Shown: positions 1 through 64,000 of the stretch, piece after piece
Position numbering within the stretch: the stretch's first letter is position 1
How the letters are laid out: each line of letters opens with the position of its first letter
Source of the DNA: an uncultured Chloroflexia bacterium
Lineage (GTDB): Bacteria > Chloroflexota > Limnocylindria > Limnocylindrales > CSP1-4
Assembly (NCBI GenBank): GCA_963764975.1
Contig: CAVXUF010000002.1
Span: forward strand, 75,894 to 139,893
DNA: 64,000 nucleotides
Direction of reading: 5' to 3'
Notes under the pieces: generated by a model
Database searches by the model: none
The model's input: only the letters and a program-made list of their open reading frames with translations
Told to the model about the DNA's origin: nothing
Program-made: the position numbers and the translations under genes

Positions 1-2
1 AC

Positions 3-1508
3 ATCGATGCCGCCGCCGCCCTCCGCGAGAAGCTGGCAAGCGGCAAGGGCTACATCATCCTTGTCCGCGAGATCGAGCCGAAGACGGCCGATCGGATCCG
101 GTCAGCCATCACCTCTCGGCGGATCTTCGGGATTTCCCTGGAACCCGAGCCTGTGCGCGTCTATCCGCAGGGCGGCGGTGGGCCTGAATCCTCGCTCGCG
201 GCGCACCTTCTGGGCTTCGTGAACCGCGAGGGGACCGGTCAGTACGGCGTGGAGGCGGCCTACCAGGAGATCCTCGCCGGCACGCCCCGTGTGACCACGG
301 CCAAGCGCGACGCCTTCGGACGAGCGGTCCCCGAGACGGCGGAGGTCGCCCAGGCCGGCCAGCCCGGTCAGGACCTGCGGACCACGATCGATGCCGGACT
401 CCAGCTCGCGCTCGAATCGGAGGTCTTCATGACCTGGGTCGCGGACAAGGCCAAGTCCGTGTCGGCGGTGGTCATGGACCCGTACACGGGCGAGGTCTAT
501 GCGCAGGGGACCTACCCGTCCTACGACGCGAACGAGTACCGCGAGATCGCGGCCGTCGCCCCTGAGCGGTTCATCGACCCGATCGTCTCGAGCGGGTATG
601 AGCCCGGATCGGTCTTCAAGATGATGACCGCCGCGGCTGCGCTCGAGATCGAATCCGTCAAGCTCTCGACGCGGATCAACGACATCGGCACCCTCCAGCT
701 CGACAACGGCCGAGCCAAGATCGACGACGCGGACCGACGTGCCCGCGGCTGGATGTCGTTCGAGGATGCCATCGCGTTCTCGCGGAACGTCGTGGCGGCG
801 AAGGTCGCGCTCGGCCTGGGCGAGGACACACGCAGCTCGTCGCGGATCCTGCACGAGGTCTGGCGGCGGCTCGGGTTCGGGGCCCCCACGGGCATCGACG
901 TCGCGGGCGAGGCGCGCGGGATCGTCCGCGACCCCGACGATCGTCGATGGGCGGAGATCGATCTCGCCAACGCGTCGTTCGGTCAGGGCGTGTCGGTGAC
1001 GCCGATCCAGCTCGCCGCGGCCTATGCGGCCCTGATGAACGGCGGCACGCTCGTCCAGCCGCACGTCGTCAAGGCCATCGGGCCGAACGAGGTGGAGCCG
1101 GCGAGCCGGGGCAGCGTGCTGAGTCCGTCACTCTCGAAGGATCTCGTCGGTCTGATGAACCACGTGGTCATGAGCGTGCCCACGTACACCGACCGGACCA
1201 TCGTCCGCGGGTACGAGGTCGGCGGCAAGACCGGGACGGCCCAGATCTGGGACAGCGAGAAGGGTCGCTGGAAGCAGGACCTGTTCAACTACTCCTTCGT
1301 CGGCTACATCGCCCGGCAGCCCGGCGTGCCGGACCTGGTCATCGTGGTCCGGATCGAGGAGGGAACGCCCACGGTGCGCAAGGTGGGCCAGCTCGAGATG
1401 CCGGTCATGTCGTTCCAGCTGTTCAGCCGCATCGCCTCGGACGCGATCAAGACCACGGACCTCTTCGCGGATCGGCCGGTCCCGCCGCCGCAGACCGCGG
1501 AACGGTGA
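3..1508 (+). CDS. ftsI: Class B penicillin-binding protein / septal transpeptidase (FtsI-type); 5' end lies upstream of the window
   Basis: Frame 3 is open from base 3 and runs into the listed 153..1508 ORF. Transpeptidase motifs SVFK (SxxK), SRN (SxN) and KTGT (KTG). First gene of a dcw-type cluster. Confidence 0.9.
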   Translation: MDAAAALREKLASGKGYIILVREIEPKTADRIRSAITSRRIFGISLEPEPVRVYPQGGGGPESSLAAHLLGFVNREGTGQYGVEAAYQEILAGTPRVTTAKRDAFGRAVPETAEVAQAGQPGQDLRTTIDAGLQLALESEVFMTWVADKAKSVSAVVMDPYTGEVYAQGTYPSYDANEYREIAAVAPERFIDPIVSSGYEPGSVFKMMTAAAALEIESVKLSTRINDIGTLQLDNGRAKIDDADRRARGWMSFEDAIAFSRNVVAAKVALGLGEDTRSSSRILHEVWRRLGFGAPTGIDVAGEARGIVRDPDDRRWAEIDLANASFGQGVSVTPIQLAAAYAALMNGGTLVQPHVVKAIGPNEVEPASRGSVLSPSLSKDLVGLMNHVVMSVPTYTDRTIVRGYEVGGKTGTAQIWDSEKGRWKQDLFNYSFVGYIARQPGVPDLVIVVRIEEGTPTVRKVGQLEMPVMSFQLFSRIASDAIKTTDLFADRPVPPPQTAER

Positions 1509-1534
1509 GGGTCCCGCATGTCGAGCCTTCGACC

Positions 1535-2947
1535 ATGACCGCGGCGGATGCGGATCCCGCGTTCGGCGCCGACGACCTCGCCAGGATCACCGGCGGACGC
1601 CTGCTGGCTTCATCGCCGCGTCCGATCCGCGGAGCGGCGGTCGACTCACGCGAGGTCGAGCCCGGTCAGGTCTTCGTGGCCCTCCCGGGTGAGCGCGACG
1701 ATGGCCACGACTACCTCGAAGCGGCCGTGGCGGCCGGGGCGGCCGCGCTGCTCGTGACGCGCCCGCCGCTGGACCCCACGGCGCTCGGTGACGTGACGAT
1801 CATCCGCGTCGGCAATGGCCTGGCCGCGCTGGGCGCGCTGGCGTCAGCGTGGCGTCGCCGGTTCGACCCGCTCGTCGTGGGGGTGACCGGGAGCATCGCG
1901 AAGACGTCCACCAAGGAGGCGATCGGGGCGGTCCTCGGCCGCGGGTTCCGCACGCTCAAGAACGTCGGCAACCAGAACAACGAGATCGGACTGCCGCTCA
2001 CCGTCCTGCGCCTCGGTGCGGAACACGAGGCGATGGTGCTCGAGATGGGGATGTACGTCGGCGGGGAGATCGCCGACCTCGCCCGCATCGCGGCGCCGGA
2101 TATCGGTGTCGTGACCGCGGTCCAGGCCGTCCACCTGTCCCGGATCGGCACGATCGAGGCCGTCGAGCAGGCGAAGGGCGAGCTGCTCGAGGCGCTCCCG
2201 CCGAGCGGGACCGGGATCCTCAACGCCGACGACCCGATCGTCCGCCGCATGGGCACCCGCACGGTCGCCCGGACGATGACCTACGGGTTCGCGGACGACG
2301 CGGACGTCCGAGCCGACGGGGTCGTCTCCGAGGGGCTTGGCGGCATGCGCTTCAGCCTGGTGGCGCGCGGTCGACGCTGGCCGGTGACGGTTCCCACCCT
2401 CGGCCGGTTGTCCGTCCACAACGCGCTCGCTGCCGCGGCGGTCGGGATCGCCGCGGGGATGTCGCTGGAGGCCATCGGTGACGGGCTCGCCGACGGCTGG
2501 TCGGCGCCGCATCGCGTGGCGCTCCATCGTCTGAGCGGCATGACCATCATCGACGACAGCTACAACGCCTCGCCCGGCTCGATGCGCGCGGCGCTCGACC
2601 TCCTGGCTGACCTGCCGGGTCGCCACGTCGCGGTCCTCGGCGAGATGCTCGAGCTTGGGATCGCCCACGACGACGGCCACTACGAGGTCGGTCAGGTGGC
2701 GGGACGGGTCGCGGATCTGGTGATCGTCGTGGGTCGCGGCGCCGAAGCGATGGCCGACGGCGCCCGCGAGACGGCCACACCCGGTGCACGCGTCCTGGTC
2801 GTGCCGGATGACGCTGCTGCGCTGGAGGCGCTGCGACCGCGGATCCGCACCGGCGACGTCGTGCTCGTCAAGGCATCGCGCGGGATCGGTCTCGACCGTC
2901 TGGTGGACGCGCTCGTGGATGAGCGCGGCCCGGAGCGATCCGCGTGA
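1535..2947 (+). CDS. murF: UDP-N-acetylmuramoyl-tripeptide--D-alanyl-D-alanine ligase
   Basis: Motifs DSREVEPGQVFVALPGERDDGH, GVTGSIAKTSTKE (P-loop position), NNEIGLPLT and DDSYNASP are MurF-like. ATG at 1535; an alternative GTG at 1505 overlaps the ftsI stop. The 947.. extension of the ORF overlaps ftsI and is not coding. Confidence 0.85.
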   Translation: MTAADADPAFGADDLARITGGRLLASSPRPIRGAAVDSREVEPGQVFVALPGERDDGHDYLEAAVAAGAAALLVTRPPLDPTALGDVTIIRVGNGLAALGALASAWRRRFDPLVVGVTGSIAKTSTKEAIGAVLGRGFRTLKNVGNQNNEIGLPLTVLRLGAEHEAMVLEMGMYVGGEIADLARIAAPDIGVVTAVQAVHLSRIGTIEAVEQAKGELLEALPPSGTGILNADDPIVRRMGTRTVARTMTYGFADDADVRADGVVSEGLGGMRFSLVARGRRWPVTVPTLGRLSVHNALAAAAVGIAAGMSLEAIGDGLADGWSAPHRVALHRLSGMTIIDDSYNASPGSMRAALDLLADLPGRHVAVLGEMLELGIAHDDGHYEVGQVAGRVADLVIVVGRGAEAMADGARETATPGARVLVVPDDAAALEALRPRIRTGDVVLVKASRGIGLDRLVDALVDERGPERSA

Positions 2948-3927
2948 CCGTGGAGCTCATCCAGGGGCTGCTCCTGTCGTTTGCGCTCGTCGTGATCCTG
3001 ATGCCGCCCTACATCCGGCTCCTGCGCTCGGTCGGCTTCCGCAAGCAGATCCGGGAGGAAGGGCCACAGACGCACTACCTCAAGGAAGGCACGCCCACGA
3101 TGGGCGGTCTGCTGATCGTCGTCGTGGTCATCGCCACGTACTTCTTCATGCAGCAGCAGGGTCCCGATGCGGCGACGTTCGCCCCGCTGGCGGCCCTCGC
3201 CGGCGTCGGGCTGCTCGGCGCGCTCGACGACTATCTCAACGCCAAGACCGGGGTCGGGATCCGGGCCCGCCAGAAACTGGTGTGGCTGACGGTCGTGGCG
3301 TTCGTCGCGGCGTACCAGATCCAGCAGACCTACGACATCACCGCCATCGCCGTCCCGTTCGTCGGCGCGGTCCCGATCGACTCGACGGTGTATGTCCTGT
3401 TTGCGGCGTTCGCGATCGTCGCCACGGCGAACGGCGTCAATCTCACCGACGGGCTGGACGGACTGTCGGGCGGGACCCTGGCGATCTCGTTCGTCGCCTT
3501 CATGCTGATCGCGCTGCTCAACACGCCGAACCAGGCGAACCTGGCGTTGCTCTGCGCCCTCATCATCGGCGCGCTGCTCGGTTTCCTTTGGTTCAACGTC
3601 CACCCGGCACAGATCTTCATCGGCGATTCCGGTGCTCTCTCACTCGGCGCGACGCTGGCCGTCACCGCGCTCATCACGGGTCAGATCCTGGTCCTGCCGC
3701 TGATCGGGATCATCTTCGTGGTCGAAACGGCGTCGGTGATCCTCCAGGTGGGCTACTTCAAGGTCAGCGGCGGCAAGCGGATCTTCCGGATGAGCCCGCT
3801 CCATCACCACTTCGAGCTTGGTGGCTGGGACGAGGAGAAGATCACGATCCGCTTTTGGATCGTCGGGATCCTGGCCGCCTTGCTCGGCGTGACGCTGTTC
3901 CTCGCCTCGCTGAACCGGCTCCCGTGA
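2944..3927 (+). CDS. mraY: Phospho-N-acetylmuramoyl-pentapeptide transferase
   Basis: Polytopic membrane protein with a typical MraY N-terminus (LMPPYIRLLRSVGFRKQIREEGPQTH..GTPTMGG). GTG start forms a GTGA overlap with the murF stop. Confidence 0.95.
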   Translation: MTVELIQGLLLSFALVVILMPPYIRLLRSVGFRKQIREEGPQTHYLKEGTPTMGGLLIVVVVIATYFFMQQQGPDAATFAPLAALAGVGLLGALDDYLNAKTGVGIRARQKLVWLTVVAFVAAYQIQQTYDITAIAVPFVGAVPIDSTVYVLFAAFAIVATANGVNLTDGLDGLSGGTLAISFVAFMLIALLNTPNQANLALLCALIIGALLGFLWFNVHPAQIFIGDSGALSLGATLAVTALITGQILVLPLIGIIFVVETASVILQVGYFKVSGGKRIFRMSPLHHHFELGGWDEEKITIRFWIVGILAALLGVTLFLASLNRLP

Positions 3928-5501
3928 TCGCGATGCCCGAGACCGCCGTCGTCGATCCCGATGCCCTCACGATGGATGGCATCCGCGCGGGCGACCTCGC
4001 CGGCCGGCCGGTCACGGTCCTGGGTCTGGCCCGGAGCGGCATCGCCCTCGCCCGCTTCCTCGACGATGCCGGAGCACGCGTGACCGTCTACGACCGGCGC
4101 CCGGCGGCGGCGCTGCGCGAGGCGATCGACGCGCTGGCGGGCCGGTCGATCGCCTTCGCCCTGGGCCCCGACGTCGACCCCACCGGCGTCCTGGCGAACG
4201 CGGCGCTGGTGACGACGTCGCCGGCGATCAACGCGGACTACCCCACGACCGAGCCACGGCTTCGAGCCGCGCTCCGCGACCTGGCCGGCGCCCGGGCCGA
4301 AGGACGTCCGGCGAGTCCGGCCGTCGTGTCCGAGGCGGATCTCTTCCTGCGCCTGTGCGTCGCCCCCACCGTGGGGGTGACCGGGACCAAGGGCAAGACC
4401 ACGACCTCCGCCCTGATCACCGCGGTCCTTGCCGCCGATCCGGTCCGACCGGCGATCCAGGGCGGCAACATGGGGGTCCCGCTCGTCGAGCAGCTGCCCC
4501 AGCTGACCGGTGACCACCGCGTCATCCTCGAGCTGTCCGAGTTGCAGCTCCCCACCCTCTCGCATGGGACCACGGTCGCGGTCTACACCAATGTCACGTC
4601 GGACCACCTTGATCGGCACGGGACGCTGGAGCGCTATCGGCTGGCCAAGCGTCGGCTCGCCGAGCTGGTCGACCCGGCCGGGGCGCTCGTGCTCAACGCC
4701 GAGGACCCCGTCGTGACCGGGTTCGCCGACGCCGCGCCGGTGCCGGTCGTCTGGTATGCGCGTCGTGCGCCGACGCGGGGCGGCGTGGGCGTGATCGATG
4801 GCTGGGTCGTGGCCGATGCCGTGACCCCGCTGCCGGCGCTGGCCGGGCGGTCCGGTCCGGCGATGGACGGACCGATCCTCCCGGTCTCGGACCTGGGCAT
4901 CCCCGGGGAGCACAGCATCAGCAATGTCCTGGCGGCCGTGGCGGTCGGTCTGCTCGCCGGGATCGATCCGGCGGCGATCCGCGCCGCGGCCACCGCGTTC
5001 CAGGGTGTCGAACATCGGCTCGAGACCGTGGCCGTGGTCGACGGGGTCCGCTTCGTCAACGACTCGCAGGGGACCCAGCCGGATGCCGTGATCGCCGCGC
5101 TGCGCGCCTTCGACGCCCCGGTCGTGCTCATCGCCGGCGGGCGTGACAAGGGTGTGGATCTCTCGGGTCTGGGTCCGGTGGTCGCCGAACGCGCGGCTGC
5201 GGCCGTCCTGATCGGTGAGAGTGGCCCGGATCTCGAGGCGCGCTTCCGGGCGGCCGGTCTGGGCTCCACGGTGCGCGCCTCCACGCTCGACGAGGCGGTC
5301 GTCCTCGCGGACGGACTCGCGCGCAAGGCTCGACGCAACGCCGGCTCGGGCGCCCCGATCGCGACCGTGCTGCTCAGCCCGGCGGCCGCCAGCTTCGACA
5401 TGTTCACCGACTACGCCGCCCGAGGCGCGGCCTTCAAGCGCGCGGTCGCTGCGCTGTCGGTTCGGACACCGGGACCGGACACCAGCGAGGAGGAACGATG
5501 A
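3924..5501 (+). CDS. murD: UDP-N-acetylmuramoylalanine--D-glutamate ligase
   Basis: N-terminal VTVLGLARSGIALARFL fold and P-loop GVTGTKGKTTT, in the position after mraY. Start is GTG 3924 (GTGA overlap with the mraY stop) or ATG 3933. The 2784.. extension is out-of-gene. Confidence 0.9.
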   Translation: MIAMPETAVVDPDALTMDGIRAGDLAGRPVTVLGLARSGIALARFLDDAGARVTVYDRRPAAALREAIDALAGRSIAFALGPDVDPTGVLANAALVTTSPAINADYPTTEPRLRAALRDLAGARAEGRPASPAVVSEADLFLRLCVAPTVGVTGTKGKTTTSALITAVLAADPVRPAIQGGNMGVPLVEQLPQLTGDHRVILELSELQLPTLSHGTTVAVYTNVTSDHLDRHGTLERYRLAKRRLAELVDPAGALVLNAEDPVVTGFADAAPVPVVWYARRAPTRGGVGVIDGWVVADAVTPLPALAGRSGPAMDGPILPVSDLGIPGEHSISNVLAAVAVGLLAGIDPAAIRAAATAFQGVEHRLETVAVVDGVRFVNDSQGTQPDAVIAALRAFDAPVVLIAGGRDKGVDLSGLGPVVAERAAAAVLIGESGPDLEARFRAAGLGSTVRASTLDEAVVLADGLARKARRNAGSGAPIATVLLSPAAASFDMFTDYAARGAAFKRAVAALSVRTPGPDTSEEER

Positions 5502-6820
5502 ACCTGGCACCGCCCCTCCAGCGGATCCCGCGTCCCGGCGTGATGCGTCGTCGAACGACGACGTCCGGTGAGCGCAAGGCTGCCGAGAAGGCGACGGAAC
5601 GGGCCCGCAGCGGGTCGGTCCTCCAGCGCGAGCGGCACGGGGCCGACGTCGTCATCCTCGTGGTCGTCGTGGCTCTCGCTGCCATCGGGATCCTGATGGT
5701 CTACTCCTCTTCGGCGATCCGCGGGTACCTGACCGAGGCGGACACGTTCGCGACCGTGGGGCCGCAGATCCAGTGGGCCGTCCTCGGGGTCGCGGCGATG
5801 GTGATCACGATGCGTGTGGACTACCGCTACCTGCGTCTCGTGTCCGTGCCGTTCTTCCTGCTGGCCATCGTGCTCCTGGTGCTGGTCTTCGTGCCCGGTC
5901 TCGGCATCGAGGCTGGCGGCTCCGCCCGCTGGCTCAAGCTCGGGCCGCTGCCGGCGATCCATCCGGCCGAGATGGCCAAGCTGGCCGTCGTCATCTACCT
6001 CGCGCACTGGTTCGCGAAACGTGGCACCAAGGTCGGGAGCCTCGGTGCCACCGTCACGTTCCTCGTGGTCGCCGGACCGGTCATCGCCCTCGTCTTCCTG
6101 GAGCCGGACCTCGGGACGACGCTGGTCATCGCGGGCACCGCGTTCGCGATGTTCTTCGTGGCCGGCGCGAACCTGATGCACCTGGGCATCATGGGCGTGG
6201 TCTCGCTGATGGGGGTCGTCGTGGTCGGGCTGCGCGGCTACCAGATCGAGCGGATCCGGGTCTGGCTCAACCCCTGGGTCGATCAGCAGGGCGACGGGTT
6301 CCAGACGCTCCAGGGTCTCTATGCCCTCACGGTCGGCGGGCTGTTCGGGACCGGTCTCGGCCAAAGCCAGGTCGCGGTCCCGAACGCCTTCAACGACTTC
6401 ATCCTCGCCGAGATCGGGCAGGAGTTCGGCCTGGTCGGAGCGGTGGGCGTGATCGGCCTGTTCCTGGTGCTCGCCTACTCGGGCATCCGGGTGGCGCTGC
6501 GGGCGCCGGACACGTTCGGCGCGCTCCTGGCGGCCGGCATCACGGGCTGGCTGTGCATCCAGGCGTTCATCAATATCGGGGTGGTCGTTACGCTCTTTCC
6601 GATCACCGGCATCACACTGCCGTTCATCAGTGCCGGTGGGTCGTCACTGATCATCAGCTTCGCGGCCGTCGGCATCCTGCTGTCGATCTCGCGCGAGACC
6701 ATCGAAAAGGGGACGTGGAACGACGATGCGATCGCTGATCGTCGGCGGCGGGACGGGCGGGCACATCTACCCGGCGCTGGCCGTCGCCCGGTCGCTCTCC
6801 GCTCGGCCGACCGCGCCTGA
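5498..6820 (+). CDS. ftsW: SEDS-family peptidoglycan polymerase / lipid II flippase FtsW
   Basis: FtsW/RodA/SpoVE-like polytopic membrane protein (..GITLPFISAGGSSLI..). ATGA overlap with the murD stop. The 3' end overlaps murG by 95 nt. Confidence 0.9.
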   Translation: MNLAPPLQRIPRPGVMRRRTTTSGERKAAEKATERARSGSVLQRERHGADVVILVVVVALAAIGILMVYSSSAIRGYLTEADTFATVGPQIQWAVLGVAAMVITMRVDYRYLRLVSVPFFLLAIVLLVLVFVPGLGIEAGGSARWLKLGPLPAIHPAEMAKLAVVIYLAHWFAKRGTKVGSLGATVTFLVVAGPVIALVFLEPDLGTTLVIAGTAFAMFFVAGANLMHLGIMGVVSLMGVVVVGLRGYQIERIRVWLNPWVDQQGDGFQTLQGLYALTVGGLFGTGLGQSQVAVPNAFNDFILAEIGQEFGLVGAVGVIGLFLVLAYSGIRVALRAPDTFGALLAAGITGWLCIQAFINIGVVVTLFPITGITLPFISAGGSSLIISFAAVGILLSISRETIEKGTWNDDAIADRRRRDGRAHLPGAGRRPVALRSADRA

Positions 6821-7886
6821 GCTGGCCTGGCTGGGCGGGCATCGCGGCCTCGAAGCGTCGCTGGTGCCGGCGGCTGGCATCCCGCTGCGCCGACTCGCTG
6901 CTCGATCCCTGCGCACGAGCGGGCTCGATCATCACGCGATCCTCGACCCGATCCGCCTCGGGCTGTCCATCCCGCAGGCCACGGCCATCCTCCTCCGGGA
7001 GCGACCGGCGGCGATCTTCACGACCGGCGGCTACATCGCGATCCCGGTACTCCTGGCGGCCGCGCCGCTGCGGATCCCGGTCGTCCTGTGGGACGGCAAC
7101 GTGATCCCCGGACGGTCGGTCCGGGCGACGGCGCGTCTGGCCGACGTCCTGGCCGTGTCGTTCGCGGCGACCCGTGATGCGCTCGCGACCGCGGCCCCAG
7201 GGGTCCCGTGCTACGTCACGGGCACGCCCATCCGCGACACGCGATCGATCGACCGCGGCGCCGCTCGGACGTCGCTGGACATCCCACCGGGGGAACGGGT
7301 CCTGCTCATCTTCGGGGGCTCCCAGGCGGTCCGGCGGTTCAACGCGGCCGTGTCCGGGGCCATCGAGCGGCTCGTCGAACGGGTCACCGTGATCCACGTC
7401 GCCGGTGAAGAAGGGTACGCGGGCGCCCTCGCCGACCGGGAGCGCCTGTCGGCGGAGCGACGGGCGCGCTATCGGCCGTATCCGTTCCTGCGCGACGAGA
7501 TGCTGGCCGCCCTCGCCTCGGCGGACCTGGTGGTCGGCCGCGCCGGCTCGTCGACGCTCGCCGAGGTCACGGCATTCGGCACCCCGATCGCGGTCGTCCC
7601 GTACCCGCATGCCGGCGGCCATCAGCGGGCGAACGCCCGGGTCCTGGCCGATGCCGGGGCGGCCCTGGTCATCGAGGACGAGGCGTTCGACGCCGATGCG
7701 CTGGTGATCGCCGCGCGGGTGCTCGACGACCCGGAGACGCATCTCCGCATGGCCGCCGCGGCCCGCGACCTCGGACGGCCGGCCGCGGCCGACGCCGTCG
7801 CCGATCTCGTCATCGCTGCCGCGATGCGTCTGCCACTCCCCGACGCGGCCACGATCGACCGGCGGGCGCGTGGACTGACGCCATGA
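6726..7886 (+). CDS. murG: UDP-GlcNAc:undecaprenyl-PP-MurNAc-pentapeptide GlcNAc transferase
   Basis: N-terminus MRSLIVGGGTGGHIYPALAVA is the MurG hallmark. The C-terminal half has ..GGSQA.. and ..GRAGSSTLAE.. motifs. Confidence 0.9.
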   Translation: MRSLIVGGGTGGHIYPALAVARSLSARPTAPELAWLGGHRGLEASLVPAAGIPLRRLAARSLRTSGLDHHAILDPIRLGLSIPQATAILLRERPAAIFTTGGYIAIPVLLAAAPLRIPVVLWDGNVIPGRSVRATARLADVLAVSFAATRDALATAAPGVPCYVTGTPIRDTRSIDRGAARTSLDIPPGERVLLIFGGSQAVRRFNAAVSGAIERLVERVTVIHVAGEEGYAGALADRERLSAERRARYRPYPFLRDEMLAALASADLVVGRAGSSTLAEVTAFGTPIAVVPYPHAGGHQRANARVLADAGAALVIEDEAFDADALVIAARVLDDPETHLRMAAAARDLGRPAAADAVADLVIAAAMRLPLPDAATIDRRARGLTP

Positions 7887-8836
7887 TCGATACCTTCGAC
7901 GCGATCGCGACCGGCACCGAGATCCAGCGTCGGATCGGCGTGAAGACGTCGCGAGACGAGCCACTGGCGCGGTTCACGACGATGCGTGTCGGCGGGCCGG
8001 CGGACCTGTTCGCGACCGCCCACAACGCCTTCGAGCTGCGCGCCCTCGTGCGGTTCGCCCGATCTCGCGGCCTGCCGCACGTGGTCCTGGGGCGGGGGAG
8101 CGACGTCGTCATCAGCGACGCGGGGATCCGCGGCCTCGTGATCCAGAACCGGGCCGAGGGCTCGAGCGTGGACGGGGAGCGCTACCTCGCCGAGTCCGGT
8201 GTCCCGATGGCCCGCGCGGCCACCGAGTCGCAGCGCGCCGGACTGAGCGGTCTCGAGTTCGGCCTCGCCATCCCCGGCACGGTCGGCGGCGCCGTCTGGG
8301 CGAACGCCGGTGCGCACGACGCCGACATCGCGGGCGTCCTCGAATCCGCGCGCGTCCTCGACGCGACCGGCGCCGAGGCCATCATCCCCGTGGCCGACCT
8401 GGCTCTCGCGTACCGCGACAGCCGGTTCAAGCACGGGCCACCCGGAGAGCCGCCGGAGCTGATCCTCGAGGCGACCTTCGTCCTGGAGCCGGCCGACCCC
8501 GACACCATCAAGGCACGGCTTGATGACATCCGGCGCTGGCGACAGGCGCACCAACCCCTCGGGTTGCCGTCCGCCGGCAGCGTGTTCCGGAACCCGGACG
8601 GGGATTCGGCCGGTCGCCTGATCGATGCCGCGGGCCTGAAGGGCCATCGGATCGGTGGGGCCGTCGTGTCGGAGAAGCACGCCAACTTCATCGTCAACGA
8701 TCAAAAGGGAAGCGCGTCGGACGTCCGCGGGCTCATGGCGTTCGTCCAGCACGAGATCGCCGTTCGCCACGGCGTCGACCTCGCCTTCGAGGTCGAGTTC
8801 CTCGGTGACTGGAGCGGATGGGAGGGGGCGTCGTGA
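7883..8836 (+). CDS. murB: UDP-N-acetylenolpyruvoylglucosamine reductase
   Basis: FAD-binding MurB-like sequence (..TTMRVGGPADLF.., ..GSVFRNP.., ..SEKHANFIVN..). ATGA overlap with murG. Confidence 0.9.
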   Translation: MIDTFDAIATGTEIQRRIGVKTSRDEPLARFTTMRVGGPADLFATAHNAFELRALVRFARSRGLPHVVLGRGSDVVISDAGIRGLVIQNRAEGSSVDGERYLAESGVPMARAATESQRAGLSGLEFGLAIPGTVGGAVWANAGAHDADIAGVLESARVLDATGAEAIIPVADLALAYRDSRFKHGPPGEPPELILEATFVLEPADPDTIKARLDDIRRWRQAHQPLGLPSAGSVFRNPDGDSAGRLIDAAGLKGHRIGGAVVSEKHANFIVNDQKGSASDVRGLMAFVQHEIAVRHGVDLAFEVEFLGDWSGWEGAS

Positions 8837-9957
8837 CCGCTCCTGGCCCGACGCCGGTGACGGTCCTGTTCGGCGGCCCGTCGGCGGAGCACGATGTCTC
8901 GATCGTCTCGGGGACGGCCATCGCCGACGCGCTCCGGGGCCGCGGCCACCCGGTGGCACTCGTGTTGATCGACCTCGACGGCACCTGGTGGTGGCTGCCG
9001 GACGACCATCGCCATGACGCGCGTCCGCCGGCCGCCTACGACGACCCCGCAGCGCTGGGGGCCGACGGACCGTTCGCTCCCGGCGCGGCGCTCGACCGGC
9101 TGGCGGCCACGCGCCCAGAACCCGTGGTCTTCGTGGCCCTGCACGGGCCGTTCGGCGAGGACGGCACGGTCCAGGCGATGCTGGAGGCGGCCGGGCTCGC
9201 GTACACCGGTTCGGGCGTCGCGGCGTCGGCTCTCGGCATGGATAAGGCCCTGTTCAAGCGCTTGTGCCGGGGCCTCGGCCTCCCGATCATCGACTGGCGC
9301 GAGGTTCGGCATCCTCGCTGGCGGTCGGATCCGGCGCTGGTGCTCGGGGAGATGGAGGCGTTCGCCGGCGGGCACGATGACCCCCGGCTGATGGTCAAGC
9401 CGGCCGGACTCGGCAGCTCGGTCGGGATGACGCTGGTCCAGTCCCTCGATGACCTCCCGGCCGCGCTGGATCTGGCGCTCCACTACGACACCGTGGCGCT
9501 GGTCGAGACGTATCTCGTCGGCGCTCGCGATCTCGAGGTCTCGGTCATCGGCAATGACCCCGCCGCCATCGAGACGTTCGGACCGGGCGAGATCGTGGCC
9601 GGTCACGAGTTCTACGACTACGCGGCGAAGTACACGCCGGGGCTCTCGCGGACCACGACGGAGGCTGATGTCTCGCCGCTCCAGCGGGCGACCATCCTCA
9701 AGCTGGCCCGCGACTGCTACCGCGCCGTGGGCGCCGAGGGCTTCGCGCGCGTGGACTTCCTGATGGCTGGTGACCGGATCTTCGTCTCGGAGATCAACAC
9801 CATCCCGGGGTTCACGCCCATCAGTCTCTTCCCGACGCTGCCGGCGGCGGCTGGCCACGATTTCGCGGCGGTCTGTGCCTGGGTCGTGGACCTCGCGCTG
9901 GACCGACACACGGGTCGCGCCCGCAGTCGACTCGGTCCCGCCGATCTGCCGAGATGA
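8818..9957 (+). CDS. ddl: D-alanine--D-alanine ligase
   Basis: VTVLFGGPSAEHDVSIVSG N-terminus and an ATP-grasp C-terminal half (..EINTIPGFT..). Alternative GTG starts at 8830 and 8833 next to the murB stop. Confidence 0.9.
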   Translation: MGGGVVTAPGPTPVTVLFGGPSAEHDVSIVSGTAIADALRGRGHPVALVLIDLDGTWWWLPDDHRHDARPPAAYDDPAALGADGPFAPGAALDRLAATRPEPVVFVALHGPFGEDGTVQAMLEAAGLAYTGSGVAASALGMDKALFKRLCRGLGLPIIDWREVRHPRWRSDPALVLGEMEAFAGGHDDPRLMVKPAGLGSSVGMTLVQSLDDLPAALDLALHYDTVALVETYLVGARDLEVSVIGNDPAAIETFGPGEIVAGHEFYDYAAKYTPGLSRTTTEADVSPLQRATILKLARDCYRAVGAEGFARVDFLMAGDRIFVSEINTIPGFTPISLFPTLPAAAGHDFAAVCAWVVDLALDRHTGRARSRLGPADLPR

Positions 9958-10829
9958 CCGGTCGCGGCACGCCCCGCCGACCGATCCCGCGGGGCACCGG
10001 TCGGCGGGATCGGTCGGTCCGCCGGGCGTCGGCCGGACTGTCCAAGATCCGCGCCGGCGCCGCGCTGGTGGTGCTTCTCTCGGCGGCCGCGATGTACGGG
10101 GTCTCGAACTCGTCGGCGTTCGAATACGCGCGCGTCCGGGTCGATCCCGTCCCGCGGTTCACCGACCCGGCGGCGGTCGAGGCGGCCCTCGCACCGGCCC
10201 GGGGCCGGAACCTGTTCGCCATCGACACCGAACCACTCGAGGCGGTCCTGGAGGACCTCCGCACCGTGGCCTCGGCCCACGTGACGGTGGAGCTGCCGGG
10301 CACCCTGCTGGTCGCGATCCGGGAGCGGACGCCCATCCTGGTCTGGCAGATCGGTGAGCGACGGTTCCTGGCCGACGACGACGGGTTCCTCTTCGCGTCG
10401 CTCGACGATGGGGCCGCGAGCGACGCGACCGCCCTGCCGGTCATCGAGGACCATCGAGCGGCGTCGGCGGGCCTGGCGCTCGGTGGCCACGTCGCGACGG
10501 TGGACCTCGATGCGGCGACGCGTCTCGGATCGCTCGTCCCAGCCGACATCGGCAGCGTCGCCGAGCGGCTGACGGTCGCGCTCACCGATGAGAACGGGTT
10601 CGTCATCCGGACGCGCCCGGCATCGTGGAGCGCGATCTTCGGGTTCTACACCGCCAGCCTGCGGACGCCGACGCTGATCCCTGGGCAGGTCCGACTCCTG
10701 CGCAGCCTGCTCGTGGGCCGCGAGGCCGAGGTCGACCGCGTCATCCTCGCGAGCGAGACGGACGGGACCTTCACGCCGCTCGCGACCCCGGAACCCGACC
10801 CGTCCGCCGGACCGAGCCCGTCGCCATGA
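9954..10829 (+). CDS. ftsQ: Cell division protein FtsQ/DivIB (POTRA domain)
   Basis: Arg-rich cytoplasmic tail, single TM (GAALVVLLSAAAMYGV), then a periplasmic domain. Sits in the ddl-ftsA position. ATGA overlap with ddl. Confidence 0.75.
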   Translation: MTGRGTPRRPIPRGTGRRDRSVRRASAGLSKIRAGAALVVLLSAAAMYGVSNSSAFEYARVRVDPVPRFTDPAAVEAALAPARGRNLFAIDTEPLEAVLEDLRTVASAHVTVELPGTLLVAIRERTPILVWQIGERRFLADDDGFLFASLDDGAASDATALPVIEDHRAASAGLALGGHVATVDLDAATRLGSLVPADIGSVAERLTVALTDENGFVIRTRPASWSAIFGFYTASLRTPTLIPGQVRLLRSLLVGREAEVDRVILASETDGTFTPLATPEPDPSAGPSPSP

Positions 10830-10926
10830 GGGCCCTGCCGATGGCCGTGCATGCCGCCGAGGTTGGCGCGGCCTCGCGCGGTCAGGTAGCCTTGCTCAAA
10901 CCCACCGGAACGAGGACGACGTCGGC

Positions 10927-11250
10927 GTGCTGCTCCCCCTGCTCGGGCTCCTCGTGGGCGTCCTCGCAGGTCTTGTCCTCGATGTCACGGTCAGCTTCGA
11001 GCTCAGCCGGTACTCGGCGGTGGCCATCCTCGCGGCGCTCGATTCGGTGCTGGGCGCGGTCCGTGCAGAGCTCGATGGGGTCTACGACAATCGCATCTTC
11101 ATCAGCGGGTTCCTCGTCAACGCGATCATCGCGGTGCTGCTCACATTCATCGGCGATCGACTCGGTCTGGACCTGTACCTGGTGGCCCTGATCACGTTCG
11201 GTCTGCGCATCTTCAACAACGTGGCGCTCATCCGGCGGCACTTCCTCTAA
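10927..11250 (+). CDS. sbp: Small basic membrane protein Sbp (DUF1290 family)
   Basis: 107-aa hydrophobic protein between ftsQ and ftsA, as in Firmicutes-type dcw clusters. GTG start about 10 nt after GAGGA. Confidence 0.7.
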   Translation: MLLPLLGLLVGVLAGLVLDVTVSFELSRYSAVAILAALDSVLGAVRAELDGVYDNRIFISGFLVNAIIAVLLTFIGDRLGLDLYLVALITFGLRIFNNVALIRRHFL

Positions 11251-11279
11251 ACGGACGACACGGACGGGAGACGGACGAC

Positions 11280-12518
11280 ATGGTGGAACGGGAAGCGGTC
11301 CTGGTCGGCATCGACGTCGGCACGAGCAAGGTCTGCGCGCTCATCGGCGAGGTGAGCCGGGACGGCCGGCTGACGATCATGGGCCACGGCACCGTCCCCG
11401 CGTCCGGGCTCAAGAAGGGCGTCGTCATCAACATCGACCAGACCGTCCGCTCCATCGCGGACGCCGTCGAGCGCGCCGAGCGGCTGTCCGGCTGGAAGAT
11501 CGATCGTGCCTTCGTCGGCGTCGGCGGTCAGCATGTGGAGAGCATCAATTCGCCCGGCCAGGTCGCGGTCACCGCGCATCACCGCGAGGTCACGCGCGAG
11601 GACGTCAACCGCGCCATCGAAGTCGCGCGCGCTGTCTCGATCCCGTCGAACCGCGAGGTGCTGCACGTCGAGCGGCGCGGGTTCACCGTCGACGGCCAGG
11701 AAGGGGTCAAGGACCCGCTCGGGATGAGCGCCCTCCGACTCGAAGTCGAGACGCACATCGTCACCGCGTCGGCCACGGCGGTCCAGAACCTGACCAAGTG
11801 CGTGTCGGCAGCCGGGGTCAAGATCGACGAACTCGTCGCAGATTCGCTCGCGTCCGCCGAGGCGGTCCTGTCCGAGACCGAGAAGGAACTCGGCGTGGCC
11901 GTCGTCGACATCGGCGCTGGGACGATCGACCTGGCGCTCTTCCAGGAGGGCTCGCCGTTCCACACGCGCGTCCTGCCGGTGGGCGGCAACAACGTGACGA
12001 ACGACATCGCCTTCGGCTTGCAGACGAGCCTCCAGGTCGCCGAGGAACTCAAGATCCGCCACGGCACGTGCGACCTGCGCACCGTGGCCGAAGACGACGA
12101 CGAGATCTCGGTCTCGGTCCTCGGCGAGGATGCGGGCCGCACGGTCAGCCGCCTCGAGGTCTGCCAGATCGTCGAGGCGCGGATGCGCGAGACCTTCGAA
12201 CTCCTCGCCAACGAGATCCGCGCGGCCGGCGTCGGGATGCTGCCCGCCGGGGTGATCCTGACCGGTGGCGCGGCGCAGCTCGCGGGTGCCGCCGAACTGG
12301 GTCGGAGCGTGCTCCAGATGCCGGTCCGCGTCGCGGCGCCTGCGGGCATCGGGGGACTCGTCGATACGCTCCTCAACCCGTCCTACAGCACGGCCGTCGG
12401 GCTGCTGCAGTGGGGCGCGATCAGCCTCGCATCCGGCGAGCCGCTGCGCTACGAGTCCGCGCCCGGGAACGGCGGGCTGGGCCGGATCCGCGACGCCCTG
12501 CGGAGCATCTTCCCGTAA
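11280..12518 (+). CDS. ftsA: Cell division protein FtsA (actin-like ATPase)
   Basis: VGIDVGTSKVCALIGE phosphate-1 motif, DIGAGTIDLALF phosphate-2 motif, GGAAQLAG; directly upstream of ftsZ. Confidence 0.92.
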   Translation: MVEREAVLVGIDVGTSKVCALIGEVSRDGRLTIMGHGTVPASGLKKGVVINIDQTVRSIADAVERAERLSGWKIDRAFVGVGGQHVESINSPGQVAVTAHHREVTREDVNRAIEVARAVSIPSNREVLHVERRGFTVDGQEGVKDPLGMSALRLEVETHIVTASATAVQNLTKCVSAAGVKIDELVADSLASAEAVLSETEKELGVAVVDIGAGTIDLALFQEGSPFHTRVLPVGGNNVTNDIAFGLQTSLQVAEELKIRHGTCDLRTVAEDDDEISVSVLGEDAGRTVSRLEVCQIVEARMRETFELLANEIRAAGVGMLPAGVILTGGAAQLAGAAELGRSVLQMPVRVAAPAGIGGLVDTLLNPSYSTAVGLLQWGAISLASGEPLRYESAPGNGGLGRIRDALRSIFP

Positions 12519-12522
12519 GGAC

Positions 12523-12690
12523 GGTCGTGCTCACGGTCCGGACGTCCTGCCACTGCTGGCGTCGCCGTCGCTGACGGTGCCGGTGCTCGCCGGCCACCTG
12601 GCGCTCGGGACGTGGCAGTCCATCTGCCTGTTGGACCCCAATCGGGACAACGCCACGCGGCAGGTCCGGCTCTCGTTCGTGCCGGGCTGA
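12523..12690 (+). pseudogene. Remnant of a UPF0047/YjbQ-family gene (C-terminal third only)
   Basis: The translation ..[46 protein letters not shown] parallels the conserved YjbQ C-terminus (..SLLGTSLVLPV..G....GTWQGI..). No start codon leaves room for the missing ~90 N-terminal residues, because the upstream part of this frame lies inside ftsA. Confidence 0.45.
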
Positions 12691-12730
12691 CCCTCGGACC
12701 AACGGCCGGTGCGCGACGGCACCGACGCCC

Positions 12731-12761
12731 TTGTCCTGCCACACCGGTCCGGCGCTATACT
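12731..12761 (+). promoter_or_regulatory. Candidate ftsZ promoter (TTGTCC - 19 nt - TATACT)
   Basis: TATACT at 12756..12761 lies within GCTATACTCCG, an 11-mer that recurs at the 61735 promoter candidate. It sits ~95 nt upstream of the ftsZ ATG. Confidence 0.3.
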
Positions 12762-12857
12762 CCGCACCTACCACGGACCCGCTCGTGTCCCGAGTTCCTG
12801 AAGGGTCCCCGATGTACGCCGATCGCCACCCGCCAAGGGTCGCTGGAGGAGAGCTCG

Positions 12858-14108
12858 ATGACGCTGCGGTCCGACTCCGAGAACTTCGCGCTCATCCGCG
12901 TCATCGGTGTCGGCGGGGGCGGCAGCAATGCCGTCAACCGCATGATCCGGGCCGAGATGATGGGCGTGGAGTTCATCGCCTGCAACACCGATTCGCAGGC
13001 GCTCCTCCAGTCGGACGCGCCCCACAAGATCCGGATCGGCGACAAGGTCACGCGCGGCCTGGGCGCCGGCGGTGACTCGACGATCGGTCAGCGGTCGGCG
13101 GAGGAGGACTCCGAGAAGATCGCCGCGGCGCTCGAGGACTCGGACATGGTGTTCATCACTGCCGGGCTCGGTGGCGGGACCGGGTCGGGTGCGGCGCCGG
13201 TGGTCGCGCAGATCGCCAAGGAGAGCGGCGCGCTCACGATCGGCGTCGTGACCAAGCCGTTCGCGTTCGAAGGCAACAAGCGCAAGCTCGTGGCGGAGAA
13301 GGCGGCCGAGGAGCTCAAGGCCCAGGTCGACGCGCTCATCACGATCCCCAACGACCGGCTGAAGGACGTCGTCCAGAAGAACACGAGCATCCTCGACGCG
13401 TTCCGCGTCGTCGACGACGTCCTGCGCCAGGGCGTCCAGGGCATCAGCGACATCATCACGGTCCCGGGGCTGATCAACCAGGACTTCGCCGATGTCCGGG
13501 CGATCATGAAGGACGCCGGCTCGGCGCTCATGGGCATCGGCCACGCGTCCGGCGAGAACCGCGCCGTGGAGGCCGCTCGCCAGGCCATCGCCAGTCCGCT
13601 CCTCGAGCTGGACATCAACGGCGCCCAGGGCATCCTCTGGAACATCACCGGCTCCTCGAGCCTGTCGCTGTTCGAGGTCCAGGAGGCCGCCGAGGCGATC
13701 AAGGAAGCGGCCGATCCCGAGGCCAACATCATCTTCGGCACCAGCTTCAACGAGCGGCTCGGCGACGAGGTCATGGTCACGGTCATCGCGACCGGCTTCG
13801 ATGGCGGCCGCAAGCGTCACACGAGCAGCCGCGAGGCGACCGGCGTCATGGATACGACGATCTCCGGCCGCGCGCCGCGCGAACGCGACTTCCTCGACGA
13901 ACTCCAGCGCCAGCGCGACGAAGCGGTGGACCACACGGTCGACCCATCGGTCGGGCGGGACGACGAGGTGGCCGCGCTCGTGGGTGGACCGCGCGTCGAG
14001 CGTGCGCCCGCGATCGAACGGTCGGTGGGTGAGGCGCCGCGCGCCAAGCGGCCGACGACCTACGACGCGGACGATCTCGAGATCCCGAGCTTCCTCCGCC
14101 GCAAGTGA
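12858..14108 (+). CDS. ftsZ: Cell division GTPase FtsZ
   Basis: [17 protein letters not shown] and [15 protein letters not shown] tubulin signature; C-terminal [12 protein letters not shown] peptide. ATG 12858 is preceded by GGAGGAG. The 12612.. ORF extension is non-coding. Confidence 0.95.
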
Positions 14109-14136
14109 ACCGCGCCGGCGACCGGCCGGCCGCGCC

Positions 14137-14856
14137 ATGACCGAACCCGATGCCGCGGCGATCGCCGGCCTGGCTGCGGCGCGCGTCGCGGTGCTTGACC
14201 GGATCGCGGCCGCCTGTGCCCGCGTCGGCCGGGACCCAGCCGAGGTGACGCTGCTCGCCGTCTCGAAGACCGTCAACGCAAGTCGGCTGCGTGCCGCGGT
14301 GGCCGCGGGCTTGTCCGACCTCGGCGAGAACCGCGTCCAGGAGGGCGTGGCGAAGGCGCCCGACGTCCCAGGTGCGACGTGGCACCTGATCGGACCACTC
14401 CAGTCGAACAAGGCGCGCCGGGCGCTCGAGGTGTTCGACACGATCCAGTCGGTGGATTCGGTCGATCTCGCGATCCGGCTCGACCGCATCGCGGAGGAGA
14501 TCCGGCCGGGCCGGCCGTATCCGATCCTGGTCCAGGTGAACGTCGATCGCGACCCCGCGAAGGCCGGCTTCCAGCCGGACGACCTCGATGCCGCCCTCCC
14601 GGCGATGCTGGCTCTGCCGAACGTCGCGGTCGGTGGTCTCATGACCGTCGGCCGGGTTGCCGCGGATGTCGAGGACGCGCGCGCCACGTTCCGCGGCCTG
14701 TCCACGCTCGCGAGACAGACGCGGGAAGCGCACCCGGGCCTCGGCCCTGCGCTTTCCATGGGCATGTCGGACGACTTCGAGCTCGCCATCGAGGAGGGGG
14801 CGACGGTGGTTCGCGTGGGCCGAGCGCTGTTCGGTGAGCGCGTCCTGGCGCCCTGA
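14137..14856 (+). CDS. yggS: PLP-binding protein, YggS/YlmE (PROSC) family
   Basis: ..VTLLAVSKT.. (PLP-lysine context), ..HLIGPLQSNK.., ..LSMGMSDDFELAIEEGAT.VRVG..; typical post-ftsZ position. Confidence 0.85.
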   Translation: MTEPDAAAIAGLAAARVAVLDRIAAACARVGRDPAEVTLLAVSKTVNASRLRAAVAAGLSDLGENRVQEGVAKAPDVPGATWHLIGPLQSNKARRALEVFDTIQSVDSVDLAIRLDRIAEEIRPGRPYPILVQVNVDRDPAKAGFQPDDLDAALPAMLALPNVAVGGLMTVGRVAADVEDARATFRGLSTLARQTREAHPGLGPALSMGMSDDFELAIEEGATVVRVGRALFGERVLAP

Positions 14857-14915
14857 CCGCGAGTCCCGCCCGCGGCTGCTAGACTCCCGGCGACCCCGCC
14901 GTTCCGTTCACCGAT

Positions 14916-15221
14916 GTGGACACACCACCAGCGAGTCCCTTGCCACCACCCGAAGCGCGGTTCACCGTGCGCCTCACGCCACGTGCCGCTCGGGATCAGG
15001 TCGACGGCGTCCTGGACGGGGTCCTCAAGGCGCGTGTCTCAGCGCCGGCCGTCGAAGGTGCGGCGAACCAGGCGCTCATCCGGCTGCTGGCCGAGGAGCT
15101 TGGCGTGGCCCGCCGCGATGTGCGCATCGTGGCCGGGGCGACGGCCCGCGAGAAGCTCGTGGTGGTGGAGACCGTGGATCCCGCCACGATCGTTGCCCGA
15201 TGGCCCGGCCTGCGGGTATGA
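14916..15221 (+). CDS. DUF167 (YggU-like) protein
   Basis: ..RLTPRAARDQVDG.....LKARVSAPAVEGAANQALIRLLAEELGV....VRIVAGATAREK.. matches the DUF167 pattern. GTG start. Confidence 0.75.
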   Translation: MDTPPASPLPPPEARFTVRLTPRAARDQVDGVLDGVLKARVSAPAVEGAANQALIRLLAEELGVARRDVRIVAGATAREKLVVVETVDPATIVARWPGLRV

Positions 15222-15261
15222 TCGCCGCCTCGTCCGGCGCCTGAGCGCGCCGTGACCCCTC

Positions 15262-15338
<77 letters not shown>

Positions 15339-15357
15339 CCCCCGGACCCTCCATGGC

Positions 15358-15795
15358 CTATGGGTCGCCCGCGTCGATGAGCAGCGGGAGGAGATCCGAC
15401 GCGGACACGACCCCGATCGGCGTCCGGTCGTCATCCGCGACGATCACCAGCCGGTGGACATCGTGTCGTTCGAGGCGGCGGGCGGCTTCGGCCAGGGTCA
15501 TCCCGACGCGCGCCGTGACCACCGGTCGCGTCATGGCGTGGCGCGCGGTGTAGCCCGCCCAGGGGTGTCGACCCGGGCCGACCATGGCCGCCACGCGGAT
15601 GAGATCGGTCTGGCTGATGACCCCGACCAGGCACCCGCTCGAGTCGAGCACCGGGACGCCGGTCACGTCGTTCTCTGCGAGGATCTCGGCGACCTCGTCG
15701 AGCGGCATGTCGACCCCGACCGTCACCGGATATGGGGTCATGACCGCGCCGATCGTCAGCGGTTCATCGGCTGGAAACGTCCGATGGTGACGCAT
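15358..15795 (-). CDS. CBS-domain pair protein
   Basis: Two CBS repeats (..VMTPYPVTVGVDMPLDEVAEILAENDVTGVPVLD.. and ..HAMTRPVVTARVGMTLAEAARRLERHDVHRLVIV..). ATG at 15795 lies 4 nt after the USP stop. The longer ORF to 15891 overlaps the USP gene. Confidence 0.8.
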   Translation of the reverse strand: MRHHRTFPADEPLTIGAVMTPYPVTVGVDMPLDEVAEILAENDVTGVPVLDSSGCLVGVISQTDLIRVAAMVGPGRHPWAGYTARHAMTRPVVTARVGMTLAEAARRLERHDVHRLVIVADDDRTPIGVVSASDLLPLLIDAGDP

Positions 15796-15799
15796 GGCG

Positions 15800-16705
15800 T
15801 CATCCCGTCTGGTGCGACGGTCCGCCACCGACGAGGACGGAGACCGACGCATGCTCGAGGACGTTGCGCGACACGCTGCCGAGCAGGCCACGGGTGATCG
15901 CGCCCTGGCGTCGCGACCCCACGACGATCAGTTCGGCGCCCCAGGCCGCGGCCTCGGCGAGGATCTCCTGGGCGGCATCGCCCTCGCGGGTCACGGTGCT
16001 GGTCTTGAGCCCGTTCGCCCGCAGCTGTTCGGCGGCACGCTCCGCCTCCGTCGCGACATCCCGGCGGGACGCCTCGCGCGCGTCGACATACGCGGACGCG
16101 ACCCACGATGCGTCGGCGGCCATCCCCGTCCACCACGGGATCGGGACATCCACCACGCTGATCACGCGAGCCTCGACGCCGGCGAGGAACCCGTCCTTGC
16201 CGATCATCGTGGCGGCCCCGATCGCCGACGGCGACGCGTCCGTCGCGACAAGGACGCCATGGATCGACCGTCCGCGAGCGACGAGGACCGGGCAGGGTGC
16301 GTGCCCGACGACCTCGGCCGAAACGGAGCCGAGCAGCATCCGGTCGAGCGTCCCATGACCGCGAGCGCCAAGGACGATGAGGTCCGCACGCTCCCGGGCG
16401 GCCTCGGCGAGGAGCTGGGTCGCGGCCCGACCGCGAAGTAGCCGCGTGTCGATGACCAGCCCGGGTTGGGCCAGGCGATCGGCGGCCGCCCGCAGCTCCG
16501 TCCGGATGTCGGCCTCGAGCCGCTCCCGGATCTCGGGTGCCTGGATCATCGCCGGCCCTGGCCACGGCCCGCCGAAGACATCAACGTCGTCGGGGAGGGC
16601 GGTCACGATCGTGATCATCGTGTCGCTCGGCCAGGCGATCGACGCGACGAGGTCGATCCCCAGGGCGGACGGTCCGGAGCCGTCGATGGCCAGCAGGACG
16701 CGCAT
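15800..16705 (-). CDS. Universal stress protein, tandem USP domains
   Basis: MRVLLAIDGS.. and ..VLVATDASPSA.. N-termini of two UspA-type domains, each ending ..GS(V/R).....PV(L)V.. GAGGAGG lies upstream of the ATG. Confidence 0.85.
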   Translation of the reverse strand: MRVLLAIDGSGPSALGIDLVASIAWPSDTMITIVTALPDDVDVFGGPWPGPAMIQAPEIRERLEADIRTELRAAADRLAQPGLVIDTRLLRGRAATQLLAEAARERADLIVLGARGHGTLDRMLLGSVSAEVVGHAPCPVLVARGRSIHGVLVATDASPSAIGAATMIGKDGFLAGVEARVISVVDVPIPWWTGMAADASWVASAYVDAREASRRDVATEAERAAEQLRANGLKTSTVTREGDAAQEILAEAAAWGAELIVVGSRRQGAITRGLLGSVSRNVLEHASVSVLVGGGPSHQTG

Positions 16706-16726
16706 GTCAGCCTCCTCGTAGGTCGG

Positions 16727-17884
16727 TCAGACCCGCCCCTTCGGGACGGTGTGCCAATACGTCTTGTTGAAGACGATCTTGCCGAGGTGCCACAGCTGGT
16801 TCGGCTTCGGCGGGCGGGGCGGATGGTCGTAGTCGAACTGGAGCAGGGTGCCCTTCCCGTCCCCGATCTCGAAGAAGCACATCACCTTGCCCTCGTAATC
16901 GGCGTGCTTGCCGGACGGGACGCGACCCTCGATCAGCGCGCTGATCCGCTCGACCACCACGGGTGCCTCGAAGTGCGCGGTCGACCCGGCCTTGGACAGC
17001 GGGAGATCCGTCGCATCGCCAAGAGCGAAGACGTTCGGGCGTCCCCCGACCTCGAGCGTGTGCCGGTCGGTCGGGAGCCAGCCGCCCGGCGCAGGTGCCA
17101 GGCCGGAGTCCATGAGGAACTGCTGGCCCTTGTGCGGCGGGACGAGGATCAGCAGGTCGTAGGGCAGCTCCTCGCCCTCGAGGCTGATGACCATCTTCCG
17201 TTCCGGGTCGATCGCCTCGACATTGAAGAACGTGTGCAACTCGATGCCCTTGGACTCCAGGATCGGCGTCGCCATCTCGCTGACGCTCTCGATCGTGAAC
17301 GCGCGGCCGATCGGCGAGCAGTAGTCGATCGTCGTCGACTCCCGGAGACCGCGCTCGCGCAGTTCGGACTCGATGAGGAACGTGACCTCCAGCGGGGCTG
17401 GTGGGCACTTGTAGGGCATCCCGGCGATGCCGACGACGATTCTCCCGCCCTCGAAGGCGTCGAGCGCCGCCCGCAGGCGGGCTGCCGCGTCGGCGGTATA
17501 GAAGTGGTGCGCCTCCGTATCGAAGTGCTCGATCGCCTCCGGGACGATCCGCGAGCCCGACGCGATCACGAGGTAGTCATAGTCGAGCTCGAACCCGTCG
17601 GTCATCCGGACGCGTCGCTCGTCCTCATCGACGCCGGCGACCTCGCCGACGACCAGCGTCACGCGCGTGTCGAGCAGCGATCGCTCCGGGCGCTGCAGGT
17701 TCTTCGCGATCTCCCCTCCCATCGCGATGTACATGAACCCGGGCTGGTAGACGTGCTGGCCGTGGGCGTCGACGACGATGACTTCCACCGTGCCGGCATC
17801 GATGCGGCGGCGCAGTTTGCGCGCGAGCAGGTTCGCGGTCAGCGTTCCGCCGACCCCGCCCCCGAGGATGAGGATCCGCTGCAT
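16727..17884 (-). CDS. sqr: Sulfide:quinone oxidoreductase-type FAD-dependent disulfide oxidoreductase
   Basis: ILILGGGVGGTLTAN dinucleotide fold, PYKCPPAP cysteine motif, GDATDLPLSKAGSTAHF, and a second Cys in KVMCFFEIG. Start MQRIL at 17884; the longer ORF overlaps the upstream gene. Confidence 0.8.
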   Translation of the reverse strand: MQRILILGGGVGGTLTANLLARKLRRRIDAGTVEVIVVDAHGQHVYQPGFMYIAMGGEIAKNLQRPERSLLDTRVTLVVGEVAGVDEDERRVRMTDGFELDYDYLVIASGSRIVPEAIEHFDTEAHHFYTADAAARLRAALDAFEGGRIVVGIAGMPYKCPPAPLEVTFLIESELRERGLRESTTIDYCSPIGRAFTIESVSEMATPILESKGIELHTFFNVEAIDPERKMVISLEGEELPYDLLILVPPHKGQQFLMDSGLAPAPGGWLPTDRHTLEVGGRPNVFALGDATDLPLSKAGSTAHFEAPVVVERISALIEGRVPSGKHADYEGKVMCFFEIGDGKGTLLQFDYDHPPRPPKPNQLWHLGKIVFNKTYWHTVPKGRV

Positions 17885-17892
17885 CAGGTCTC

Positions 17893-18138
17893 CTAGCGTC
17901 GCTTCTCGACGACGATCTCGTCGTAGCCTTCCCGTTGCGTCACGCCGAGGAGACCGTGGCCGGCCTTCTCGACCCACTTGGGGATGTCCGTCCGTGAGCC
18001 GTGATCGGTGGAGTGCACGGAGATCACGTCGCCGATGGCGCCCTCGCGGATCGCCCGGATGAGCTCCATCAGCGGTCCCGGGCAGTAGCTGCCGCGGGCA
18101 TCGACCACGCGCGTGATCGTCGTCATGGTCTCGGTCAT
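17893..18138 (-). CDS. tusA: TusA/SirA-family sulfur carrier
   Basis: ~81 aa with the [13 protein letters not shown] (Cys-Pro-x-Pro) active-site motif. Confidence 0.8.
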
Positions 18139-18155
18139 GTCGGTCTCGCTCCTGG

Positions 18156-18710
18156 CTAGATGAAGAGGGGAACGGAGTCTTCGGTCATCAGGCCGATCAC
18201 CGTGGCCGCGCCCGCGGGCTCGCCCATGCCCTCGATCATGTCCTCGGGCTTGAGCCCGAACATGTCCATGGTCATCTGGCACGGGATGAACTCGACGCCG
18301 AGGTCCTGGGCCGCTTCGAGCAGCTCCTTGGGGCTCGCGACGTTGTACTGCTTGGCGAGCTTGCCCATCATCCAGGGACCCATGCCAAGGAAGTTCATCT
18401 TCGAGAGCTTGCGGTGGCTGATGCCCGGGCGCTGCATCGCCGAAAGCATCTTCTGCATCCAGTTCTCGCCGGTGATCCGGCGCTGGTCCTTGACGAAGAC
18501 CTGGAGCCCCCAGAAGGTGACGAAGACCCGCGTCTTGACACCCATGGCGGCGCTCGTCGATGCGAGGATCATGGCCGCCCAGACCTTCTCGAGGTCGCCG
18601 CTGTAGTTGATGATCAGGATGTCCTTGACCTTCGTCACGGCACCCTCAGCCGGCGCTGGCTGCGCGCTCGTGACGTTGGTGGGAGCGTCCAGGATCGCGG
18701 TGGTCATGGC
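18156..18710 (-). CDS. DsrE/DsrF-like (DrsE_2 type) sulfur-relay protein
   Basis: ..[35 protein letters not shown].. and the conserved Cys context [12 protein letters not shown]; ends ..PLFI. ATG at 18710. Confidence 0.75.
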
Positions 18711-18715
18711 TGGCC

Positions 18716-18952
18716 TCACTTCCGGCGGATGACGAAGCGGTAGACGGCGCCGTCGCTCGTCTGCTCGACGAGTTCGTTGCCCGTCGAGCGGCACCAGGCC
18801 GCCACGTCCTTGATGGAGCCCGGATCGGTCGCGAGCAATTCGATGACCGCTCCGCTGCTCAGGGACCTCGCGGCCTGGGCCGTCTTGACGATCGGCATCG
18901 GGCACGACAGCCCTCGGGCGTCGATCGTCTGGGTGATCTCGACGACTGGCAT
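18716..18952 (-). CDS. tusA: TusA/SirA-family sulfur carrier (second copy)
   Basis: ARGLSCPMPIVKT motif. AAGGAG lies 6 nt before ATG 18952; the ORF-track start at 18967 is an upstream GTG that contains this RBS. Confidence 0.8.
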   Translation of the reverse strand: MPVVEITQTIDARGLSCPMPIVKTAQAARSLSSGAVIELLATDPGSIKDVAAWCRSTGNELVEQTSDGAVYRFVIRRK

Positions 18953-18969
18953 CGGTGGCTCCTTCACGT

Positions 18970-19383
18970 TCAGATGAAGACGATCTGGCCCTCGCCGGCG
19001 TTGAGGTAGAAGGCGGTCACGCCCTCCACGCCATCGACGAGGGGGTCGAGGTCGTCAGCCTCGATCTGCAGGAGGTCCATCGACAGCGAGCACGCCTCGA
19101 TGTCCACACCGCCGAGGTCCTTGGCCTGGCGGAGGGTCTCGGCCCAGCTCGCCTGTCCGGCTGCGGACAGGGCGTCCACGGCGGCGCGGCCGTCAGCACC
19201 TGCCTCGGCGGCGAGACCGTGATCCCGGCCGATGCGGTCCGCGCGAAACGCGTCCAGCGCCCAGTACTGCAGGAAGATGTTCACGGGCTTGCCGAGAGCG
19301 GCGGCGCCGGCCGTCAGCACGGCCGCGGCCTGCAGCTTGTCGTCCGTCCCGGAGAACAGGACCAGGTTCAGGGGTTCATCCAT
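18970..19383 (-). CDS. DsrE/DsrF-like (DrsE_2 type) protein, short form
   Basis: ..LNLVLFSGTDDKLQAAAVLTAGAAALG..NIFLQYWAL.. and IEACSLSMDLL; ends ..IVFI like the 18156 paralog. First gene of the operon. Confidence 0.7.
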   Translation of the reverse strand: MDEPLNLVLFSGTDDKLQAAAVLTAGAAALGKPVNIFLQYWALDAFRADRIGRDHGLAAEAGADGRAAVDALSAAGQASWAETLRQAKDLGGVDIEACSLSMDLLQIEADDLDPLVDGVEGVTAFYLNAGEGQIVFI

Positions 19384-19409
19384 CGGTCGGCCTTTCAGCG
19401 GGCCGACCG
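19384..19409 (-). promoter_or_regulatory. GC-rich hairpin abutting the start codon of the first sulfur-operon gene
   Basis: On the mRNA strand: CGGTCGGCC-CGCTGAAA-GGCCGACCG-ATG. This is a 9-bp perfect stem whose 3' arm ends at the ATG; the only purine-rich SD-like stretch (GAAAGG) lies in the loop and 3' arm. Confidence 0.35.
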
Positions 19410-19545
19410 TCGCCGGCCTCGTGGACCGAGCATCGCCGCAGGCGGGCCATTCCGGCCACGGCCGCGGGTCACGACTCGATGGGCCGGACGGCAGGGTCCG
19501 GCGGTCCGGGCAGTCGCGGGCGAGAGGCCGTCGATTCGTCGTGGG

Positions 19546-19581
19546 TCACGCGCGTCACGCCGGGCGGGACACGCGCGTCAC
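19546..19581. promoter_or_regulatory. Direct repeat of CACGCGCGTCAC (each containing the palindrome ACGCGCGT), candidate operator pair
   Basis: Copies at 19547..19558 and 19570..19581, 23 bp centre to centre, in the 340-bp region upstream of the sulfur operon. Confidence 0.3.
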
Positions 19582-19722
19582 ACCAGCCGAACGCGGTCTC
19601 CTCCCCGCGTGAAGCCCTCGGTCCTCCCCCGGGGGCTTCGCCTTGTCCGGGGCGCGGAGCGGCGCGGAGGCGCGGAGCGGAGCGGCGCGGAAGCGGGCGA
19701 CCCGCCGCCTGCCGGCCCGGCG

Positions 19723-22545
19723 TCAGGAACGCCCGGCGAGCCGTCGCAGCACGGCGGGCATGATCCCGCCGCCCGCGTAGTAGTCGACGTCGATCGGGCC
19801 GTCGAGACGCGCGATGACCTCGAAGCGTCGCTCGCGCCCGTCGCCTCCCGCCGCTTCGTCGGCGTGCGCGACCACGGTCACGCGCTGGCGCGGCGTCAGG
19901 CCATCGGCCAGACCGTGGATCGCGTAGGTCTCGCGGCCCGTCAGTCCCAGCGACGAGGCGCTGTCCCCGGGCGCGAACTGGAGCGGCAGGACGCCCATCC
20001 CGACGAGGTTCGAGCGGTGGATCCGCTCGTAGCTCTCCGCAAGGACGGCGCGGACCCCGAGCAGGGCCGTTCCCTTGGCGGCCCAGTCGCGCGATGACCC
20101 GGAGCCATACTCACGCCCGGCGATGATCAGCAGCGGGACCCCCGCCTCTGCGTAGCGGACCGAGGCGTCGTAGATGAACGCCTCCTCACCGGACGGCAGG
20201 AACGCCGTGTACGGGCCCTCCTTGTCGCCGGCGAGCCGGTTGCGCAGCCGGATGTTCCCGAACGTCCCGCGGACCATCACTTCGTGGTGACCGCGACGGG
20301 CGCCGTATGAGTTGAACTGGGTCGGTGTCACGCCGCGGGCCTGGAGCCACTGGCCGGCAGGGGACCACGGCGCGATCGATCCGGCGGGGGAGATGTGATC
20401 GGTCGTCACCGAGTCGCCGAGGACGGCCAGCACCCGGGCACCTTCGATGTCCGCCGCCGCTGCTCCACCCGTCGCAAGCCCGTCGAGGAACGGCGGTCGT
20501 GCGATGTACGTGGAGTCCGGGTCCCAGGCGTAGCGCTCCCCGTCCGGGATCGCCAGCGCGCGCCAGCGCTCATCGCCCTCGAAGACGGTGGCGTACGTGC
20601 GCCGGAAGAGCTCTGGGTCGATGGATGCGCCGATCACGGTCCGGATCTCGTCGGGCGATGGCCAGATGTCGGCGAGGAAGACCGGTCGACCGTCGCGGCC
20701 GGTCCCGAGCGGTTCGCTGGTCAGGTCGATGTCGACCCGTCCCGCGAGCGCGAACGCGACGACGAGGGGCGGCGAAGCCAGATAGCTGGCCCGGGCGAGC
20801 GGGTGGATTCGACCTTCGAAGTTGCGGTTGCCCGACAGGACCGCGGCGACGATCAGGTCGTTGGCTTCGACGGCCGCGGCGACCGCCGCGTCGAGCGGAC
20901 CGGAGTTGCCGATGCACGTGGTGCAGCCATAGCCGGCCAGCGCGAACCCGAGCGCCTCGAGTGGCGCCATGAGCCCGGCCGCTTCGAGATAGCCGGTCAC
21001 GGCCCGGGAGCCGGGCGCGAGCGACGTCTTGACCGTGGGGGAGACGCGGAGCCCGGCCGCCACCGCGTTCCGGGCCAGCAAGCCGGCCCCCACCATCACG
21101 GTCGGGTTCGAGGTGTTCGTGCAGGACGTGATCGCGGCAATGGCCACGGACCCCGTCCGGATGGTCGTCGTCTCGTCGCCGACGCGGACCTCGACCGGGC
21201 GGTAGTCGCGCCGGTCGGGCTCGGTGCGGCCAGCCACCACCGGGTCCGCCGATGGGGACGGCGCGGCGCTTGGATCATCGGCCGGGAACGACGGGGCGTC
21301 CGATGCCGGGAACGAGGCGTCGGACGATCCTTCGACCTCGGTCGCGGGCTCGGCCGGTGGCTCGAGACCGTTCGGGTAGTTGGACCGGAAGTTCTCGCGC
21401 AGGACGTCGAGCGGCACGCGGTCCTGGGGTCGCCGCGGACCGGCCACCGACGGCACGACGGACCCGAGATCGAGGGTGAGGGCCTGGTCGAACGTGGGGC
21501 CGTCCCCGGGCAGGCGCCACAGGCCCTGCGCGCGGGCGTAGGTCTCCACGAGGGCGACCCGCTCGGGCGATCGCCCGGTCAGGCGCAGATAGGCGAGGGT
21601 CTCGTCGTCGATGGGGAAGAGCGTCGCCGTCGCCCCGAACTCGGGGCTCATGTTGCTGATCGTGGCCCGATCGGCGAGCGACAGTGAGGCCAACCCGTCT
21701 CCCGCGAACTCCACGAACGCCCCGACGACGCCATGCGAGCGAAGCATTTCGGTCACGACCAGGACCAGGTCCGTGGCCGTGGATCCCTGCGGGAGGGCGC
21801 CGGTCAACCGGACCCCGACCACCGTCGGCATCGGCTGGTAGAGCGGCTGACCCAGCAGGACCGCCTCCGCCTCGATGCCGCCGACCCCGTAGCCGAGGAC
21901 TCCGAGCGCGTTGATCATCGTCGTGTGCGAATCGGTCCCGACGAGCGTGTCCGGGAAGGCGACCCCGTCTCGATCGTCGACGACCGGTGCGAGGAACTCG
22001 AGATTGACCTGGTGGACGATGCCCGTGCCCGGCGGCACGATCCGAAGATCACGGAAGGCAGTCTGCGCCCAGCGCAGGAGCTGGTAGCGCTCGACGTTGC
22101 GCTCGTATTCGCGCTCGACGTTGAAGGCGAACGCGTCGCCCGTCCCGAACCGGTCGATCTGCACCGAGTGGTCGATCACGAGATCGGCTGGAACGAGCGG
22201 GTTCACGAGGCCGGGGTCCCCGCCGAGCGACGCCATGGCATCGCGCATGACCGCCAGATCCACGATCGCCGGGACGCCGGTCAGGTCCTGGAGGATGACC
22301 CGCGAGGGCATGAACGGGATCTCCGCCTCCGCCGCGACGCCGGGTCGCCACGAGGCGAGCGTCTCGACGTCCTCGGGGCGGACGAGCCCGCCGCCCGCGT
22401 GTCGTACGGCGTTCTCGAGGAGGATCTTGATCGTCACCGGGGCCGTCGCCAGGTCCAGTCGATCGGCCAGGACGGCCAGCCGATAGTGGTCAGGCAGGCC
22501 TGGGCCGAGTGGCGCCCGGGCGCCGAAGGGATCCGATGCTGACAA
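19723..22545 (-). CDS. acnA: Aconitate hydratase A
   Basis: 940-aa AcnA/IRP-type aconitase with the Fe-S cluster cysteine contexts ..ITSCTNTSNP.. and ..GCTTCIGNSG.. and a swivel domain at the C-terminus. Confidence 0.95.
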   Translation of the reverse strand: MSASDPFGARAPLGPGLPDHYRLAVLADRLDLATAPVTIKILLENAVRHAGGGLVRPEDVETLASWRPGVAAEAEIPFMPSRVILQDLTGVPAIVDLAVMRDAMASLGGDPGLVNPLVPADLVIDHSVQIDRFGTGDAFAFNVEREYERNVERYQLLRWAQTAFRDLRIVPPGTGIVHQVNLEFLAPVVDDRDGVAFPDTLVGTDSHTTMINALGVLGYGVGGIEAEAVLLGQPLYQPMPTVVGVRLTGALPQGSTATDLVLVVTEMLRSHGVVGAFVEFAGDGLASLSLADRATISNMSPEFGATATLFPIDDETLAYLRLTGRSPERVALVETYARAQGLWRLPGDGPTFDQALTLDLGSVVPSVAGPRRPQDRVPLDVLRENFRSNYPNGLEPPAEPATEVEGSSDASFPASDAPSFPADDPSAAPSPSADPVVAGRTEPDRRDYRPVEVRVGDETTTIRTGSVAIAAITSCTNTSNPTVMVGAGLLARNAVAAGLRVSPTVKTSLAPGSRAVTGYLEAAGLMAPLEALGFALAGYGCTTCIGNSGPLDAAVAAAVEANDLIVAAVLSGNRNFEGRIHPLARASYLASPPLVVAFALAGRVDIDLTSEPLGTGRDGRPVFLADIWPSPDEIRTVIGASIDPELFRRTYATVFEGDERWRALAIPDGERYAWDPDSTYIARPPFLDGLATGGAAAADIEGARVLAVLGDSVTTDHISPAGSIAPWSPAGQWLQARGVTPTQFNSYGARRGHHEVMVRGTFGNIRLRNRLAGDKEGPYTAFLPSGEEAFIYDASVRYAEAGVPLLIIAGREYGSGSSRDWAAKGTALLGVRAVLAESYERIHRSNLVGMGVLPLQFAPGDSASSLGLTGRETYAIHGLADGLTPRQRVTVVAHADEAAGGDGRERRFEVIARLDGPIDVDYYAGGGIMPAVLRRLAGRS

Positions 22546-22624
22546 CGCGTCCGACCTCGCTGGCTCGCTACACTCGATGCGTGGAAGCGTACCGCGACCC
22601 GCCGGCCGACGCGGCCGACGGCCG

Positions 22625-23668
22625 ATGAGGGCCTGGGGCGACCTGCCCGGCGACGATCCGAAGCGCGACCGCGCGCAGACGGAGGCGGCGCTGGACGCCG
22701 CCGGGATCGACCTCGACCCGACGCCGCCGGGCTTCCATCGCCACGGCGACGACCTGCACGCCTCGGACCACCAGCATCCGCACCACCATTCCGAGCCTGG
22801 TCAGCCACCGGTCATCGGGATCGTGGGCGCTGGTGCTGTCGGGACGGCCCTTGGCGTCGCCCTGACGCGGGCCGGCTGGCCGATCCATGCGGTGGCCAGT
22901 CGTGATCCCGACCGCCGTGACCGGTTCAAGGCGCTCGTCGAGGGTGCGCGCGGGTTCTCCGAGGCCCAGGCGCTCGTGGAGGAAGTGGAGCTCGTCATCG
23001 TGGCCATCCCCGACGACGCGGTCGCGCCGCTCGCGGCCGGGATCCGCCTCTACGGCGGGCAGGCGATGATCCACACCAGCGGAGCGCTCGGTGCCGAGGT
23101 GCTGGCGCCGGCGCAGGCGGCGGGCACCCAGGTCGGGTCATTCCACCCGCTCGTGGCCTTCGCCGACACGGAGCGCTCCGTCGCGGCGCTCCAAGGCGCG
23201 ACGATCGCCATCGAGGGTGATGCGCAGCTGCTGTCCCTCCTGGCCGACATGGCCGAAGCGATCGGGGCGAGACCCGTCCGGCTCCCACCCGGATCAAAGG
23301 CGGCCTATCACGCCGCGGCCGTCCTCGCGGCCGGGGGGTTCGTCGCCCTGCTGGACGCGATCACCGAACTTGGTCGCGTCGCCGGGCTGGACGAGTCCGC
23401 GTCGCTCGCGATCTACGGCCCTCTCATCGAGTCGACGCTGGGAAACGCGCGAGCGCTCGGCGTCGCCGCCGCGTTGACCGGCCCGCTGGCCCGAGGCGAC
23501 GTGGGCACGCTGCGCGCCCACCTTGAGGCCCTCGAAGCCCATGCCCCGTCGGCCCTGGCGCTCTACGGTGTCCTCGCGGAGCGCGAGGTGGCGCTGGCCG
23601 AGGGGCGTGGCTCGCTGGCACCGGAGCGGGCCGCTGAGCTGCGTGACACGCTTGCAAGGCCGGACTGA
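22625..23668 (+). CDS. Rossmann-fold NAD(P)-binding protein with DUF2520 C-terminal domain
   Basis: IGIVGAGAVGTALG dinucleotide fold, ..SFHPL.., ..YHAAAVLA.., ..LTGPLARGD.. ATG 22625 was chosen because third-position GC is high from there on. His-rich N-terminal extension (HRHGDDLHASDHQHPHHH). Confidence 0.7.
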   Translation: MRAWGDLPGDDPKRDRAQTEAALDAAGIDLDPTPPGFHRHGDDLHASDHQHPHHHSEPGQPPVIGIVGAGAVGTALGVALTRAGWPIHAVASRDPDRRDRFKALVEGARGFSEAQALVEEVELVIVAIPDDAVAPLAAGIRLYGGQAMIHTSGALGAEVLAPAQAAGTQVGSFHPLVAFADTERSVAALQGATIAIEGDAQLLSLLADMAEAIGARPVRLPPGSKAAYHAAAVLAAGGFVALLDAITELGRVAGLDESASLAIYGPLIESTLGNARALGVAAALTGPLARGDVGTLRAHLEALEAHAPSALALYGVLAEREVALAEGRGSLAPERAAELRDTLARPD

Positions 23669-23688
23669 ACCGGTACCATAGCGTTCCC

Positions 23689-24012
23689 ATGGAACACAGC
23701 ATCGCCGCCAAGTACGCGGCCCGGCCGGCGGCCCACTTCGTGCGCCCGTCGGTCCGCACGCGCGAGCGGCGTCTCGGCCTCCACCCGCTCGGGGCGTTCC
23801 GGGCCGCCGCGGAGCGCGCTACCGTGCTTCGGCAGCCGGACGTGGCCCCGTTGACCAGGCTCCGGGCGCGCTGGCGCTCGATCCAGCCGGCCACGGTCAC
23901 CCGGCGTGCGGACGGGCGTCCGAGACCGCAGGTCGCCATGGTCTGGGCGCGATCCGGTCGTCCCGGAGCCGTCCGACGGGCGGGCGCCTCCGCGGCGCCG
24001 TGGCGCGCCTGA
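23689..24012 (+). CDS. Hypothetical Arg-rich protein (uncertain)
   Basis: Only support is a strong third-position GC bias in this frame over the first ~75 codons. No recognisable family; overlaps the Nudix start by 13 nt. Confidence 0.3.
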   Translation: MEHSIAAKYAARPAAHFVRPSVRTRERRLGLHPLGAFRAAAERATVLRQPDVAPLTRLRARWRSIQPATVTRRADGRPRPQVAMVWARSGRPGAVRRAGASAAPWRA

Positions 24013-24455
24013 GGGCCGCGACCGCCACATCAGCCGGCGGCATCGTCGTTCGCCATGCGGGCGGCGCCCCGTGGCTGGTCATCGGCAGTCGTCGACGTGA
24101 GCGGGACGGGCGGACCTGGACCCTGCCGAAGGGCACACCCGAGGCCGGCGAGTCGACCGAGGAGACCGCCATCCGCGAGGTCATGGAGGAGACGGGTCTC
24201 GAGGTGCGGATCACGGGCCCGCTCGACTCCATCGAGTACTTCTTCGTCCAGTCCGGCACGCGGATCCACAAGACCGTCCACTACTTCCTGATGGAGCCGG
24301 TGGGCGGCGATCTCGCCGGTCACGATCACGAATTCGACGAGGTCCGCTGGATCCGGTTCGATGAGGCGTCGGCGACCCTGACCTTCGAGACGGAGCGCCT
24401 CCTGGTGGCGCGCGCCGCGGCCATCCTGGCGCCAGATACGGTCGGCGCGGGCTGA
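24000..24455 (+). CDS. Nudix hydrolase
   Basis: Nudix box GESTEETAIREVMEETGLEV (Gx5Ex7REUxEExGU); ..WTLPKG.. upstream. Confidence 0.85.
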   Translation: MARLRAATATSAGGIVVRHAGGAPWLVIGSRRRERDGRTWTLPKGTPEAGESTEETAIREVMEETGLEVRITGPLDSIEYFFVQSGTRIHKTVHYFLMEPVGGDLAGHDHEFDEVRWIRFDEASATLTFETERLLVARAAAILAPDTVGAG

Positions 24456-25573
24456 TGGGGGACGAGCCCGCCGCATCGCCGCCGCTGACGACGCCGCTGG
24501 CCGATCGACACGCCGAGCTTGGTGCGCGCCTGATCGACTTCGCCGGCTGGCTGATGCCGGTCCAGTACACGTCGATCATCGACGAGCATCGCGCCGTCCG
24601 CGAGCGAGTCGGCCTGTTCGACCTCTCGCACATGGGGGAGCTGTTCGTGGAGGGCGCGGACGCGGGCGATGGCCTCGCGGCGGCCCTCGTCTCGGATCCG
24701 CGGACCCTGGCGGTCGGCCGGGCGCAATACTCGATGATCTGCGCCCCGGACGGCGGCATCATCGACGACCTCATCGTGTACCGGCTGGCCGATGACCGGT
24801 TCCTCGTCGTCGCCAACGCGAGCAACGCCGGTGTCGTCTCGGACGCCCTGGTCACTCGCCTGGCGGGGACGCGCGCGGTCCTCGACGATCGGTCGCTGGC
24901 CACTGGCCTCGTGGCGATCCAGGGGCCTCGCTCGCGTGACGTCCTCCAGCCGCTGACCGCCGTGGCCCTCGCGGACCTGCGCTACTACGCGATCGCCGAG
25001 GGAGCGGTCGCCGGCATCCCGGCCCTCGTGGCGCGGACCGGCTACACCGGCGAGGACGGGTTCGAGGTGTTCATCGATACGGCGCGGACCGTGGAACTGT
25101 GGGACGCCCTCGCTGAGGCCATGCGAGCCGCTGGTGGCGTCCCGGTCGGCCTGGGTGCGCGCGATACGTTGCGCCTCGAGGCGGGGATGCCGCTCTACGG
25201 CAACGAACTCGACCGCGAGACGACGCCGTTCGAGGCGGGTCTGGGTCGCGTGGTCAAGCTCGAGAAGCCTGGCGACTTCGTCGGCCGCGCGGCGCTGGCC
25301 CGCGCGGCAGCGGACGGACCGCGCAAGCGCCTCGTCGGGCTGGTCGTCGAAGGTCGCGGGATCGCGCGCCACGGCTATCCGGTCCTTGTCGGGGAGCGAC
25401 GGACCGGTGTGGTGACGAGCGGGACCCAGTCGCCGACCCTGGGCCAGCCCATCGCGATGGCGTATGTCGCACCCTCGGACGCCGAGGCAGGTACGATCGT
25501 CGACATCGAGATCCGCGGGGCGCCGGTGGCCGCCCGCGTGGTCCCCCTGCCGTTCTACCGGAGGCCAAGCTGA
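24455..25573 (+). CDS. gcvT: Glycine cleavage system aminomethyltransferase (T protein)
   Basis: ..FAGWLMPVQY..SIIDEHRAVRERVGLFDLSHMGE.. and ..ARDTLRLEAGMPLYGNEL..; TGATG junction with the Nudix stop. Confidence 0.95.
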   Translation: MGDEPAASPPLTTPLADRHAELGARLIDFAGWLMPVQYTSIIDEHRAVRERVGLFDLSHMGELFVEGADAGDGLAAALVSDPRTLAVGRAQYSMICAPDGGIIDDLIVYRLADDRFLVVANASNAGVVSDALVTRLAGTRAVLDDRSLATGLVAIQGPRSRDVLQPLTAVALADLRYYAIAEGAVAGIPALVARTGYTGEDGFEVFIDTARTVELWDALAEAMRAAGGVPVGLGARDTLRLEAGMPLYGNELDRETTPFEAGLGRVVKLEKPGDFVGRAALARAAADGPRKRLVGLVVEGRGIARHGYPVLVGERRTGVVTSGTQSPTLGQPIAMAYVAPSDAEAGTIVDIEIRGAPVAARVVPLPFYRRPS

Positions 25574-25574
25574 C

Positions 25575-25958
25575 GTGAGCGTTCCCGCGGACCTGCGATA
25601 CACGAAGGACCACGAGTGGGTCCGAACCGACGGCGACGAGGTCATCGTCGGGATCACAGCCTACGCCGCCGACCAGTTGGGCGACATCGTGTTCGTGGAC
25701 CTGCCCGCGGCCGGTCGCGCGCTCAAGTCCGGCACGACGTTCGGGGTCGTCGAGTCGGTCAAGGCCGTCAGCGACCTGTTCTCGCCGATCGACGGCGAGG
25801 TCGTTGCCGTGAACGATGGCCTGACCGGCAGCCCGGAATTGGTCAACAGCGACCCGTATGGCGACGGCTGGATGTTGCGTCTCCGTCCCGCCGACCCGAC
25901 CCAGCTCGACGAGCTGTTGGACCCCGGCGCCTACGACGCGCTCACCGCGGCGGGCTGA
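25575..25958 (+). CDS. gcvH: Glycine cleavage system H protein
   Basis: ..YTKDHEWV...GITAYAADQLGDIVFV.LP and the lipoyl-lysine context VESVKAVSD. GTG start 1 nt after the gcvT stop. Confidence 0.9.
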   Translation: MSVPADLRYTKDHEWVRTDGDEVIVGITAYAADQLGDIVFVDLPAAGRALKSGTTFGVVESVKAVSDLFSPIDGEVVAVNDGLTGSPELVNSDPYGDGWMLRLRPADPTQLDELLDPGAYDALTAAG

Positions 25959-25968
25959 CCCACCGACG

Positions 25969-27375
25969 ATGCCATACGGACCGCATACCGCCGGCGATCG
26001 CGAGCGCATGCTCGCGGCGATCGGCATCGCGTCGATCGATGAACTCTTCGCCGACATCCCCGCGGGTCTCCGCGCGTCGCCGTTGGACCTGCCGCCCCCG
26101 GAACCGGAGCTGGAACTCGCCGCAAGGCTGACCGCGCTCGCCGGCCGGAACCGGACCGACCTCGATTCCTTCCTGGGCGCGGGCGTCTACCGGCACTGGA
26201 GCCCGCCAGCGGTGGATCAGCTGCTGCTCCGCGGCGAGTGGTACACGGCCTATACGCCGTACCAGCCCGAGATCAGCCAGGGCACGCTCCAGAGCATCTA
26301 CGAGTACGAATTGCTCATCGCAGAGCTCGTCGATCTTGACGTCGTCTCGGCGTCGCACTACGACGGCGCGGCAGCGACGGCCGAAGCCGCGCTCATGACG
26401 TGCCGGGCGACCGGCCGGGACCGCGTCCTCGTGAGCCGTGGCGTCCATCCCCACTATCGCGAGACGCTGCGGACCTACTTCGGCGGCGGACTCGTGCTCG
26501 AGGAGATCCCGCTCGTCTCGGACGGAGAGGCTGCCGGGACGACGGACCTGGTCGCACTCGAGCGGATGCTGGCCGAGGCGGATCGGCCGGTGGCCGGCGT
26601 CGTCGCGGCCCAGCCGGACTTCTTCGGGTTGCTCGAGCCGATGCCCGCGATCGGTGACCTTGCTCACGCCGCCGGCGCGCTCTTCGTGGCGGTGATCGAG
26701 CCGGTCAGCCTCGCGGTCCTCGCTCCTCCCGGGGCCTACGGCGCCGACATCGCCGCAGGCGAGGGGCAGCCGCTCGGGATCGCGCCGCAGTACGGCGGTC
26801 CGTACCTCGGGCTCCTCGCCTCCACCGACGCGCTTGTCCGCCAGATCCCGGGCCGGCTCGTGGGGATGACCACGGACCTCGACGGCCAACGCGCCTTCGT
26901 CATGACGATGCGGGCACGCGAACAGGACATCCGCCGCGACAAGGCCGCGAGCAACATCTGCACCAACCAGGCGCTGCTTGCCCTCGCCGCGTCGATCTAC
27001 CTCGCGGTGATCGGGCCGCACGGGTTGCGCGATGTGGCCGCGAACGGCGCCGCCAAGGCTCGCGAACTGGAACTGGCCCTCGAGGCGGCAGGCGCACACC
27101 GTGTCCACGCCGGTCCGTATCTCAACGAGTTCGCGGTCCGCGTGCCGGACGCCCGGGCCGTCCATCGGCGACTGCTGGAGCACGGGGTCCTCGCCGGACT
27201 CGTGCTGGACGAAGCGATCCCCGACGAGCCGTCGCTCGCGGATGCCCTGCTGGTCTGCGCGACGGAAGTGACCACGAGCGCCGAGATCACGCGGTTCGCG
27301 ACCGCGATGGCGGCCGTCCTCGGCGATCGCCCCCAGGTCGGGGCCGGGACCGGCGCCGACGGGAGCGCCCGATGA
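25969..27375 (+). CDS. gcvPA: Glycine dehydrogenase (decarboxylating) subunit 1
   Basis: MPYGPHT..DRERMLAAIGI.SIDELF.DIP.., ..YTPYQPEISQGTLQ..; ATG at 25969. Confidence 0.9.
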   Translation: MPYGPHTAGDRERMLAAIGIASIDELFADIPAGLRASPLDLPPPEPELELAARLTALAGRNRTDLDSFLGAGVYRHWSPPAVDQLLLRGEWYTAYTPYQPEISQGTLQSIYEYELLIAELVDLDVVSASHYDGAAATAEAALMTCRATGRDRVLVSRGVHPHYRETLRTYFGGGLVLEEIPLVSDGEAAGTTDLVALERMLAEADRPVAGVVAAQPDFFGLLEPMPAIGDLAHAAGALFVAVIEPVSLAVLAPPGAYGADIAAGEGQPLGIAPQYGGPYLGLLASTDALVRQIPGRLVGMTTDLDGQRAFVMTMRAREQDIRRDKAASNICTNQALLALAASIYLAVIGPHGLRDVAANGAAKARELELALEAAGAHRVHAGPYLNEFAVRVPDARAVHRRLLEHGVLAGLVLDEAIPDEPSLADALLVCATEVTTSAEITRFATAMAAVLGDRPQVGAGTGADGSAR

Positions 27376-28871
27376 GCGTCGTGGGTCCGCGACTCCAGCC
27401 GACCCTCTTCGAGCGGGGACGCTCCGGACGCGGTGGCGGGAAGATCCCGCACCCGCCCAAAGATGCGCTGGACCGGATCCCGGCAGCGGCGCTTCGCACC
27501 GATGCCCCGGCACTCCCCGAGATGAACGAACCGGACGTCGTCCGCCACTACGTCAACCTCAGCCAGCTCAACTACGCGGTGGACACGGGCTTCTACCCGC
27601 TCGGCTCGTGCACGATGAAGTTCAACCCGAAGCTCAACGAATGGGCGGCCCGGCTCCCCGGCTTCGCGACGCTCCACCCGATGGCCCCCGACGAGGTCGC
27701 CCAGGGGACGCTCCAGCTCCTGTGGGAACTGGAGGTCGCCCTCGCGGAGATCTCCGGGATGCGCGCGGTCACGCTCCAGCCGGCGGCCGGCGCCCAGGGC
27801 GAACTCACGGGGATCCTGATGATCCGGGCGTATCACCGCGCCCGCGGCGACATGGAGCGGGACGAGGTCCTCGTCCCTGATTCGAGCCATGGGACGAATC
27901 CGGCCACCGCGAGCATGGCCGGCTATCGGACGATCACCGTCCGTTCGGCAGCCGATGGCGGGGTGGATATCGACGCGTTCAAGGCGGCGCTGGGGCCGCG
28001 CACGGCCGCCGTGATGATCACCAACCCCTCGACGCTCGGCCTGTTCGAGACGCGGATCGGCGAGCTGCTCGATGCCGTCCACGAGGCCGGCGCGCTGGCG
28101 TACATGGACGGGGCCAACCTCAACGCGATCATGGGTCGCTTCAAGCCTGGCGAAGCTGGCTTCGACGTGATGCACTTCAACGTGCACAAGACGTTCTCGA
28201 CGCCGCACGGCGGGGGAGGCCCGGGTGCCGGCCCCGTCGGCGTCGGCTCGAAGCTGTTGCCGTACCTGCCCGAACCGCGCGTCCTGCGCACAGATGACGG
28301 TGCCTTCCGGCTCGAGCGCACCGGGGAGCGAGCCACGTCGGTCGGGCGGCTGCGCAGCTTCGTCGGCAACACGGGCGTGCTCGTGCGCGCGTACGCCTAC
28401 ATCTGCGCGCACGGCGCGAGCGGCCTGGCCGAGGTCAGTGATGACGCCGTGCTGGCCGCCAACTACCTCAAGGCCAGGCTGGCAGACACGTTCGACCTTC
28501 CGTACGAGCGCCACTGCAAGCACGAGTTCGTGGCGTCGGCGGCCACGATCAAGGCGCAGACCGGCGTACGCACGCTCGACATCGCCAAACGGCTCATCGA
28601 CTACGGCTTCCACCCGCCGACCATCTACTTCCCCTTGATCGTCGACGAAGGGATGCTCATCGAGCCCACGGAGACCGAGTCGGTCGAGACGCTCGACGCG
28701 TTCGTGGACGCGCTGGTCGCGATCGCGGCGGAAGCGCGGACCGATCCCGGGCTTGTGACCGGCGCACCCCACGCGGCTCCGGTGAAGCGCCTCGACGAGG
28801 CGACCGCGGCCCGTCATCCCAATCTACGCTGGCGTCCGATGACCGGCCAGCAGACGCCCTGCCCGGACTGA
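27372..28871 (+). CDS. gcvPB: Glycine dehydrogenase (decarboxylating) subunit 2
   Basis: ..GSCTMKFNPK.., ..HFNVHKTFSTPHGGGGPGAGPVGV.. (PLP-lysine context); ATGA overlap with gcvPA. Confidence 0.9.
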   Translation: MSVVGPRLQPTLFERGRSGRGGGKIPHPPKDALDRIPAAALRTDAPALPEMNEPDVVRHYVNLSQLNYAVDTGFYPLGSCTMKFNPKLNEWAARLPGFATLHPMAPDEVAQGTLQLLWELEVALAEISGMRAVTLQPAAGAQGELTGILMIRAYHRARGDMERDEVLVPDSSHGTNPATASMAGYRTITVRSAADGGVDIDAFKAALGPRTAAVMITNPSTLGLFETRIGELLDAVHEAGALAYMDGANLNAIMGRFKPGEAGFDVMHFNVHKTFSTPHGGGGPGAGPVGVGSKLLPYLPEPRVLRTDDGAFRLERTGERATSVGRLRSFVGNTGVLVRAYAYICAHGASGLAEVSDDAVLAANYLKARLADTFDLPYERHCKHEFVASAATIKAQTGVRTLDIAKRLIDYGFHPPTIYFPLIVDEGMLIEPTETESVETLDAFVDALVAIAAEARTDPGLVTGAPHAAPVKRLDEATAARHPNLRWRPMTGQQTPCPD

Positions 28872-28893
28872 TCGCCGCATCAGGCCCAACCGT

Positions 28894-28946
28894 ACGAACG
28901 TTCGTTAGGTCGGGTGGTTGACAGGCCCGCGAGCGCTGTGGATAGT
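28894..28946 (+). promoter_or_regulatory. 12-bp palindrome ACGAACGTTCGT plus sigma70-like promoter TTGACA-17-GATAGT
   Basis: Palindrome at 28894..28905, 12 nt upstream of TTGACA (28918..28923); -10-like GATAGT at 28941..28946. A ~165-nt leader follows before ATG 29114. Confidence 0.4.
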
Positions 28947-29113
28947 ACCGGCAGCGCACTGACCGACCCGTGCCGTCGCCTCGGCTCGCCTCGAATCAGA
29001 CCGAGTGGGAGACTCGATCAGGAACGAGAGCGGGACCTCAGCGGCATCGCAGGGCAGGGCGGGACAGGGCCGTGGGAGAGACATCGGGTATCCACCCGTT
29101 CGGAGGACAGTTG

Positions 29114-31135
29114 ATGCAGAAACGTCTATTCGGGCTGCTCGTGACGGCCGTCATGGTCGCCGTCGCATGCGGTGGCACCACGCCGTCGAGTGCGGCACCG
29201 TCGAGCGGCGCCTCGTCGGCCCCGTCCGAAACGCCGAGCGAAGCACCAACCGGCGGTGATTTCACCTTCGTCGTCGACAGCGAGCCGACCACCCTGGCCG
29301 GCAGCCCCGACGATCTACCCACCTCGTGGATCACGGGCTTCATCTACACGGCCCTGTACCAGCCGAACTACAAGGTCGAGTACGTGCCGCTGGCCGCTGA
29401 CGGCCTGCCGGTCACCTCCGCTGACGGCCTGACCTGGGACGTCAAGCTCAAGGAGGGCATCACATTCCATGACGGCTCCCCGCTGACGGCGGAGGACGTC
29501 AAGTTCAGCTTCGACCTGCTGGCGTCGCCGAACTGCCGGACGAACCCGGACGGCTGCTCGTCGATCGCGGACAACGTCGCATCGGTCGAGGTCGTCGACC
29601 CGCTCAACGTCCGCTTCGTGCTCAAGCAGAAGTTCGCGCCGTTCATCTCGAGCGGTCTCGGCTCCCTGATCCTCCCGAAGAAGGCGATCGAGGAGTCCTT
29701 CGCGCGCTTCCAGGCGGCGGCCGGCCAGGTGGCCAAGGCCGACGTCACGGCGCTCGTCGACAAGATCGCGGCCGAGACCTCGGCCGAGAACCCACTGTGC
29801 GCGGTCGAAGATCCGGCCACGCTGCCCGCGAGCTGCATGTTCGCGACCTACACCGCCGAGATCGAGGCCATGCTGGGCAAGGCCGGGATCGAGCTGGTCA
29901 ACAAGGCCGGCTTCAACGTCGGTGGCGAGAGCGGGACCGATTTCGACCCTGAGGCCTATGCCCAGGGGATCTCCGCTCAGCTGACCGACCTGAACACGAC
30001 CCTTGGCGCGACAGCGATCGATCAGATCGCGGCTGCCCAGAAGATCATCGACTTCGGCAAGAACCCGATCGGGGCCGGGCCGTACAAGTTCGTGAAGTAC
30101 AACGCCGGTGAGAACGTCGAGCTCGCCCGCTACGACGACTACTTCGGCGGTGGCACCAACGTCGACCCCAGCAAGATCCCGGCGAAGGCCTTCGCCGTCG
30201 TCATCCGCAGCTCGGCTGCGGCCACATCGGCGCTCGGCAATGACGAGATCCAATGGCAGCAGAAGATCGAGTCCGACGCGTATCTGACGGTCAAGGACAA
30301 CCCGAACGTCCAGATCGCCGAGTACCCGGACAACGGCTACTTCTACATCGGGTTCAACCTCCGCGAGGGGCACCTCTACGCTGACAAGGCCCTCCGCGAA
30401 GCGTTCTCGATGTGCATCGACCACGTCAAGACCGTCGAGGTCGCGACCGGTGGCAACGGTGTCCCGGTCCAGGCAAACATCCCGCCGTTCTCGTGGGCCT
30501 ACAACCCCGATGTCAAGCCGTACACGCTCGACATCCCCGGAGCGAAGGCCAAGATCGAGGGTTCGGGCTGGGCGCTCGGCGCCGACGGCGTCTATGCGAA
30601 GGACGGCACGCGCCTGTCCTCGATCCTGTATGTCCGGGTCGGCCGGCCGCAGCGTCTCGCGTTCGCCGAGCTCGCCCGCGACCAGCTCAAGGAGTGCGGC
30701 ATCGAGGTCGTGGTGCAGGAAGCCGACCTCAACACCGTCCTGATCCCGAAGGTGCTGGATTTCCCCAACGACTTCGAGACCTACCTCGGTGGCTGGTCGA
30801 CCGCGCTCGATCCGGACGACTACTCCATCTTCCATAGCTCCGAGATCCCCAACAAGGACATGATCTCGGCCAACAACTTCCCGGGCTGGAAGAACGCCCG
30901 CGCCGACGAGCTGCTCGAGAACGGTCGCACCGAGCTCGACCAGACCAAGCGCAAGGCGATCTACAGCGAATTCATGGCCCTCATCCACGATGAGCTGCCG
31001 TACTACTTCCTGTGGGCGGACAAGGCCCACACGGGGCTGTCCAATCGGGTGAGCTCGCAGAACGAGCCGCTCGACCTGACCAGCGTCGGCATCAACTACT
31101 ACAACACGGACGCCTGGACCGTCGCTGCGAAGTAA
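29114..31135 (+). CDS. ABC transporter substrate-binding lipoprotein, peptide/nickel (family 5) type
   Basis: Signal peptide with lipobox MQKRLFGLLVTAVMVAVAC-GG and a Ser/Pro-rich linker, then a family-5 SBP-like body. RBS CGGAGGA before ATG 29114. Confidence 0.85.
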   Translation: MQKRLFGLLVTAVMVAVACGGTTPSSAAPSSGASSAPSETPSEAPTGGDFTFVVDSEPTTLAGSPDDLPTSWITGFIYTALYQPNYKVEYVPLAADGLPVTSADGLTWDVKLKEGITFHDGSPLTAEDVKFSFDLLASPNCRTNPDGCSSIADNVASVEVVDPLNVRFVLKQKFAPFISSGLGSLILPKKAIEESFARFQAAAGQVAKADVTALVDKIAAETSAENPLCAVEDPATLPASCMFATYTAEIEAMLGKAGIELVNKAGFNVGGESGTDFDPEAYAQGISAQLTDLNTTLGATAIDQIAAAQKIIDFGKNPIGAGPYKFVKYNAGENVELARYDDYFGGGTNVDPSKIPAKAFAVVIRSSAAATSALGNDEIQWQQKIESDAYLTVKDNPNVQIAEYPDNGYFYIGFNLREGHLYADKALREAFSMCIDHVKTVEVATGGNGVPVQANIPPFSWAYNPDVKPYTLDIPGAKAKIEGSGWALGADGVYAKDGTRLSSILYVRVGRPQRLAFAELARDQLKECGIEVVVQEADLNTVLIPKVLDFPNDFETYLGGWSTALDPDDYSIFHSSEIPNKDMISANNFPGWKNARADELLENGRTELDQTKRKAIYSEFMALIHDELPYYFLWADKAHTGLSNRVSSQNEPLDLTSVGINYYNTDAWTVAAK

Positions 31136-31168
31136 GCGTCGGTCCTAGCGGACCCAGCAACGCCGATG

Positions 31169-31197
31169 CGGGCGGTGGCGATCCTCGCCACCGCCCG
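31169..31197 (+). other. Intra-operon stem-loop after the binding-protein gene
   Basis: CGGGCGGTGGCG-atcct-CGCCACCGCCCG: a 12-bp perfect stem with no U-tract. Confidence 0.4.
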
Positions 31198-31265
31198 TGT
31201 CATACCATGCACCAGGGACGCGCCACGGCTCACGATGGGCTTTCGCTCGGAGGAACGGAGCAGGC

Positions 31266-32228
31266 ATGGCCACGTACGTTCTTCGCCGCCTGATCCAGGC
31301 CATCCCGATCCTGATCGGGATCAGCGTGGTCTCCTTCGTCATCATCAACGTCGCCCCGGGTGACCCCACCGATCGGTTCCGCTCCGGCCGGGTCTCGGCG
31401 GAGACGATCGCCAACCTCGTCCGCCTCTACGGCCTCGACAAGCCCCTGCCGGAGCAGTTCGTCAGCTGGTTCGTGGCCTTCTGGCAGTTCCCGTTCCGGG
31501 TGGACGCGTGGGGCTATTCCTTCGTCGACGGGCGCCCGGTCGTCGAGAAGATCTTCGAGAAGATCCCGACGACACTTCAATTGATGGGCACATCGCTGAT
31601 CGTGACGATGATCGTCTCGATCCCGCTGGGCGTGCTCGCCGCGGTCAAGCAGTACAGCTGGGCGGACAAGATCATCACGACGACGGCGACCATCGGGTAC
31701 GCGCTCCCATCGTTCGTCCTGGGCCTGCTGCTGCTGTACATCTTCGCCATCAAGCTGAACCTGTTCCCGTCATTCGGACGGCACACCCTCGGCAAGGAGG
31801 GTGACTTCGGGGACTTCGTGTGGCACCTGGTCCTGCCGGTCAGCAGTCTCGCCATCCAACAGATCGCGGGCTGGAGCCGATACATGCGCTCGTCCATGCT
31901 CGAGGTGCTGCAGCAGGACTACATCCGGACCGCCCGCGCCAAGGGCTTGGCGAGTTCGCGGGTGCTGTTCAAGCACGCGCTGCGAAACGCGCTGCTGCCG
32001 GTGATCACGCTCCTCGGGCTCTCGCTGCCGAGCCTCCTGGCCGGCGCCGCGATCACCGAGTCCATCTTCTCGTGGCCCGGTCTCGGGTTCATGGCCGTGG
32101 ACAGCGTCACCACCAATGACTTCCCGGTCATCCTCGCGATCGTGATGATCGGCGGCGTACTGGTCCTCCTGGGGAATCTCCTTGCCGACGTCCTTTACGG
32201 GCTCGTCGATCCGCGGATCAAGTACTGA
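31266..32228 (+). CDS. ABC transporter permease (DppB/OppB-like)
   Basis: MATYVLRRLIQAIPILIGISVVSFVIINVAPGDP N-terminus and the EAA-loop region ..DYIRTARAKGL...V..KHALRNALLPV.. Confidence 0.9.
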   Translation: MATYVLRRLIQAIPILIGISVVSFVIINVAPGDPTDRFRSGRVSAETIANLVRLYGLDKPLPEQFVSWFVAFWQFPFRVDAWGYSFVDGRPVVEKIFEKIPTTLQLMGTSLIVTMIVSIPLGVLAAVKQYSWADKIITTTATIGYALPSFVLGLLLLYIFAIKLNLFPSFGRHTLGKEGDFGDFVWHLVLPVSSLAIQQIAGWSRYMRSSMLEVLQQDYIRTARAKGLASSRVLFKHALRNALLPVITLLGLSLPSLLAGAAITESIFSWPGLGFMAVDSVTTNDFPVILAIVMIGGVLVLLGNLLADVLYGLVDPRIKY

Positions 32229-32236
32229 GGCGCAGC

Positions 32237-33172
32237 ATGGAACGAACCGGCGAGATCACCGCGACAAGACTCGGGACGGCGCCAGCCGGCGAACCGGACG
32301 AGATCGACCTGATCCCGGTTCGGACCTACTGGCAATTGGTCCGGCAGCGATTCCTGCGCCACCGCCTGGCCGTCATCGCGCTCTTCCTGATGGGGGCCAT
32401 GGTCGCCTTGGCGGTCATCGTGCCGACCTTGACCGGGGAGGCCTATGCGAAGACCAGCCTCTCGAAGTCGATGCTCCCGCCATCGTTCGAGGCGATCCTC
32501 GGGACCAACCAGATCGGCCAGGACCTGTTCCTGCGTCTGATGAAGGGCCTCCAGACCTCGCTGTTCATCGGGTTCATGGCGGTCGCCATCATCGCGGCGA
32601 TCGGCGTCACGCTCGGGGCGATCGCCGGCTACTACGGCGGCTGGATCGACAACGTGATCATGCGCTTCGTTGACATCATCCTTTCGCTGCCGATCTTCTT
32701 CATGATCCTGATCATCGTGGCGATCCTCGGAAAGGGTTCAGCCCTGGTCGTGATCATCGCCATCGGTCTCACCGGCTGGACGCTCGCGTGCCGTCTCGTT
32801 CGAGCCGAGTTCCTCAAGTTGCGCGAGGCGGACTTCGTCCAGGCCGCGCGTGCCCTCGGCGCGTCGAACCGGCGGATCATCGCCCGGCACATCCTGCCGG
32901 CGGCACTGGCTCCCGTGGTCGTCGCGGCCACGCTGGGTGTCGCCGACTCCGTGGTCGCGGAGGCGGCCCTCTCGTTCCTCGGCTTCGGTATCAGCCCGCC
33001 GGACGCGAGCCTTGGCAACCTCCTCAAGAACTTCCAGGAAGACATGCTCGTCCGAGCCCACATCCTGCTCTACCCGGCGGTGACGATCGTGCTGGTGGTC
33101 CTCGCCTCGAGCTTCCTCGGGGATGGGCTGCGCGACGCCCTCGATCCTCGCCAGCGGGTGGAAGGGGCATGA
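32237..33172 (+). CDS. ABC transporter permease (DppC/OppC-like)
   Basis: ..READFVQAARALGASNRRIIARHILP.. EAA-loop; polytopic. Confidence 0.9.
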   Translation: MERTGEITATRLGTAPAGEPDEIDLIPVRTYWQLVRQRFLRHRLAVIALFLMGAMVALAVIVPTLTGEAYAKTSLSKSMLPPSFEAILGTNQIGQDLFLRLMKGLQTSLFIGFMAVAIIAAIGVTLGAIAGYYGGWIDNVIMRFVDIILSLPIFFMILIIVAILGKGSALVVIIAIGLTGWTLACRLVRAEFLKLREADFVQAARALGASNRRIIARHILPAALAPVVVAATLGVADSVVAEAALSFLGFGISPPDASLGNLLKNFQEDMLVRAHILLYPAVTIVLVVLASSFLGDGLRDALDPRQRVEGA

Positions 33173-34281
33173 CGGCGTCGACCCGCCACGGGACGCGCAC
33201 CGAGCGACGGGACCCGACCCAGCCCCTGCTCAAGATCGATGACCTTCGGACGCACTTCTTCACCCAGGACGGGGTCGTGAAGGCCGTGGACGGGGTCTCG
33301 ATGGCGATCGGCGACGGGAAGACGCTCGGTGTGGTGGGTGAATCCGGGTGCGGGAAGAGCGTCACGGCCATGTCGGTGCTCCGCCTCGTCGGTCGTCCGG
33401 GTCGGATCGTCACCGGGCGGATCCTGCTTGACGGTCTGGACCTCGTGACGATGTCCGAGGACGACATCCGGGACGTCCGCGGGAACTCGATCGCGATGAT
33501 CTTCCAGGAGCCGATGACCTCGCTCAACCCGGTCTTCACGTGCGGTGACCAGATCGCCGAGACCGTCGCGCTCCATCTCGACCTGGACCGCGGGGCGGCG
33601 ATGGAACGGGCGATCGAGATGCTCGGTCTCGTCGGGATCCCCGACGCCAAGCGCCGGGCCCGCGAGTACCCGCACCAGTTGTCGGGCGGCATGCGTCAGC
33701 GCGTGATGATCGCGATGGCCCTCTCCACGAACCCCGCCCTCCTGATCGCGGACGAACCCACGACCGCGCTCGATGTCACCATCCAGGCGCAGATCCTCGA
33801 ACTCATGAAGGAGATGCGCACCCGCAACCGCATGGCGATCATGCTCATCACGCACGATCTCGGCGTCGTCGCCGAGATGGCGGACGACGTGGTCGTGATG
33901 TACGCCGGCAAGATCGTCGAGCAGGCGACCGCGACGACCGTCTTCGAGCAGCCACATCACCCCTACACGAAGGGCCTGCTGGCTTCGATCCCGGTGCTCG
34001 GCGAGAAGCGCGAGCGACTGGCGGTCATCAAAGGCACGGTTCCCAACCCCCTGAACCTGCCGTCGGGCTGCCTGTTCAAGCGTCGTTGCCCGTACGCGAT
34101 GCCGATCTGTGACACGCCACCACCGCTCCAGCAGGTGGAGCCGGGGCACCTGTCGCGCTGCTGGTTGACGCCGGCCGGTGAGCCACCGGCCGTCGGGGCG
34201 GCCGCGCCGCCGGACGAGGCGGAAGCGGCCGCCGTCGCGCTGTCCGTCGAGGCCCGCCCGGCCGTTGGAGCCCTCGCGTGA
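33169..34281 (+). CDS. ABC transporter ATP-binding protein (DppD/OppD-like)
   Basis: Walker A GESGCGKS, signature LSGGMRQR, Walker [13 protein letters not shown], and an oligopeptide-type C-terminal domain with Cys motif. ATGA overlap. Confidence 0.9.
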
Positions 34282-35348
34282 GCGGCGACACGCTCGTCGA
34301 GGTCAAGGACCTCGTCAAGCACTTCGAGATCCGGGGCGGGTTGCTCGGTGGTCGGAAGATCGGAGCGGTGCGCGCGGTCGACGGCGTCAGCTTCGAGGTG
34401 AAACGAGGAGAGACGCTTGGCCTGGTGGGGGAATCAGGCTGCGGGAAGACCACGCTCGGCAAGGTCCTGCTGCGGCTCATCCCGCCCACGTCGGGCAAGG
34501 TGATCGTCAAGGGCCGATCGATCTTCGAGTTGGACTCCAAGGCGATGGTCGAGGTCCGGCGCGACATGCAGATCGTGTTCCAGGACCCCTATGCGAGCCT
34601 GAACCCGCGGATGACCGTCGGCGAGATCGTCGGCGAGGGTCCGTACGTGCACGGTCTGAAGGCCAAGGCCGAGCGCGAGGAATTGGTCCGCGAGCTGCTC
34701 GCGCGCGTCGGCCTGAACCAGAGCCACATCCACCGGTATCCGCACGAGTTCTCCGGTGGCCAGCGGCAGCGGATCGGGATCGCGAGGGCGCTCGCGCTCA
34801 ACCCGGAGTTCATCGTCTGCGACGAGCCGGTCTCGGCCCTTGACGTGTCGATCCAGAGCCAGGTGCTCAACCTGCTCGACGACCTCCAGCAGGAGCTCGG
34901 GCTCACGTACCTGTTCATCGCGCACAACCTCGCGGTCGTCGAGCACATCAGCGACCGGGTCGGAGTCATGTATCTCGGCAAGCTCGTCGAGGTCGCCGGC
35001 GTCGATGAGCTCTACGCCCAGCCCGCGCACCCGTACACCGTCGCGCTGCTGTCGGCCGTCCCCGAGACAGATCCCCGCAAGCGCAAGAAGCGCCTGGTCC
35101 TCAAGGGTGACGTCCCGTCCCCCGCGAACCCGCCATCGGGCTGCCGCTTCCACACGCGGTGCTGGCTGCGCGAGAGCCTCGGGAACCCGGAGCGCTGCGC
35201 GACCGAGGACCCGCCGCTCCGGGAGGTTCGCCCGTCCCAACAGGTGGCTTGTCACTTCAGCGAGGACATCACCCCCGCCACGATCGAGGCGGCCAGTCAA
35301 CGTCCGGCGACGGCGACGACGGCCCCCGCGCAGGCAGCGGTGAGCTGA
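34278..35348 (+). CDS. ABC transporter ATP-binding protein (DppF/OppF-like)
   Basis: [29 protein letters not shown]; GTGA overlap. Confidence 0.9.
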
Positions 35349-35374
35349 CGGACCAGGACGACGGCGGGGACCCG

Positions 35375-35941
35375 ATGGCGACGCGGCGATCGGTCAGTGA
35401 ACGCGCCGCTCAGCGCGACCGGATGGAGCAGGCGGGGCGTGACCGCTACTCGAGTCTGCTGCGCACGCTCCAGGCCGGTCAGGAGCTGCCCTGGCAGCGC
35501 CGGAACGGCCCACGGCTCGCGTGGCACCCGATCGCCACCACGCTCATCCGGGCCGCCATCCTCGGGATCCTCCTCTGGCTCGCGGTCACGGCGGTGGCTT
35601 CCTTCCTGCGTGAGGTCCGTGTCGATACCTGGTCGGGCTCAGGGCCGGCCGTCACCTCGGGCCAGCGCCTTGAGGGATGCACGCTCGCGGGCCGTGTCAC
35701 CGACGGCCTGTTCCCGAACTGGATCCGGTTCGAAGGCCGCGTCTACCTGCTCGCGGACTCGATCCGGCCCATGGGGTTCGCGCCGGACCCGGACTTCCCG
35801 TCGGCCGGCTACCGGCTCGGGGCGATGGAGCTGTTCCGGGTCGTGAACACGCCCGACGGCCAGGACGGCCAGGTCATCCTCGTCAGACTCGAGACGTCGG
35901 CGGTGGGGCAGGTCTATCGCGTCGAGCCTGCGTGCTCCTGA
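35375..35941 (+). CDS. Hypothetical single-pass membrane protein
   Basis: 188 aa with a basic N-terminus, one TM (AAILGILLWLAVTAVASFL) and a ~110-aa exported domain. Begins 27 nt after the ATPase stop. No family recognised. Confidence 0.55.
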   Translation: MATRRSVSERAAQRDRMEQAGRDRYSSLLRTLQAGQELPWQRRNGPRLAWHPIATTLIRAAILGILLWLAVTAVASFLREVRVDTWSGSGPAVTSGQRLEGCTLAGRVTDGLFPNWIRFEGRVYLLADSIRPMGFAPDPDFPSAGYRLGAMELFRVVNTPDGQDGQVILVRLETSAVGQVYRVEPACS

Positions 35942-35986
35942 AGGCGTCCCGAGTCCGCTGACGGGTCCCATGGTGGGCTTCGGGTC

Positions 35987-37020
35987 CTAGGCGGTGAGGG
36001 GCGTCGTCGATGCCTCGGCCGCGTGTTCGGCCTCGCGACGGAAGTGGCACGCGCATTCGTGGCCGTGGCCATCGTCGTCGAGGATCGGGATGGTCGTTGC
36101 ACAGATGGCCGGGTCGCCCAGGCTCGTCCGCAACGGGCAGCGCGGGTGGAACCGGCAACCCATCGGCGGGTTCACCGGGCTGGGGACGTCACCCTTGAGG
36201 ATCACGCGTTGGCGGTGCTGCGTGGGATCGGGGATGGGGATCGCCGACATCAGGGCCTGGGTGTAGGGGTGTGCCTGCTGACGGAAGAGGTCATCGCGCG
36301 GCGCCAGCTCCGCGATCCGACCCAGGTACATGACCGCGACGCGATCGCTGATGTGCTCCACGACACCGAGGTTGTGGGCGACGAACACGTAGGTCAGTTG
36401 CAGTTCTCGCTGGAGCTGTTTGAGCAAGTTGAGGACCTGCGCCTGGATGGACACATCAAGGGCCGAGACCGGCTCGTCGCAGACCACGAGGTCCGGCTCG
36501 AGGACGAGGGCCCGGGCGATCCCGATCCGCTGACGCTGGCCACCACTGAACTCGTGGGGATAGCGACGGGCGTGGTACGGCATCAGGCCCACCATGTCCA
36601 TCATCCGCTTCACCTTGACGCGCCGTTCTTCCGCGCTCCCGATGGCGTGGATGCGCAGACCCTCACCGATGCTGTCGCCGATGGGCGTGCGCGGGTCCAG
36701 GCTCGAGTACGGGTCCTGGAAGATGATCTGCATCCGCCGTCGGTAGGGCTTGAGCGCGCCGCCCTTCAGGGCCGTGATATCCACGCCGTCGAAGCGGATG
36801 GTGCCCGCGGTCGGGTCGATGAGGCGGAGCAACAGTCGCCCGACCGTGGTCTTGCCGCAGCCCGACTCCCCGACCAGTCCGAGCGTCTCGCCACGGGCGA
36901 TATCGAAGCTGACCCCATCGACCGCCGAGACCACGGCGACGGCCCGCTGCAGGATCCCGCCGCGCACCGGGAACTCCTTGACGAGGTTGCGGACCTCGAC
37001 GAGCGGCGCCGACGATCCAG

Positions 37021-37024
<4 letters not shown>
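35987..37024 (-). CDS. ABC transporter ATP-binding protein (OppF-like)
   Basis: [32 protein letters not shown] 37024 forms a GTGA overlap with the upstream stop; the longer ORF to 37387 is an artefact. Confidence 0.9.
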
Positions 37025-38120
<1,096 letters not shown>

Positions 38121-38124
<4 letters not shown>

Positions 38125-39068
38125 CGGTTCAGCCGCGGGTCGAGGGCGTCACGCAGGCCGTCACCCAGCAGGTTGAACGCCAGCACGGAGAACGCGAGCG
38201 CGAGCCCCGGGAACAGGACGAGGTGCGGGGCGACGAACATCGTGTTGCGCGCGAGCCCGATCATCGAACCCCACTCCGCCTGGGGTGGCTGTGCGCCGAG
38301 GCCGAGGAACGAGAGCGCCGCGACGTCGAGGACGGCGGCCGCGATGCCGAGCGTGCCCTGGACGATGAGCGGCGTCAGCGCGTTCGGGATGATCCGACGG
38401 GTCAGCATCCCGGCGCCCGACTCGCCAAGGGCCCGGGACGCGGTCACGAAGTCTCGCTCGCGGATGGAGAGCACCGACGCCCGCATGATGCGCGCATAGA
38501 TCGGGATGGCCACGATCCCGATCGCGAACTGCGCGTTGAGCAGTCCCGATCCGACCACGGTCACGATCGCGATCGCCAGGAGCAGGGCCGGGAACGCGAG
38601 AAGGACGTCCATGACCCGCATGAACAGGTTGTCGACCTTGCCGCCCATGTAGCCGGCGACCGAACCGATGGACCCACCGATGATGATCGCGAACCCGACC
38701 GTCAGAAACCCGATCTGCAGCGAGACACGCGTCCCGTGGACGACGCGGCTGAAGACATCGCGGACGTTGCCGTCGATCCCGAAGTAGTGCTGGGGCTCAG
38801 TGATCGGGCATCCCAGGACGTGGATGCAGGGCGCCGCGAGCTTCTTGGCGCCCTCCTCGACCCCGATCAGGATCTGGTCAGGGTCGTGCGTGGCGATGAC
38901 GTCGGCGAGGATCGCGACGAGGACCAGGAACGTCAGGATCACCGTCCCGAAGATCGCGTTCCGCTGACGCAGGACGTTCCCGAGCGTGTCGCGCCAGATG
39001 GATCCTCGCTCGGCGCGACTCGCCTCCTCGCGCAGCAGGTCTTCGGCAGGAGCCACGGTCTGCGTCAT
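38121..39068 (-). CDS. ABC transporter permease (OppC-like)
   Basis: ..RERDFVTASRALGESGAGMLTRRIIPN.. EAA-loop; polytopic. Confidence 0.9.
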
Positions 39069-39069
39069 C

Positions 39070-40215
39070 TCAGCGCAGCCGCACGCGTGGGTCGAGATAG
39101 GCGTACGACAGGTCGACGAGCAGGTTGATCAGCACGAACCCGATCGCGATGACCAGCGTGAAGCCCTGGATGACCGCGTAGTCGCGCGACCCGATCGCCT
39201 CGGTGACCGCGCGGCCCACGCCGGCCAGATTGAAGATCGTCTCGGTCAGGACGGCCCCCCCGAAGAGGCCGCCGATCTGCAGGCCGATGATCGTGACGAC
39301 CGGCAGCAGCGCGTTGCGGAACCCGTGGCGGAGCACGACGGAGCGCTCCCGGAGGCCCTTGGCCCGTGCCGTTCGGACATAGTCGAGGCCAAGTTCGTCG
39401 AGCAGGCTGGAGCGGGTCATCCGGGCGATGATCGCCAACGGGATGGTCCCGAGCGCCAGCGCCGGGAGGATCATGTGCCGGAGGGCGTCACCGAGCATCC
39501 CGAGGTCGCCGCGGATGATCGCATTGAAGGTGTTGATGTTGGACATGAAGTCGATGAACGCGCGGAGCGGTCCCTGCACCTCCTCGAGGCCGTAAACGGC
39601 AGCCAATGACGGCGCCGTCGTTCCCGCGGACAGGCGCGCGGATGGCGGTAATTCGAATGGCGTGCCGTTGAGGGTGATCGCGAAGATGTACGCCAGCAGC
39701 AGTCCGAGGACGAAGACGGGCGTCGAGACGCCGAGGTTCGCGACGAGCATCGTCGCCACATCCACGATCGAGTTGCGCCGATACGCCGAGACGATACCGA
39801 GGGTGATCCCCACGATGATGGCGAACAGGAGCGCGAAGAACGCGAGCTCGACGGTCGTGGGCAAACGCTGGATCAGGATGTCGGTCACTGGTAGACCGAA
39901 TTTGCTCGACACGCCGAATTCGCCCGACGCGACCTCCTGGAGGTAGACGACGAACTGGTTGTCGATCAGCGTCGCCGGGACTTCTTCGAGTCGGACGACC
40001 GTCTGCGCCTCGACCCGAAAGATGCCGGGGAGGATCGCCTTGTCGAGTCCATGCTCGATGGCGTACTGGTTGCAGGATGTCGCGTTCGCGCGCTCGCCGA
40101 GCGCCGCGTAGCACGGGTCCCCGGGGATCAGACGGGCAAGCGAGAACACGAGGAAGACGATCCCGAACAGGACCGGGATGCTCAGCAGCAGTCGCCGGAT
40201 GATGAACCGGATCAT
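39070..40215 (-). CDS. ABC transporter permease (OppB-like, long form)
   Basis: MIRFIIRRLLLSIPVLFGIVFLVFSLARLIPGDP and ..DYVRTARAKGLRERSVVLRHGFRNALLPV..; has an insertion after TM1. Confidence 0.9.
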   Translation of the reverse strand: MIRFIIRRLLLSIPVLFGIVFLVFSLARLIPGDPCYAALGERANATSCNQYAIEHGLDKAILPGIFRVEAQTVVRLEEVPATLIDNQFVVYLQEVASGEFGVSSKFGLPVTDILIQRLPTTVELAFFALLFAIIVGITLGIVSAYRRNSIVDVATMLVANLGVSTPVFVLGLLLAYIFAITLNGTPFELPPSARLSAGTTAPSLAAVYGLEEVQGPLRAFIDFMSNINTFNAIIRGDLGMLGDALRHMILPALALGTIPLAIIARMTRSSLLDELGLDYVRTARAKGLRERSVVLRHGFRNALLPVVTIIGLQIGGLFGGAVLTETIFNLAGVGRAVTEAIGSRDYAVIQGFTLVIAIGFVLINLLVDLSYAYLDPRVRLR

Positions 40216-40251
40216 GACGTCATGACGGGATCATGCCTCGGGCGGGATGGA

Positions 40252-40284
40252 ACGAAGGGACGCCACGGTGTGGCGTCCCTTCGT
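40252..40284 (-). other. Intra-operon stem-loop between binding-protein and permease genes
   Basis: ACGAAGGGACGCCAC-ggt-GTGGCGTCCCTTCGT: a 15-bp perfect stem with no U-tract. Confidence 0.4.
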
Positions 40285-40302
40285 CGTTGTCGGTCTGTCC
40301 GA

Positions 40303-42039
40303 TCAGGAAGCGGGGGGCGGGTTCAGGTAGCCGGCGAAGAGGTAGCTCCAGTACTCGAACAGGCCTTCCTGGCCGACGTGCAACGGATGCGCGGCATCCC
40401 ACTGCATGGCGTAGGTCAGGAGGACGTCGTCAGAGCCCAGGGTGGCGCCATTGTGGAACGTGACGCCGTCGCGGAGGGCGCAGGTCCACACGGTGGAGTC
40501 GGCGTTGGCGGTGCAGGACTCGGCGAGTCCCGGCTCCGGCGCCGTGCCACCGATCGCGTACGAGTACAGCCCTTCGAACAACTGCTCGCACACGCGCAGC
40601 GACTCGCCATCGGTCACGTCACCGCAGAACAGGCCACCCGGCTCGCCGTTCTGGAGCCACACGATCTGGTCGCGATCGCCGGCCTTCATGGCGAACAGCC
40701 CCTCGTTGCCGAGCGGCGACGAGTGGGCCCCGGTGACGTCGGCCCGGTAGGCCGTCCCCGAGCCGCCGTGGGCGACCGGGATCATCGGGATGTGGGTCTT
40801 GATGGCGTTGTTCGCCTCCGTGTAGGCGGCGTCTCGGGCCGCCTGATCGGCGGTCTGACCACCGGTCTTGAGAGGCCCGGTGATGTCGTCCCACTTGGTC
40901 CCGAAGCCATCGTCGGCACCGACGCCGAAGAAGACATCGAGGAAGTTGGTGACGTCGGGATAGTCGGCGCCCCACCCGAGGAGGAAGAGCCCGTCCAACT
41001 GGCCCTGGCTGGCCGTCGTGAGATAGGTCGTCGCGTCCTGGACGTCGATCTCGGCCGTGATGTTGAGGTTGGTCTTGAGCTGCGCCTGGATGTCCGTGGC
41101 CACGTCCACCGGGGTCGGCAGGTAGCCGCGAACGACATCGCGCAGATGCAGCTTGGTCTTGAACCCGTCCGGGTAGCCGGCTTCGGCCAGCAGGGCCTTC
41201 GCCGCGACCGGATCGAATCCGTACCACTCCTCACCGGTGCAACCGCCGGGGATGTCGCACGGGGTGAAGTGCGACGCCACGGACGATCCGGGCGGGTAGT
41301 ACGTGTCGACGATCCGCTGCCGGTCGATGCCGAGGGCGATCGCCTGGCGGACCTTCTCGTTGTCCCAGAATTCCTTGGTGTTGTTCATCCCGATGTAGAA
41401 GACGTTCAGCGCCGTTCGCGGGAAGAGCGCCAGGTCCGGATTGGCCTCGATCGTCTCGAAGTCATCGGCCCCGGGATTGTCGATCCCGTCGACGTTGCCG
41501 GACGTCAGCTCGAGCAGGCGCTGGGCCGACTCGGAGCTCCACCGGATAACGGCATTCGGGGTCAACGGCGGCGTGCCCCAGTAGCCGGCGTGGGTCTCGA
41601 GCGAGATGTCCGAACCGGAGGTCCAGGCCTTGAGCTTGTAGGGTCCGGTCCCGTTCGGGTTGCGGACGAGGGCCTCGCCACCGCCACCGGTCTCCTTGAG
41701 ATAGTCGGCGTCCTGGATCGCGAGCGACGTGAAGGCGATCTTTGACAGGAACGCGGCGTCCGGTGCGCACAGCGTGAATTCGACCGTCATCGGGTCGATC
41801 GTCTTGATCAGGCCGATCTGGCCGCTGTAATCGGCGATCGTGCAGGCGGAGTTCCCATCTTCGGGGTACGACGCCGGGACGAAGGGATCCGCGGACGCCG
41901 ATGGCGCGACGGATGGAGCGACGGACGGTGCCGTGCTCGGACTGGCTGATGGGGTCGTGCCACTACACGCCGCGAAGACGATCGCCGTCCCCGCGAGCAA
42001 CGCAGCGACGCGATGCGACCACCTCGGTGATCGGATCAT
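40303..42039 (-). CDS. ABC transporter substrate-binding lipoprotein, peptide/nickel (family 5) type
   Basis: MIRSPRWSHRVAALLAGTAIVFAAC-SG lipobox. AGGAGGAGAGG lies directly before ATG 42039; the ORF extension to 42282 is non-coding. Confidence 0.85.
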   Translation of the reverse strand: MIRSPRWSHRVAALLAGTAIVFAACSGTTPSASPSTAPSVAPSVAPSASADPFVPASYPEDGNSACTIADYSGQIGLIKTIDPMTVEFTLCAPDAAFLSKIAFTSLAIQDADYLKETGGGGEALVRNPNGTGPYKLKAWTSGSDISLETHAGYWGTPPLTPNAVIRWSSESAQRLLELTSGNVDGIDNPGADDFETIEANPDLALFPRTALNVFYIGMNNTKEFWDNEKVRQAIALGIDRQRIVDTYYPPGSSVASHFTPCDIPGGCTGEEWYGFDPVAAKALLAEAGYPDGFKTKLHLRDVVRGYLPTPVDVATDIQAQLKTNLNITAEIDVQDATTYLTTASQGQLDGLFLLGWGADYPDVTNFLDVFFGVGADDGFGTKWDDITGPLKTGGQTADQAARDAAYTEANNAIKTHIPMIPVAHGGSGTAYRADVTGAHSSPLGNEGLFAMKAGDRDQIVWLQNGEPGGLFCGDVTDGESLRVCEQLFEGLYSYAIGGTAPEPGLAESCTANADSTVWTCALRDGVTFHNGATLGSDDVLLTYAMQWDAAHPLHVGQEGLFEYWSYLFAGYLNPPPAS

Positions 42040-42201
42040 GCCTCTCCTCCTCATGTTGCCCCGACTCGCCCGGACATTGCCTCCCTGCCGGATCCCGGGG
42101 GCGTTCGCAGACCGTCCCAGGTCCCGGGACGGGTCGGCGCGAAGCCTAGCACCGGCACGTCGGCGATGCCAGTGGCGAGCATGGGCCGGTATGCTCGCGC
42201 C

Positions 42202-43110
42202 ATGCACCCAGGCCGGCTCCGGATCGCGCTCGCGCAGATCGCCCCGCGCCTCGGGCTGCTCGACGCCAATCTGCAACGCCACGTCATCCTCCTCGAGGAG
42301 GCGCGAACTGGTGGCGCGGACCTGGTCGTCTTCCCGGAACTGGGGTTGACCGGCTACCAGCTGCAGGACCTCGCCGGCGAGGTGGCGATGCGCCTCGACG
42401 ATCCGCGTCTCGCGTCGCTGGCCGCGGCCACCCCCGGGATGTCGGCCGTCGTGTCATTCGTCGAAGAGTCGATCGATCACCGGTTGTTCATCGCGGCCGC
42501 CCTGCTCGAGGACGGGGAGATCCGGCACGTCCACCGCAAGCTGTTCCTGCCCACCTACGGGCTCTTCGACGAGCGACGGTTCTTCGCCCCGGGGGATCGG
42601 CTGCGGGCCGTGCCGTCACGGTCCGGCATCGGGCTCGGGCTGGCGATCTGCGAGGACTTCTGGCATCTCATGGTGCCCCAGGTCCTCGGGCTCGACGGCG
42701 CGCAGATCCTGATCAACGTGTCGTCGTCGCCGGGCCGCGATCTGGCGGCCACCAACGAGGTCGGCCTGGGGACCGCGACGTCGTGGCGGACGCTCATGCG
42801 GACGTACGCGCAGCTGACCACTTCCTTCGTCGTGTTCTGCAATCGTGTCGGCGTGGAGGAATCGATCTCGTTCTGGGGCGGCTCGGAGGTCATCGGCCCG
42901 AATGGCGCGACGGTGTTCGGTGCTCCGCTGTACGACGAGGGCCTGTTCATGGCGGACATCGCGACCGGTGACCTGCGCCGGGAGCGGATCGCGCTGCCGC
43001 TGTTGCGCGACGAACGCCCGGAGCTGCACGTGCGCGAACTGGACCGCATCGTGAGCGAGCGCGCCGGGTTCGTGGCCGACACGACCGATGAGCCGGAGGT
43101 CGGACGATGA
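42202..43110 (+). CDS. Carbon-nitrogen hydrolase (nitrilase superfamily), probable glutaminase partner of NadE
   Basis: Glu-Lys-Cys triad contexts VVFPELGLTGY, HRKLFLPTYG and GLAICEDFWH. Its stop overlaps the nadE start (ATGA). Confidence 0.8.
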   Translation: MHPGRLRIALAQIAPRLGLLDANLQRHVILLEEARTGGADLVVFPELGLTGYQLQDLAGEVAMRLDDPRLASLAAATPGMSAVVSFVEESIDHRLFIAAALLEDGEIRHVHRKLFLPTYGLFDERRFFAPGDRLRAVPSRSGIGLGLAICEDFWHLMVPQVLGLDGAQILINVSSSPGRDLAATNEVGLGTATSWRTLMRTYAQLTTSFVVFCNRVGVEESISFWGGSEVIGPNGATVFGAPLYDEGLFMADIATGDLRRERIALPLLRDERPELHVRELDRIVSERAGFVADTTDEPEVGR

Positions 43111-43994
43111 CCGACATCGGCGCGGACCCGGGCGCGGACCCGGGCGCCGCCTTCGAGCTGCCGTCGGAACTCGCGATCGATACGGACGTCGCGCGCCGGA
43201 TCATCAGCGACTTCATCCGCGGCCAGCTGGGCCAGGCCGGGTTCGAGCGGGCGGTCCTGGGGCTGTCGGGCGGGATCGATTCGGGGCTGGTCGCCTATCT
43301 CGTCGCCGAGGCCATCGGCCCGGAGCGACTCCTGTGTGTGCTGATGCCGTACCGGACGTCATCGCCGGCGTCGCGGACAGACGCCGAGACGATCGTGGCC
43401 GCCCTCGGGACGAATTCGACCGTCGTCGAGATCACGCCCATGGTCGACGGCTATTTCGCGTCGTTCCCTGACGCGACGCCGCTGCGCCGCGGCAATCTTG
43501 CCGCCCGCCAGCGGATGGCCGTCCTCTACGACCACTCGGTCACGTTCGGCGGGCTCGTGGTCGGGACCGGCAACAAGACCGAGGCGCTGATCGGCTACAC
43601 CACGCTCTTCGGCGACTCCGCGTGCGCCTTCAACCCGATCGGGGACCTGTACAAGAGCCAGGTCCGTCAACTTGCGGTCGCGGTCGGGGTCCCCGATGCC
43701 GTCGTGCGCAAGGCGCCCTCAGCCGACCTGTGGCCGGGTCAGACCGACGAGGACGAGGGTGGGTTCGACTATCCGTCCCTGGACCGGCTCCTGTTCTGGC
43801 GCGTGGACAAGCGCCGGTCCACCGATGAGCTCGTCGCCATGGGGTTCGACGCAGCGCAGATCGCCCGTGTGGACCGGATGATCGCCACCTCGGAATTCAA
43901 GCGCCAGGTGCCGCCGATCGCCAAGCTCGGTCCCCGCACGGCCGGGGTGGACTACCTGTATCCGCGTCGTCGGCCGGGATCGGCGCGAGAGTGA
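43107..43994 (+). CDS. nadE: NAD+ synthetase, synthetase-domain-only form
   Basis: PP-loop LGLSGGIDSGLVAYL, ..GTGNKTE...GY.T.FGD.., ..PSADLWPGQTDE.. Confidence 0.9.
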   Translation: MTDIGADPGADPGAAFELPSELAIDTDVARRIISDFIRGQLGQAGFERAVLGLSGGIDSGLVAYLVAEAIGPERLLCVLMPYRTSSPASRTDAETIVAALGTNSTVVEITPMVDGYFASFPDATPLRRGNLAARQRMAVLYDHSVTFGGLVVGTGNKTEALIGYTTLFGDSACAFNPIGDLYKSQVRQLAVAVGVPDAVVRKAPSADLWPGQTDEDEGGFDYPSLDRLLFWRVDKRRSTDELVAMGFDAAQIARVDRMIATSEFKRQVPPIAKLGPRTAGVDYLYPRRRPGSARE

Positions 43995-44848
43995 ACAGCG
44001 GCGGCGGGACGCTGTACGTCGTCGCCACGCCGATCGGCAACCTGGCCGATGTCACGCTCCGCGCGATCGAGGTCCTCGGCGCCGTGCCGCTCATCGCCGC
44101 GGAAGACACGCGGCACACCGCGCGGCTGCTCGCTCGACATGGGATCCGGACGTCGATGACGAGCTTCCACGCGCGCAGCGGCCCGGCTCGGCTGGAGTCT
44201 CTCCTCGCGCACCTGCGCGCGGGGACGGATCTCGCCCTCGTGACCGACGCGGGCACGCCCGGCGTGAGTGACCCGGGGGCGGAGCTCGTGGCGGCGTGGG
44301 CGGCGGAGGGGGGCGTCGTCGTCCCGCTCCCGGGCGCATCAGCGGTCCTGGCGGCCGTGGCCGCGGCCGGCGTCGCTGGTCCGCGATGGGCGTTCGAGGG
44401 GTTCCTCCCGCGCACCGGTCGTGAGCGTCGCGAGCGGCTCGAGCGGATCGCGGCCGACCCGCGCGGCGCGGTGCTGTTCGAGGCCCCGGGCCGCGTGGCC
44501 GCGACCCTCCGCGACCTGGCCACCGCATGCGGGCCATCGCGGCGCGGGGCGGTGTGCCGGGAACTGACCAAGATCCACGAGGAGATCGTCCGCGACGAGC
44601 TCGGGGCGCTTGCCGCGGCGGCGGACGATGGCGCGATCCCCGCGCGTGGGGAGTTCGTGCTGGTCGTGGGCATGCGCGAGTCGTCCGAACCGTCGGCAGC
44701 CGACGCCGAGGCGCGTCTGACAGCGGCGCGCGCCGCTGTCGAGCGCCTCGTCGGATCGGGGGTCGCTCGTGGGGACGCCGCTCGGCGAGTGGCGGCTGAC
44801 ACGGGCTTGCCGCGGCGACGCCTCTACGATCCGGCCCCATCGCGGTAG
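43991..44848 (+). CDS. rsmI: 16S rRNA (cytidine1402-2'-O)-methyltransferase
   Basis: GTLYVVATPIGNLADVTLRAIEVL....LIAAEDTRHT..; tetrapyrrole-methylase fold. Confidence 0.9.
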   Translation: MNSGGGTLYVVATPIGNLADVTLRAIEVLGAVPLIAAEDTRHTARLLARHGIRTSMTSFHARSGPARLESLLAHLRAGTDLALVTDAGTPGVSDPGAELVAAWAAEGGVVVPLPGASAVLAAVAAAGVAGPRWAFEGFLPRTGRERRERLERIAADPRGAVLFEAPGRVAATLRDLATACGPSRRGAVCRELTKIHEEIVRDELGALAAAADDGAIPARGEFVLVVGMRESSEPSAADAEARLTAARAAVERLVGSGVARGDAARRVAADTGLPRRRLYDPAPSR

Positions 44849-44859
44849 CATCCGACTCG

Positions 44860-46725
44860 ATGCCCGACACGATCGGCCGCTGGGCGCCGTCCGGCGAAAG
44901 ACCCCGATTCGAGCGGCTGCGTGATCGTGCCCGGCGTCCCATCGACATCGTGGCCCTGGGAAGCTTGCTCACGGAGCAAGTCGTCCACATCGCCCACCAT
45001 CCGTCAGCGGGTGGGCAAGGGTCGATCCCCATCCGCTCGATGACGGCCTCGATCGGTGGAGGCGCGGCAAACGTCGCCGCGATCGGGGCCCGGCTGGGCG
45101 CGCGCACGATGCTGGTCAGCGCGATCGGGGACGGCCCGCGCGCCCACGAGATCCGCGATCGACTGGCGGACGCCGGCGTCGACGTCTCGCTTCTCGCGAT
45201 CCGCCCGGGTTGCGACGCGGACCTCCTGGTCCTGCTGTGCGACGTCGCAGGGGATTGGGTCGCGCTGGAGCAACTCGATCCGGACCTTCGGATGAGACAG
45301 GACGACTTGCCGGGACGCGAGATGCTGACGAAGGCGACGTGGCTACATGTCGATGGCTACGCGTCCTTCACGGCGGGCGATCCGGCGCTGGTCGACGCCG
45401 CTGTCGAGCGCGCGCGAGCGGCCGGATGTCTCGTCTCGGTCGATGCGGCGACCCCGTCCGCCACCGCGGAGCCCGGGTACATCCGGTCCCTGTTCGCCCG
45501 GGCCGATGTCGTCTTCGCCAATATCGTCGAAGCGTCGGCGCTCACATCGATCGCGCCCGAGGACATCGATGGGATGCTCACCGCGCTCCTTGACCTCGGC
45601 CCCGCGGTGGTGGTCCTCAAGGCCGGTGGTGCGGGGTCCATCGTCGCCTCAGCGGAGGGTCGAGCCCGGATCGCGGCTATTCCGACCGTCGTCATCGACA
45701 CTCTGGCGGCCGGCGATGCCTATGTCGCCGCGACGCTCGTCGGACTCGCGGAGGGTCGGACGCTCGTGGACGCCGCGCGGCGCGGCGCTGCCGCAGGGTC
45801 GGTGGCCTGTCGGACGCCAGGTTCCCAGGGTGGCATCTTCGATGCCGCCGCTGCCGAGGCCATGTCAGCGGCGCCCGGACCGGACGACGTCGAGGACCGC
45901 GTCATCCCGCTCGGGATGGCCCGATCGCCGGTTCGAGTGCGGCCGGTAGCTGATCTACGGGGCTTGCCGGATGGCGAGCTGCCGCGGTTCGCCCTGGTCC
46001 CGGGGAGCGAACGACGCGTGGAGCAGATCGCAGAGCGCCTCGCCGACGTACGCGTCATCGCCCACGATCGCGAGTTCCTGGCCATCACCGGCGACCTTGA
46101 TGGGATCCCGATGATGGCCTGCTCGACGGGGATCGGCGGGCACGGGGTCAGCCTGGTCGTCGACGCGCTGGGAGCCCGCGGCGCCGACACGTTCATCCGG
46201 GTGGGCGTCACTGGCGCGCTTCAGGACCGGATGCGCACCGGAGATCTGGTCGTCGCGTCGGCGGCCGTGCGGCTCGACGGCACCAGCGAGTACTACGCGG
46301 ATCTCGCCTACCCGGCGGTCGCGGACCATGCCGTCACGGTTGCCCTCGTGGCCGCCGCCCAGTCAAGGCAGGCGGTCGTCCATGTCGGGATCGGGTTCAC
46401 GGCATCGTCCTTCTACGCCGGGGAGGGGATCCCTGCGTTCCGCGGGTTCCGGTCGGCGTCGATGGCCGGGATCGAGGCCGAGATGCGGGAGATCGGGGTT
46501 CTCGACCAGGACACCGAGACTGCGACGCTGTTCACGGTCGCCCGCCGTCGCGGCTGGCGGGCCGGTCGGGTCAACGCGGTGGTGGACGACCGGACGGCCG
46601 CCGGCTACGACCCGACGGGAGAGCCGCTCGCCATCGAGACCGCGCTTGAGGCGGTCCGACGGCTCACGGCCTGGGACGAGGCCGGGCGCACGTGGCGTGC
46701 CGGTCAGCCTGGGGCGGAACGATGA
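44860..46725 (+). CDS. Fusion protein: N-terminal PfkB-family sugar/nucleoside kinase + C-terminal divergent PNP/UDP-family nucleoside phosphorylase domain
   Basis: Single uninterrupted 621-codon ORF. The N-terminal half has IGGGAANVA and DTLAAGDAY (PfkB signatures). The C-terminal half has CSTGIGGHG, IRVGVTGAL and DQDTETATLF, which align with STGIGCPS, IRVGTSGA and CSEMEAATLY of the neighbouring phosphorylases. Confidence 0.75.
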   Translation: MPDTIGRWAPSGERPRFERLRDRARRPIDIVALGSLLTEQVVHIAHHPSAGGQGSIPIRSMTASIGGGAANVAAIGARLGARTMLVSAIGDGPRAHEIRDRLADAGVDVSLLAIRPGCDADLLVLLCDVAGDWVALEQLDPDLRMRQDDLPGREMLTKATWLHVDGYASFTAGDPALVDAAVERARAAGCLVSVDAATPSATAEPGYIRSLFARADVVFANIVEASALTSIAPEDIDGMLTALLDLGPAVVVLKAGGAGSIVASAEGRARIAAIPTVVIDTLAAGDAYVAATLVGLAEGRTLVDAARRGAAAGSVACRTPGSQGGIFDAAAAEAMSAAPGPDDVEDRVIPLGMARSPVRVRPVADLRGLPDGELPRFALVPGSERRVEQIAERLADVRVIAHDREFLAITGDLDGIPMMACSTGIGGHGVSLVVDALGARGADTFIRVGVTGALQDRMRTGDLVVASAAVRLDGTSEYYADLAYPAVADHAVTVALVAAAQSRQAVVHVGIGFTASSFYAGEGIPAFRGFRSASMAGIEAEMREIGVLDQDTETATLFTVARRRGWRAGRVNAVVDDRTAAGYDPTGEPLAIETALEAVRRLTAWDEAGRTWRAGQPGAER

Positions 46726-47561
46726 CGGATCGCGACTTCGTCCATCGCGGGTTCGGCGGGGCCCTCCGACCCGGGGACATCGCGCCGTTGGTCGTGCTGG
46801 CGGCCGATCGCGAGACGGTTCGGTCGTTGACGGCCGCCTGGACCGACGCCCGGCGCGTGGCGGACCACTACGCCTTCGAGGTGTGGGCCGGACGGGTCGG
46901 CGAGGTCGCGCTCGCGGCCTGTTCGACCGGAACGGGGTCCCCGGGGGCCGCGATCGCGATCGAGGAACTCGCCGGACTCGGTGCCCGAACGCTCGTGGGG
47001 ATCGGGGCCACCCGAGCGCCGCTCGGTGACGGTCCCGTCGGGCGGATCATCATCGCCGATGGTGCGGTTCGCGGCGACACTGCGAGCGCCGGTTATGCCC
47101 GCGAAGGCGTGCCGGCCACGCCGGACGTCGAGGTCGTACTGGCCGCGGAGGTCGCGGCTCGCGGTACCGGGGTGGTCATCGTGCACGACGTCGTGGCGGA
47201 CCTCGACGCCGCGGCTCACGCGACAGGCGGGCGGCTCGCGGCCGGGGCGCCGCGGTCCCGCGCGATCGCGGCCACCATCCGGGCGACCGGGGCCATCCCT
47301 GTCGATGGCTCTCCGGCGACGCTGCTCGTGATCGGCGCCATCCACGGTCTCCGTACGGGGTTCATCGGCGCCGATCCATGGCGACCGGACGGGACCCCGG
47401 ATCCCGAGGGCCTACGCCACGCCGCCATGATCGCAACGACGACGCTCCTGACGCTCGATGCCTGGGATCGCGGTCGGGATGGGGTGCCTACCTCGTTCGC
47501 GGAACGGATGGCCGCCATGCCACCGCAAGGCGGGCATCGGACCCAGCCGACCGGCAGCTGA
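46722..47561 (+). CDS. Degenerate PNP/UDP-fold protein (phosphorylase-like, key motifs lost)
   Basis: CSTGTGSPGAAIAIEEL and VGIGATRA retain the fold signature, but the GDPxR phosphate motif and the E-M-E motif are absent. ATGA overlap with the fusion gene. Confidence 0.6.
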   Translation: MTDRDFVHRGFGGALRPGDIAPLVVLAADRETVRSLTAAWTDARRVADHYAFEVWAGRVGEVALAACSTGTGSPGAAIAIEELAGLGARTLVGIGATRAPLGDGPVGRIIIADGAVRGDTASAGYAREGVPATPDVEVVLAAEVAARGTGVVIVHDVVADLDAAAHATGGRLAAGAPRSRAIAATIRATGAIPVDGSPATLLVIGAIHGLRTGFIGADPWRPDGTPDPEGLRHAAMIATTTLLTLDAWDRGRDGVPTSFAERMAAMPPQGGHRTQPTGS

Positions 47562-47606
47562 CACCCCCGGATCGCGAGGTCCTGGCGGGTGTCCGACCCG
47601 GTCCAC

Positions 47607-47635
47607 TTGAAGGCAACCTGAAAAACCACTAGCAA
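47607..47635 (+). promoter_or_regulatory. Candidate promoter in an AT-rich patch (TTGAAG-17-TAGCAA)
   Basis: Locally AT-rich ~40-bp island in an otherwise GC-rich context, ~200 nt upstream of the ECF S-component ATG. Confidence 0.3.
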
Positions 47636-47835
47636 ATTGTGATGTGGCCCGCTACCGTACCGTCAGGCGCGGTCGGCCAGGGCCGCCGCGTTCGTGCACC
47701 GGGACTGCGGCGGAGAGCCCAACTCGCTGTCGTAATCCTCGGATGGGTCGCGATCACCCGGATGCACACGAGATCATTCGGCGATCTCGTCCAGAGGCGG
47801 CGAGACGCCTGTGCAGAGGGAGGTTCGGAACGACC

Positions 47836-48534
47836 ATGACAGCGGCCTCAGTCACCCGCGCGGCATCGCGGATCCCGTTGACGTACGTCGTCACGTTGGT
47901 CCCCGTGGCGGCGGCCCTCAACATCGTCGGCAGCACCATCAACAACGCGCTGAAGCTCCCGACGTTCCTTGACATGATCGGCACCGCCGTGGCCGCGATC
48001 GTGCTGGGACCCTGGTGGGGTGCCCTCGTCGGCGTCATCACGAACGTCGGCGGCTCGTTCATCAACGGACCGATCGGGATCCCGTTCGCGCTGGCCAACG
48101 TCGCCGGCGCCCTCATCTGGGGCTACGGCATCCGGTCGTGGGGTCTCGGATCGAACCTGCCCAAGTTCTTCCTGCTCAATATCATCGTGGCGCTCGTCGT
48201 GTCCGCCGTCGCGGCCCCGATCGTGATCTTCGTGTTCGCTGGGGCCACGGGTCACTCGTCCGATGCCATCACGGCAGCCTTCGCACTGGCCGGCAATGAC
48301 CTGATCACCTCGGTGTTCGCGTCCAACGTCATCGTGTCCCTCGCCGACAAGATCATCGCGGGCTTCGTGGCCCTCTCGATCATCGCGGCGCTCCCGGCCA
48401 ACCTCACGTCCGGGCTGACGTTGCCCGCGGCGACGGGGATGCGCGGCGTGATGCTCGCCGTGGGCGGCATCGTCATCGGCGTCGTGCTGGTGCTGGTGTA
48501 CGTGCTCATCCTGGCGCCCGCGCCGGCCGCCTGA
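47836..48534 (+). CDS. ECF transporter substrate-specific (S) component, specificity unknown
   Basis: 232-aa six-helix-type membrane protein (..LNIVGSTINNALKLPTFLDMIGTAVAAIVLGPWWGALVG..) followed by ecfA-ecfA'-ecfT. GAGGGAGG upstream of ATG 47836. Confidence 0.75.
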   Translation: MTAASVTRAASRIPLTYVVTLVPVAAALNIVGSTINNALKLPTFLDMIGTAVAAIVLGPWWGALVGVITNVGGSFINGPIGIPFALANVAGALIWGYGIRSWGLGSNLPKFFLLNIIVALVVSAVAAPIVIFVFAGATGHSSDAITAAFALAGNDLITSVFASNVIVSLADKIIAGFVALSIIAALPANLTSGLTLPAATGMRGVMLAVGGIVIGVVLVLVYVLILAPAPAA

Positions 48535-48561
48535 CCGACCACCGGAACGAAGGAGACTCGC

Positions 48562-48789
48562 ATGAGCGCACCCGAATCCAACGACGCCCGGACGGTCGGA
48601 CCCCGCGAGGGGCTCGGCGCCGGGATCATCGCCCTGGGCATCCTCTCGATCGCCCTGCCGGGCGTCGTCGACCAGCTCCCTTCGGTGGCCGGTGGTGGCA
48701 GTGCCGCCGCCGTCCTGTACGGGATGAGCGTGTTGATCGGCGTCTTCGTGATCATCGCCGGGGTCATGACGTTCTTCGTCAAGGACTGA
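48562..48789 (+). CDS. Small two-helix membrane protein inside the ECF operon
   Basis: 75 aa with two hydrophobic helices. GAAGGAG lies 7 nt before the ATG. No family recognised. Confidence 0.55.
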   Translation: MSAPESNDARTVGPREGLGAGIIALGILSIALPGVVDQLPSVAGGGSAAAVLYGMSVLIGVFVIIAGVMTFFVKD

Positions 48790-48818
48790 CCCTCGGCGCA
48801 CCAGTCGCACGCGACCGC

Positions 48819-48852
48819 CACCCCCGCTCCGGGACCCCCACCGGAGCGGGGG
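48819..48852 (+). other. Intra-operon stem-loop between the S-component module and the ATPase genes
   Basis: ACCCCCGCTCCGG-gaccccca-CCGGAGCGGGGGT: a 13-bp perfect stem with no U-tract. Confidence 0.4.
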
Positions 48853-48886
48853 TCGCCACGCCCATCCCCGCGAACCCGAGGACACC

Positions 48887-49729
48887 ATGGCCGATGAGCC
48901 GATCATCTCCATCGCCGACATGGGCTTCACGTATGCCCAGGCAGAACGCCCGGCCCTGAGCGGTATCGATCTCGAGATCCATCGTGGCGAGTACGTGGCG
49001 ATCATGGGTCTCAACGGTGCCGGCAAGACGACGCTCGGACTCTGCCTGAACGGGATCATCCCGCACATGCTCATGGGCGAGCAGACCGGGTCCGTCCGTG
49101 TCGACGGCAAGGATCCGAGCACGGTCGTCGTCCGGGAGATGGCCCGGACGGTCGGCATGGTCTTCGATAACCCCGAATTCCAGATGAGCCAGATCACGGC
49201 CGCCGAAGAGGTCGCTCTGGGGCTGGAGAACCTTGGAGTCCCGTCCGACGAGATGCCGGCCCGGATCGCGGCAGCGTTGCAGCTCGTGGGCCTCGAGGGG
49301 TTCGAGGAGCGGGCCCCGATGGGCCTGTCGGGCGGGCAGCAGCAGCGACTCGCCATCGCCTCGGTGCTGGTGATGCGGCCCTCGATCCTGTTCATGGACG
49401 AGCCCACGTCGAACCTCGACCCCCTCGGCAAGGACGACATCTTCGAGATCGCCCGCCATCTCAACCGCGAGGAGGGGATGACCGTCATCGTCGCGGAGCA
49501 CGAGGTCGAGGTCCTCGCTGAATACGCCGACCGGGTCGTCATCCTGCATGAGGGACGGATCGCGATGCAGGGCCCCCCGGCTGAGGTGTTGCGTCGCGTT
49601 GACGAGCTCGATGCCCTCGGTCTCCGCGCGCCGCAGGTCACCCAGTTCGCCCACGCCCTGTCCGGCTCGACGCCGGACCTGCCCGTGACACTCGACGCCA
49701 CCATCGGGTGGCTGGGATCGCGAGCATGA
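48887..49729 (+). CDS. ecfA1: ECF transporter ATPase component
   Basis: GLNGAGKTT, LSGGQQQR, ILFMDEPTSNLD. Confidence 0.9.
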   Translation: MADEPIISIADMGFTYAQAERPALSGIDLEIHRGEYVAIMGLNGAGKTTLGLCLNGIIPHMLMGEQTGSVRVDGKDPSTVVVREMARTVGMVFDNPEFQMSQITAAEEVALGLENLGVPSDEMPARIAAALQLVGLEGFEERAPMGLSGGQQQRLAIASVLVMRPSILFMDEPTSNLDPLGKDDIFEIARHLNREEGMTVIVAEHEVEVLAEYADRVVILHEGRIAMQGPPAEVLRRVDELDALGLRAPQVTQFAHALSGSTPDLPVTLDATIGWLGSRA

Positions 49730-50544
49730 CCGGACCCGCGATGATCAGCGTGGACGAGGCGCGGTACGTCTACCCGCACGGGAACGTCGTCGCGCTCGAG
49801 GGCCTGTCGATCGAGATCGGCTCGGGCGAACTCGTCGGCGTCATGGGCCAGAACGGATCCGGCAAGACCACGTTCACCAAACTCCTCAACGGCCTGTTGA
49901 AGCCGACGTCCGGCCGGGTGGTCGTGGACGGTCGCGATACGGCCGAGCACAGCGTCCAGGAGATGGCCGGTCACATCGGGTATGTCTTTCAGAACCCGAA
50001 CCACCAGCTGTTTGCGTCCACGGTGGCCGAGGAACTGGCATTCGGGCCGAGGAACATCGGGTGTTCGCCCGAGGAGGTCGACGAGCGGGTGGCGGATGCC
50101 GTGGCGTTCTTCGGTCTCGAGGCCATCCTGGGACTGCACCCGTACCGGATCAGCTTCCCGCTCCGCAAGGTCGTCGGAATCGCCTCGATCTACACGATGC
50201 GACCCAAGGTCTTCATCCTCGACGAGCCGACCACCGGCCAGGATCACCGGACCACGAGCGTCATCGACCGCCTGATCGTGCGTCTCGCGGATCGCGGGGA
50301 TACCGTCGTTTGCGTGTCGCACGACATGCCGCTCATCGCCCACGTCGCCCGTCGGGCGATCGTGATGTGGAACGGGCAACTCATCGCGGACGGCACGCCG
50401 CGTGAGGTGTTCGCCGATACGGCGGCGATGGAGCGCACGCACCTCACGCCGCCTCAGATCACCCGGTTGTCGACCCGGATGCCGTCGCGGGCGGGACGAC
50501 CGGCCGCGCTGTCCGTTGCCGAACTGGTGGAGGAGACTCGCTGA
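49726..50544 (+). CDS. ecfA2: ECF transporter ATPase component
   Basis: GQNGSGKTT, Walker B VFILDEPTTGQD, H-loop VSHD. The signature position is degenerate (ISFPLRKVVGIA). ATGA overlap with ecfA1. Confidence 0.88.
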   Translation: MTGPAMISVDEARYVYPHGNVVALEGLSIEIGSGELVGVMGQNGSGKTTFTKLLNGLLKPTSGRVVVDGRDTAEHSVQEMAGHIGYVFQNPNHQLFASTVAEELAFGPRNIGCSPEEVDERVADAVAFFGLEAILGLHPYRISFPLRKVVGIASIYTMRPKVFILDEPTTGQDHRTTSVIDRLIVRLADRGDTVVCVSHDMPLIAHVARRAIVMWNGQLIADGTPREVFADTAAMERTHLTPPQITRLSTRMPSRAGRPAALSVAELVEETR

Positions 50545-51437
50545 TGCAAGGCGTCAACGTCTCGGTCACGCATGTCCGCGGAACGTCCTGGCTCCACCGA
50601 CTGAACCCGATCTCCAAGCTCGCCTGGGTGCTCGCCGTCATCCTGTTCGCGTTCTCGTCGTACAACCCGTTCCCGCTCTTCGCGATCGCGATCGGCGGGT
50701 TCCTCCTCGGCGTCTCGGCGGGGATCGCGCGCCCCCTGCTACGGATCCTGATCGTCTTCGCGCCCGTCACCGCGTCGATGATCGTCATCCAGACCATGGC
50801 GCCGGCGACGTGCTCGAACACATGCACCGCGGCGGCCCAGCTCGGGCCCTTCACGCTCTACCAAGAGGGGATGTCGCACAGCCTCTCGCTCGTCTCGCGT
50901 GTCCTCGCGATGGAGATCATCGCGCTCGGCGTCCTGATGACGACGCACCCGTCGGACTTGTTCGCGGCCTTCGCCAAGCTGCGCGTGCCGTACATCCTCA
51001 ACTTCATGGTGTCGATGACCCTCCAGCTGATCCCGGTCCTGCAGCGCGAGGTCTCGGTCGTCCTGTCGGCGCAGAAGTCGCGGGGCATGAAGAGCAAGGG
51101 CTTCGGGTCGGTCGTGCCGTCGTTCGTGCCCGTGTTCGCGGGCGCGTTCGAACGCGTCCAGCAACTGTCGATCAGCCTGGAATCACGCGCGTTCGGGTCG
51201 GCCGGGTCCAAGACCTCGTATCGCCAGGTCCGGTTCGGGCCGATCGATGCCGCGATCGCGATCGTCGGACTCGCCGCGGGAGCGATCGGGGTGTATCTCG
51301 GGCTGACATTGTGGAGCGTCGAGCTGACACCCTCGCTCGTGCTGCCCGTCGCGCTGACCCTCGTGGTCTTCCTGCTGGCGGCGGTGATGTTCTTTGCCGT
51401 CCTGGCCGCCGCGATCCTGGCGATCGCGCGGGCCTGA
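50544..51437 (+). CDS. ecfT: ECF transporter transmembrane (T) component, CbiQ family
   Basis: ..SWLHRLNPISKL.. N-terminus, polytopic, ..ARAFG.. coupling-helix motif (SRAFGS); TGATG junction. Confidence 0.85.
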   Translation: MQGVNVSVTHVRGTSWLHRLNPISKLAWVLAVILFAFSSYNPFPLFAIAIGGFLLGVSAGIARPLLRILIVFAPVTASMIVIQTMAPATCSNTCTAAAQLGPFTLYQEGMSHSLSLVSRVLAMEIIALGVLMTTHPSDLFAAFAKLRVPYILNFMVSMTLQLIPVLQREVSVVLSAQKSRGMKSKGFGSVVPSFVPVFAGAFERVQQLSISLESRAFGSAGSKTSYRQVRFGPIDAAIAIVGLAAGAIGVYLGLTLWSVELTPSLVLPVALTLVVFLLAAVMFFAVLAAAILAIARA

Positions 51438-51441
51438 CCCG

Positions 51442-52215
51442 ATGACGATCCAGGCCGCGCAGCACCACATCGCGCTGCGCCGCGGCGACGTGGGTCGGTA
51501 CGTGCTGCTGCCCGGCGACCCGGGACGGGTCGAGACGATCGCCCGCCATTTCGACGATCCGGTGTTCGTCGCCGCGAACCGCGAGTACGTGACGTGGACC
51601 GGCACGCTCGACGGTGTGCCCGTGGCCTGCACATCGACCGGGATCGGTTGTCCATCGACCGCGATCGCCGTGGAGGAGCTCGTCGCGATCGGTGCCGACA
51701 CACTGATCCGGGTCGGGACGTCCGGAGCGATCCAGCCCGACATCGCCACCGGCGAACTGGGGATCATCACGGGCGCGATCCGCGACGAAGGCACGAGCCA
51801 CCACTACCTGCCGGCCGAATTCCCCGCGGTCGCCGACATCGACGTCACGGCCGCCCTGCGCGCCGGCGCCGTCGCGACCGGCCAACCATACCGCCTCGGG
51901 ATCGCCCAGTCGAAGGACTCGTTCTACGGCCAGCATGCCCCCGACCGCATGCCGGTGGGTCCCGAGCTTCGTCGGCGCTGGGCAGCCTGGACCGCCGGAG
52001 GGGCGCTGTGCTCCGAGATGGAGGCCGCGACGCTCTATGTCGTGGCGTCGACGCTCCGGGTGCGGGCGGGTGGCGTGATGCTCATCTTCGGCAACCTCGG
52101 GGGCAGGCAGCTGACGCCCGAGGAACGGGCCGCGGGCGACATCGAGCGCGCGATCGAGGCGGCGATCGCCGGTCTGCGCGTGCTGATCGCCGCGGATCGC
52201 GACGCGGCGCGATGA
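51442..52215 (+). CDS. Uridine-phosphorylase-like nucleoside phosphorylase (PNP/UDP family), copy 1
   Basis: LLPGDPGR, TSTGIGCPSTAIAVEEL, IRVGTSGA, SKDSFYG, CSEMEAATLY. Confidence 0.85.
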   Translation: MTIQAAQHHIALRRGDVGRYVLLPGDPGRVETIARHFDDPVFVAANREYVTWTGTLDGVPVACTSTGIGCPSTAIAVEELVAIGADTLIRVGTSGAIQPDIATGELGIITGAIRDEGTSHHYLPAEFPAVADIDVTAALRAGAVATGQPYRLGIAQSKDSFYGQHAPDRMPVGPELRRRWAAWTAGGALCSEMEAATLYVVASTLRVRAGGVMLIFGNLGGRQLTPEERAAGDIERAIEAAIAGLRVLIAADRDAAR

Positions 52216-52982
52216 ACGACGACGTCATGCACCACATCGCGCTGCGCCGCGGCGATGTCGGGCGGTACGTGCTGCTCCCCGGCGACCCCGGCCGGTGCGA
52301 ACGCATCGCCACGCGCTTCGACGATGCGAGGCTCGTCGCCAGGCATCGCGAGTACGAGACGTGGACCGGCACGCTCGGTGGTGTCCCGGTCTCGGTGACC
52401 TCCACGGGGATCGGCTGCCCGTCGACGGCGATCGCCGTCGAGGAACTGATCATGTGCGGCGCCGACACGTTCATCCGCGTGGGGACTGCGGGCGGGATGC
52501 AGCCCGGCATGACCACGGGCGAACTCGCCAACGTGACGGCCGCCATCCGCGACGAGGGCACGACCGAGCACTACCTGCCCATGGCGTTCCCCGCGATCGC
52601 GGACCTCGACGTCGTCCTCGCGCTGCGTGAGGCCGGTCGGCGTACGGGTGCCACGGTCCGCGAGGGCATCTCGCAGTCCAAGGATTCCTTCTACGGGGAG
52701 ATCGAACCGGGCCGGATGCCTGTCCGAGACCGGCTCGAGGAGCGCTGGCAGGCATTCATCGCCGGCGGCGCGATCTGCTCCGAGATGGAGGCCGCGGCGA
52801 TCTTCATCATCGCCTCGATCCATCGCGTGCGGGCCGGCGGCCTCATGGCGTGCGTGGGCAACCCGGACCTCACGCCGGCGGAGGTCGAGGCGTCGATGGC
52901 CACCTTCGATCTCGACGAGGTCATCGATACCGCCGTGGAAGGGCTCCGCGTCCTCATCGAGCGTGATAGCGCGAGGTCCTGA
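52212..52982 (+). CDS. Uridine-phosphorylase-like nucleoside phosphorylase (PNP/UDP family), copy 2
   Basis: Same motif set (LLPGDPGR, TSTGIGCPSTAIAVEEL, IRVGTAGG, SKDSFYG, CSEMEAAAIF); ATGA overlap with copy 1. Confidence 0.85.
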   Translation: MNDDVMHHIALRRGDVGRYVLLPGDPGRCERIATRFDDARLVARHREYETWTGTLGGVPVSVTSTGIGCPSTAIAVEELIMCGADTFIRVGTAGGMQPGMTTGELANVTAAIRDEGTTEHYLPMAFPAIADLDVVLALREAGRRTGATVREGISQSKDSFYGEIEPGRMPVRDRLEERWQAFIAGGAICSEMEAAAIFIIASIHRVRAGGLMACVGNPDLTPAEVEASMATFDLDEVIDTAVEGLRVLIERDSARS

Positions 52983-54223
52983 TCGCCATCGACGACGACA
53001 TCCCGTTCGATCCGGTCGATCCGCGCTTCATCGCGAATCCCTATCCCGCGTATGCCCGTGTTCGCGAGTCGACGGCGGTCTGGCACCCCGACGGCGACCA
53101 CCTCTGGTACCTGACCCGCCACGCCGACGTCCACGCGGCCTTCCGCGACCGTCGCCTCGGGTCGAACTTCCTCCACCGCTATACGCCCGAGGAGCTGGGG
53201 CTGGCGCCGGGCATCCCGGTCTGGCGCGACCCGCGCTGGGAGGACTTCGCCGCGTTCGAGCGCTGGGAGCTGCTCAACCTCGAGCCGCCGGTCCACACGC
53301 GGTTGCGTCGGCTCGTCACCGAGGCGTTCACGCCCCGGACCGTCGAAGGGATGCGGACGAGCATCGTCGAGCGGGCTCGAGCGCTGCTGGCACCGGGACG
53401 CGAGGCCGGGTCCATCGATCTGGTCAACGACTACGCCCAGCACTTCTCGCTCGGCATCATCTGCGATCTCATCGGCGTCGCACCGGACGATCGCGAGACG
53501 ATCAAGCGCCTGTCGGACGATACGGTGGCGATGTACGAGCCGGCCCCGTCCGACGCACAGCGGATCGCCTCGAATGCGGCCGCCGGCGACTTCCGCCGCT
53601 ATCTGATCGACGTCATCGCCGTCCGGCGGCGTCGACCAGGCGACGACCTCCTGACCGCGCTCATCGACGCCACGGTGGACGGCGAGCGGCTGACCGACGA
53701 CCAGATCGTGTCGACCGCGATGGTCCTGCTGATGGCCGGCCACGAGGCCACGGTCAACGCGACCACGAACGGCATTGCCGCGCTGGCCGCGGACCCGGAG
53801 CAGTGGCGCCTCATCCGTCGCGGCGAGGTCACCCCCAGGGCCGCGCTCGAGGAGATGCTGCGCTACGACCCGCCGCTCCAGTGGTTCGAGCGCTGGGTGC
53901 TCGACGATGGGTTCCGTGTCGGCGACGTCGAGATCCCGGTGGGGTCGCGGGTCGCCCTCGTGCTCGCGGCCGCGAACCGGGACCCGCGCAAATACGACCG
54001 ACCGGACCGGTTCGACATCCGTCGGGCCGACACGACCCACCTGTCGTTCGGTGGCGGGATCCACTTCTGCATCGGCGCCCCGCTCGCCCGACTGGAGCTG
54101 GAGACGACCCTCACCGAGCTGGCACGATCCGAGGAGGAGCTGGTGATCATCCCGCCGACGGTCCGACGCCCGACCTTCCAGTTCCGCGGCTACGAGCGCC
54201 TCGAGATCGCGCTCTCGCGCTGA
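52979..54223 (+). CDS. Cytochrome P450 (start codon non-canonical or unresolved)
   Basis: I-helix LLMAGHEATVNA, ExxR EMLRYDPP, heme loop FGGGIHFCIGAPLA. The P450-like N-terminus (..DIPFDPVDPRFIANPYPAYARVRE..) begins right after an in-frame TAG at 52967. The first in-frame ATG/GTG/TTG is only at 53303, so CTG 52979 (CTGA overlap with the upstream stop) is proposed. Confidence 0.8.
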   Translation: MIAIDDDIPFDPVDPRFIANPYPAYARVRESTAVWHPDGDHLWYLTRHADVHAAFRDRRLGSNFLHRYTPEELGLAPGIPVWRDPRWEDFAAFERWELLNLEPPVHTRLRRLVTEAFTPRTVEGMRTSIVERARALLAPGREAGSIDLVNDYAQHFSLGIICDLIGVAPDDRETIKRLSDDTVAMYEPAPSDAQRIASNAAAGDFRRYLIDVIAVRRRRPGDDLLTALIDATVDGERLTDDQIVSTAMVLLMAGHEATVNATTNGIAALAADPEQWRLIRRGEVTPRAALEEMLRYDPPLQWFERWVLDDGFRVGDVEIPVGSRVALVLAAANRDPRKYDRPDRFDIRRADTTHLSFGGGIHFCIGAPLARLELETTLTELARSEEELVIIPPTVRRPTFQFRGYERLEIALSR

Positions 54224-55413
54224 TCCCCGGGCCGTCGTTCGGTCAGGACGGCCGTTGCCGCCGCGACGAACGCAAGCGGCAGGAGGATCAGGCGGGCGTC
54301 GTCCGCCCCTGCCGCGGTGATCACGGACCCGGCCAGCGCCGCACCGACCGCGATCCCGATGGCCGTCGCCGAGACGAGGATCGAGAACGAGGACGTTCGC
54401 GAGTGCGCGGGCGTGACCTCGGCGACGAACGCGTTGGACTGGATGAACGTGGCGGCGATCGCGGCACCAGACACGATCGACGCGATGAGAAATGGGGTGT
54501 AGCCGTCCACGAGCGCCGAGGGGATCACGCCGGCTGCATAGACGAGCATCGCGATCGTGAACCGGCGTCGGACCGGCATCCGCCAGGTCCGCGCCCCGAC
54601 CACGATCGCCCCGATGAGACTCGCGCCCGAATTGACGACGTAAACCAGCGCGGCCCCCTCGGTGAGGCCGAGGCTGGCGCAGTACGCGAGTTGCAGGACC
54701 TGCACGGCACCGAGCGCTCCGCCGAGCGCCCCCACCGACAGCAGCACCCCGGATCCGGCAGGAAAACGGAGTCGCCATGTGGGCCCACCGGCGCCCGGAT
54801 GGGGAGCCGGGGCAGGCAGGCTCCAGCGAGACGTGACCCCGAACGCGCCGAGGATCAGCAGGGACATGGCGACGACGATCGGCAGACCCACGAACCCCAC
54901 GGTCGCGAGCAGCGCGACGGCCGCGGGGCCGATGAGGAAGGACATCTCGTCGTTGATCGATTCGAGCGCCTGCGCCGAGTCCAACCCGGCGATCCGCTCG
55001 TGGAGTGCCGCCCAGCGCGCCCGCGTGAAGGCGCCGATGTTCGGCTGCGTTGCCCCGACGAGCGCGGCGAGGGGGATGAGCAGCGGCGTCGCCCCGAAGG
55101 CCAGCAGACTCGCGACCGCGAGCGCGCCGAACAGTCCGGACGCGATAGCCAGGATCCGGGCCAGTGGCAGCTGGCCGCGACGGTCCGCGACCCGACCGAT
55201 GACCGGCCCGACGATCGCGGTCGCCACGGCGTACGCCCCGGCAGCGGCCCCGCCCAGGGCATAGCCCGTCTCCGGGTTCGCCGAGGCTGCCGATGCCACG
55301 AAGGCGACCGAGAGCATCGCCATCGGGGCGCGACCGACGAGCCCGAACGCGATGAGCGGCGGGCCACCGGATTGCGCCAGTGGCCCGTGGAACGCGGCGA
55401 GTGGCCGACGCAC
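54190..55413 (-). CDS. MFS transporter
   Basis: 407 aa, ~12 predicted helices, ..GRVADRRGQ.. loop 2-3 motif. GTG start 7 nt after the upstream stop. The 3' end overlaps the P450 3' end by 34 bp. Confidence 0.8.
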   Translation of the reverse strand: MRRPLAAFHGPLAQSGGPPLIAFGLVGRAPMAMLSVAFVASAASANPETGYALGGAAAGAYAVATAIVGPVIGRVADRRGQLPLARILAIASGLFGALAVASLLAFGATPLLIPLAALVGATQPNIGAFTRARWAALHERIAGLDSAQALESINDEMSFLIGPAAVALLATVGFVGLPIVVAMSLLILGAFGVTSRWSLPAPAPHPGAGGPTWRLRFPAGSGVLLSVGALGGALGAVQVLQLAYCASLGLTEGAALVYVVNSGASLIGAIVVGARTWRMPVRRRFTIAMLVYAAGVIPSALVDGYTPFLIASIVSGAAIAATFIQSNAFVAEVTPAHSRTSSFSILVSATAIGIAVGAALAGSVITAAGADDARLILLPLAFVAAATAVLTERRPGDQRESAISRRS

Positions 55414-55420
55414 GAGTCGG

Positions 55421-56416
55421 CTAGTACATCGTCGTGCGCGTCAGGTGGTGCGGCCAGAAGGTCGCGTGATACGTCTTCCAGAGCCGGTAGTCGATCTGCG
55501 GGATCACCAGCTGGCGGTCGGCAGGTCGGCGATCGTTGATCGCGCTGGTCAGCAGGGCGGTGGCGTACACCGTGTGGGCGCGCAACTCGATCTCGTCGAG
55601 GCTGTCCCGCTCGATCATGACCCCGCCGTTGATCCGGGACTCGAGGTCATCGGTGTACTCGGTGATGCCCATCAGGCGCAGTGCCACCGGCACGATGTAG
55701 TCCGCGAACGCGGTCATCCGTGACAGGTCGCGGATGCCCGGTTGGCCGAGGTGGACCCAGGTGGCGTGCAGCGACCACAGGCACAGCTGGGCGAGCTTGT
55801 AGAACTGGACGCGATGGCCGTCGTAGACGCTGCTGTCCTCGAAGCGCGGGAAGTCCGCCAGCAGGCGTTCGAGCATCCCGTTGCCGTCCGCGTACATCGC
55901 CCGGTCGCATGTGGCCGCCCAACGATGGAAGCGGCCACCGAAGCGATCGACGAGGGTCGACCCCATGGTATTGAGGATCTCCGCGCGTTCGTCGAGCATC
56001 GGCATCTCGATGGTCCCGGCGAAGATCGCGGCGAGGTCGTTGCGGGTCACGGTCGCGAGCCACTCGCCGTCGAAGATGGGCTGCCCCGCGCTCCACGCGC
56101 GATGCCAGCAGGCGAGCTTGGCTTCCGAGTCCACGTACCGACGACCCTGGTAGTCCACCTCGAATTTGACCGACGTCGCGAAATCGGTGAAAGCGAAGTT
56201 GAGCGCCGACTCGAGCAACACGAGATCGGTCAGGACGTCGGGGTCCTGGCCGAAGTCGAAGAGGAACGATCCGTCGTTGAGACCGAATTCCTCGTAGGCC
56301 ATCCACCCGGCGACGCGCTGGATCCCTTCGTCCGAGGTGCGGACGTTCCGCGAGGCCTCGATCACCGGCAGCGTCGATGACAGCACCTGACTGTCCCATC
56401 GGTCGATCGCGTGCAT
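55421..56416 (-). CDS. DUF2419 / queuosine-salvage (Qng1-like) family protein
   Basis: ..VQFYKLAQLCLWSLH.., ..FADYIVPVALRLMGI..Y...L...I.....I...S..EIELRAHTVYA.., C-terminal ..IDYRLW......HH.TRT..Y. These parallel the conserved blocks of the family as I remember them. GGAGGG lies 3 nt before ATG 56416; the longer ORF to 57460 is antisense to rbsK. Confidence 0.72.
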   Translation of the reverse strand: MHAIDRWDSQVLSSTLPVIEASRNVRTSDEGIQRVAGWMAYEEFGLNDGSFLFDFGQDPDVLTDLVLLESALNFAFTDFATSVKFEVDYQGRRYVDSEAKLACWHRAWSAGQPIFDGEWLATVTRNDLAAIFAGTIEMPMLDERAEILNTMGSTLVDRFGGRFHRWAATCDRAMYADGNGMLERLLADFPRFEDSSVYDGHRVQFYKLAQLCLWSLHATWVHLGQPGIRDLSRMTAFADYIVPVALRLMGITEYTDDLESRINGGVMIERDSLDEIELRAHTVYATALLTSAINDRRPADRQLVIPQIDYRLWKTYHATFWPHHLTRTTMY

Positions 56417-56587
56417 GAACCCTCCGTACAGGCCGGACCGCCGGCCACTCCGGGCCGCCGGCCACATCGCCGACGACCGCCTCACGATACGGGAGCGCGG
56501 AGGTCCCGGCCGGGCGAGCGTGCAGCCGGTTTGCGGCCGGCGTCCCCGGACCGGCACCATGGAACCTTCAGCGACGCAGGAGGGCAT

Positions 56588-57521
56588 GTGACGGATCGAC
56601 CGGGGATCGTCGTCGTCGGAAGCACGATGATCGACCTCATCGCCTACGCGGACCGGCTGCCGGACGACGGCGAGACGGTCGTGGGGAGCGCGTTCCAGTC
56701 CGGGTTCGGGGGCAAGGGGGCGAACCAGGCGGTGGCGGCAGCCCGCTTCGGCGCCGAGGTCGCGATGGTCAACGCCGTCGGCGATGACGACTACGGGTCC
56801 GCCACGATCGGCAACTTCGAGCGCGAGGGGATCGCCACCGACGATGTCATCCGCGTGTCCCGGGTCATCCGGCGTGGCGCCGATCTGGGTGGACGGGCGG
56901 GGGAGCAACCGGATCATCATCGTGCCCGGCGCGAACCTCGCGGTGCCGCCGGACCTGGCGACTGCGGCCGTCTCGCGGCGACGCCCGGCGGTGGTCATCG
57001 GGCAGTTCGAGATCCCGCAGGCCGTGACCGCGGCCGGGTTCGCCGCCGGCCGGGCTGTCGGGGCGATCACGATCCTCAATCCAGCCCCGGCCGCGGCCAT
57101 CGAATCGTCGCTGCTCGCGGTCACAGACTGGCTGGTCCCCAACGAGACCGAGTTCGCGCTCCTCGCCGGGCACCCACTCGGCGACGATCCCGCTGCGGAG
57201 GAGCGGTCCATCACGGCCTTTGCGGCCGTGGTCGGGACGTCGGTCGTGGTCACGCTGGGTGCCCGCGGCGTGGCGATCCTGCCGCTCGGCGGGTCGCTCG
57301 TACGGGTGCCGGCCCCGGTCGTCGACGCGGTGGACACGACCGGCGCCGGCGATGCCTTTGTCGGCGCGTTCGCGGTGGGGCTCGCGATGGGCTGGACGCC
57401 AGAGCGCGCCGCGCACCTCGGCTGTCTGGCCGCCTCGGACAGCGTGACCCGGCCGGGCACCCAGCTGTCCTATCCCGATCGAGACCGGGCGGCCGATCTG
57501 CTGGCCACCGCCGTCGCATAG
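56588..57521 (+). pseudogene. rbsK: Ribokinase, reading frame interrupted by one extra base (pseudogene or assembly indel)
   Basis: The N-terminal part (GTG 56588 after AGGAGGG; ..VVVGSTMIDL.., GGKGANQAVAAA) is in frame 2. The remainder (..SSGVAPIWVDGRGSNRIIIVPGAN.., NETE, VDTTGAGDAFVGAF) is in frame 0. The switch is at the CCCGGG run 56859..56864. Total length is 3n+1. Confidence 0.75.
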
Positions 57522-57536
57522 GGCCGATCGGAGAGC

Positions 57537-57575
57537 GGCCACGACGGCGCGGGAGGGGGACGCGCCGCCGTGGCC
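57537..57575. terminator. Hairpin between convergent rbsK and ssb (possible bidirectional terminator)
   Basis: GGCCACGACGGCGCG-ggaggggga-CGCGCCGCCGTGGCC: a 15-bp stem with one mismatch and no clear U-tract. Confidence 0.3.
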
Positions 57576-57592
57576 CGGGACGTGCAGCCTGG

Positions 57593-58066
57593 TCAGGCGG
57601 CGGCCTCGATATCGTCCTCCTCGTCGTCGTCCGGATCGGATGCCGACGCGACCTCGGCACCCACCGGGATGGGCTCATCGGCCGGGGCCTCCCCGAGCGC
57701 CTCGGCCTGGGCCACGAGGGAGTCGGCCGCCTGCTGGGCCTCGTAGTCCTTCTTCTTGCGGCCGCTGAGCATCTCCACGTGGGCCGCCACGATCTCGGTC
57801 CGCCAATGTCGCTTCCCGGCGTCGTCATCCCAGGTGCGCGTCTGGATCCGGCCTTCCACCGCGACCTGCTGGCCCTTGCCGAGGTAGCGTCCGGCGATCT
57901 CGGCCAGCCGATCCCAGGAGACGACGTTGTGGTACTCGGCCTTCTCCTTGCCGGCACCGAGGAACTCGTTGCTGGCCACGGTGAAGGTCGTGACGACCTT
58001 GCCACTGGCCAGGCTGCGCATCTCCGGGTCGCGAGTGAGGCGCCCGGTCAACAGGACCTTGTTCAC
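57593..58066 (-). CDS. ssb: Single-stranded DNA-binding protein
   Basis: OB-fold N-terminus VNKVLLTGRLTRDPE.R....G..V..F.VA.N and an acidic C-terminus. AAGGAG lies 8 nt before GTG 58066. Confidence 0.9.
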   Translation of the reverse strand: MNKVLLTGRLTRDPEMRSLASGKVVTTFTVASNEFLGAGKEKAEYHNVVSWDRLAEIAGRYLGKGQQVAVEGRIQTRTWDDDAGKRHWRTEIVAAHVEMLSGRKKKDYEAQQAADSLVAQAEALGEAPADEPIPVGAEVASASDPDDDEEDDIEAAA

Positions 58067-58290
58067 GGTCCGTACTCCTTCTGGTCGGCCGGATGCTCCG
58101 GTCTCGACCCTGCGTCTCCGGCGGGATGACGGGGTCAACCTAGCAGCGAGCGCTCGCCTGGCAGGTATCTGGCAGTTCACCGCCGCTTATCCAGACGACG
58201 GCATCGCCGACCGGGGCAGCCTGCTCTTGTCGGGCCATCCGGCGGTCCCTATCCTCACGGCCATCGTGGCAGCAGGACGGAGGATGAATC

Positions 58291-58881
58291 GTGGATTGGG
58301 AGAACGCGATCTTCGGGCCGGGCTGGGTCTGGTCGATGCTCAGCATCATCTTGGTGGTCGGCTCCCTGTTCGGGCTCTACCGCCAGCTGCGCCTGCAGCA
58401 CACCCAGACGGCGATCGACCAGATGGCGGCATTCACGGAAGAGGCGTACAGCGAGCAGATGCAGCGCTACGGACTCGACGCGATGATCGCGTTGCGCGAC
58501 CACGACGACCCGGCCGACATCCCCGAGGGCGCCGTCCTCGGCCTCGGTGACTTCTGGGACAACTTCGCCACCCTGGCTCGGAGTGGTCACCGCGATCCGT
58601 CCCTGCTCTGGCAGTCGAATTCGGCCTCGCCGCAGATCGTCTGGTGGTGGATCGCGCCGTTCGTCCGTAAGGCGCGGACCGACGATACCCTCGGTGTTCC
58701 CTCGTATGTCGACTTCGAATGGCTCGTTGGGGTACTGGCCGAGATGGACCGAGCTGGTGGTCGGCAGGTCATCACCCGGGAGCGGGTCATGGCCGATCTG
58801 GACCGCCTCATCAGGCTCCAGCGGGACCTGATTCGCACCATGCATGCGTCAAGATCGGAGCGACTGGTCCTGGGCGACTGA
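58291..58881 (+). CDS. Hypothetical N-terminally anchored membrane protein
   Basis: 196 aa, one TM (WVWSMLSIILVVGSLFGLY), high third-position GC. GGAGGATGAATC precedes the GTG start. No family recognised. Confidence 0.55.
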   Translation: MDWENAIFGPGWVWSMLSIILVVGSLFGLYRQLRLQHTQTAIDQMAAFTEEAYSEQMQRYGLDAMIALRDHDDPADIPEGAVLGLGDFWDNFATLARSGHRDPSLLWQSNSASPQIVWWWIAPFVRKARTDDTLGVPSYVDFEWLVGVLAEMDRAGGRQVITRERVMADLDRLIRLQRDLIRTMHASRSERLVLGD

Positions 58882-59119
58882 TCCGCGACGCTGCCCAACG
58901 CCTCCGGACCCATGTCGAGCTTCGCCAGCGCGTCCTGCTCACGGCGCCGACGACCCACGAGCGATCGGCGGACCTTCCGCTGCCTCGGGTTCCCGCCACG
59001 AGCGGCCAGCGTGTTCGAGCCGACCGGCGCACGCGGAGGGCCGGTGTACGCTACGACGGCCCGTCGATCGCCGACGGGTCCGTGCGTCCGGCGCCGACGC
59101 ATCGAGCGAGAAGGTGCCG

Positions 59120-59861
59120 ATGACCGCCACCCGCGTGATCGCCGTGGTCCAGGCACGGATGACGTCGACCCGGCTTCCCGGCAAGGTCCTCGAGCTGATC
59201 CGCGGCCGCCCACTCGTGCTCTGGACGATGCGCGTCGTGGCGGCGATCCCCTCGGTCGACGCGGTCGTCGCCGCGGTCACGACCGAACCGGAGGACGACC
59301 CGCTCGTGGATGTCCTCGCCGAGGCGGGCTACGCCTACCACCGAGGGTCCGTGCAGGACGTCCTGTCGCGGTGCTGGGACGCGGTCGCGCCGTTCGAGCC
59401 GACGCACGTCGTGCGCGCCACGGCGGACTGTCCGTTCATCGACGGTGCGGTGTACGAGCGCCAGATCCAGTACGCGCTCGACGGTGACTACGACTATGTC
59501 GGGATCGCCGGCTGGCCGGTCGGGCATCGCCGGGGAGGTCGCCCGGGCCAGCGCCCTGGAGATGGCCGCTACGCGCGAGGCGGTGGAGCGCGCTGAGCGC
59601 GAGCACGTGATGCCGTTCCTGTACGCGCGACCCGAACGGTTCCGGATCGGCACCTGCCCGCCGCTCACCCCGCCACCGGCCGGCCGGTTCGCCGTCGACA
59701 CCGCGGAGGACCTGGAGGTGATCCGGGCGATCGCCGAGCGACTCCCCTCGGACGATCCGCCATCACTCGAGCAGCTGGGGGCCATCATCGCGGCCGACCC
59801 CACGCTCGCCGAGGGGAACCGTGGCGTCCACCAGCGGACGTGGCACGAGACGGAGGAGTAG
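59120..59861 (+). pseudogene. Cytidylyltransferase (SpsF / acylneuraminate cytidylyltransferase-like), frame interrupted by one extra base
   Basis: The N-terminal part (..VIAVVQARMTSTRLPGKVL..) is in frame 2 up to ..DYVGIAGWPVG. The continuation (IAGEVARASALE..EREHVMPFLY..) is in frame 0. The switch is at GGGC 59522..59525. Total length is 3n+1. Confidence 0.65.
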
Positions 59862-59891
59862 CCATCGGACGGTCCATCGGACCGTCGCTCG

Positions 59892-61613
59892 TCAGCCGGT
59901 CGCACCCTGTGGGCGGGGCCGGAGCGGGCCATCCGGGTTGGAGGCGGGCAGCGGATCGAGCTCGTCGTCCAGCTCCATCGCTGCCTCGGCGTCCGAGGCC
60001 ATCGTGGCCGACGGACCCGCCGACGCGGTCATCGACCTGGCGCGCGAGACCCGGCGAATGGGTGCCCTGGTGGTCACGGTCGGCACCAGCGCCGGCGCAT
60101 CATCGATGGCCTGTCGGGTCATGGCGACGATGGTCGGGTCCGCGATGGGCGGATTGGCCGCGTACAGGTCGCAGAACAGGCTGACGAGCTCCGGGTCGAA
60201 CTGGGTCCCGGCGTGGCGTCGGAGTTCGGCGATCGCCTGGTCGTGCGTCATCGCGCGCTTGTACGGTCGGTCGTGGATCATCGCGTCGTAGGCATCGGCG
60301 ATGGCGACGATGCGGGCGCCGAGCGGGATCTCGTTGGCCCGCAACCCGAAGGGATAGCCGTGTCCGGCGTAGCGCTCGTGGTGGTGGAGGATGATCGGCA
60401 CGGCGTCCTTGAGCGCGGCCGCCTGCTCGAGGATCACCTGCCCGATCCGCGGATGCTGAACGACCGATCGCCACTCCCCGGTGGTCAGCGCCGACGGCTT
60501 GTCGAGGATCTCCTGGGGGATCGCCACCTTGCCCACATCGTGGAGCAGCGCAGCCAGCTGGATCCGGTCGATCTCGGCCTCTGGCAGTTCGAGCTGTCTG
60601 GCCAGTTCCACGACGATCGAGGCGATCAGCGCCGACGGCTGCCCGCGGTAGTGGGGGAGGGGCATGACGTACGAGGCCAGCGCGGCGGTCGCGGCCTGGC
60701 GGGCATGTCGCCCGATCTCCATGGCCTTCGCGCGCCCGGCATTCGAGATCGGTGCCCGCGGCACGCGCGCGTCGTCGTCGGGCTCCGCGAAGATGTAGGT
60801 CTGGTTCCGGCCAAGCGACTTGGCCGAGTACATCGCGGCATCGGCGTCACGCACGAGCGTGTCCACCCGCAGGACCGGTCCGCTCCCGCCGACGATCCCG
60901 ATGGAGATCGTGACGGACAGATCGGCGTTCCCATCGACGGTGAAGCGCTGCTTCTGGACGAGCGTCCGGAGCTTCTCCGTCAGGACGGCACCCTCCTCGA
61001 CGTCGGTCTCGGTGAGGATGAGCATGAACTCCTCCCCGCCGTAGCGGCCGATCATGTCGCTGGCTCGCAGGTTGATCCCGAGGGTCTGGGCGACGCCGCG
61101 CAGCACGATGTCGCCGGCCGCGTGGCCGTACGTGTCATTGACGGCCTTGAAGTGATCGATGTCCACGAACGCGACCGACAGGGGCCGGCCGTAGCGGACG
61201 GCCCGCTCGACCTCGGAGAACAGCGCGGCGAGGACCGCACCTCGATTCGACACGCCGGTCAATCGATCCGTCGTCGCCTCATTGTGTGTCTGGGATAGGG
61301 CCACGCTCAGGTCGTTGATCGCGCGGGCGAAACGCCCTTCGAGCCCACCGCGTCCGCGGGTCACGACCTTGACGTTGTAGTCGCCGGCCGCGAGGCGCTC
61401 GGCGGCCCTGATCAGCCGACCGAACTGGAGGCGGAAGAGGATCATGACGGCCCCGGCCGTGATCGACACGGCGACCGTCGCGGCGACCGCGGCCACGACC
61501 ACGACACGATCGTTCTGGCCCATCACGTCGGCGGCGAAAGCCGGCTTCATCACGAGCAGGATCCCGAAGGCGACGGGGGCGGCCAGCAAGAGGACCCCCA
61601 ACAGGCGCATCAC
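59892..61613 (-). CDS. Membrane-anchored diguanylate cyclase (GGDEF) fused to an HD-GYP phosphodiesterase domain
   Basis: Two N-terminal TM helices plus a HAMP-like linker; RYGGEEF active site preceded by an RxxD-type context; HD..HHHERYAGHGYP HD-GYP motifs. Confidence 0.9.
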   Translation of the reverse strand: MMRLLGVLLLAAPVAFGILLVMKPAFAADVMGQNDRVVVVAAVAATVAVSITAGAVMILFRLQFGRLIRAAERLAAGDYNVKVVTRGRGGLEGRFARAINDLSVALSQTHNEATTDRLTGVSNRGAVLAALFSEVERAVRYGRPLSVAFVDIDHFKAVNDTYGHAAGDIVLRGVAQTLGINLRASDMIGRYGGEEFMLILTETDVEEGAVLTEKLRTLVQKQRFTVDGNADLSVTISIGIVGGSGPVLRVDTLVRDADAAMYSAKSLGRNQTYIFAEPDDDARVPRAPISNAGRAKAMEIGRHARQAATAALASYVMPLPHYRGQPSALIASIVVELARQLELPEAEIDRIQLAALLHDVGKVAIPQEILDKPSALTTGEWRSVVQHPRIGQVILEQAAALKDAVPIILHHHERYAGHGYPFGLRANEIPLGARIVAIADAYDAMIHDRPYKRAMTHDQAIAELRRHAGTQFDPELVSLFCDLYAANPPIADPTIVAMTRQAIDDAPALVPTVTTRAPIRRVSRARSMTASAGPSATMASDAEAAMELDDELDPLPASNPDGPLRPRPQGATG

Positions 61614-61733
61614 GTCCCAAAGGCTACCGGTGAGCGTGCGGCGTTCGGGCTATGTAGGAGGTACCGGTCGAGACCCGCCGGTGGTACGGCCGCTCAGGCG
61701 TCTGCTTGAGCCGGGTTTGGGACGATCGGCCCC

Positions 61734-61742
61734 TGCTATACT
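61734..61742 (+). promoter_or_regulatory. Extended -10 promoter element TGcTATACT
   Basis: TG at 61734..61735 and TATACT at 61737..61742, within the same GCTATACTCCG 11-mer seen upstream of ftsZ. Confidence 0.35.
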
Positions 61743-61748
61743 CCGGCC

Positions 61749-61928
61749 GTCCTCGTCCGCAGCGGGTCCAGCCCGCGAACCAGGAGGTCCGACGATCGCG
61801 CTTGGAGGGCGCATCGGCCGCCCCGTGAGGCGACCGAGCGACCGAACGATGGCGATCCGCCGAAGCACCGGCGGCGCGACACGGGATAAATCTATCCAGG
61901 ACCCCGGATCCCAGGACCGGGGCCTTTT
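61749..61928 (+). ncRNA. Candidate structured leader RNA (riboswitch/attenuator) or small RNA upstream of purA, unclassified
   Basis: ~180 nt between the extended -10 promoter and an intrinsic terminator. Several GC-rich hairpins can be drawn (GCGGG/CCCGC; CGATCGCGC/GCGCATCG; CCGCCG-aagcac-CGGCGG; GGATA-aatc-TATCC). No credible ORF. Confidence 0.35.
61899..61928 (+). terminator. Intrinsic terminator-like hairpin with U-tract, 40 nt before the purA ATG
   Basis: GGaCCCCGG-atcccagga-CCGGGGCC followed by TTTT (61925..61928). Confidence 0.5.
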
Positions 61929-61967
61929 CATGTCCGTCCGACGTGCGTCGAGCGGTCGGGTCGACTG

Positions 61968-63275
61968 ATGCCGGCGACCGTGATCGTCGGGCTCCAGTGG
62001 GGCGACGAGGGCAAGGGCAAGACCACCGACTTCCTCGCCGAGCAGGTCGCGATGGTGGTGCGCTACCAGGGTGGCGACAACGCCGGACACACCGTGGTCA
62101 GCGGCGACGAGGTCTTCAAGCTGCGCCTGACGCCATCCGGCGTGCTGTATCCGCACATCACGTCGGTCATCGGCAACGGGGTCGTCGTCAACCCCGTGAC
62201 GCTCATCGCCGAGCTCGACGAGCTCACCGCCCGGGGCATCGATGTCTCGCGGGTCCGGGTCAGCCGCAGCTCGCACGTGATCATGCCCTACCACGTCGCG
62301 CTGGACCGCGCGAACGAGGCCCGTCTCGACGGCGCCAAGGTCGGGACGACGGGGCGCGGGATCGGCCCCGCGTATGGCGACCGCGCCTGGCGTCTCGGGT
62401 TGCGCATGGAGGATCTGCTCGACGCGGGCGTGCTGCGCGAACGGATCGGTCGGGCCCTGCCCGACAAGAATCTGCTGCTCGGGTCGATGGGTGGCGCCAC
62501 GTTCGACGTGGATGACCTCGTCGACCTGGCACTCGGCTGGGGGACGCGCCTCGGGGCCCACCTCGACGACACGACCTGGCTCGTCCAGGCCGCGCTCGCG
62601 CGAGGGGAACACGTCCTGCTCGAAGGCGCGCAGGGCACGCTGCTGGACCTGGACCACGGGAGCTACCCCTTCGTGACGTCCTCCAACCCGGTCGCGGGCG
62701 GCGCCTGCACGGGTGGCGGTATCGGCCCGCTCCAGGTGGACGAGGTCATCGGCGTCATGAAGGCCTACTCCACGCGCGTCGGGTCCGGCCCGTACCCCAC
62801 CGAGCTCCACGACGACATCGGCGCGGGCATCGCCGCGCGTGGTCACGAGTTCGGCACTGTCACCGGGCGACCCCGTCGCGTGGGCTGGTTCGACGCCGTG
62901 CCACTTCGCTATGCCGTGGCCGTGAACAGCGTCAGCTCGATCATGCTCAACAAGCTGGATATCCTGTCCGGGATCGAGACGGTCAGGATGTGCGTCGCCT
63001 ATGAGATCGACGATCGGCGGGTCGAAGTCTGGCCATCGTCGGGGGCGGCGCTCGCCCGGGCGAACCCGATCTACGAGGACTTCCCCGGCTGGAACGAACC
63101 GATCCACGGCGTCCGCTCGCTGGGCGACCTCCCGGAGAACGCTCGCCGCTACGTGAGCGCGATCGAGTCGTACGCGGGTGTGCCGATCGTCCTGCTCTCG
63201 GTGGGGCCGGAGCGGACCCAGACGATCGAACGCGCCTGGCGGCCGATGCGCCATCGACCGGGGATCCCCGCGTGA
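61968..63275 (+). CDS. purA: Adenylosuccinate synthetase
   Basis: N-terminus VIVGLQWGDEGKGKTTD and GTTGRGIGPAY; 435 aa. Confidence 0.95.
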   Translation: MPATVIVGLQWGDEGKGKTTDFLAEQVAMVVRYQGGDNAGHTVVSGDEVFKLRLTPSGVLYPHITSVIGNGVVVNPVTLIAELDELTARGIDVSRVRVSRSSHVIMPYHVALDRANEARLDGAKVGTTGRGIGPAYGDRAWRLGLRMEDLLDAGVLRERIGRALPDKNLLLGSMGGATFDVDDLVDLALGWGTRLGAHLDDTTWLVQAALARGEHVLLEGAQGTLLDLDHGSYPFVTSSNPVAGGACTGGGIGPLQVDEVIGVMKAYSTRVGSGPYPTELHDDIGAGIAARGHEFGTVTGRPRRVGWFDAVPLRYAVAVNSVSSIMLNKLDILSGIETVRMCVAYEIDDRRVEVWPSSGAALARANPIYEDFPGWNEPIHGVRSLGDLPENARRYVSAIESYAGVPIVLLSVGPERTQTIERAWRPMRHRPGIPA

Positions 63276-63292
63276 GCGCGGCCAGCCTCCTG

Positions 63293-64000
63293 ATGCCGAC
63301 CCGCATCCTCATCGTGGGCGCGGGCGGTCGGGAGCACGCGCTGGCCTGGAAGTTGAGCGGCGAGCCGGGGGTCAACGAGGTGATCGTCGCGCCGGGGAGT
63401 GGCGGGATCGCCGAGGAGCCGCGGGTGCGTTGCGTGCCGGTCGACCCCCTCGATGCCGACGCGGTCGTCGACCTCGCCCGACGCGAGGCGGTCGAGCTCG
63501 TCGTGATCGGGCCCGAGGCGCCGCTCGCCGCCGGGGTCGCCGATGCGCTGGCGGAGGCGGGGATCGCCGTGTTCGGGCCGACCCGGGACGCGGCCCGGAT
63601 CGAGAGCAGTAAGGCGTTCTGCCACGAGATCGCGGCGGCGAGCGGCGTCCGGATGGCTCGTGCGCGTGCGTTCGATGCGGTCGAGGCCGCGATCGTCTAC
63701 GCGCGGGACCTCGCTCGCGATGGCGATGGTCTCGTCGTGAAGGCCGACGGTCTGGCCGCCGGCAAGGGCGTCACCGTCTGTGACGACGCCGAGACGGCCG
63801 CGCTCGCCATCCGGGACGTCCTCGCGACACCAGGTGCCTGGGTCCTGATCGAGGAACGGTTGCGCGGACCGGAGGCCAGCCTCATCGCGCTGTGCGACGG
63901 TCGCGACGCGCTGGGCCTTCCGCTCGCCCGGGATCACAAGCGGCTCGGCGACGCCGACACCGGCCCGAACACCGGAGGGATGGGCGCGGTCAGCCCGCTG
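63293..64000 (+). CDS. purD: Phosphoribosylamine--glycine ligase, 3' end beyond the window
   Basis: MPTRILIVGAGGREHALAWKL.., ..VVKADGLAAGKGV.., ..NTGGMGA.. Open to the window end. An alternative GTG at 63272 forms a GTGA overlap with the purA stop. Confidence 0.9.
   Translation, partial: MPTRILIVGAGGREHALAWKLSGEPGVNEVIVAPGSGGIAEEPRVRCVPVDPLDADAVVDLARREAVELVVIGPEAPLAAGVADALAEAGIAVFGPTRDAARIESSKAFCHEIAAASGVRMARARAFDAVEAAIVYARDLARDGDGLVVKADGLAAGKGVTVCDDAETAALAIRDVLATPGAWVLIEERLRGPEASLIALCDGRDALGLPLARDHKRLGDADTGPNTGGMGAVSPL

Follow-up and report, generated by a model that had tools for sequence, protein, structure and literature searches.

The window analysed here comprises 64,000 nt of the genome of an uncultured Chloroflexia bacterium. 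Gene calling with third-codon-position GC frame plots and ORF lists, followed by searches against Pfam and NCBIfam, revealed 13 adjacent genes, which occupy a chromosomal slot of variable content flanked by rsmI and ssb. All 13 lie where an initial annotation had placed them, and every family assignment made there held, including that of DUF2419/Q_salvage to the gene at 55421..56416. While the adjacency of the genes was thus borne out, they do not form the single unit proposed at first, but a composite island of three modules (A, B, and C). Two genes show defects, namely a +1 frameshift in a ribokinase-like PfkB gene and the lack of an ATG, GTG, or TTG start in a P450 gene.

Module A is a cassette of 2.8 kb (44836-47625), which represents an insertion relative to locus L099 (loci of other genomes are designated by L and a number). 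Its first gene, G1 (44860..46725, plus strand), encodes a fusion of a PfkB domain (residues 53-324, E = 8e-41) and a uridine phosphorylase (UP)-like domain (PNP_UDP_1, residues 376-585, E = 2e-28), for which only about six full-length homologs were found in 5.8 billion clusters. In alignments, the C-terminal domain retains equivalents of R30, R48, R91, and E198, and the FYGQ base loop is absent; ribose-1-phosphate kinase models match G1 weakly (NF053626, 74 bits), far under their cutoffs. The second gene, G2 (46722..47561, plus strand), which overlaps the end of G1 at an ATGA junction, matches PNP_UDP_1 weakly (29 bits) and aligns without any of the phosphate-binding Arg residues, the Thr, or the ribose-binding Glu, as predicted for a catalytically degenerate phosphorylase paralog. 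In L011, L012, and L013, an ortholog of G2 likewise comes after the fusion gene. G1 and G2 are a separate, strain-specific cassette, absent in the closest relative; among about 90 other loci, it was never found next to Qng1. A PfkB gene followed by a UP gene, mirroring the domain order of G1, adjoins Qng1 in six loci.

Module B (47839-54223), which runs from an ECF S component to the P450, constitutes one operon with translational coupling. Its 5' leader (47626..47838, plus strand), starting where blastn homology with L099 resumes (47626), resulted in no Rfam match and a fold z-score of -1.2. The S component (47839..48534, plus strand; 231 aa) resembles the CD3073 family (NF045596, 108 bits, cutoff 180; PF12822, 21 bits) and groups with no characterised vitamin transporter. 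In 7 metagenome loci, its homologs lie immediately next to Qng1, with both orientations represented, and in L099, L101, L102, L104, and L105 they neighbour the P450. Always 3' of the S component is a gene for a two-helix membrane protein of 75 aa (48562..48789, plus strand), which matched no family in Pfam or NCBIfam, yet is 62-97% identical in L022, L099, L101, L102, and L104, with a dN/dS of 0.06. The ATPases A1 (48887..49729; ABC_tran; TIGR04520, 257 bits) and A2 (49726..50544; ABC_tran; TIGR04521, 227 bits) and a CbiQ-family T component (50544..51437; PF02361, E = 3e-27) follow, all on the plus strand. The junctions confirmed the coupling claimed initially: ATGA overlaps connect A1 with A2 and the two UP genes, TGATG connects A2 with the T component, and CTGA connects the second UP gene with the P450, while 4 nt separate the T component from the first UP gene and 27 nt the S component from the small membrane protein. 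Only the spacer between the latter and A1 contradicts the description as very short gaps, since it measures 97 nt and holds a hairpin (48821..48852, plus strand; 12-bp GC stem, 8-nt loop), whose structure, at a different sequence, is also kept in L102 and L022.

The two phosphorylase genes of this operon encode a Q-type UP-2 uridine phosphorylase with an FYGQH motif (51442..52215, plus strand; TIGR01718, 289 bits, cutoff 280) and an E-type paralog with an FYGE motif (52212..52982, plus strand; 263 bits against the same cutoff), in which, according to the alignment, Glu replaces the uracil-discriminating Gln. Both are 51-53% identical to the characterised enzyme of S. pyogenes, the closest solved relative of the Q-type (PDB 3QPB, E = 4e-78, 53% identity). 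Wherever a locus had two UP genes, both types occurred together (14/14).

The P450 (52979..54223, plus strand; PF00067) is an orphan CYP107P-like enzyme with all expected motifs (heme motif FGGGIHFCIG, ExxR, AGHEAT). No canonical start occurs in its frame before 53303; orthologs, which are 72-95% identical, begin with GTG or ATG where the window has a CTG (52979) overlapping the UP stop codon. Its best PDB match is CYP107P2 of S. avermitilis (8YHN, E = 9e-100, about 47% identity by eye), with which it shares the hydrophobic heme-proximal pocket residues. The window's enzyme departs from it in a charged B-C loop insertion, and CYP107P2, too, is an orphan (PMC11214959). In all 10 independent contexts, the P450 is accompanied by this ECF system, the ribokinase-like kinase, or both, and it tracks these more tightly than it tracks Qng1.

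In module C, a gene on the minus strand (55421..56416; PF10343, E = 6e-49) encodes a divergent Q_salvage protein, in the following Qng1-like, and an MFS transporter gene (54190..55413, minus strand; PF07690) is co-transcribed 3' of it, 7 nt from its stop codon. An MFS gene also follows Qng1 in 23 of 80 loci. The Qng1-like protein aligns over its full length with StQng1 (PDB 7U07), though at low identity, as judged from a phmmer E of about 1e-39. It belongs to the same Pfam family as the characterised enzymes of S. thermophilus and human (PMC9881137), and both share the HhH catalytic Asp and Lys, the ribose-stacking Phe and Tyr, the Asp recognising the guanine edge, the sandwiching Trp, and the C-terminal Tyr that completes the active site. 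A census of about 205 sequences of its clade, using StQng1 numbering and the residue roles published for StQng1 (PMC9881137), revealed that K199, D231, Y232, D298, W302, and the C-terminal Tyr are retained. In contrast, the Q side-chain pocket differs (S/T/A at Y93 and E/D at W94, both always replaced; G at W48; W at S206), the proton relay formed by D69 and D207 is missing, and the position of the phosphate ligand K233 holds I or V in every sequence. Unlike characterised Qng1, the Qng1-like protein is embedded in nucleoside-catabolic neighbourhoods.

Divergently from it, a ribokinase-like PfkB gene (56588..57521, plus strand) matches PfkB in two frames. Compared to intact orthologs of 309-311 aa, to which both halves are 68-82% identical, it has an extra T at 56858, the deletion of which restores a protein of 310 aa. 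After frame repair, it scores 274.5 bits with the ribokinase model TIGR02152 (274-291 bits overall, cutoff 299.65) and 32 bits with the pseudouridine kinase model; its ribose-contact motifs are intact, and every one of its closest matches among solved structures is a ribokinase. The simplest reading of this nearly canonical ribokinase is a predicted role in ribose recycling, not the nucleoside 5'-phosphorylation assumed in the initial annotation.

These features bear on the possibility that the island is dedicated to queuosine salvage, with ECF or MFS import, 5'-phosphorylation by the PfkB kinase, cleavage of Q-5'-monophosphate by Qng1 to queuine and ribose-5-phosphate, and the phosphorylases and P450 as accessories; the kinase would then be the 'unidentified kinase' of Hung et al. 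2023. We regard this as unlikely, though several points fit: the PF10343 match and the conservation of the deazaguanine-recognising D298 and W302, the divergent Qng1/PfkB pair as the commonest neighbourhood feature (39/83 loci), and the presence next to Qng1 in 10 loci of Vut_1/QPTR, a known family of Q-precursor transporters. Moreover, the Q kinase is still unidentified in the literature (PMC9881137), our literature search revealed no paper using the phrase 'queuosine kinase', and PF12822 ECF and MFS neighbours of qng1 have been published as candidate Q-precursor transporters (PMC11130926), which also renders outdated the initial view of the MFS as having no role in nucleoside salvage. On the other hand, the loss of K233, of the Y93, W94, and W48 pocket, and of the D69 and D207 relay leaves neither a queuosine-type substrate nor action on a 5'-monophosphate established; queuosine specificity is plausible, but unproven. 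Furthermore, both UP genes resemble genuine uridine phosphorylases, L101, L104, and L105 carry P450 and ECF genes but no Qng1, and the kinase is ribokinase-sized. The closed pocket of the ribokinase fold should not admit a bulky nucleoside.

Comparison with other genomes showed the same gene set in at least 20 independent loci, which places the arrangement far beyond chance. The ECF importer, two UP-2 genes, P450, MFS, Qng1-like, and PfkB recur together in many lineages, and a Ca. Limnocylindrales MAG (L102, L103) carries the full island, apart from the G1/G2 cassette, in identical gene order. Hence, neither a missing DUF2419 match nor a missing linkage speaks against the island as first proposed. 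Relatives carry different subsets in the same slot: G1 and G2 (L011, L013), P450/Qng1/PfkB (L014-L018), ECF-P450-PfkB (L101, L104), or ECF-UP-UP-P450/MFS-Qng1 (L099). Among 83 Qng1 loci, neighbours besides PfkB included IU-nucleoside hydrolase (27), UP (25), MFS (23), Nuc_deoxyrib_tr (18), a PnrA-type nucleoside ABC transporter (14-26), Vut_1/QPTR (10, located 16 bp 3' of Qng1), and DeoC (8).

The variable slot content, the lack of a P450 in about 77 of the 83 Qng1 loci, and the occurrence of ECF-P450-PfkB alone in three contexts, including one at an unrelated chromosomal site (L105), would also suit a mere juxtaposition of unrelated pathways. As a self-contained system, ECF-P450-PfkB would then import and oxidise a non-nucleoside, ribosylated or vitamin-like compound and trap it through phosphorylation, with Qng1-MFS and the UP genes as independent ordinary salvage. 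An ECF importer paired with a kinase of the ribokinase superfamily is the classic design of vitamin salvage (ThiW/ThiM, PdxU/PdxK). Nevertheless, we consider this improbable: the UP genes are embedded in the ECF-P450 operon through overlaps of stop and start codons, Qng1 is the immediate neighbour of the S component in the 7 loci mentioned, PfkB-UP-P450 operons occur beside Qng1 without ECF genes (L029, L050), and the whole set recurs in the same order in Ca. Limnocylindrales.

The extra T, the missing P450 start, and a nearby cytidylyltransferase gene (58844-59596), which is possibly truncated, raise the question of whether the island in this genome is a decaying remnant. This is very unlikely, as ten island genes compared with L099 (Qng1-like and kinase genes left out) are under strong purifying selection (dN/dS 0.02-0.09; P450 0.08), while the P450 and both kinase halves have no internal stops and the latter keep their high identity to intact orthologs. 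In addition, a translationally coupled CTG start is possible, and a single-base assembly error is plausible, since related long-read assemblies also split housekeeping genes (purA, purD, ssb; L011, L017).

Several known systems resemble the island in part. The indirect queuine salvage of C. difficile, cited in PMC11130926, likewise clusters a dedicated PF12822-family ECF importer with a glycosidase and another enzyme that tailors the base, but uses the S component QrtT, the IU-nucleoside hydrolase QueK, and the radical-SAM queuine lyase QueL, where the island has a match to the uncharacterised CD3073 family, a Q_salvage fold, and an O2-dependent P450 of predicted tailoring role. Classical nucleoside clusters (udp/deo, rih-rbsK, PnrA/Bmp ABC) share a transporter, cleavage by phosphorylase or hydrolase, and ribokinase, and their families are exactly those of our wider Qng1 census; the island differs by an ECF importer instead of ABC-SBP or NupC/NupG, paired Gln- and Glu-type UP-2, a Q_salvage glycosidase, and the P450. 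PsuK/PsuG follows the same logic of a PfkB kinase alongside a glycosidase acting on a modified nucleoside, but its glycosidase family is unrelated and the island kinase resembles a plain ribokinase. The nucleoside phosphorylase and PfkB-type ribose-1-phosphate kinase of the archaeal pentose-bisphosphate pathway recall the domains of G1, a likeness limited to weak matches, and no ribose-1,5-bisphosphate isomerase was seen nearby. Carbohydrate-demethylating P450s of marine Bacteroidetes set a precedent for a P450 in a sugar-utilisation locus (PMC6292453), but have no sequence relationship to the one in the window. Calling the gene mix unprecedented was overstated with respect to the ECF and MFS neighbours (PMC11130926), while the linkage of kinase, phosphorylase, and P450 to the qng1 neighbourhood is unpublished.

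Altogether, we favour, with a probability of roughly 55% and partly in line with the initial annotation, a modular ribonucleoside-scavenging island of three modules in the variable rsmI-ssb slot. Gene content, coupling, conservation, purifying selection, and active-site residues were observed directly, and all substrates and the P450 reaction are deduced from them. The ECF importer (S, 75-aa accessory membrane protein, A1, A2, T) would bring nucleosides in, and the two UP-2 phosphorylases would convert them to base and ribose-1-phosphate, the Gln-type acting on uridine and the Glu-type with altered base preference. The P450 may contribute oxidative tailoring, most likely a dealkylation or demethylation that acts on a modified nucleoside or on the sugar or base derived from it. 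In the convergent module C, the Q_salvage glycosidase, made together with the MFS permease, would free a guanine- or 7-deazaguanine-type base, with queuine as the leading candidate, from a nucleoside more likely than from a 5'-nucleotide, and the divergently transcribed kinase would trap the freed ribose as ribose-5-phosphate. In module A, G1 possibly links nucleoside phosphorolysis with a kinase step on the resulting ribose-1-phosphate or on the nucleoside, with the dead paralog G2 probably as its structural partner. Against this reading, UP yields ribose-1-phosphate and not free ribose, a ribokinase would be required only with a hydrolase as the source of ribose, and the loci with ECF-P450-PfkB but no glycosidase fit a non-nucleoside substrate. 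Part of the scheme may be inactive in this genome, given the frameshifted kinase and the P450 start. We also counted against it the hydrophobic P450 pocket, the lack of a redox partner (ferredoxin, ferredoxin reductase) adjacent to the P450 or elsewhere within the island, and the absence of tgt and que genes from the 64-kb window.

Thus, the nucleoside-scavenging island is real and strongly conserved, and it is predicted to import and split RNA-derived nucleosides. In it, a divergent relative of the queuosine-salvage enzyme Qng1 is combined with a ribokinase-like kinase, two types of uridine phosphorylase-like enzyme, a dedicated ECF importer, and an unexpectedly conserved P450 with no described role in nucleoside metabolism.

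The island between 44860 and 57521 was resolved by gene calling from third-codon-position GC frame plots and ORF lists in a window of about 70% GC, and its families were assigned via Pfam and NCBIfam profile searches, which upheld every family assignment of the initial annotation. On the forward strand, a PfkB kinase fused to a PNP_UDP_1 phosphorylase domain (G1, 44860-46725) and a weakly matching PNP_UDP_1 paralog (G2, 46722-47561) are followed by an ECF S component (47839-48534), a membrane protein of 75 aa (48562-48789), two ECF ATPases, A1 (48887-49729) and A2 (49726-50544), a CbiQ-type ECF T component (50544-51437), two uridine-phosphorylase-like (UP) genes, G8 (51442-52215) and G9 (52212-52982), and a cytochrome P450 (52979-54223). 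An MFS transporter (54190-55413) and a Qng1-like gene of the Q_salvage/DUF2419 family (55421-56416; PF10343, E 6e-49) lie on the reverse strand, and a ribokinase-like PfkB gene (RK, 56588-57521) follows on the forward strand. The proposed chain of coupled reading frames from the S component to the P450 was found with ATGA overlaps at A1/A2 and G8/G9 (and also at G1/G2), TGATG at A2/T, CTGA at G9/P450 and a 4-nt gap between T and G8, and a spacer of 97 nt separates the small membrane protein from A1.

Two defects had been overlooked. RK is split across two reading frames by a single extra T at 56858; once this base is removed, the gene encodes 310 aa and is collinear with its intact orthologs (309-311 aa). 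The P450 frame contains no ATG, GTG or TTG upstream of 53303, its orthologs beginning with GTG or ATG where the window reads CTG (52979). Apart from these, broken genes are nearly absent from the window. In sister long-read metagenome assemblies (ERZ2503xxxx), purA, purD, ssb and ECF ATPase genes are split (related loci L011, 16119-18799; L017, 1963-7260; L101, 8666-9100), which indicates indel errors, so that the RK frameshift may likewise be an assembly error.

Linkage in related genomes, on which the initial annotation had staked its proposal, was examined by gathering contexts for three of the proteins, and the island genes indeed recur together. Orthologs of the P450 (72-95% identical, more than 120 clusters) occur in contexts that sort into three groups. 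In the closest relative (L099, GCA_964393345.1, P450 95% identical), the order is rsmI, S, small protein, A1, A2, T, UP, UP and P450, converging on MFS and Qng1. Three other genomes carry S, (small protein), A1, A2, T, P450 and PfkB without phosphorylase or Qng1, one of them at an unrelated chromosomal site, and a Ca. Limnocylindrales MAG (L102, GCA_035701885.1) contains the entire island in the gene order of the window. A BLASTn comparison of the window with L099 revealed a clean 2.79-kb insertion (44836-47625) comprising exactly G1 and G2. The 13 genes are therefore not a single unit: the island is modular, and G1/G2 are a strain-specific add-on outside the conserved set. Between the window and L099, dN/dS was 0.02-0.09 for all ten island genes compared, a set excluding the Qng1-like and kinase genes, and 0.06-0.16 for the housekeeping neighbours NadE and RsmI; the island genes match housekeeping genes in conservation. 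From the recurring contexts and the low dN/dS we therefore regard the island as real and functional, and as either mobile or retained in some relatives and not in others.

Full-length homologs of the G1 fusion are very scarce, about six having been recovered from 5.8 billion clusters. In relatives the fusion stands in the order rsmI, fusion, dead PNP paralog, Ca2+/H+ exchanger and ssb, with the other island genes absent, and a scan of genome contigs with the fusion found only distant PfkB genes (24-30% identity) in Planktophila-like genomes. The exchanger (Na_Ca_ex) was rejected as an island member, being an ordinary Ca2+/H+ exchanger of the chromosomal backbone. At locus L013 (80-643), a protein of the LOG/Lysine_decarbox family, a nucleotide 5'-monophosphate nucleosidase-like family, is encoded directly upstream of the fusion. 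Relatives with the minimal P450/Qng1/PfkB set encode between kinase and ssb a protein of 427-456 aa with an N-terminal membrane region (L014, 7552-8835; L017, 7503-8870; L018, 7498-8868), which is not found in the window and has no Pfam or NCBIfam match; comparison ruled out that it is an MFS homolog.

The Qng1-like protein has more than 2,800 homologs. In close relatives where it is 82-85% identical, the slot between rsmI and ssb holds nothing more than the P450, the convergent Qng1 and the divergent PfkB gene. A search of metagenomes with its alignment yielded 80 further loci (51-63% identity, locus GC 0.45 to 0.73), in which neighbours within 5 kb of Qng1 were counted by tblastn. A ribokinase-like PfkB gene was found in 28 of the 80, mostly in divergent orientation at a distance of 77-200 bp. 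UP homologs were present in 25, an MFS gene directly 3' of Qng1 in 23, an S component of the window type abutting Qng1 in seven, and a P450 in five. Unbiased clustering of the neighbouring ORFs with Pfam annotation, which extended this census, added IU-nucleoside hydrolases (27 loci), PnrA/Bmp-type nucleoside ABC transporters (14-26), Nuc_deoxyrib_tr (18), LacI regulators (14) and DeoC (8). The transporter associations are already known, since MFS, PF12822 ECF and QPTR genes have been reported as neighbours of qng1 and candidate transporters of queuosine (Q) precursors (Quaiyum et al. 2024, PMC11130926). New with respect to the literature searched are the links to kinase, UP and P450 genes, the remodelled Qng1 subfamily described below, and the Gln/Glu pairs of UP genes.

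The assignment of the Qng1-like protein to DUF2419 stands (PF10343, 167.5 bits, cutoff 25), and it aligns end to end with Sphaerobacter thermophilus Qng1 (StQng1, PDB 7U07/7UK3) and human QNG1. The functional residues given for StQng1 by Hung et al. 2023 (PMC9881137) were mapped on about 205 sequences of the clade. The catalytic core is intact: D231 and K199 (window D239 and K207), the ribose-stacking Y232 (Y240) and the carboxylate of the C-terminal Tyr (Y331, the final residue) are invariant, and the second stacking residue, F75 (F76), is Phe in 189 and Tyr in 15 sequences. E267 and H316 (StQng1 numbering) are conserved, as are the residues for 7-deazaguanine recognition, D298, W302 and the aliphatic residue 203 (window D309, W313 and L211). 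The pocket for the cyclopentenediol side chain (W48, Y93, W94, W299) is not kept, the window reading G49, S97, E98 and Y310; in the clade, position 93 is S/T/A in 204 of 205 sequences, position 94 is E/D in 194 of 205, position 48 is mostly Gly and position 299 Tyr or Phe, while S206 is replaced by an invariant Trp. Nor is the set of 5'-phosphate ligands preserved: K233 has become I241 (Ile or Val in 205/205), R80 is conservatively replaced by K84, and Q306 by His. In the proton-relay network D69/N72/D207, strictly conserved according to PMC9881137, only N72 is retained, D69 being S70 in the window (Asp in just 10/205) and D207 a variable position (S215). Since these three defining features of the Q-5'-monophosphate enzyme are lost, we did not file the protein as an isofunctional Qng1. 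By its sequence it is a distinct subfamily, which should act as a HhH-type N-glycosidase on a guanine-like base, and the missing phosphate-binding lysine points to a nucleoside as its possible substrate. Because Vut_1/QPTR adjoins Qng1 in ten loci recovered by clustering, 16 bp downstream, a 7-deazaguanine (queuine or preQ) is retained as the leading candidate substrate.

Among the phosphorylase-like proteins, only G8 agrees with uridine phosphorylase throughout (TIGR01718, 289 bits against a cutoff of 280; all phosphate-binding Arg and the FYGQH motif present). G9 stays below the cutoff (263 bits) and carries Glu in place of the Gln that discriminates uracil (PMC7271239). The best PDB relative of G8 is the biochemically characterised enzyme of S. 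pyogenes (3QPB), with which G8 shares 53% and G9 51% identity. The C-terminal domain of G1 (205 bits) has lost its base loop and so departs from the family, and G2 (102 bits) lacks every phosphate- and ribose-binding catalytic residue, which bears out its initial description as degenerate. Wherever two UP genes occur at one locus, in tandem or co-located, as they do in 14 cases, they combine one Gln-type ('FYGQH') and one Glu-type ('FYGE/FYAE') gene (window 51442-52982; L033, L039, L049, L050, L055, L056, L060, L067, L073, L074, L099, L102 and L103). This pairing implies two fixed specificities and suggests that the Glu type is a conserved paralog with another base specificity.

With S, T and two A components in one operon, the importer belongs to the dedicated group I of ECF systems. 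The five-gene module is shared with L022, L099, L101, L102 and L104, and in L105 it reads S, A1, A2 and T, the small protein being uncalled. The S component scored below cutoff against both NF045596 (CD3073 family; 107.7 bits, cutoff 180) and PF12822 (QrtT-type; 21.4 bits, cutoff 30.7); as NF045596 is its best and sole hit, a distant relationship to the CD3073 family is likely from the profile match, a family on which nothing was found in the literature searched. The ECF leader of about 210 nt (47626-47838) is conserved with L099, matched no Rfam family and showed no more folding than its shuffled controls (z -1.2); across lineages, leaders revealed no obvious common motif, and more distant ones appear unrelated. 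Rfam searches for riboswitches and other regulatory RNAs gave nothing at E <= 1 in 43800-58400 and nothing at E <= 0.5 in five related loci, and scans for promoters and terminators gave none above background. The spacer between the small protein and A1 contains a perfect 12-bp GC hairpin (48821-48852; CCCCCGCTCCGG / CCGGAGCGGGGG, loop GACCCCCA), which has a counterpart in L099 (about 5838-5869). In L102 and L022 the spacer forms a hairpin at the same site, but its stem differs in sequence and its loop contains CCCA. The element may allow the S-component part to be expressed, or its mRNA to be stabilised, independently of the ATPase/T-component part.

Repaired RK reaches 274.5 bits against the ribokinase equivalog TIGR02152 (cutoff 299.65) and its intact L101 ortholog 290.7 bits. 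The best solved relatives are ribokinases without exception, and the ribose and catalytic motifs are present (GGKGANQ, Glu143, Asp255), with N14 replaced by Met. Conversion of ribose to ribose-5-phosphate would be the economical reading, and such ribose recycling agrees with hydrolysis by the Qng1-like enzyme and with the nucleoside hydrolases at other loci. That PfkB is instead the Q kinase was demoted on account of the ribokinase-like sequence; as no published queuosine kinase was found in the literature searched, the idea is kept at low probability. The PfkB domain of G1 lacks the ribokinase Lys (motif GGGAANV), and six loci have PfkB followed by UP next to Qng1, the same order as the domains of G1.

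The P450 matches PF00067 and displays the full set of signature motifs: the Cys-ligand loop (FGGGIHFCIG), ExxR (EEMLR) and the I-helix motif (AGHEAT). Among solved structures, that of the orphan CYP107P2 is the nearest (PDB 8YHN; identity about 47%, judged by eye). The P450 was seen in ten independent contexts and in each of them accompanies this ECF system and/or the ribokinase-like PfkB; in L105 it is still 75% identical where the ECF subunits are down to 42-48%. It is tightly linked to the island. By analogy with carbohydrate O-demethylating P450s (PMC6292453) and with CYP107P3, which performs O-dealkylation (PMC11214959), the most plausible class of reaction would be oxidative dealkylation. 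Conversion of queuine to preQ1 by the P450 was demoted as the main explanation, because the P450 tracks ECF and PfkB more faithfully than Qng1; no P450 connected with queuine or queuosine was found in the literature searched. A BBE-like FAD oxidase (FAD_binding_4 + BBE) is encoded directly upstream of the ECF-P450-PfkB operon in L105 (5120-6505) and about 4 kb upstream of the Limnocylindrales island in L102 (1-603); it may belong to the pathway as well, or lie there by chance.

No tgt or que genes were found within the 64-kb window, whose other genes include aconitase, the glycine cleavage system, two Opp systems, nadE, rsmI, ssb, a GGDEF-HD protein, purA and a dcw cell-division cluster, which at 9954-14108 includes FtsQ, a DUF1290 protein, FtsA and FtsZ. 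FtsA is missing from many Actinomycetes, so its presence at 70% GC may help to place the organism. Between ssb and GGDEF-HD (58291-59861) lie a DUF4760 gene (58291-58881) and a cytidylyltransferase-like ORF (58844-59596) that matches only profile positions 1-124 of 217 and whose coding frame switches near 59550; since ssb directly adjoins GGDEF-HD in relatives, the stretch resembles a second variable insertion, of small size, in which one gene may be truncated. On the reverse strand at 18156-19383, two neighbouring ORFs match DsrE_2, one of 137 aa covering only profile positions 4-50 and one of 249 aa carrying the complete domain at its C-terminal end; either a duplication or a further gene disruption may account for them.

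Altogether, the observation was confirmed and its initial interpretation is supported in part: the region is a modular and conserved island for nucleoside scavenging, possibly with a queuosine branch. Tentatively, with a probability of roughly one in four, we propose that the ECF importer, the CYP107P-like P450 and the ribokinase-like kinase are the core of an undescribed salvage route with optional front ends. In this route, an alkylated ribonucleoside from RNA turnover, for instance a 2'-O-methyl or base-methylated one, would be imported by the ECF system and oxidatively dealkylated by the P450, and the kinase would trap the ribose by phosphorylation. Alternatively, the substrate could be queuosine or queuine, N-dealkylated to preQ1 in an aerobic counterpart of the radical-SAM enzyme QueL. 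One front end would be the new Q_salvage subfamily, hydrolysing a nucleoside rather than a nucleotide; the other would be the Glu-type UP-2 paralog, its base specificity perhaps switched toward a 4-amino pyrimidine, an idea modelled on the Asn-to-Asp switch of purine nucleoside phosphorylase.

Uncultured bacteria from several lineages commonly carry the island, and the GC content of the loci ranges from 45% to 74%; the named relatives are MAGs of Chloroflexota (Ca. Limnocylindria) and Actinomycetota. It offers testable candidates for what the remodelled large branch of the Qng1 family cleaves, for a bacterial queuosine kinase versus nucleoside hydrolysis with ribose recycling, for the cargo of a CD3073-type ECF S component, for the reason behind the fixed Gln/Glu pairs of uridine-phosphorylase paralogs, and for the job of a near-invariant orphan P450 in a nucleoside operon. 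If true, the participation of a P450 in the salvage of nucleosides or queuosine would be biochemically new.

Follow-up and report, generated by a model that had tools for sequence, protein, structure and literature searches.

A PfkB kinase fused in frame to a divergent nucleoside phosphorylase in uncultured Chloroflexia, a possible entry module for a bacterial ribose-1,5-bisphosphate route

In the window (the whole 64-kb stretch of DNA analysed here), a single ORF of 621 amino acids with an ATG start (44860..46725, forward strand, as are all features below unless stated) joins a PfkB kinase, a linker and a nucleoside phosphorylase of a type that we call PNP-A. Sequence comparisons indicate that this fusion is the covalent link of a pre-existing enzyme pair and not a source of new chemistry, because relatives have the two genes separate and adjacent, and because a rough tree intermixes fused proteins with unfused ones. 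The operon encoding the kinase, PNP-A and a degenerate phosphorylase paralog (PNP-B) is widespread in bacteria, and it is fused in a few uncultured Chloroflexia. By analogy with a haloarchaeal operon, the fused enzyme may cleave a nucleoside by phosphorolysis and then phosphorylate the 5-OH of the resulting ribose-1-phosphate (R1P), a tentative reading that has nearly an even chance of being right.

The two halves are well defined. Pfam places PfkB at aa 53-324 (E 7.9e-41, 140.8 bits against a gathering score of 25.8) and PNP_UDP_1 at aa 376-585 (E 1.6e-28, 100.1 bits against 25.1). By profile, the N-terminal half thus belongs to the PfkB/ribokinase-like family (PF00294), while profile and fold together place the C-terminal half in the NP-I superfamily (PF01048). 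In the AlphaFold2 model (mean pLDDT 87.5), two well-folded domains are separated by a linker of about 20 residues (aa 343-364, 45886..45951; ..AAAAEAMSAAPGPDDVEDR..) that is predicted to be disordered, with pLDDT below 50 throughout. Orthologous linkers differ in length and sequence, yet the frame is kept in all of them, and the linker of the P0002 group still holds remnants of the PNP-A N-terminus ('SHARRV', as compared with 'PPHARRL' in the unfused P0252).

The first-pass annotation had described an in-frame fusion, while allowing for a stop or frameshift missed in the linker (45850-45960). None is seen. Logan contigs from four runs in two studies (P1 and P2) cover 45390-46911 with no indel and no stop, the sole difference within the linker being at codon 364 (GCT to CCG). 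Contigs of two of these runs (X1 and X6) have Nextera-type adapter ends, which points to short-read libraries. GC3 is 0.76-0.92 in one single frame and is continuous through the junction. The same fusion is present in independent JGI, ENA/SPAdes and NCBI MAG assemblies, with differing linker lengths, and seven intact and distinct fusions, 61-84% identical, come from Chloroflexia MAGs. The idea that assembly or sequencing error merged separate genes could draw on a related long-read locus (L003) whose fusion gene is broken by frameshifts, and on the existence of close relatives without the fusion, but it is countered by the indel-free contigs, the independent assemblies and the unbroken coding signal. 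We consider such an error next to impossible, and an assembly artefact is ruled out by the contig comparison and the independent assemblies. The architecture is also very rare: of 1.84 billion representatives scanned in full with HMMER, those with both PfkB and PNP_UDP_1 form a single 50%-identity cluster, to which all seven fusions belong, and the long matches checked for further combinations have PNP joined to IPPT, HAD, PPK2 or His_biosynth, with PfkB as partner in none of them. A literature search for PfkB/nucleoside phosphorylase fusions (PF01048 with PF00294) returned nothing relevant and no characterised example.

All of the motifs initially quoted are present, namely GGGAANVA (66-73) and DTLAAGD (280-286) in the kinase, and PGSERR (381-386), STGIGGHG (422-429) and QDTE (550-553) in the phosphorylase. 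The kinase domain (aa 1-342, 44860..45885) shares its fold and all of its catalytic motifs with RbsK and other PfkB sugar kinases: G66-G67, the NxxE motif at 221-224 (N221/E224), and D280-D286 with the catalytic Asp286 do not vary among the fusions or their unfused relatives. DT.AAGD had been called atypical, but it is ordinary for ribokinases and not aberrant here, since the aligned stretch of a solved ribokinase, 6znx, reads DTTAAGDAF. What sets the family apart from PfkB sugar kinases is a family-specific N-terminal extension with an invariant Arg26, and scores far under every curated equivalog cut-off. The best NCBIfam matches are IolC (95 bits), ribokinase (86 bits) and the haloarchaeal ATP-R1P kinase (74 bits). 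For the ribokinase equivalogs, the values are 86 bits against 299.65 (TIGR02152) and 65 against 341 (NF008353), while related kinases reach 74-105 bits against the R1P-kinase cut-off of 330. Unlike RbsK, the fusion kinase has Leu37, Glu39 and Gly68 (Gly or Cys among relatives) aligned with Asn14, Asp16 and Lys43, which we take to be the ribose ligands of the E. coli enzyme. A metagenome scan with the kinase alignment, whose patterns amounted to generic PfkB motifs, gave 80 loci, of which just two (L016 and L017) are family members.

The PNP-A domain (aa 365-621, 45952..46722) has the uridine-phosphorylase fold, as seen by Pfam, residue alignment and structure. It superposes on solved E. coli-type Udp structures (PDB 1k3f, 1rxc and others) with TM 0.85-0.88 and 36-40% identity (Foldseek), which bears out the initial assignment of the C-terminal half to the PNP/UDP fold. 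In E. coli uridine phosphorylase (UP) numbering, the equivalents of Gly26, Arg30 (R386), Arg91 (R447) and Glu198 (E553) are kept, and the phosphate-binding Arg30 and Arg91 and the ribose-binding Glu198 show no variation among the aligned PNP-A members (alignment A3). The differences from Udp are Asp27 to Ser (S383), Thr94 to Val (V450), EME to DTE (QDTE in the window) and Val221 to Asp (D576-D577), along with the loss of Gln166 and Arg168 equivalents, the FYAGEG loop having neither Gln nor Arg. Position 221 corresponds in the alignment to Asp204, a catalytic residue of E. coli PNP. The window protein itself has Arg48 and Arg223, although the family does not conserve either; PNP-A does not keep the uridine phosphorylase ligand set (Gln166, Arg168, Arg223, Arg48, Thr94). 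It also scores below the uridine phosphorylase models (204.8 against 280.3 bits for TIGR01718, 179.8 against 262 for NF008383) and far below AMP nucleosidase (NF005500/TIGR01717, 41 against 264 bits). The first-pass annotation was right that residues are replaced and that the active site is altered, in that secondary phosphate ligands and uracil-recognition residues have changed; however, the phosphorolysis residues Arg30, Arg91 and Glu198 remain. Nor are the replacements a consequence of the fusion, an explanation that we reject: the same signature (S27, V94, WDTE, D221, no Gln166/Arg168) occurs in about 95 of the best 120 homologue clusters, almost all of them single-domain, from Chloroflexota, Anaerolineae and Hyphomicrobiales. 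Because two phosphate ligands are lost (Thr94 is Val and Arg48 varies through the family), phosphorolysis by PNP-A is not certain.

The ATG of the next gene overlaps the stop codon of the fusion ORF (ATGA). This gene, PNP-B (46722..47561; Pfam PNP_UDP_1, E 7e-7, with orthology and a residue table), encodes a degenerate paralog in which the equivalents of Arg30, Arg91 and Glu198 have become Thr, Gly and Ser. It keeps a Tyr at position 48 and an N-terminal FVHRGFGG motif. This motif contains the equivalent of His8, the residue of E. coli UP that contacts the 5'-OH, and this equivalent is conserved both in unfused PNP-A and in PNP-B. PNP-B adjoins the fusion in L001, L002, L004, L005, L100 and L101. 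Since its catalytic residues are lost and yet the protein is conserved (as seen across nine orthologues), PNP-B is probably a non-catalytic structural partner.

Unfused orthologues are found in PfkB/PNP-A/PNP-B operons at L010, L011/L012, L013-15, L016, L097, L098, L099 and L102/L103, and the kinase adjoins a phosphorylase in all eight unfused locus groups that show the gene downstream of it. Genes in these operons often overlap, through ATGA or GTGA: the kinase gene shares ATGA with PNP-A in L010 and L013, and the gene calls of L098 have 4 nt in common. The fusion had at first been taken as a sign of changed chemistry, a view that does not survive the finding that relatives encode the same kinase and phosphorylase side by side, often with this 4-nt overlap. 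A Bmp/BPD_transp_2 ABC transporter, which we take to be of the nucleoside importer type, usually lies upstream, and a gene for a LOG-like protein is usually present as well. IF-2B-family genes adjoin the module at three independent loci (L011, L017 and L102), while most related loci have none nearby. Their best NCBIfam match is the ribose-1,5-bisphosphate (R15P) isomerase TIGR00511, at 88-163 bits and below the cut-off of 314, whereas the MtnA equivalog TIGR00512 gives 43-91 bits. L102 also has a cytidine deaminase gene.

Downstream of PNP-B, the window encodes an ECF transporter. The gene for its S component (CD3073 family; 47836..48534, likely start ATG 47836; NCBIfam NF045596, E 4.8e-31, below cut-off) is preceded by a 5' leader (47628..47835) with conserved blocks shared with L101 and a fold z-score of -2.26. 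An Rfam search of this leader for a riboswitch hinting at the transported ligand gave no match, and a literature search on CD3073 found nothing relevant. In L101, the fusion/PNP-B pair is followed by two FGE-sulfatase genes and then, at a distance of about 1.6 kb, by an 82% identical S-component orthologue, and the S component is probably the importer for the nucleoside module. The energising module follows (48887..51437), with two ABC ATPases (48887-49729 and 49708-50544; Pfam ABC_tran) and a T component (50544-51437; CbiQ). Next come two uridine-phosphorylase-like paralogs (51442..52982; Pfam, TIGR01718), UP1 (51442-52215) and UP2 (52212-52982), which overlap by ATGA and score 289 and 263 bits, respectively, against TIGR01718, so that UP1 alone exceeds the cut-off of 280.3. 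As initially noted, PGDPGR, STGIGCPS and EME are found in these two downstream paralogs, and their phosphate and ribose residues are canonical (D27, R30, R48, R91, T94, EME); the alignment at Gln166/Arg168 is ambiguous. A Q_salvage gene lies about 9 kb away on the opposite strand, and queuosine salvage was set aside, as related loci show no conserved linkage.

We infer substrates and reaction order as follows. PNP-A would convert an imported nucleoside and phosphate into a free base and R1P, the nucleoside most likely being a purine nucleoside rather than uridine, and cleavage probably taking place inside a hetero-oligomer with the catalytically dead PNP-B. The PfkB domain would then use ATP to phosphorylate R1P into R15P, and where relatives have an IF-2B-family isomerase next to the pair, R15P would go on to ribulose-1,5-bisphosphate. 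The fusion would thus be the entry module of a pentose-bisphosphate-type nucleoside catabolism in bacteria. The known substrates of the IF-2B isomerase family are 5-substituted ribose-1-phosphates, and the substrate type of these neighbours therefore argues for phosphorolysis (not hydrolysis) and for 5-phosphorylation. The retained Arg30/Arg91/Glu198, the missing Gln166/Arg168, the Asp aligned with Asp204 and the intact kinase motifs are consistent with phosphorolysis followed by an R1P kinase. The presence of several phosphorylase paralogs per kinase, of UP-like genes in the window and of the cytidine deaminase in L102 would fit a scheme in which several R1P producers feed one R1P kinase. On the other side, the kinase scores equally well or better for IolC and ribokinase than for the haloarchaeal R1P kinase, which tells against this assignment, as do the scores of the IF-2B proteins, which stay under the R15P isomerase cut-off, and the absence of IF-2B, LOG-like and any further downstream pathway genes from the 64-kb window; Rubisco was not found there either.

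If the kinase acted first, in line with the nucleotide substrate initially suggested, PfkB would be a nucleoside 5'-kinase and PNP-A an NP-I enzyme that phosphorolyses NMPs into base and R15P. The end product is identical, so the IF-2B neighbours suit this order just as well. R1P kinase and nucleoside kinase activities also lie close together, as the R1P kinase of P. calidifontis takes cytidine and uridine too (PMC9700705). The phosphate/ribose pocket of PNP-A is altered (V94, T197, D196), and the NP-I fold can hold nucleotides, as in the Salmonella UP-UMP complex 1y1q, in line with the weak AMP-nucleosidase model matches. AMP nucleosidase and archaeal NMP (AMP) phosphorylase both split the glycosidic bond of a nucleotide, and the latter also yields R15P. 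The archaeal NMP phosphorylase, however, is to our understanding of the NP-II fold, unrelated to that of PNP-A. Moreover, the PNP-A signature has no conserved extra basic residue for a 5'-phosphate, and the conserved His8 equivalent speaks for a free 5'-OH. The multiple base-specific phosphorylase paralogs per kinase, the UP-like genes and the cytidine deaminase fit cleavage of nucleosides better. Phosphorolysis followed by R1P phosphorylation is thus favoured over cleavage of nucleotides, and we regard the kinase-first order as decidedly unlikely. A more elaborate arrangement, which we find unlikely but worth stating, would have the dead PNP-B in an obligate hetero-hexamer donating only its N-terminal His motif to PNP-A, with three kinases tethered, and with either R1P channelled or NMPs used directly to give R15P.

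The two activities might also be uncoupled at a branch point, with the kinase salvaging the imported nucleoside as NMP and the phosphorylase breaking down that same nucleoside, in which case the fusion would be a neutral read-through without channelling. Close relatives do mix fused and unfused forms, a single frameshift at the ATGA overlap suffices for fusion, the linker is long, variable and disordered, and the LOG-like neighbour could convert NMP to ribose-5-phosphate. Yet the order kinase/PNP-A/PNP-B is tight and widely conserved, which together with the IF-2B association argues for sequential steps, and the fusion has been kept with both active sites intact across sequences that are 61-84% identical; we therefore think this improbable. 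It is very unlikely that PNP-A is a nucleosidase freeing ribose for a kinase that makes ribose-5-phosphate. The loss of two phosphate ligands, the hydrolases known in this fold, and the ribokinase models among the top matches of the kinase family would suit such a pair. They are opposed by the invariant Arg30 and Arg91, by the Leu, Glu and Gly/Cys at the ribose-ligand positions of E. coli ribokinase, and by the IF-2B neighbours, which require a ribose-1-phosphate derivative. Finally, methylthioadenosine (MTA) or 5'-deoxyadenosine salvage by an MtnA-type isomerase was set aside: its phosphorylase route has no need of a kinase, PfkB kinases are known to act on primary hydroxyls, and the IF-2B proteins score higher as R15P isomerase than as the MtnA equivalog.

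The preferred reading, phosphorolysis and then R1P phosphorylation, is modelled on a characterised haloarchaeal operon with a guanosine phosphorylase annotated as uridine phosphorylase ('Urdpase1'), a PfkB ATP-R1P kinase and an R15P isomerase (2022, PMC9700705). In both systems, a PfkB kinase is paired in one operon with a 'uridine-phosphorylase-like' NP-I enzyme that is mis-annotated and not uridine-specific, and in some bacterial loci an IF-2B-family isomerase adjoins the pair. The module described here differs in being bacterial (Chloroflexia and other phyla), in having two phosphorylase paralogs, one of them degenerate, in its attached LOG-like gene and nucleoside ABC or ECF transporter, and in the single polypeptide of the Chloroflexia lineage. 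By model score, its kinase reaches only 74-81 bits against the R1P-kinase cut-off of 330. RuBP phosphatase and aldolase were not seen with the bacterial module, and a tblastn search of plasmids for haloarchaeal Urdpase1 found nothing but udp genes of bacteria and, adjoining deoC, a Rhizobium locus that is unrelated. The pentose bisphosphate pathway of Thermococcus kodakarensis (phosphorylases TK1479, TK1482 and TK1895, ADP-dependent R1P kinase TK2029, R15P isomerase and Rubisco) follows the same logic of several phosphorylases leading to one R1P kinase. Among named proteins, Thermococcus 'uridine phosphorylases' come closest to PNP-A (43-44% identity) and share its C-terminal 'WD..K' tail, but they keep the canonical D27, R48, S94, Q166, R168, EME and R223, and the ADP-dependent kinase is only distantly similar to that of the fusion (E 3.9e-8).

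These comparisons correct the automatic 'uridine phosphorylase' annotation of the PNP-A family and flag PNP-B as a likely pseudo-enzyme partner. An R1P kinase activity has also been proposed in E. coli, but the gene behind it was never found (PMC9700705). Were the hetero-hexamer to prove true, it would mean a widespread and undescribed Rubisco-independent pentose-bisphosphate route for nucleoside carbon in bacteria, and the NP-I fold would gain a new activity if NMPs were used directly. The fusion acts as a 'Rosetta stone', tying a PfkB kinase subfamily to a mis-annotated 'uridine phosphorylase' subfamily of about 95 clusters. To our knowledge, the ribose-1,5-bisphosphate route for nucleosides has so far been demonstrated in archaea only. 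Together with the recurring neighbours that resemble R15P isomerase, the fusion leads to the testable hypothesis that bacteria, too, may have such a route for nucleoside catabolism.

The fusion gene is a single 621-codon ORF (44860-46725, + strand) in which a PfkB domain (residues 53-324, Pfam E 7.9e-41) precedes a PNP_UDP_1 domain (residues 376-585, E 1.6e-28). The window has a GC content of about 70%, and GC at third positions stays at 0.76-0.92, in a single frame, through the fusion junction. Over 45390-46911, Logan contigs of four runs from public archives (two coded studies) have no inserted or deleted letters, and the sole change within the linker is at codon 364, where GCT becomes CCG. 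Nextera-type adapter ends on contigs from two of these runs (X1 and X6) indicate that their libraries are short-read. The AlphaFold2 model, made from an alignment of 74 sequences, has a mean pLDDT of 87.5 and two well-folded domains, with low confidence in segment 343-364. Foldseek matches the C-terminal domain, at TM 0.85-0.88 and 36-40% identity, to uridine phosphorylases of solved structure; both domains together are spanned by no PDB chain. All motifs quoted in the first-pass annotation are found in the fusion at their places, as are PGDPGR, STGIGCPS and EME in the two paralogs that lie downstream (51442-52215 and 52212-52982). This evidence confirms the single in-frame ORF, the uninterrupted linker and the PNP/UDP fold of the C-terminal half, and leaves an artefact hardly conceivable.

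The fusion is a lineage-restricted read-through. In related database loci (L numbers), the operon order PfkB kinase, PNP-A (the unfused family of the phosphorylase domain), PNP-B (a degenerate paralog) is kept (L010, L011/L012, L013-15, L016, L097, L098, L099 and L102/L103). By BLASTP, the C-terminal domain of the fusion is orthologous to PNP-A (69, 53 and 52% identity in L010, L013 and L011), and the gene directly downstream (46722-47561) to PNP-B (50, 38 and 34%); a profile search with the kinase half finds related single-domain kinases of up to 64% identity. The kinase stop and PNP-A start overlap (ATGA) in L010 and L013, and the genes as called in L098 share 4 nt; thus one frameshift at the junction is enough for fusion. 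The linker of the P0002 group of fused proteins even retains the PNP-A N-terminus ("SHARRV" versus "PPHARRL" in unfused P0252). In a rough neighbour-joining tree of the kinase domain, fused and unfused forms are interleaved, which means either repeated fusion and fission or a tree without resolution. Since close relatives run both proteins as separate polypeptides, the fusion itself is no evidence for new chemistry. An uncoupled branch-point pair, joined through neutral read-through, is improbable.

Word-seeded searching across 5.8 billion proteins brings up five further fusions of full length, at 61-64% identity; PfkB and PNP_UDP_1 domains are precomputed for them, and their linkers vary in length and sequence and all keep the reading frame. 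When 1.84 billion representatives at 50% identity are scanned in full with HMMER, 14,602 match; among the best 150, P0006 is the only representative matching over both domains, the rest matching one each. In the longer HMMER matches, PNP is joined to IPPT, HAD, PPK2 or His_biosynth, and never to a PfkB partner. In these apparent fusions, uridine-phosphorylase-like domains are joined to MiaA-like IPP transferase, HAD hydrolase, PPK2 and His_biosynth domains (P0116, P0056, P0086, P0114). The species-representative genome collection holds the fusion in two "uncultured Chloroflexia" MAGs, and seven distinct intact fusions are found, L005 included. At L003 (8001-10454) a fusion copy is split over frames 3, 1, 2 and 3, and adjoining genes of this probably long-read contig are broken up as well. 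The "PfkB-only" protein P0008 (409 aa) was accordingly rejected as an unfused orthologue, being a pseudogene or the product of frameshifting. In the literature searched, neither a PfkB-PNP fusion nor a bacterial PfkB/PNP-A/PNP-B operon turned up.

The active site was compared with the E. coli uridine phosphorylase (UP) sequence, cross-checked by HMMER alignment to PDB 7q1i/1k3f. Gly26, Arg30 (R386), Arg48 (R404), Arg91 (R447), Glu198 (E553) and Arg223 (R578) are kept. Asp27 is Ser, Thr94 is Val, Tyr195-Glu-Met is Gln-Asp-Thr, Val221-Asn222 is Asp-Asp, and neither Gln166 nor Arg168 is present in the FYAGEG loop, the sole low-confidence loop of the AlphaFold2 model. The replacements noted earlier are thus present in the fusion, but they are not specific to it: the signature S27, V94, E/Q166, WD[TSN]E and D221 is common to about 95 of the best 120 homologue clusters of the PNP-A profile, and therefore marks a large, mostly unfused, uncharacterised subfamily. 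These clusters mostly have Tyr or His at 48 and Pro at 223. In contrast, the Thermococcus-type uridine phosphorylases (19 in the best-120 list, 43-44% identity) have canonical D27, R48, S94, Q166, R168, EME and R223. Asp221 of PNP-A aligns with Asp204 of E. coli DeoD (whose sequence agrees with the known active-site numbering), the catalytic residue of this purine nucleoside phosphorylase, so a substrate of purine type is indicated in preference to uridine. Haloarchaeal "Urdpase1", likewise named for uridine, proved to be a guanosine phosphorylase (PMC9700705).

The kinase half retains the GG, NxxE and AAGD-Asp motifs. Its DT.AAGD, initially thought unusual, is not, as solved ribokinase 6znx carries DTTAAGD. 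The ribose-ligand positions of the E. coli ribokinase (Asn14, Asp16, Lys43) are instead Leu, Glu and Gly/Cys, and curated kinase models all score far under cut-off (IolC 95, ribokinase 86, haloarchaeal ribose-1-phosphate kinase 74 bits). A nucleosidase paired with a ribokinase is quite improbable.

An ATGA overlap between the stop of the fusion and the start of PNP-B couples the two in translation, and PNP-B is an intact, conserved ORF at every fusion locus. In the window's lineage, the equivalents of Arg30, Arg91 and Glu198 are T or E, G and S. The N-terminal H..FGG motif (the His8 equivalent), a Tyr at 48, CS.G.G, GLR.G and WD are invariant. In E. coli UP and purine nucleoside phosphorylase, an N-terminal His and Arg48 complete the active site of the dimer partner. 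By this analogy, PNP-B is probably a partner without catalysis of its own that completes the PNP-A site in a putative hetero-oligomer; with the site of PNP-B dead, PNP-A could do without its own N-terminus, which would then be available as a linker.

Upstream of the operon there is usually a regulator of the GntR or LacI type, together with a Bmp/ABC/BPD_transp_2 transporter, a type that imports nucleosides; a LOG-like TIGR00725-family gene is also in the neighbourhood. The order LOG, fusion, PNP-B is kept in fused loci L004, L100 and L101. The LOG gene is lost in the window and L001, where the upstream RsmI-type methyltransferase gene is only 11 nt from the fusion. NAD synthase and RsmI-type methylase, separate in the window (43107-43994 and 43991-44848), are called as a single 481-aa product in L100 (1924-3369), where these neighbours thus look fused or frameshifted. 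In the window an ECF transporter replaces the Bmp transporter. Its S component matches the CD3073 family under cut-off and has an 82%-identical orthologue in L101, which lies about 1.6 kb 3' of the pair formed by fusion and PNP-B; the S-component start is likely ATG 47836, the listed GTG 47644 being over-extended. Upstream of the S-component gene lies a leader of about 210 nt (47628-47835, +; L101 7601-7805), conserved in blocks although the fusion proteins are only 61% identical there. Rfam gives no match to this leader even at E<=1; its MFE is -97.9 kcal/mol (z -2.26), and the two-sequence consensus fold has 46 pairs with one compensatory change. It may represent an orphan riboswitch or leader. 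Behind the ECF transporter come two uridine-phosphorylase-like genes whose phosphate and ribose residues are canonical. Elsewhere in the window, a 306-aa ORF (53303-54223, +) matches the cytochrome P450 profile at C-terminal positions 326-428 of 462 only, and is possibly a truncated gene or has a mis-set start. A 679-aa ORF (55421-57460, -) ends in a 270-aa Q_salvage domain (queuosine salvage/Qng1-type, E 4e-48); it is probably over-extended, because its N-terminal 400 aa have no Pfam match and overlap a + strand ORF (56784-57521) of equally high GC3.

IF-2B-family genes adjoin the module in three independent loci: L011 (kinase, cupin, PNP-A, PNP-B, IF-2B), L017 (kinase, IF-2B) and L102 (two IF-2B genes, then pseudouridine-5'-phosphate glycosidase and cytidine deaminase). 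The best NCBIfam model of these proteins is ribose-1,5-bisphosphate (R15P) isomerase TIGR00511 (88-163 bits, under the 314 cut-off), versus 43-91 bits for the MtnA equivalog TIGR00512. No IF-2B, LOG or cupin homologues are found within the 64-kb window. L102 (1-15090) is a large nucleoside-catabolism super-operon behind one Bmp ABC transporter, which also contains two PfkB/PNP/PNP modules, a LOG-like gene and a 117-aa cupin; L097 (1-11642) is another, with an extra ADP-ribosylglycohydrolase and second PfkB. The small cupin (117-119 aa) lies between kinase and PNP-A (L011 11035-11394, L102 9626-9979, L103 1471-1824) and recurs in loci that also have IF-2B. It matches Cupin_2 and, with varying strength, GPI and MannoseP_isomerase types, has no NCBIfam match (two proteins scanned), and may add a sugar-phosphate isomerase step.

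In the best-supported reading, which has somewhat under an even chance, an imported nucleoside and phosphate would be converted to ribose-1-phosphate (R1P) through phosphorolysis by PNP-A(/B), and the PfkB domain would then use ATP to phosphorylate R1P at the 5 position, giving R15P. This reading is favoured because a characterised haloarchaeal operon unites the same three protein families (phosphorylase, R1P kinase and R15P isomerase), because IF-2B/R15P-isomerase-like neighbours recur, because the phosphate-binding arginines are retained, and because phosphorylase paralogs, extra UP-like genes and cytidine deaminase converge on one kinase. The IF-2B isomerase family acts on 5-substituted ribose-1-phosphates. 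The reverse order, with the kinase acting first and an NP-I-fold NMP phosphorylase second, is as improbable as the uncoupled pair. Under the R1P-to-R15P reading, any channelling between the two domains would be a putative addition. Archaea already have this pathway logic; what is new are variants of it, namely the module in bacteria, the signature of PNP-A, the degenerate PNP-B and the fusion. The fusion ties together two subfamilies that had no assignment, and opens a bacterial R15P route to direct testing.
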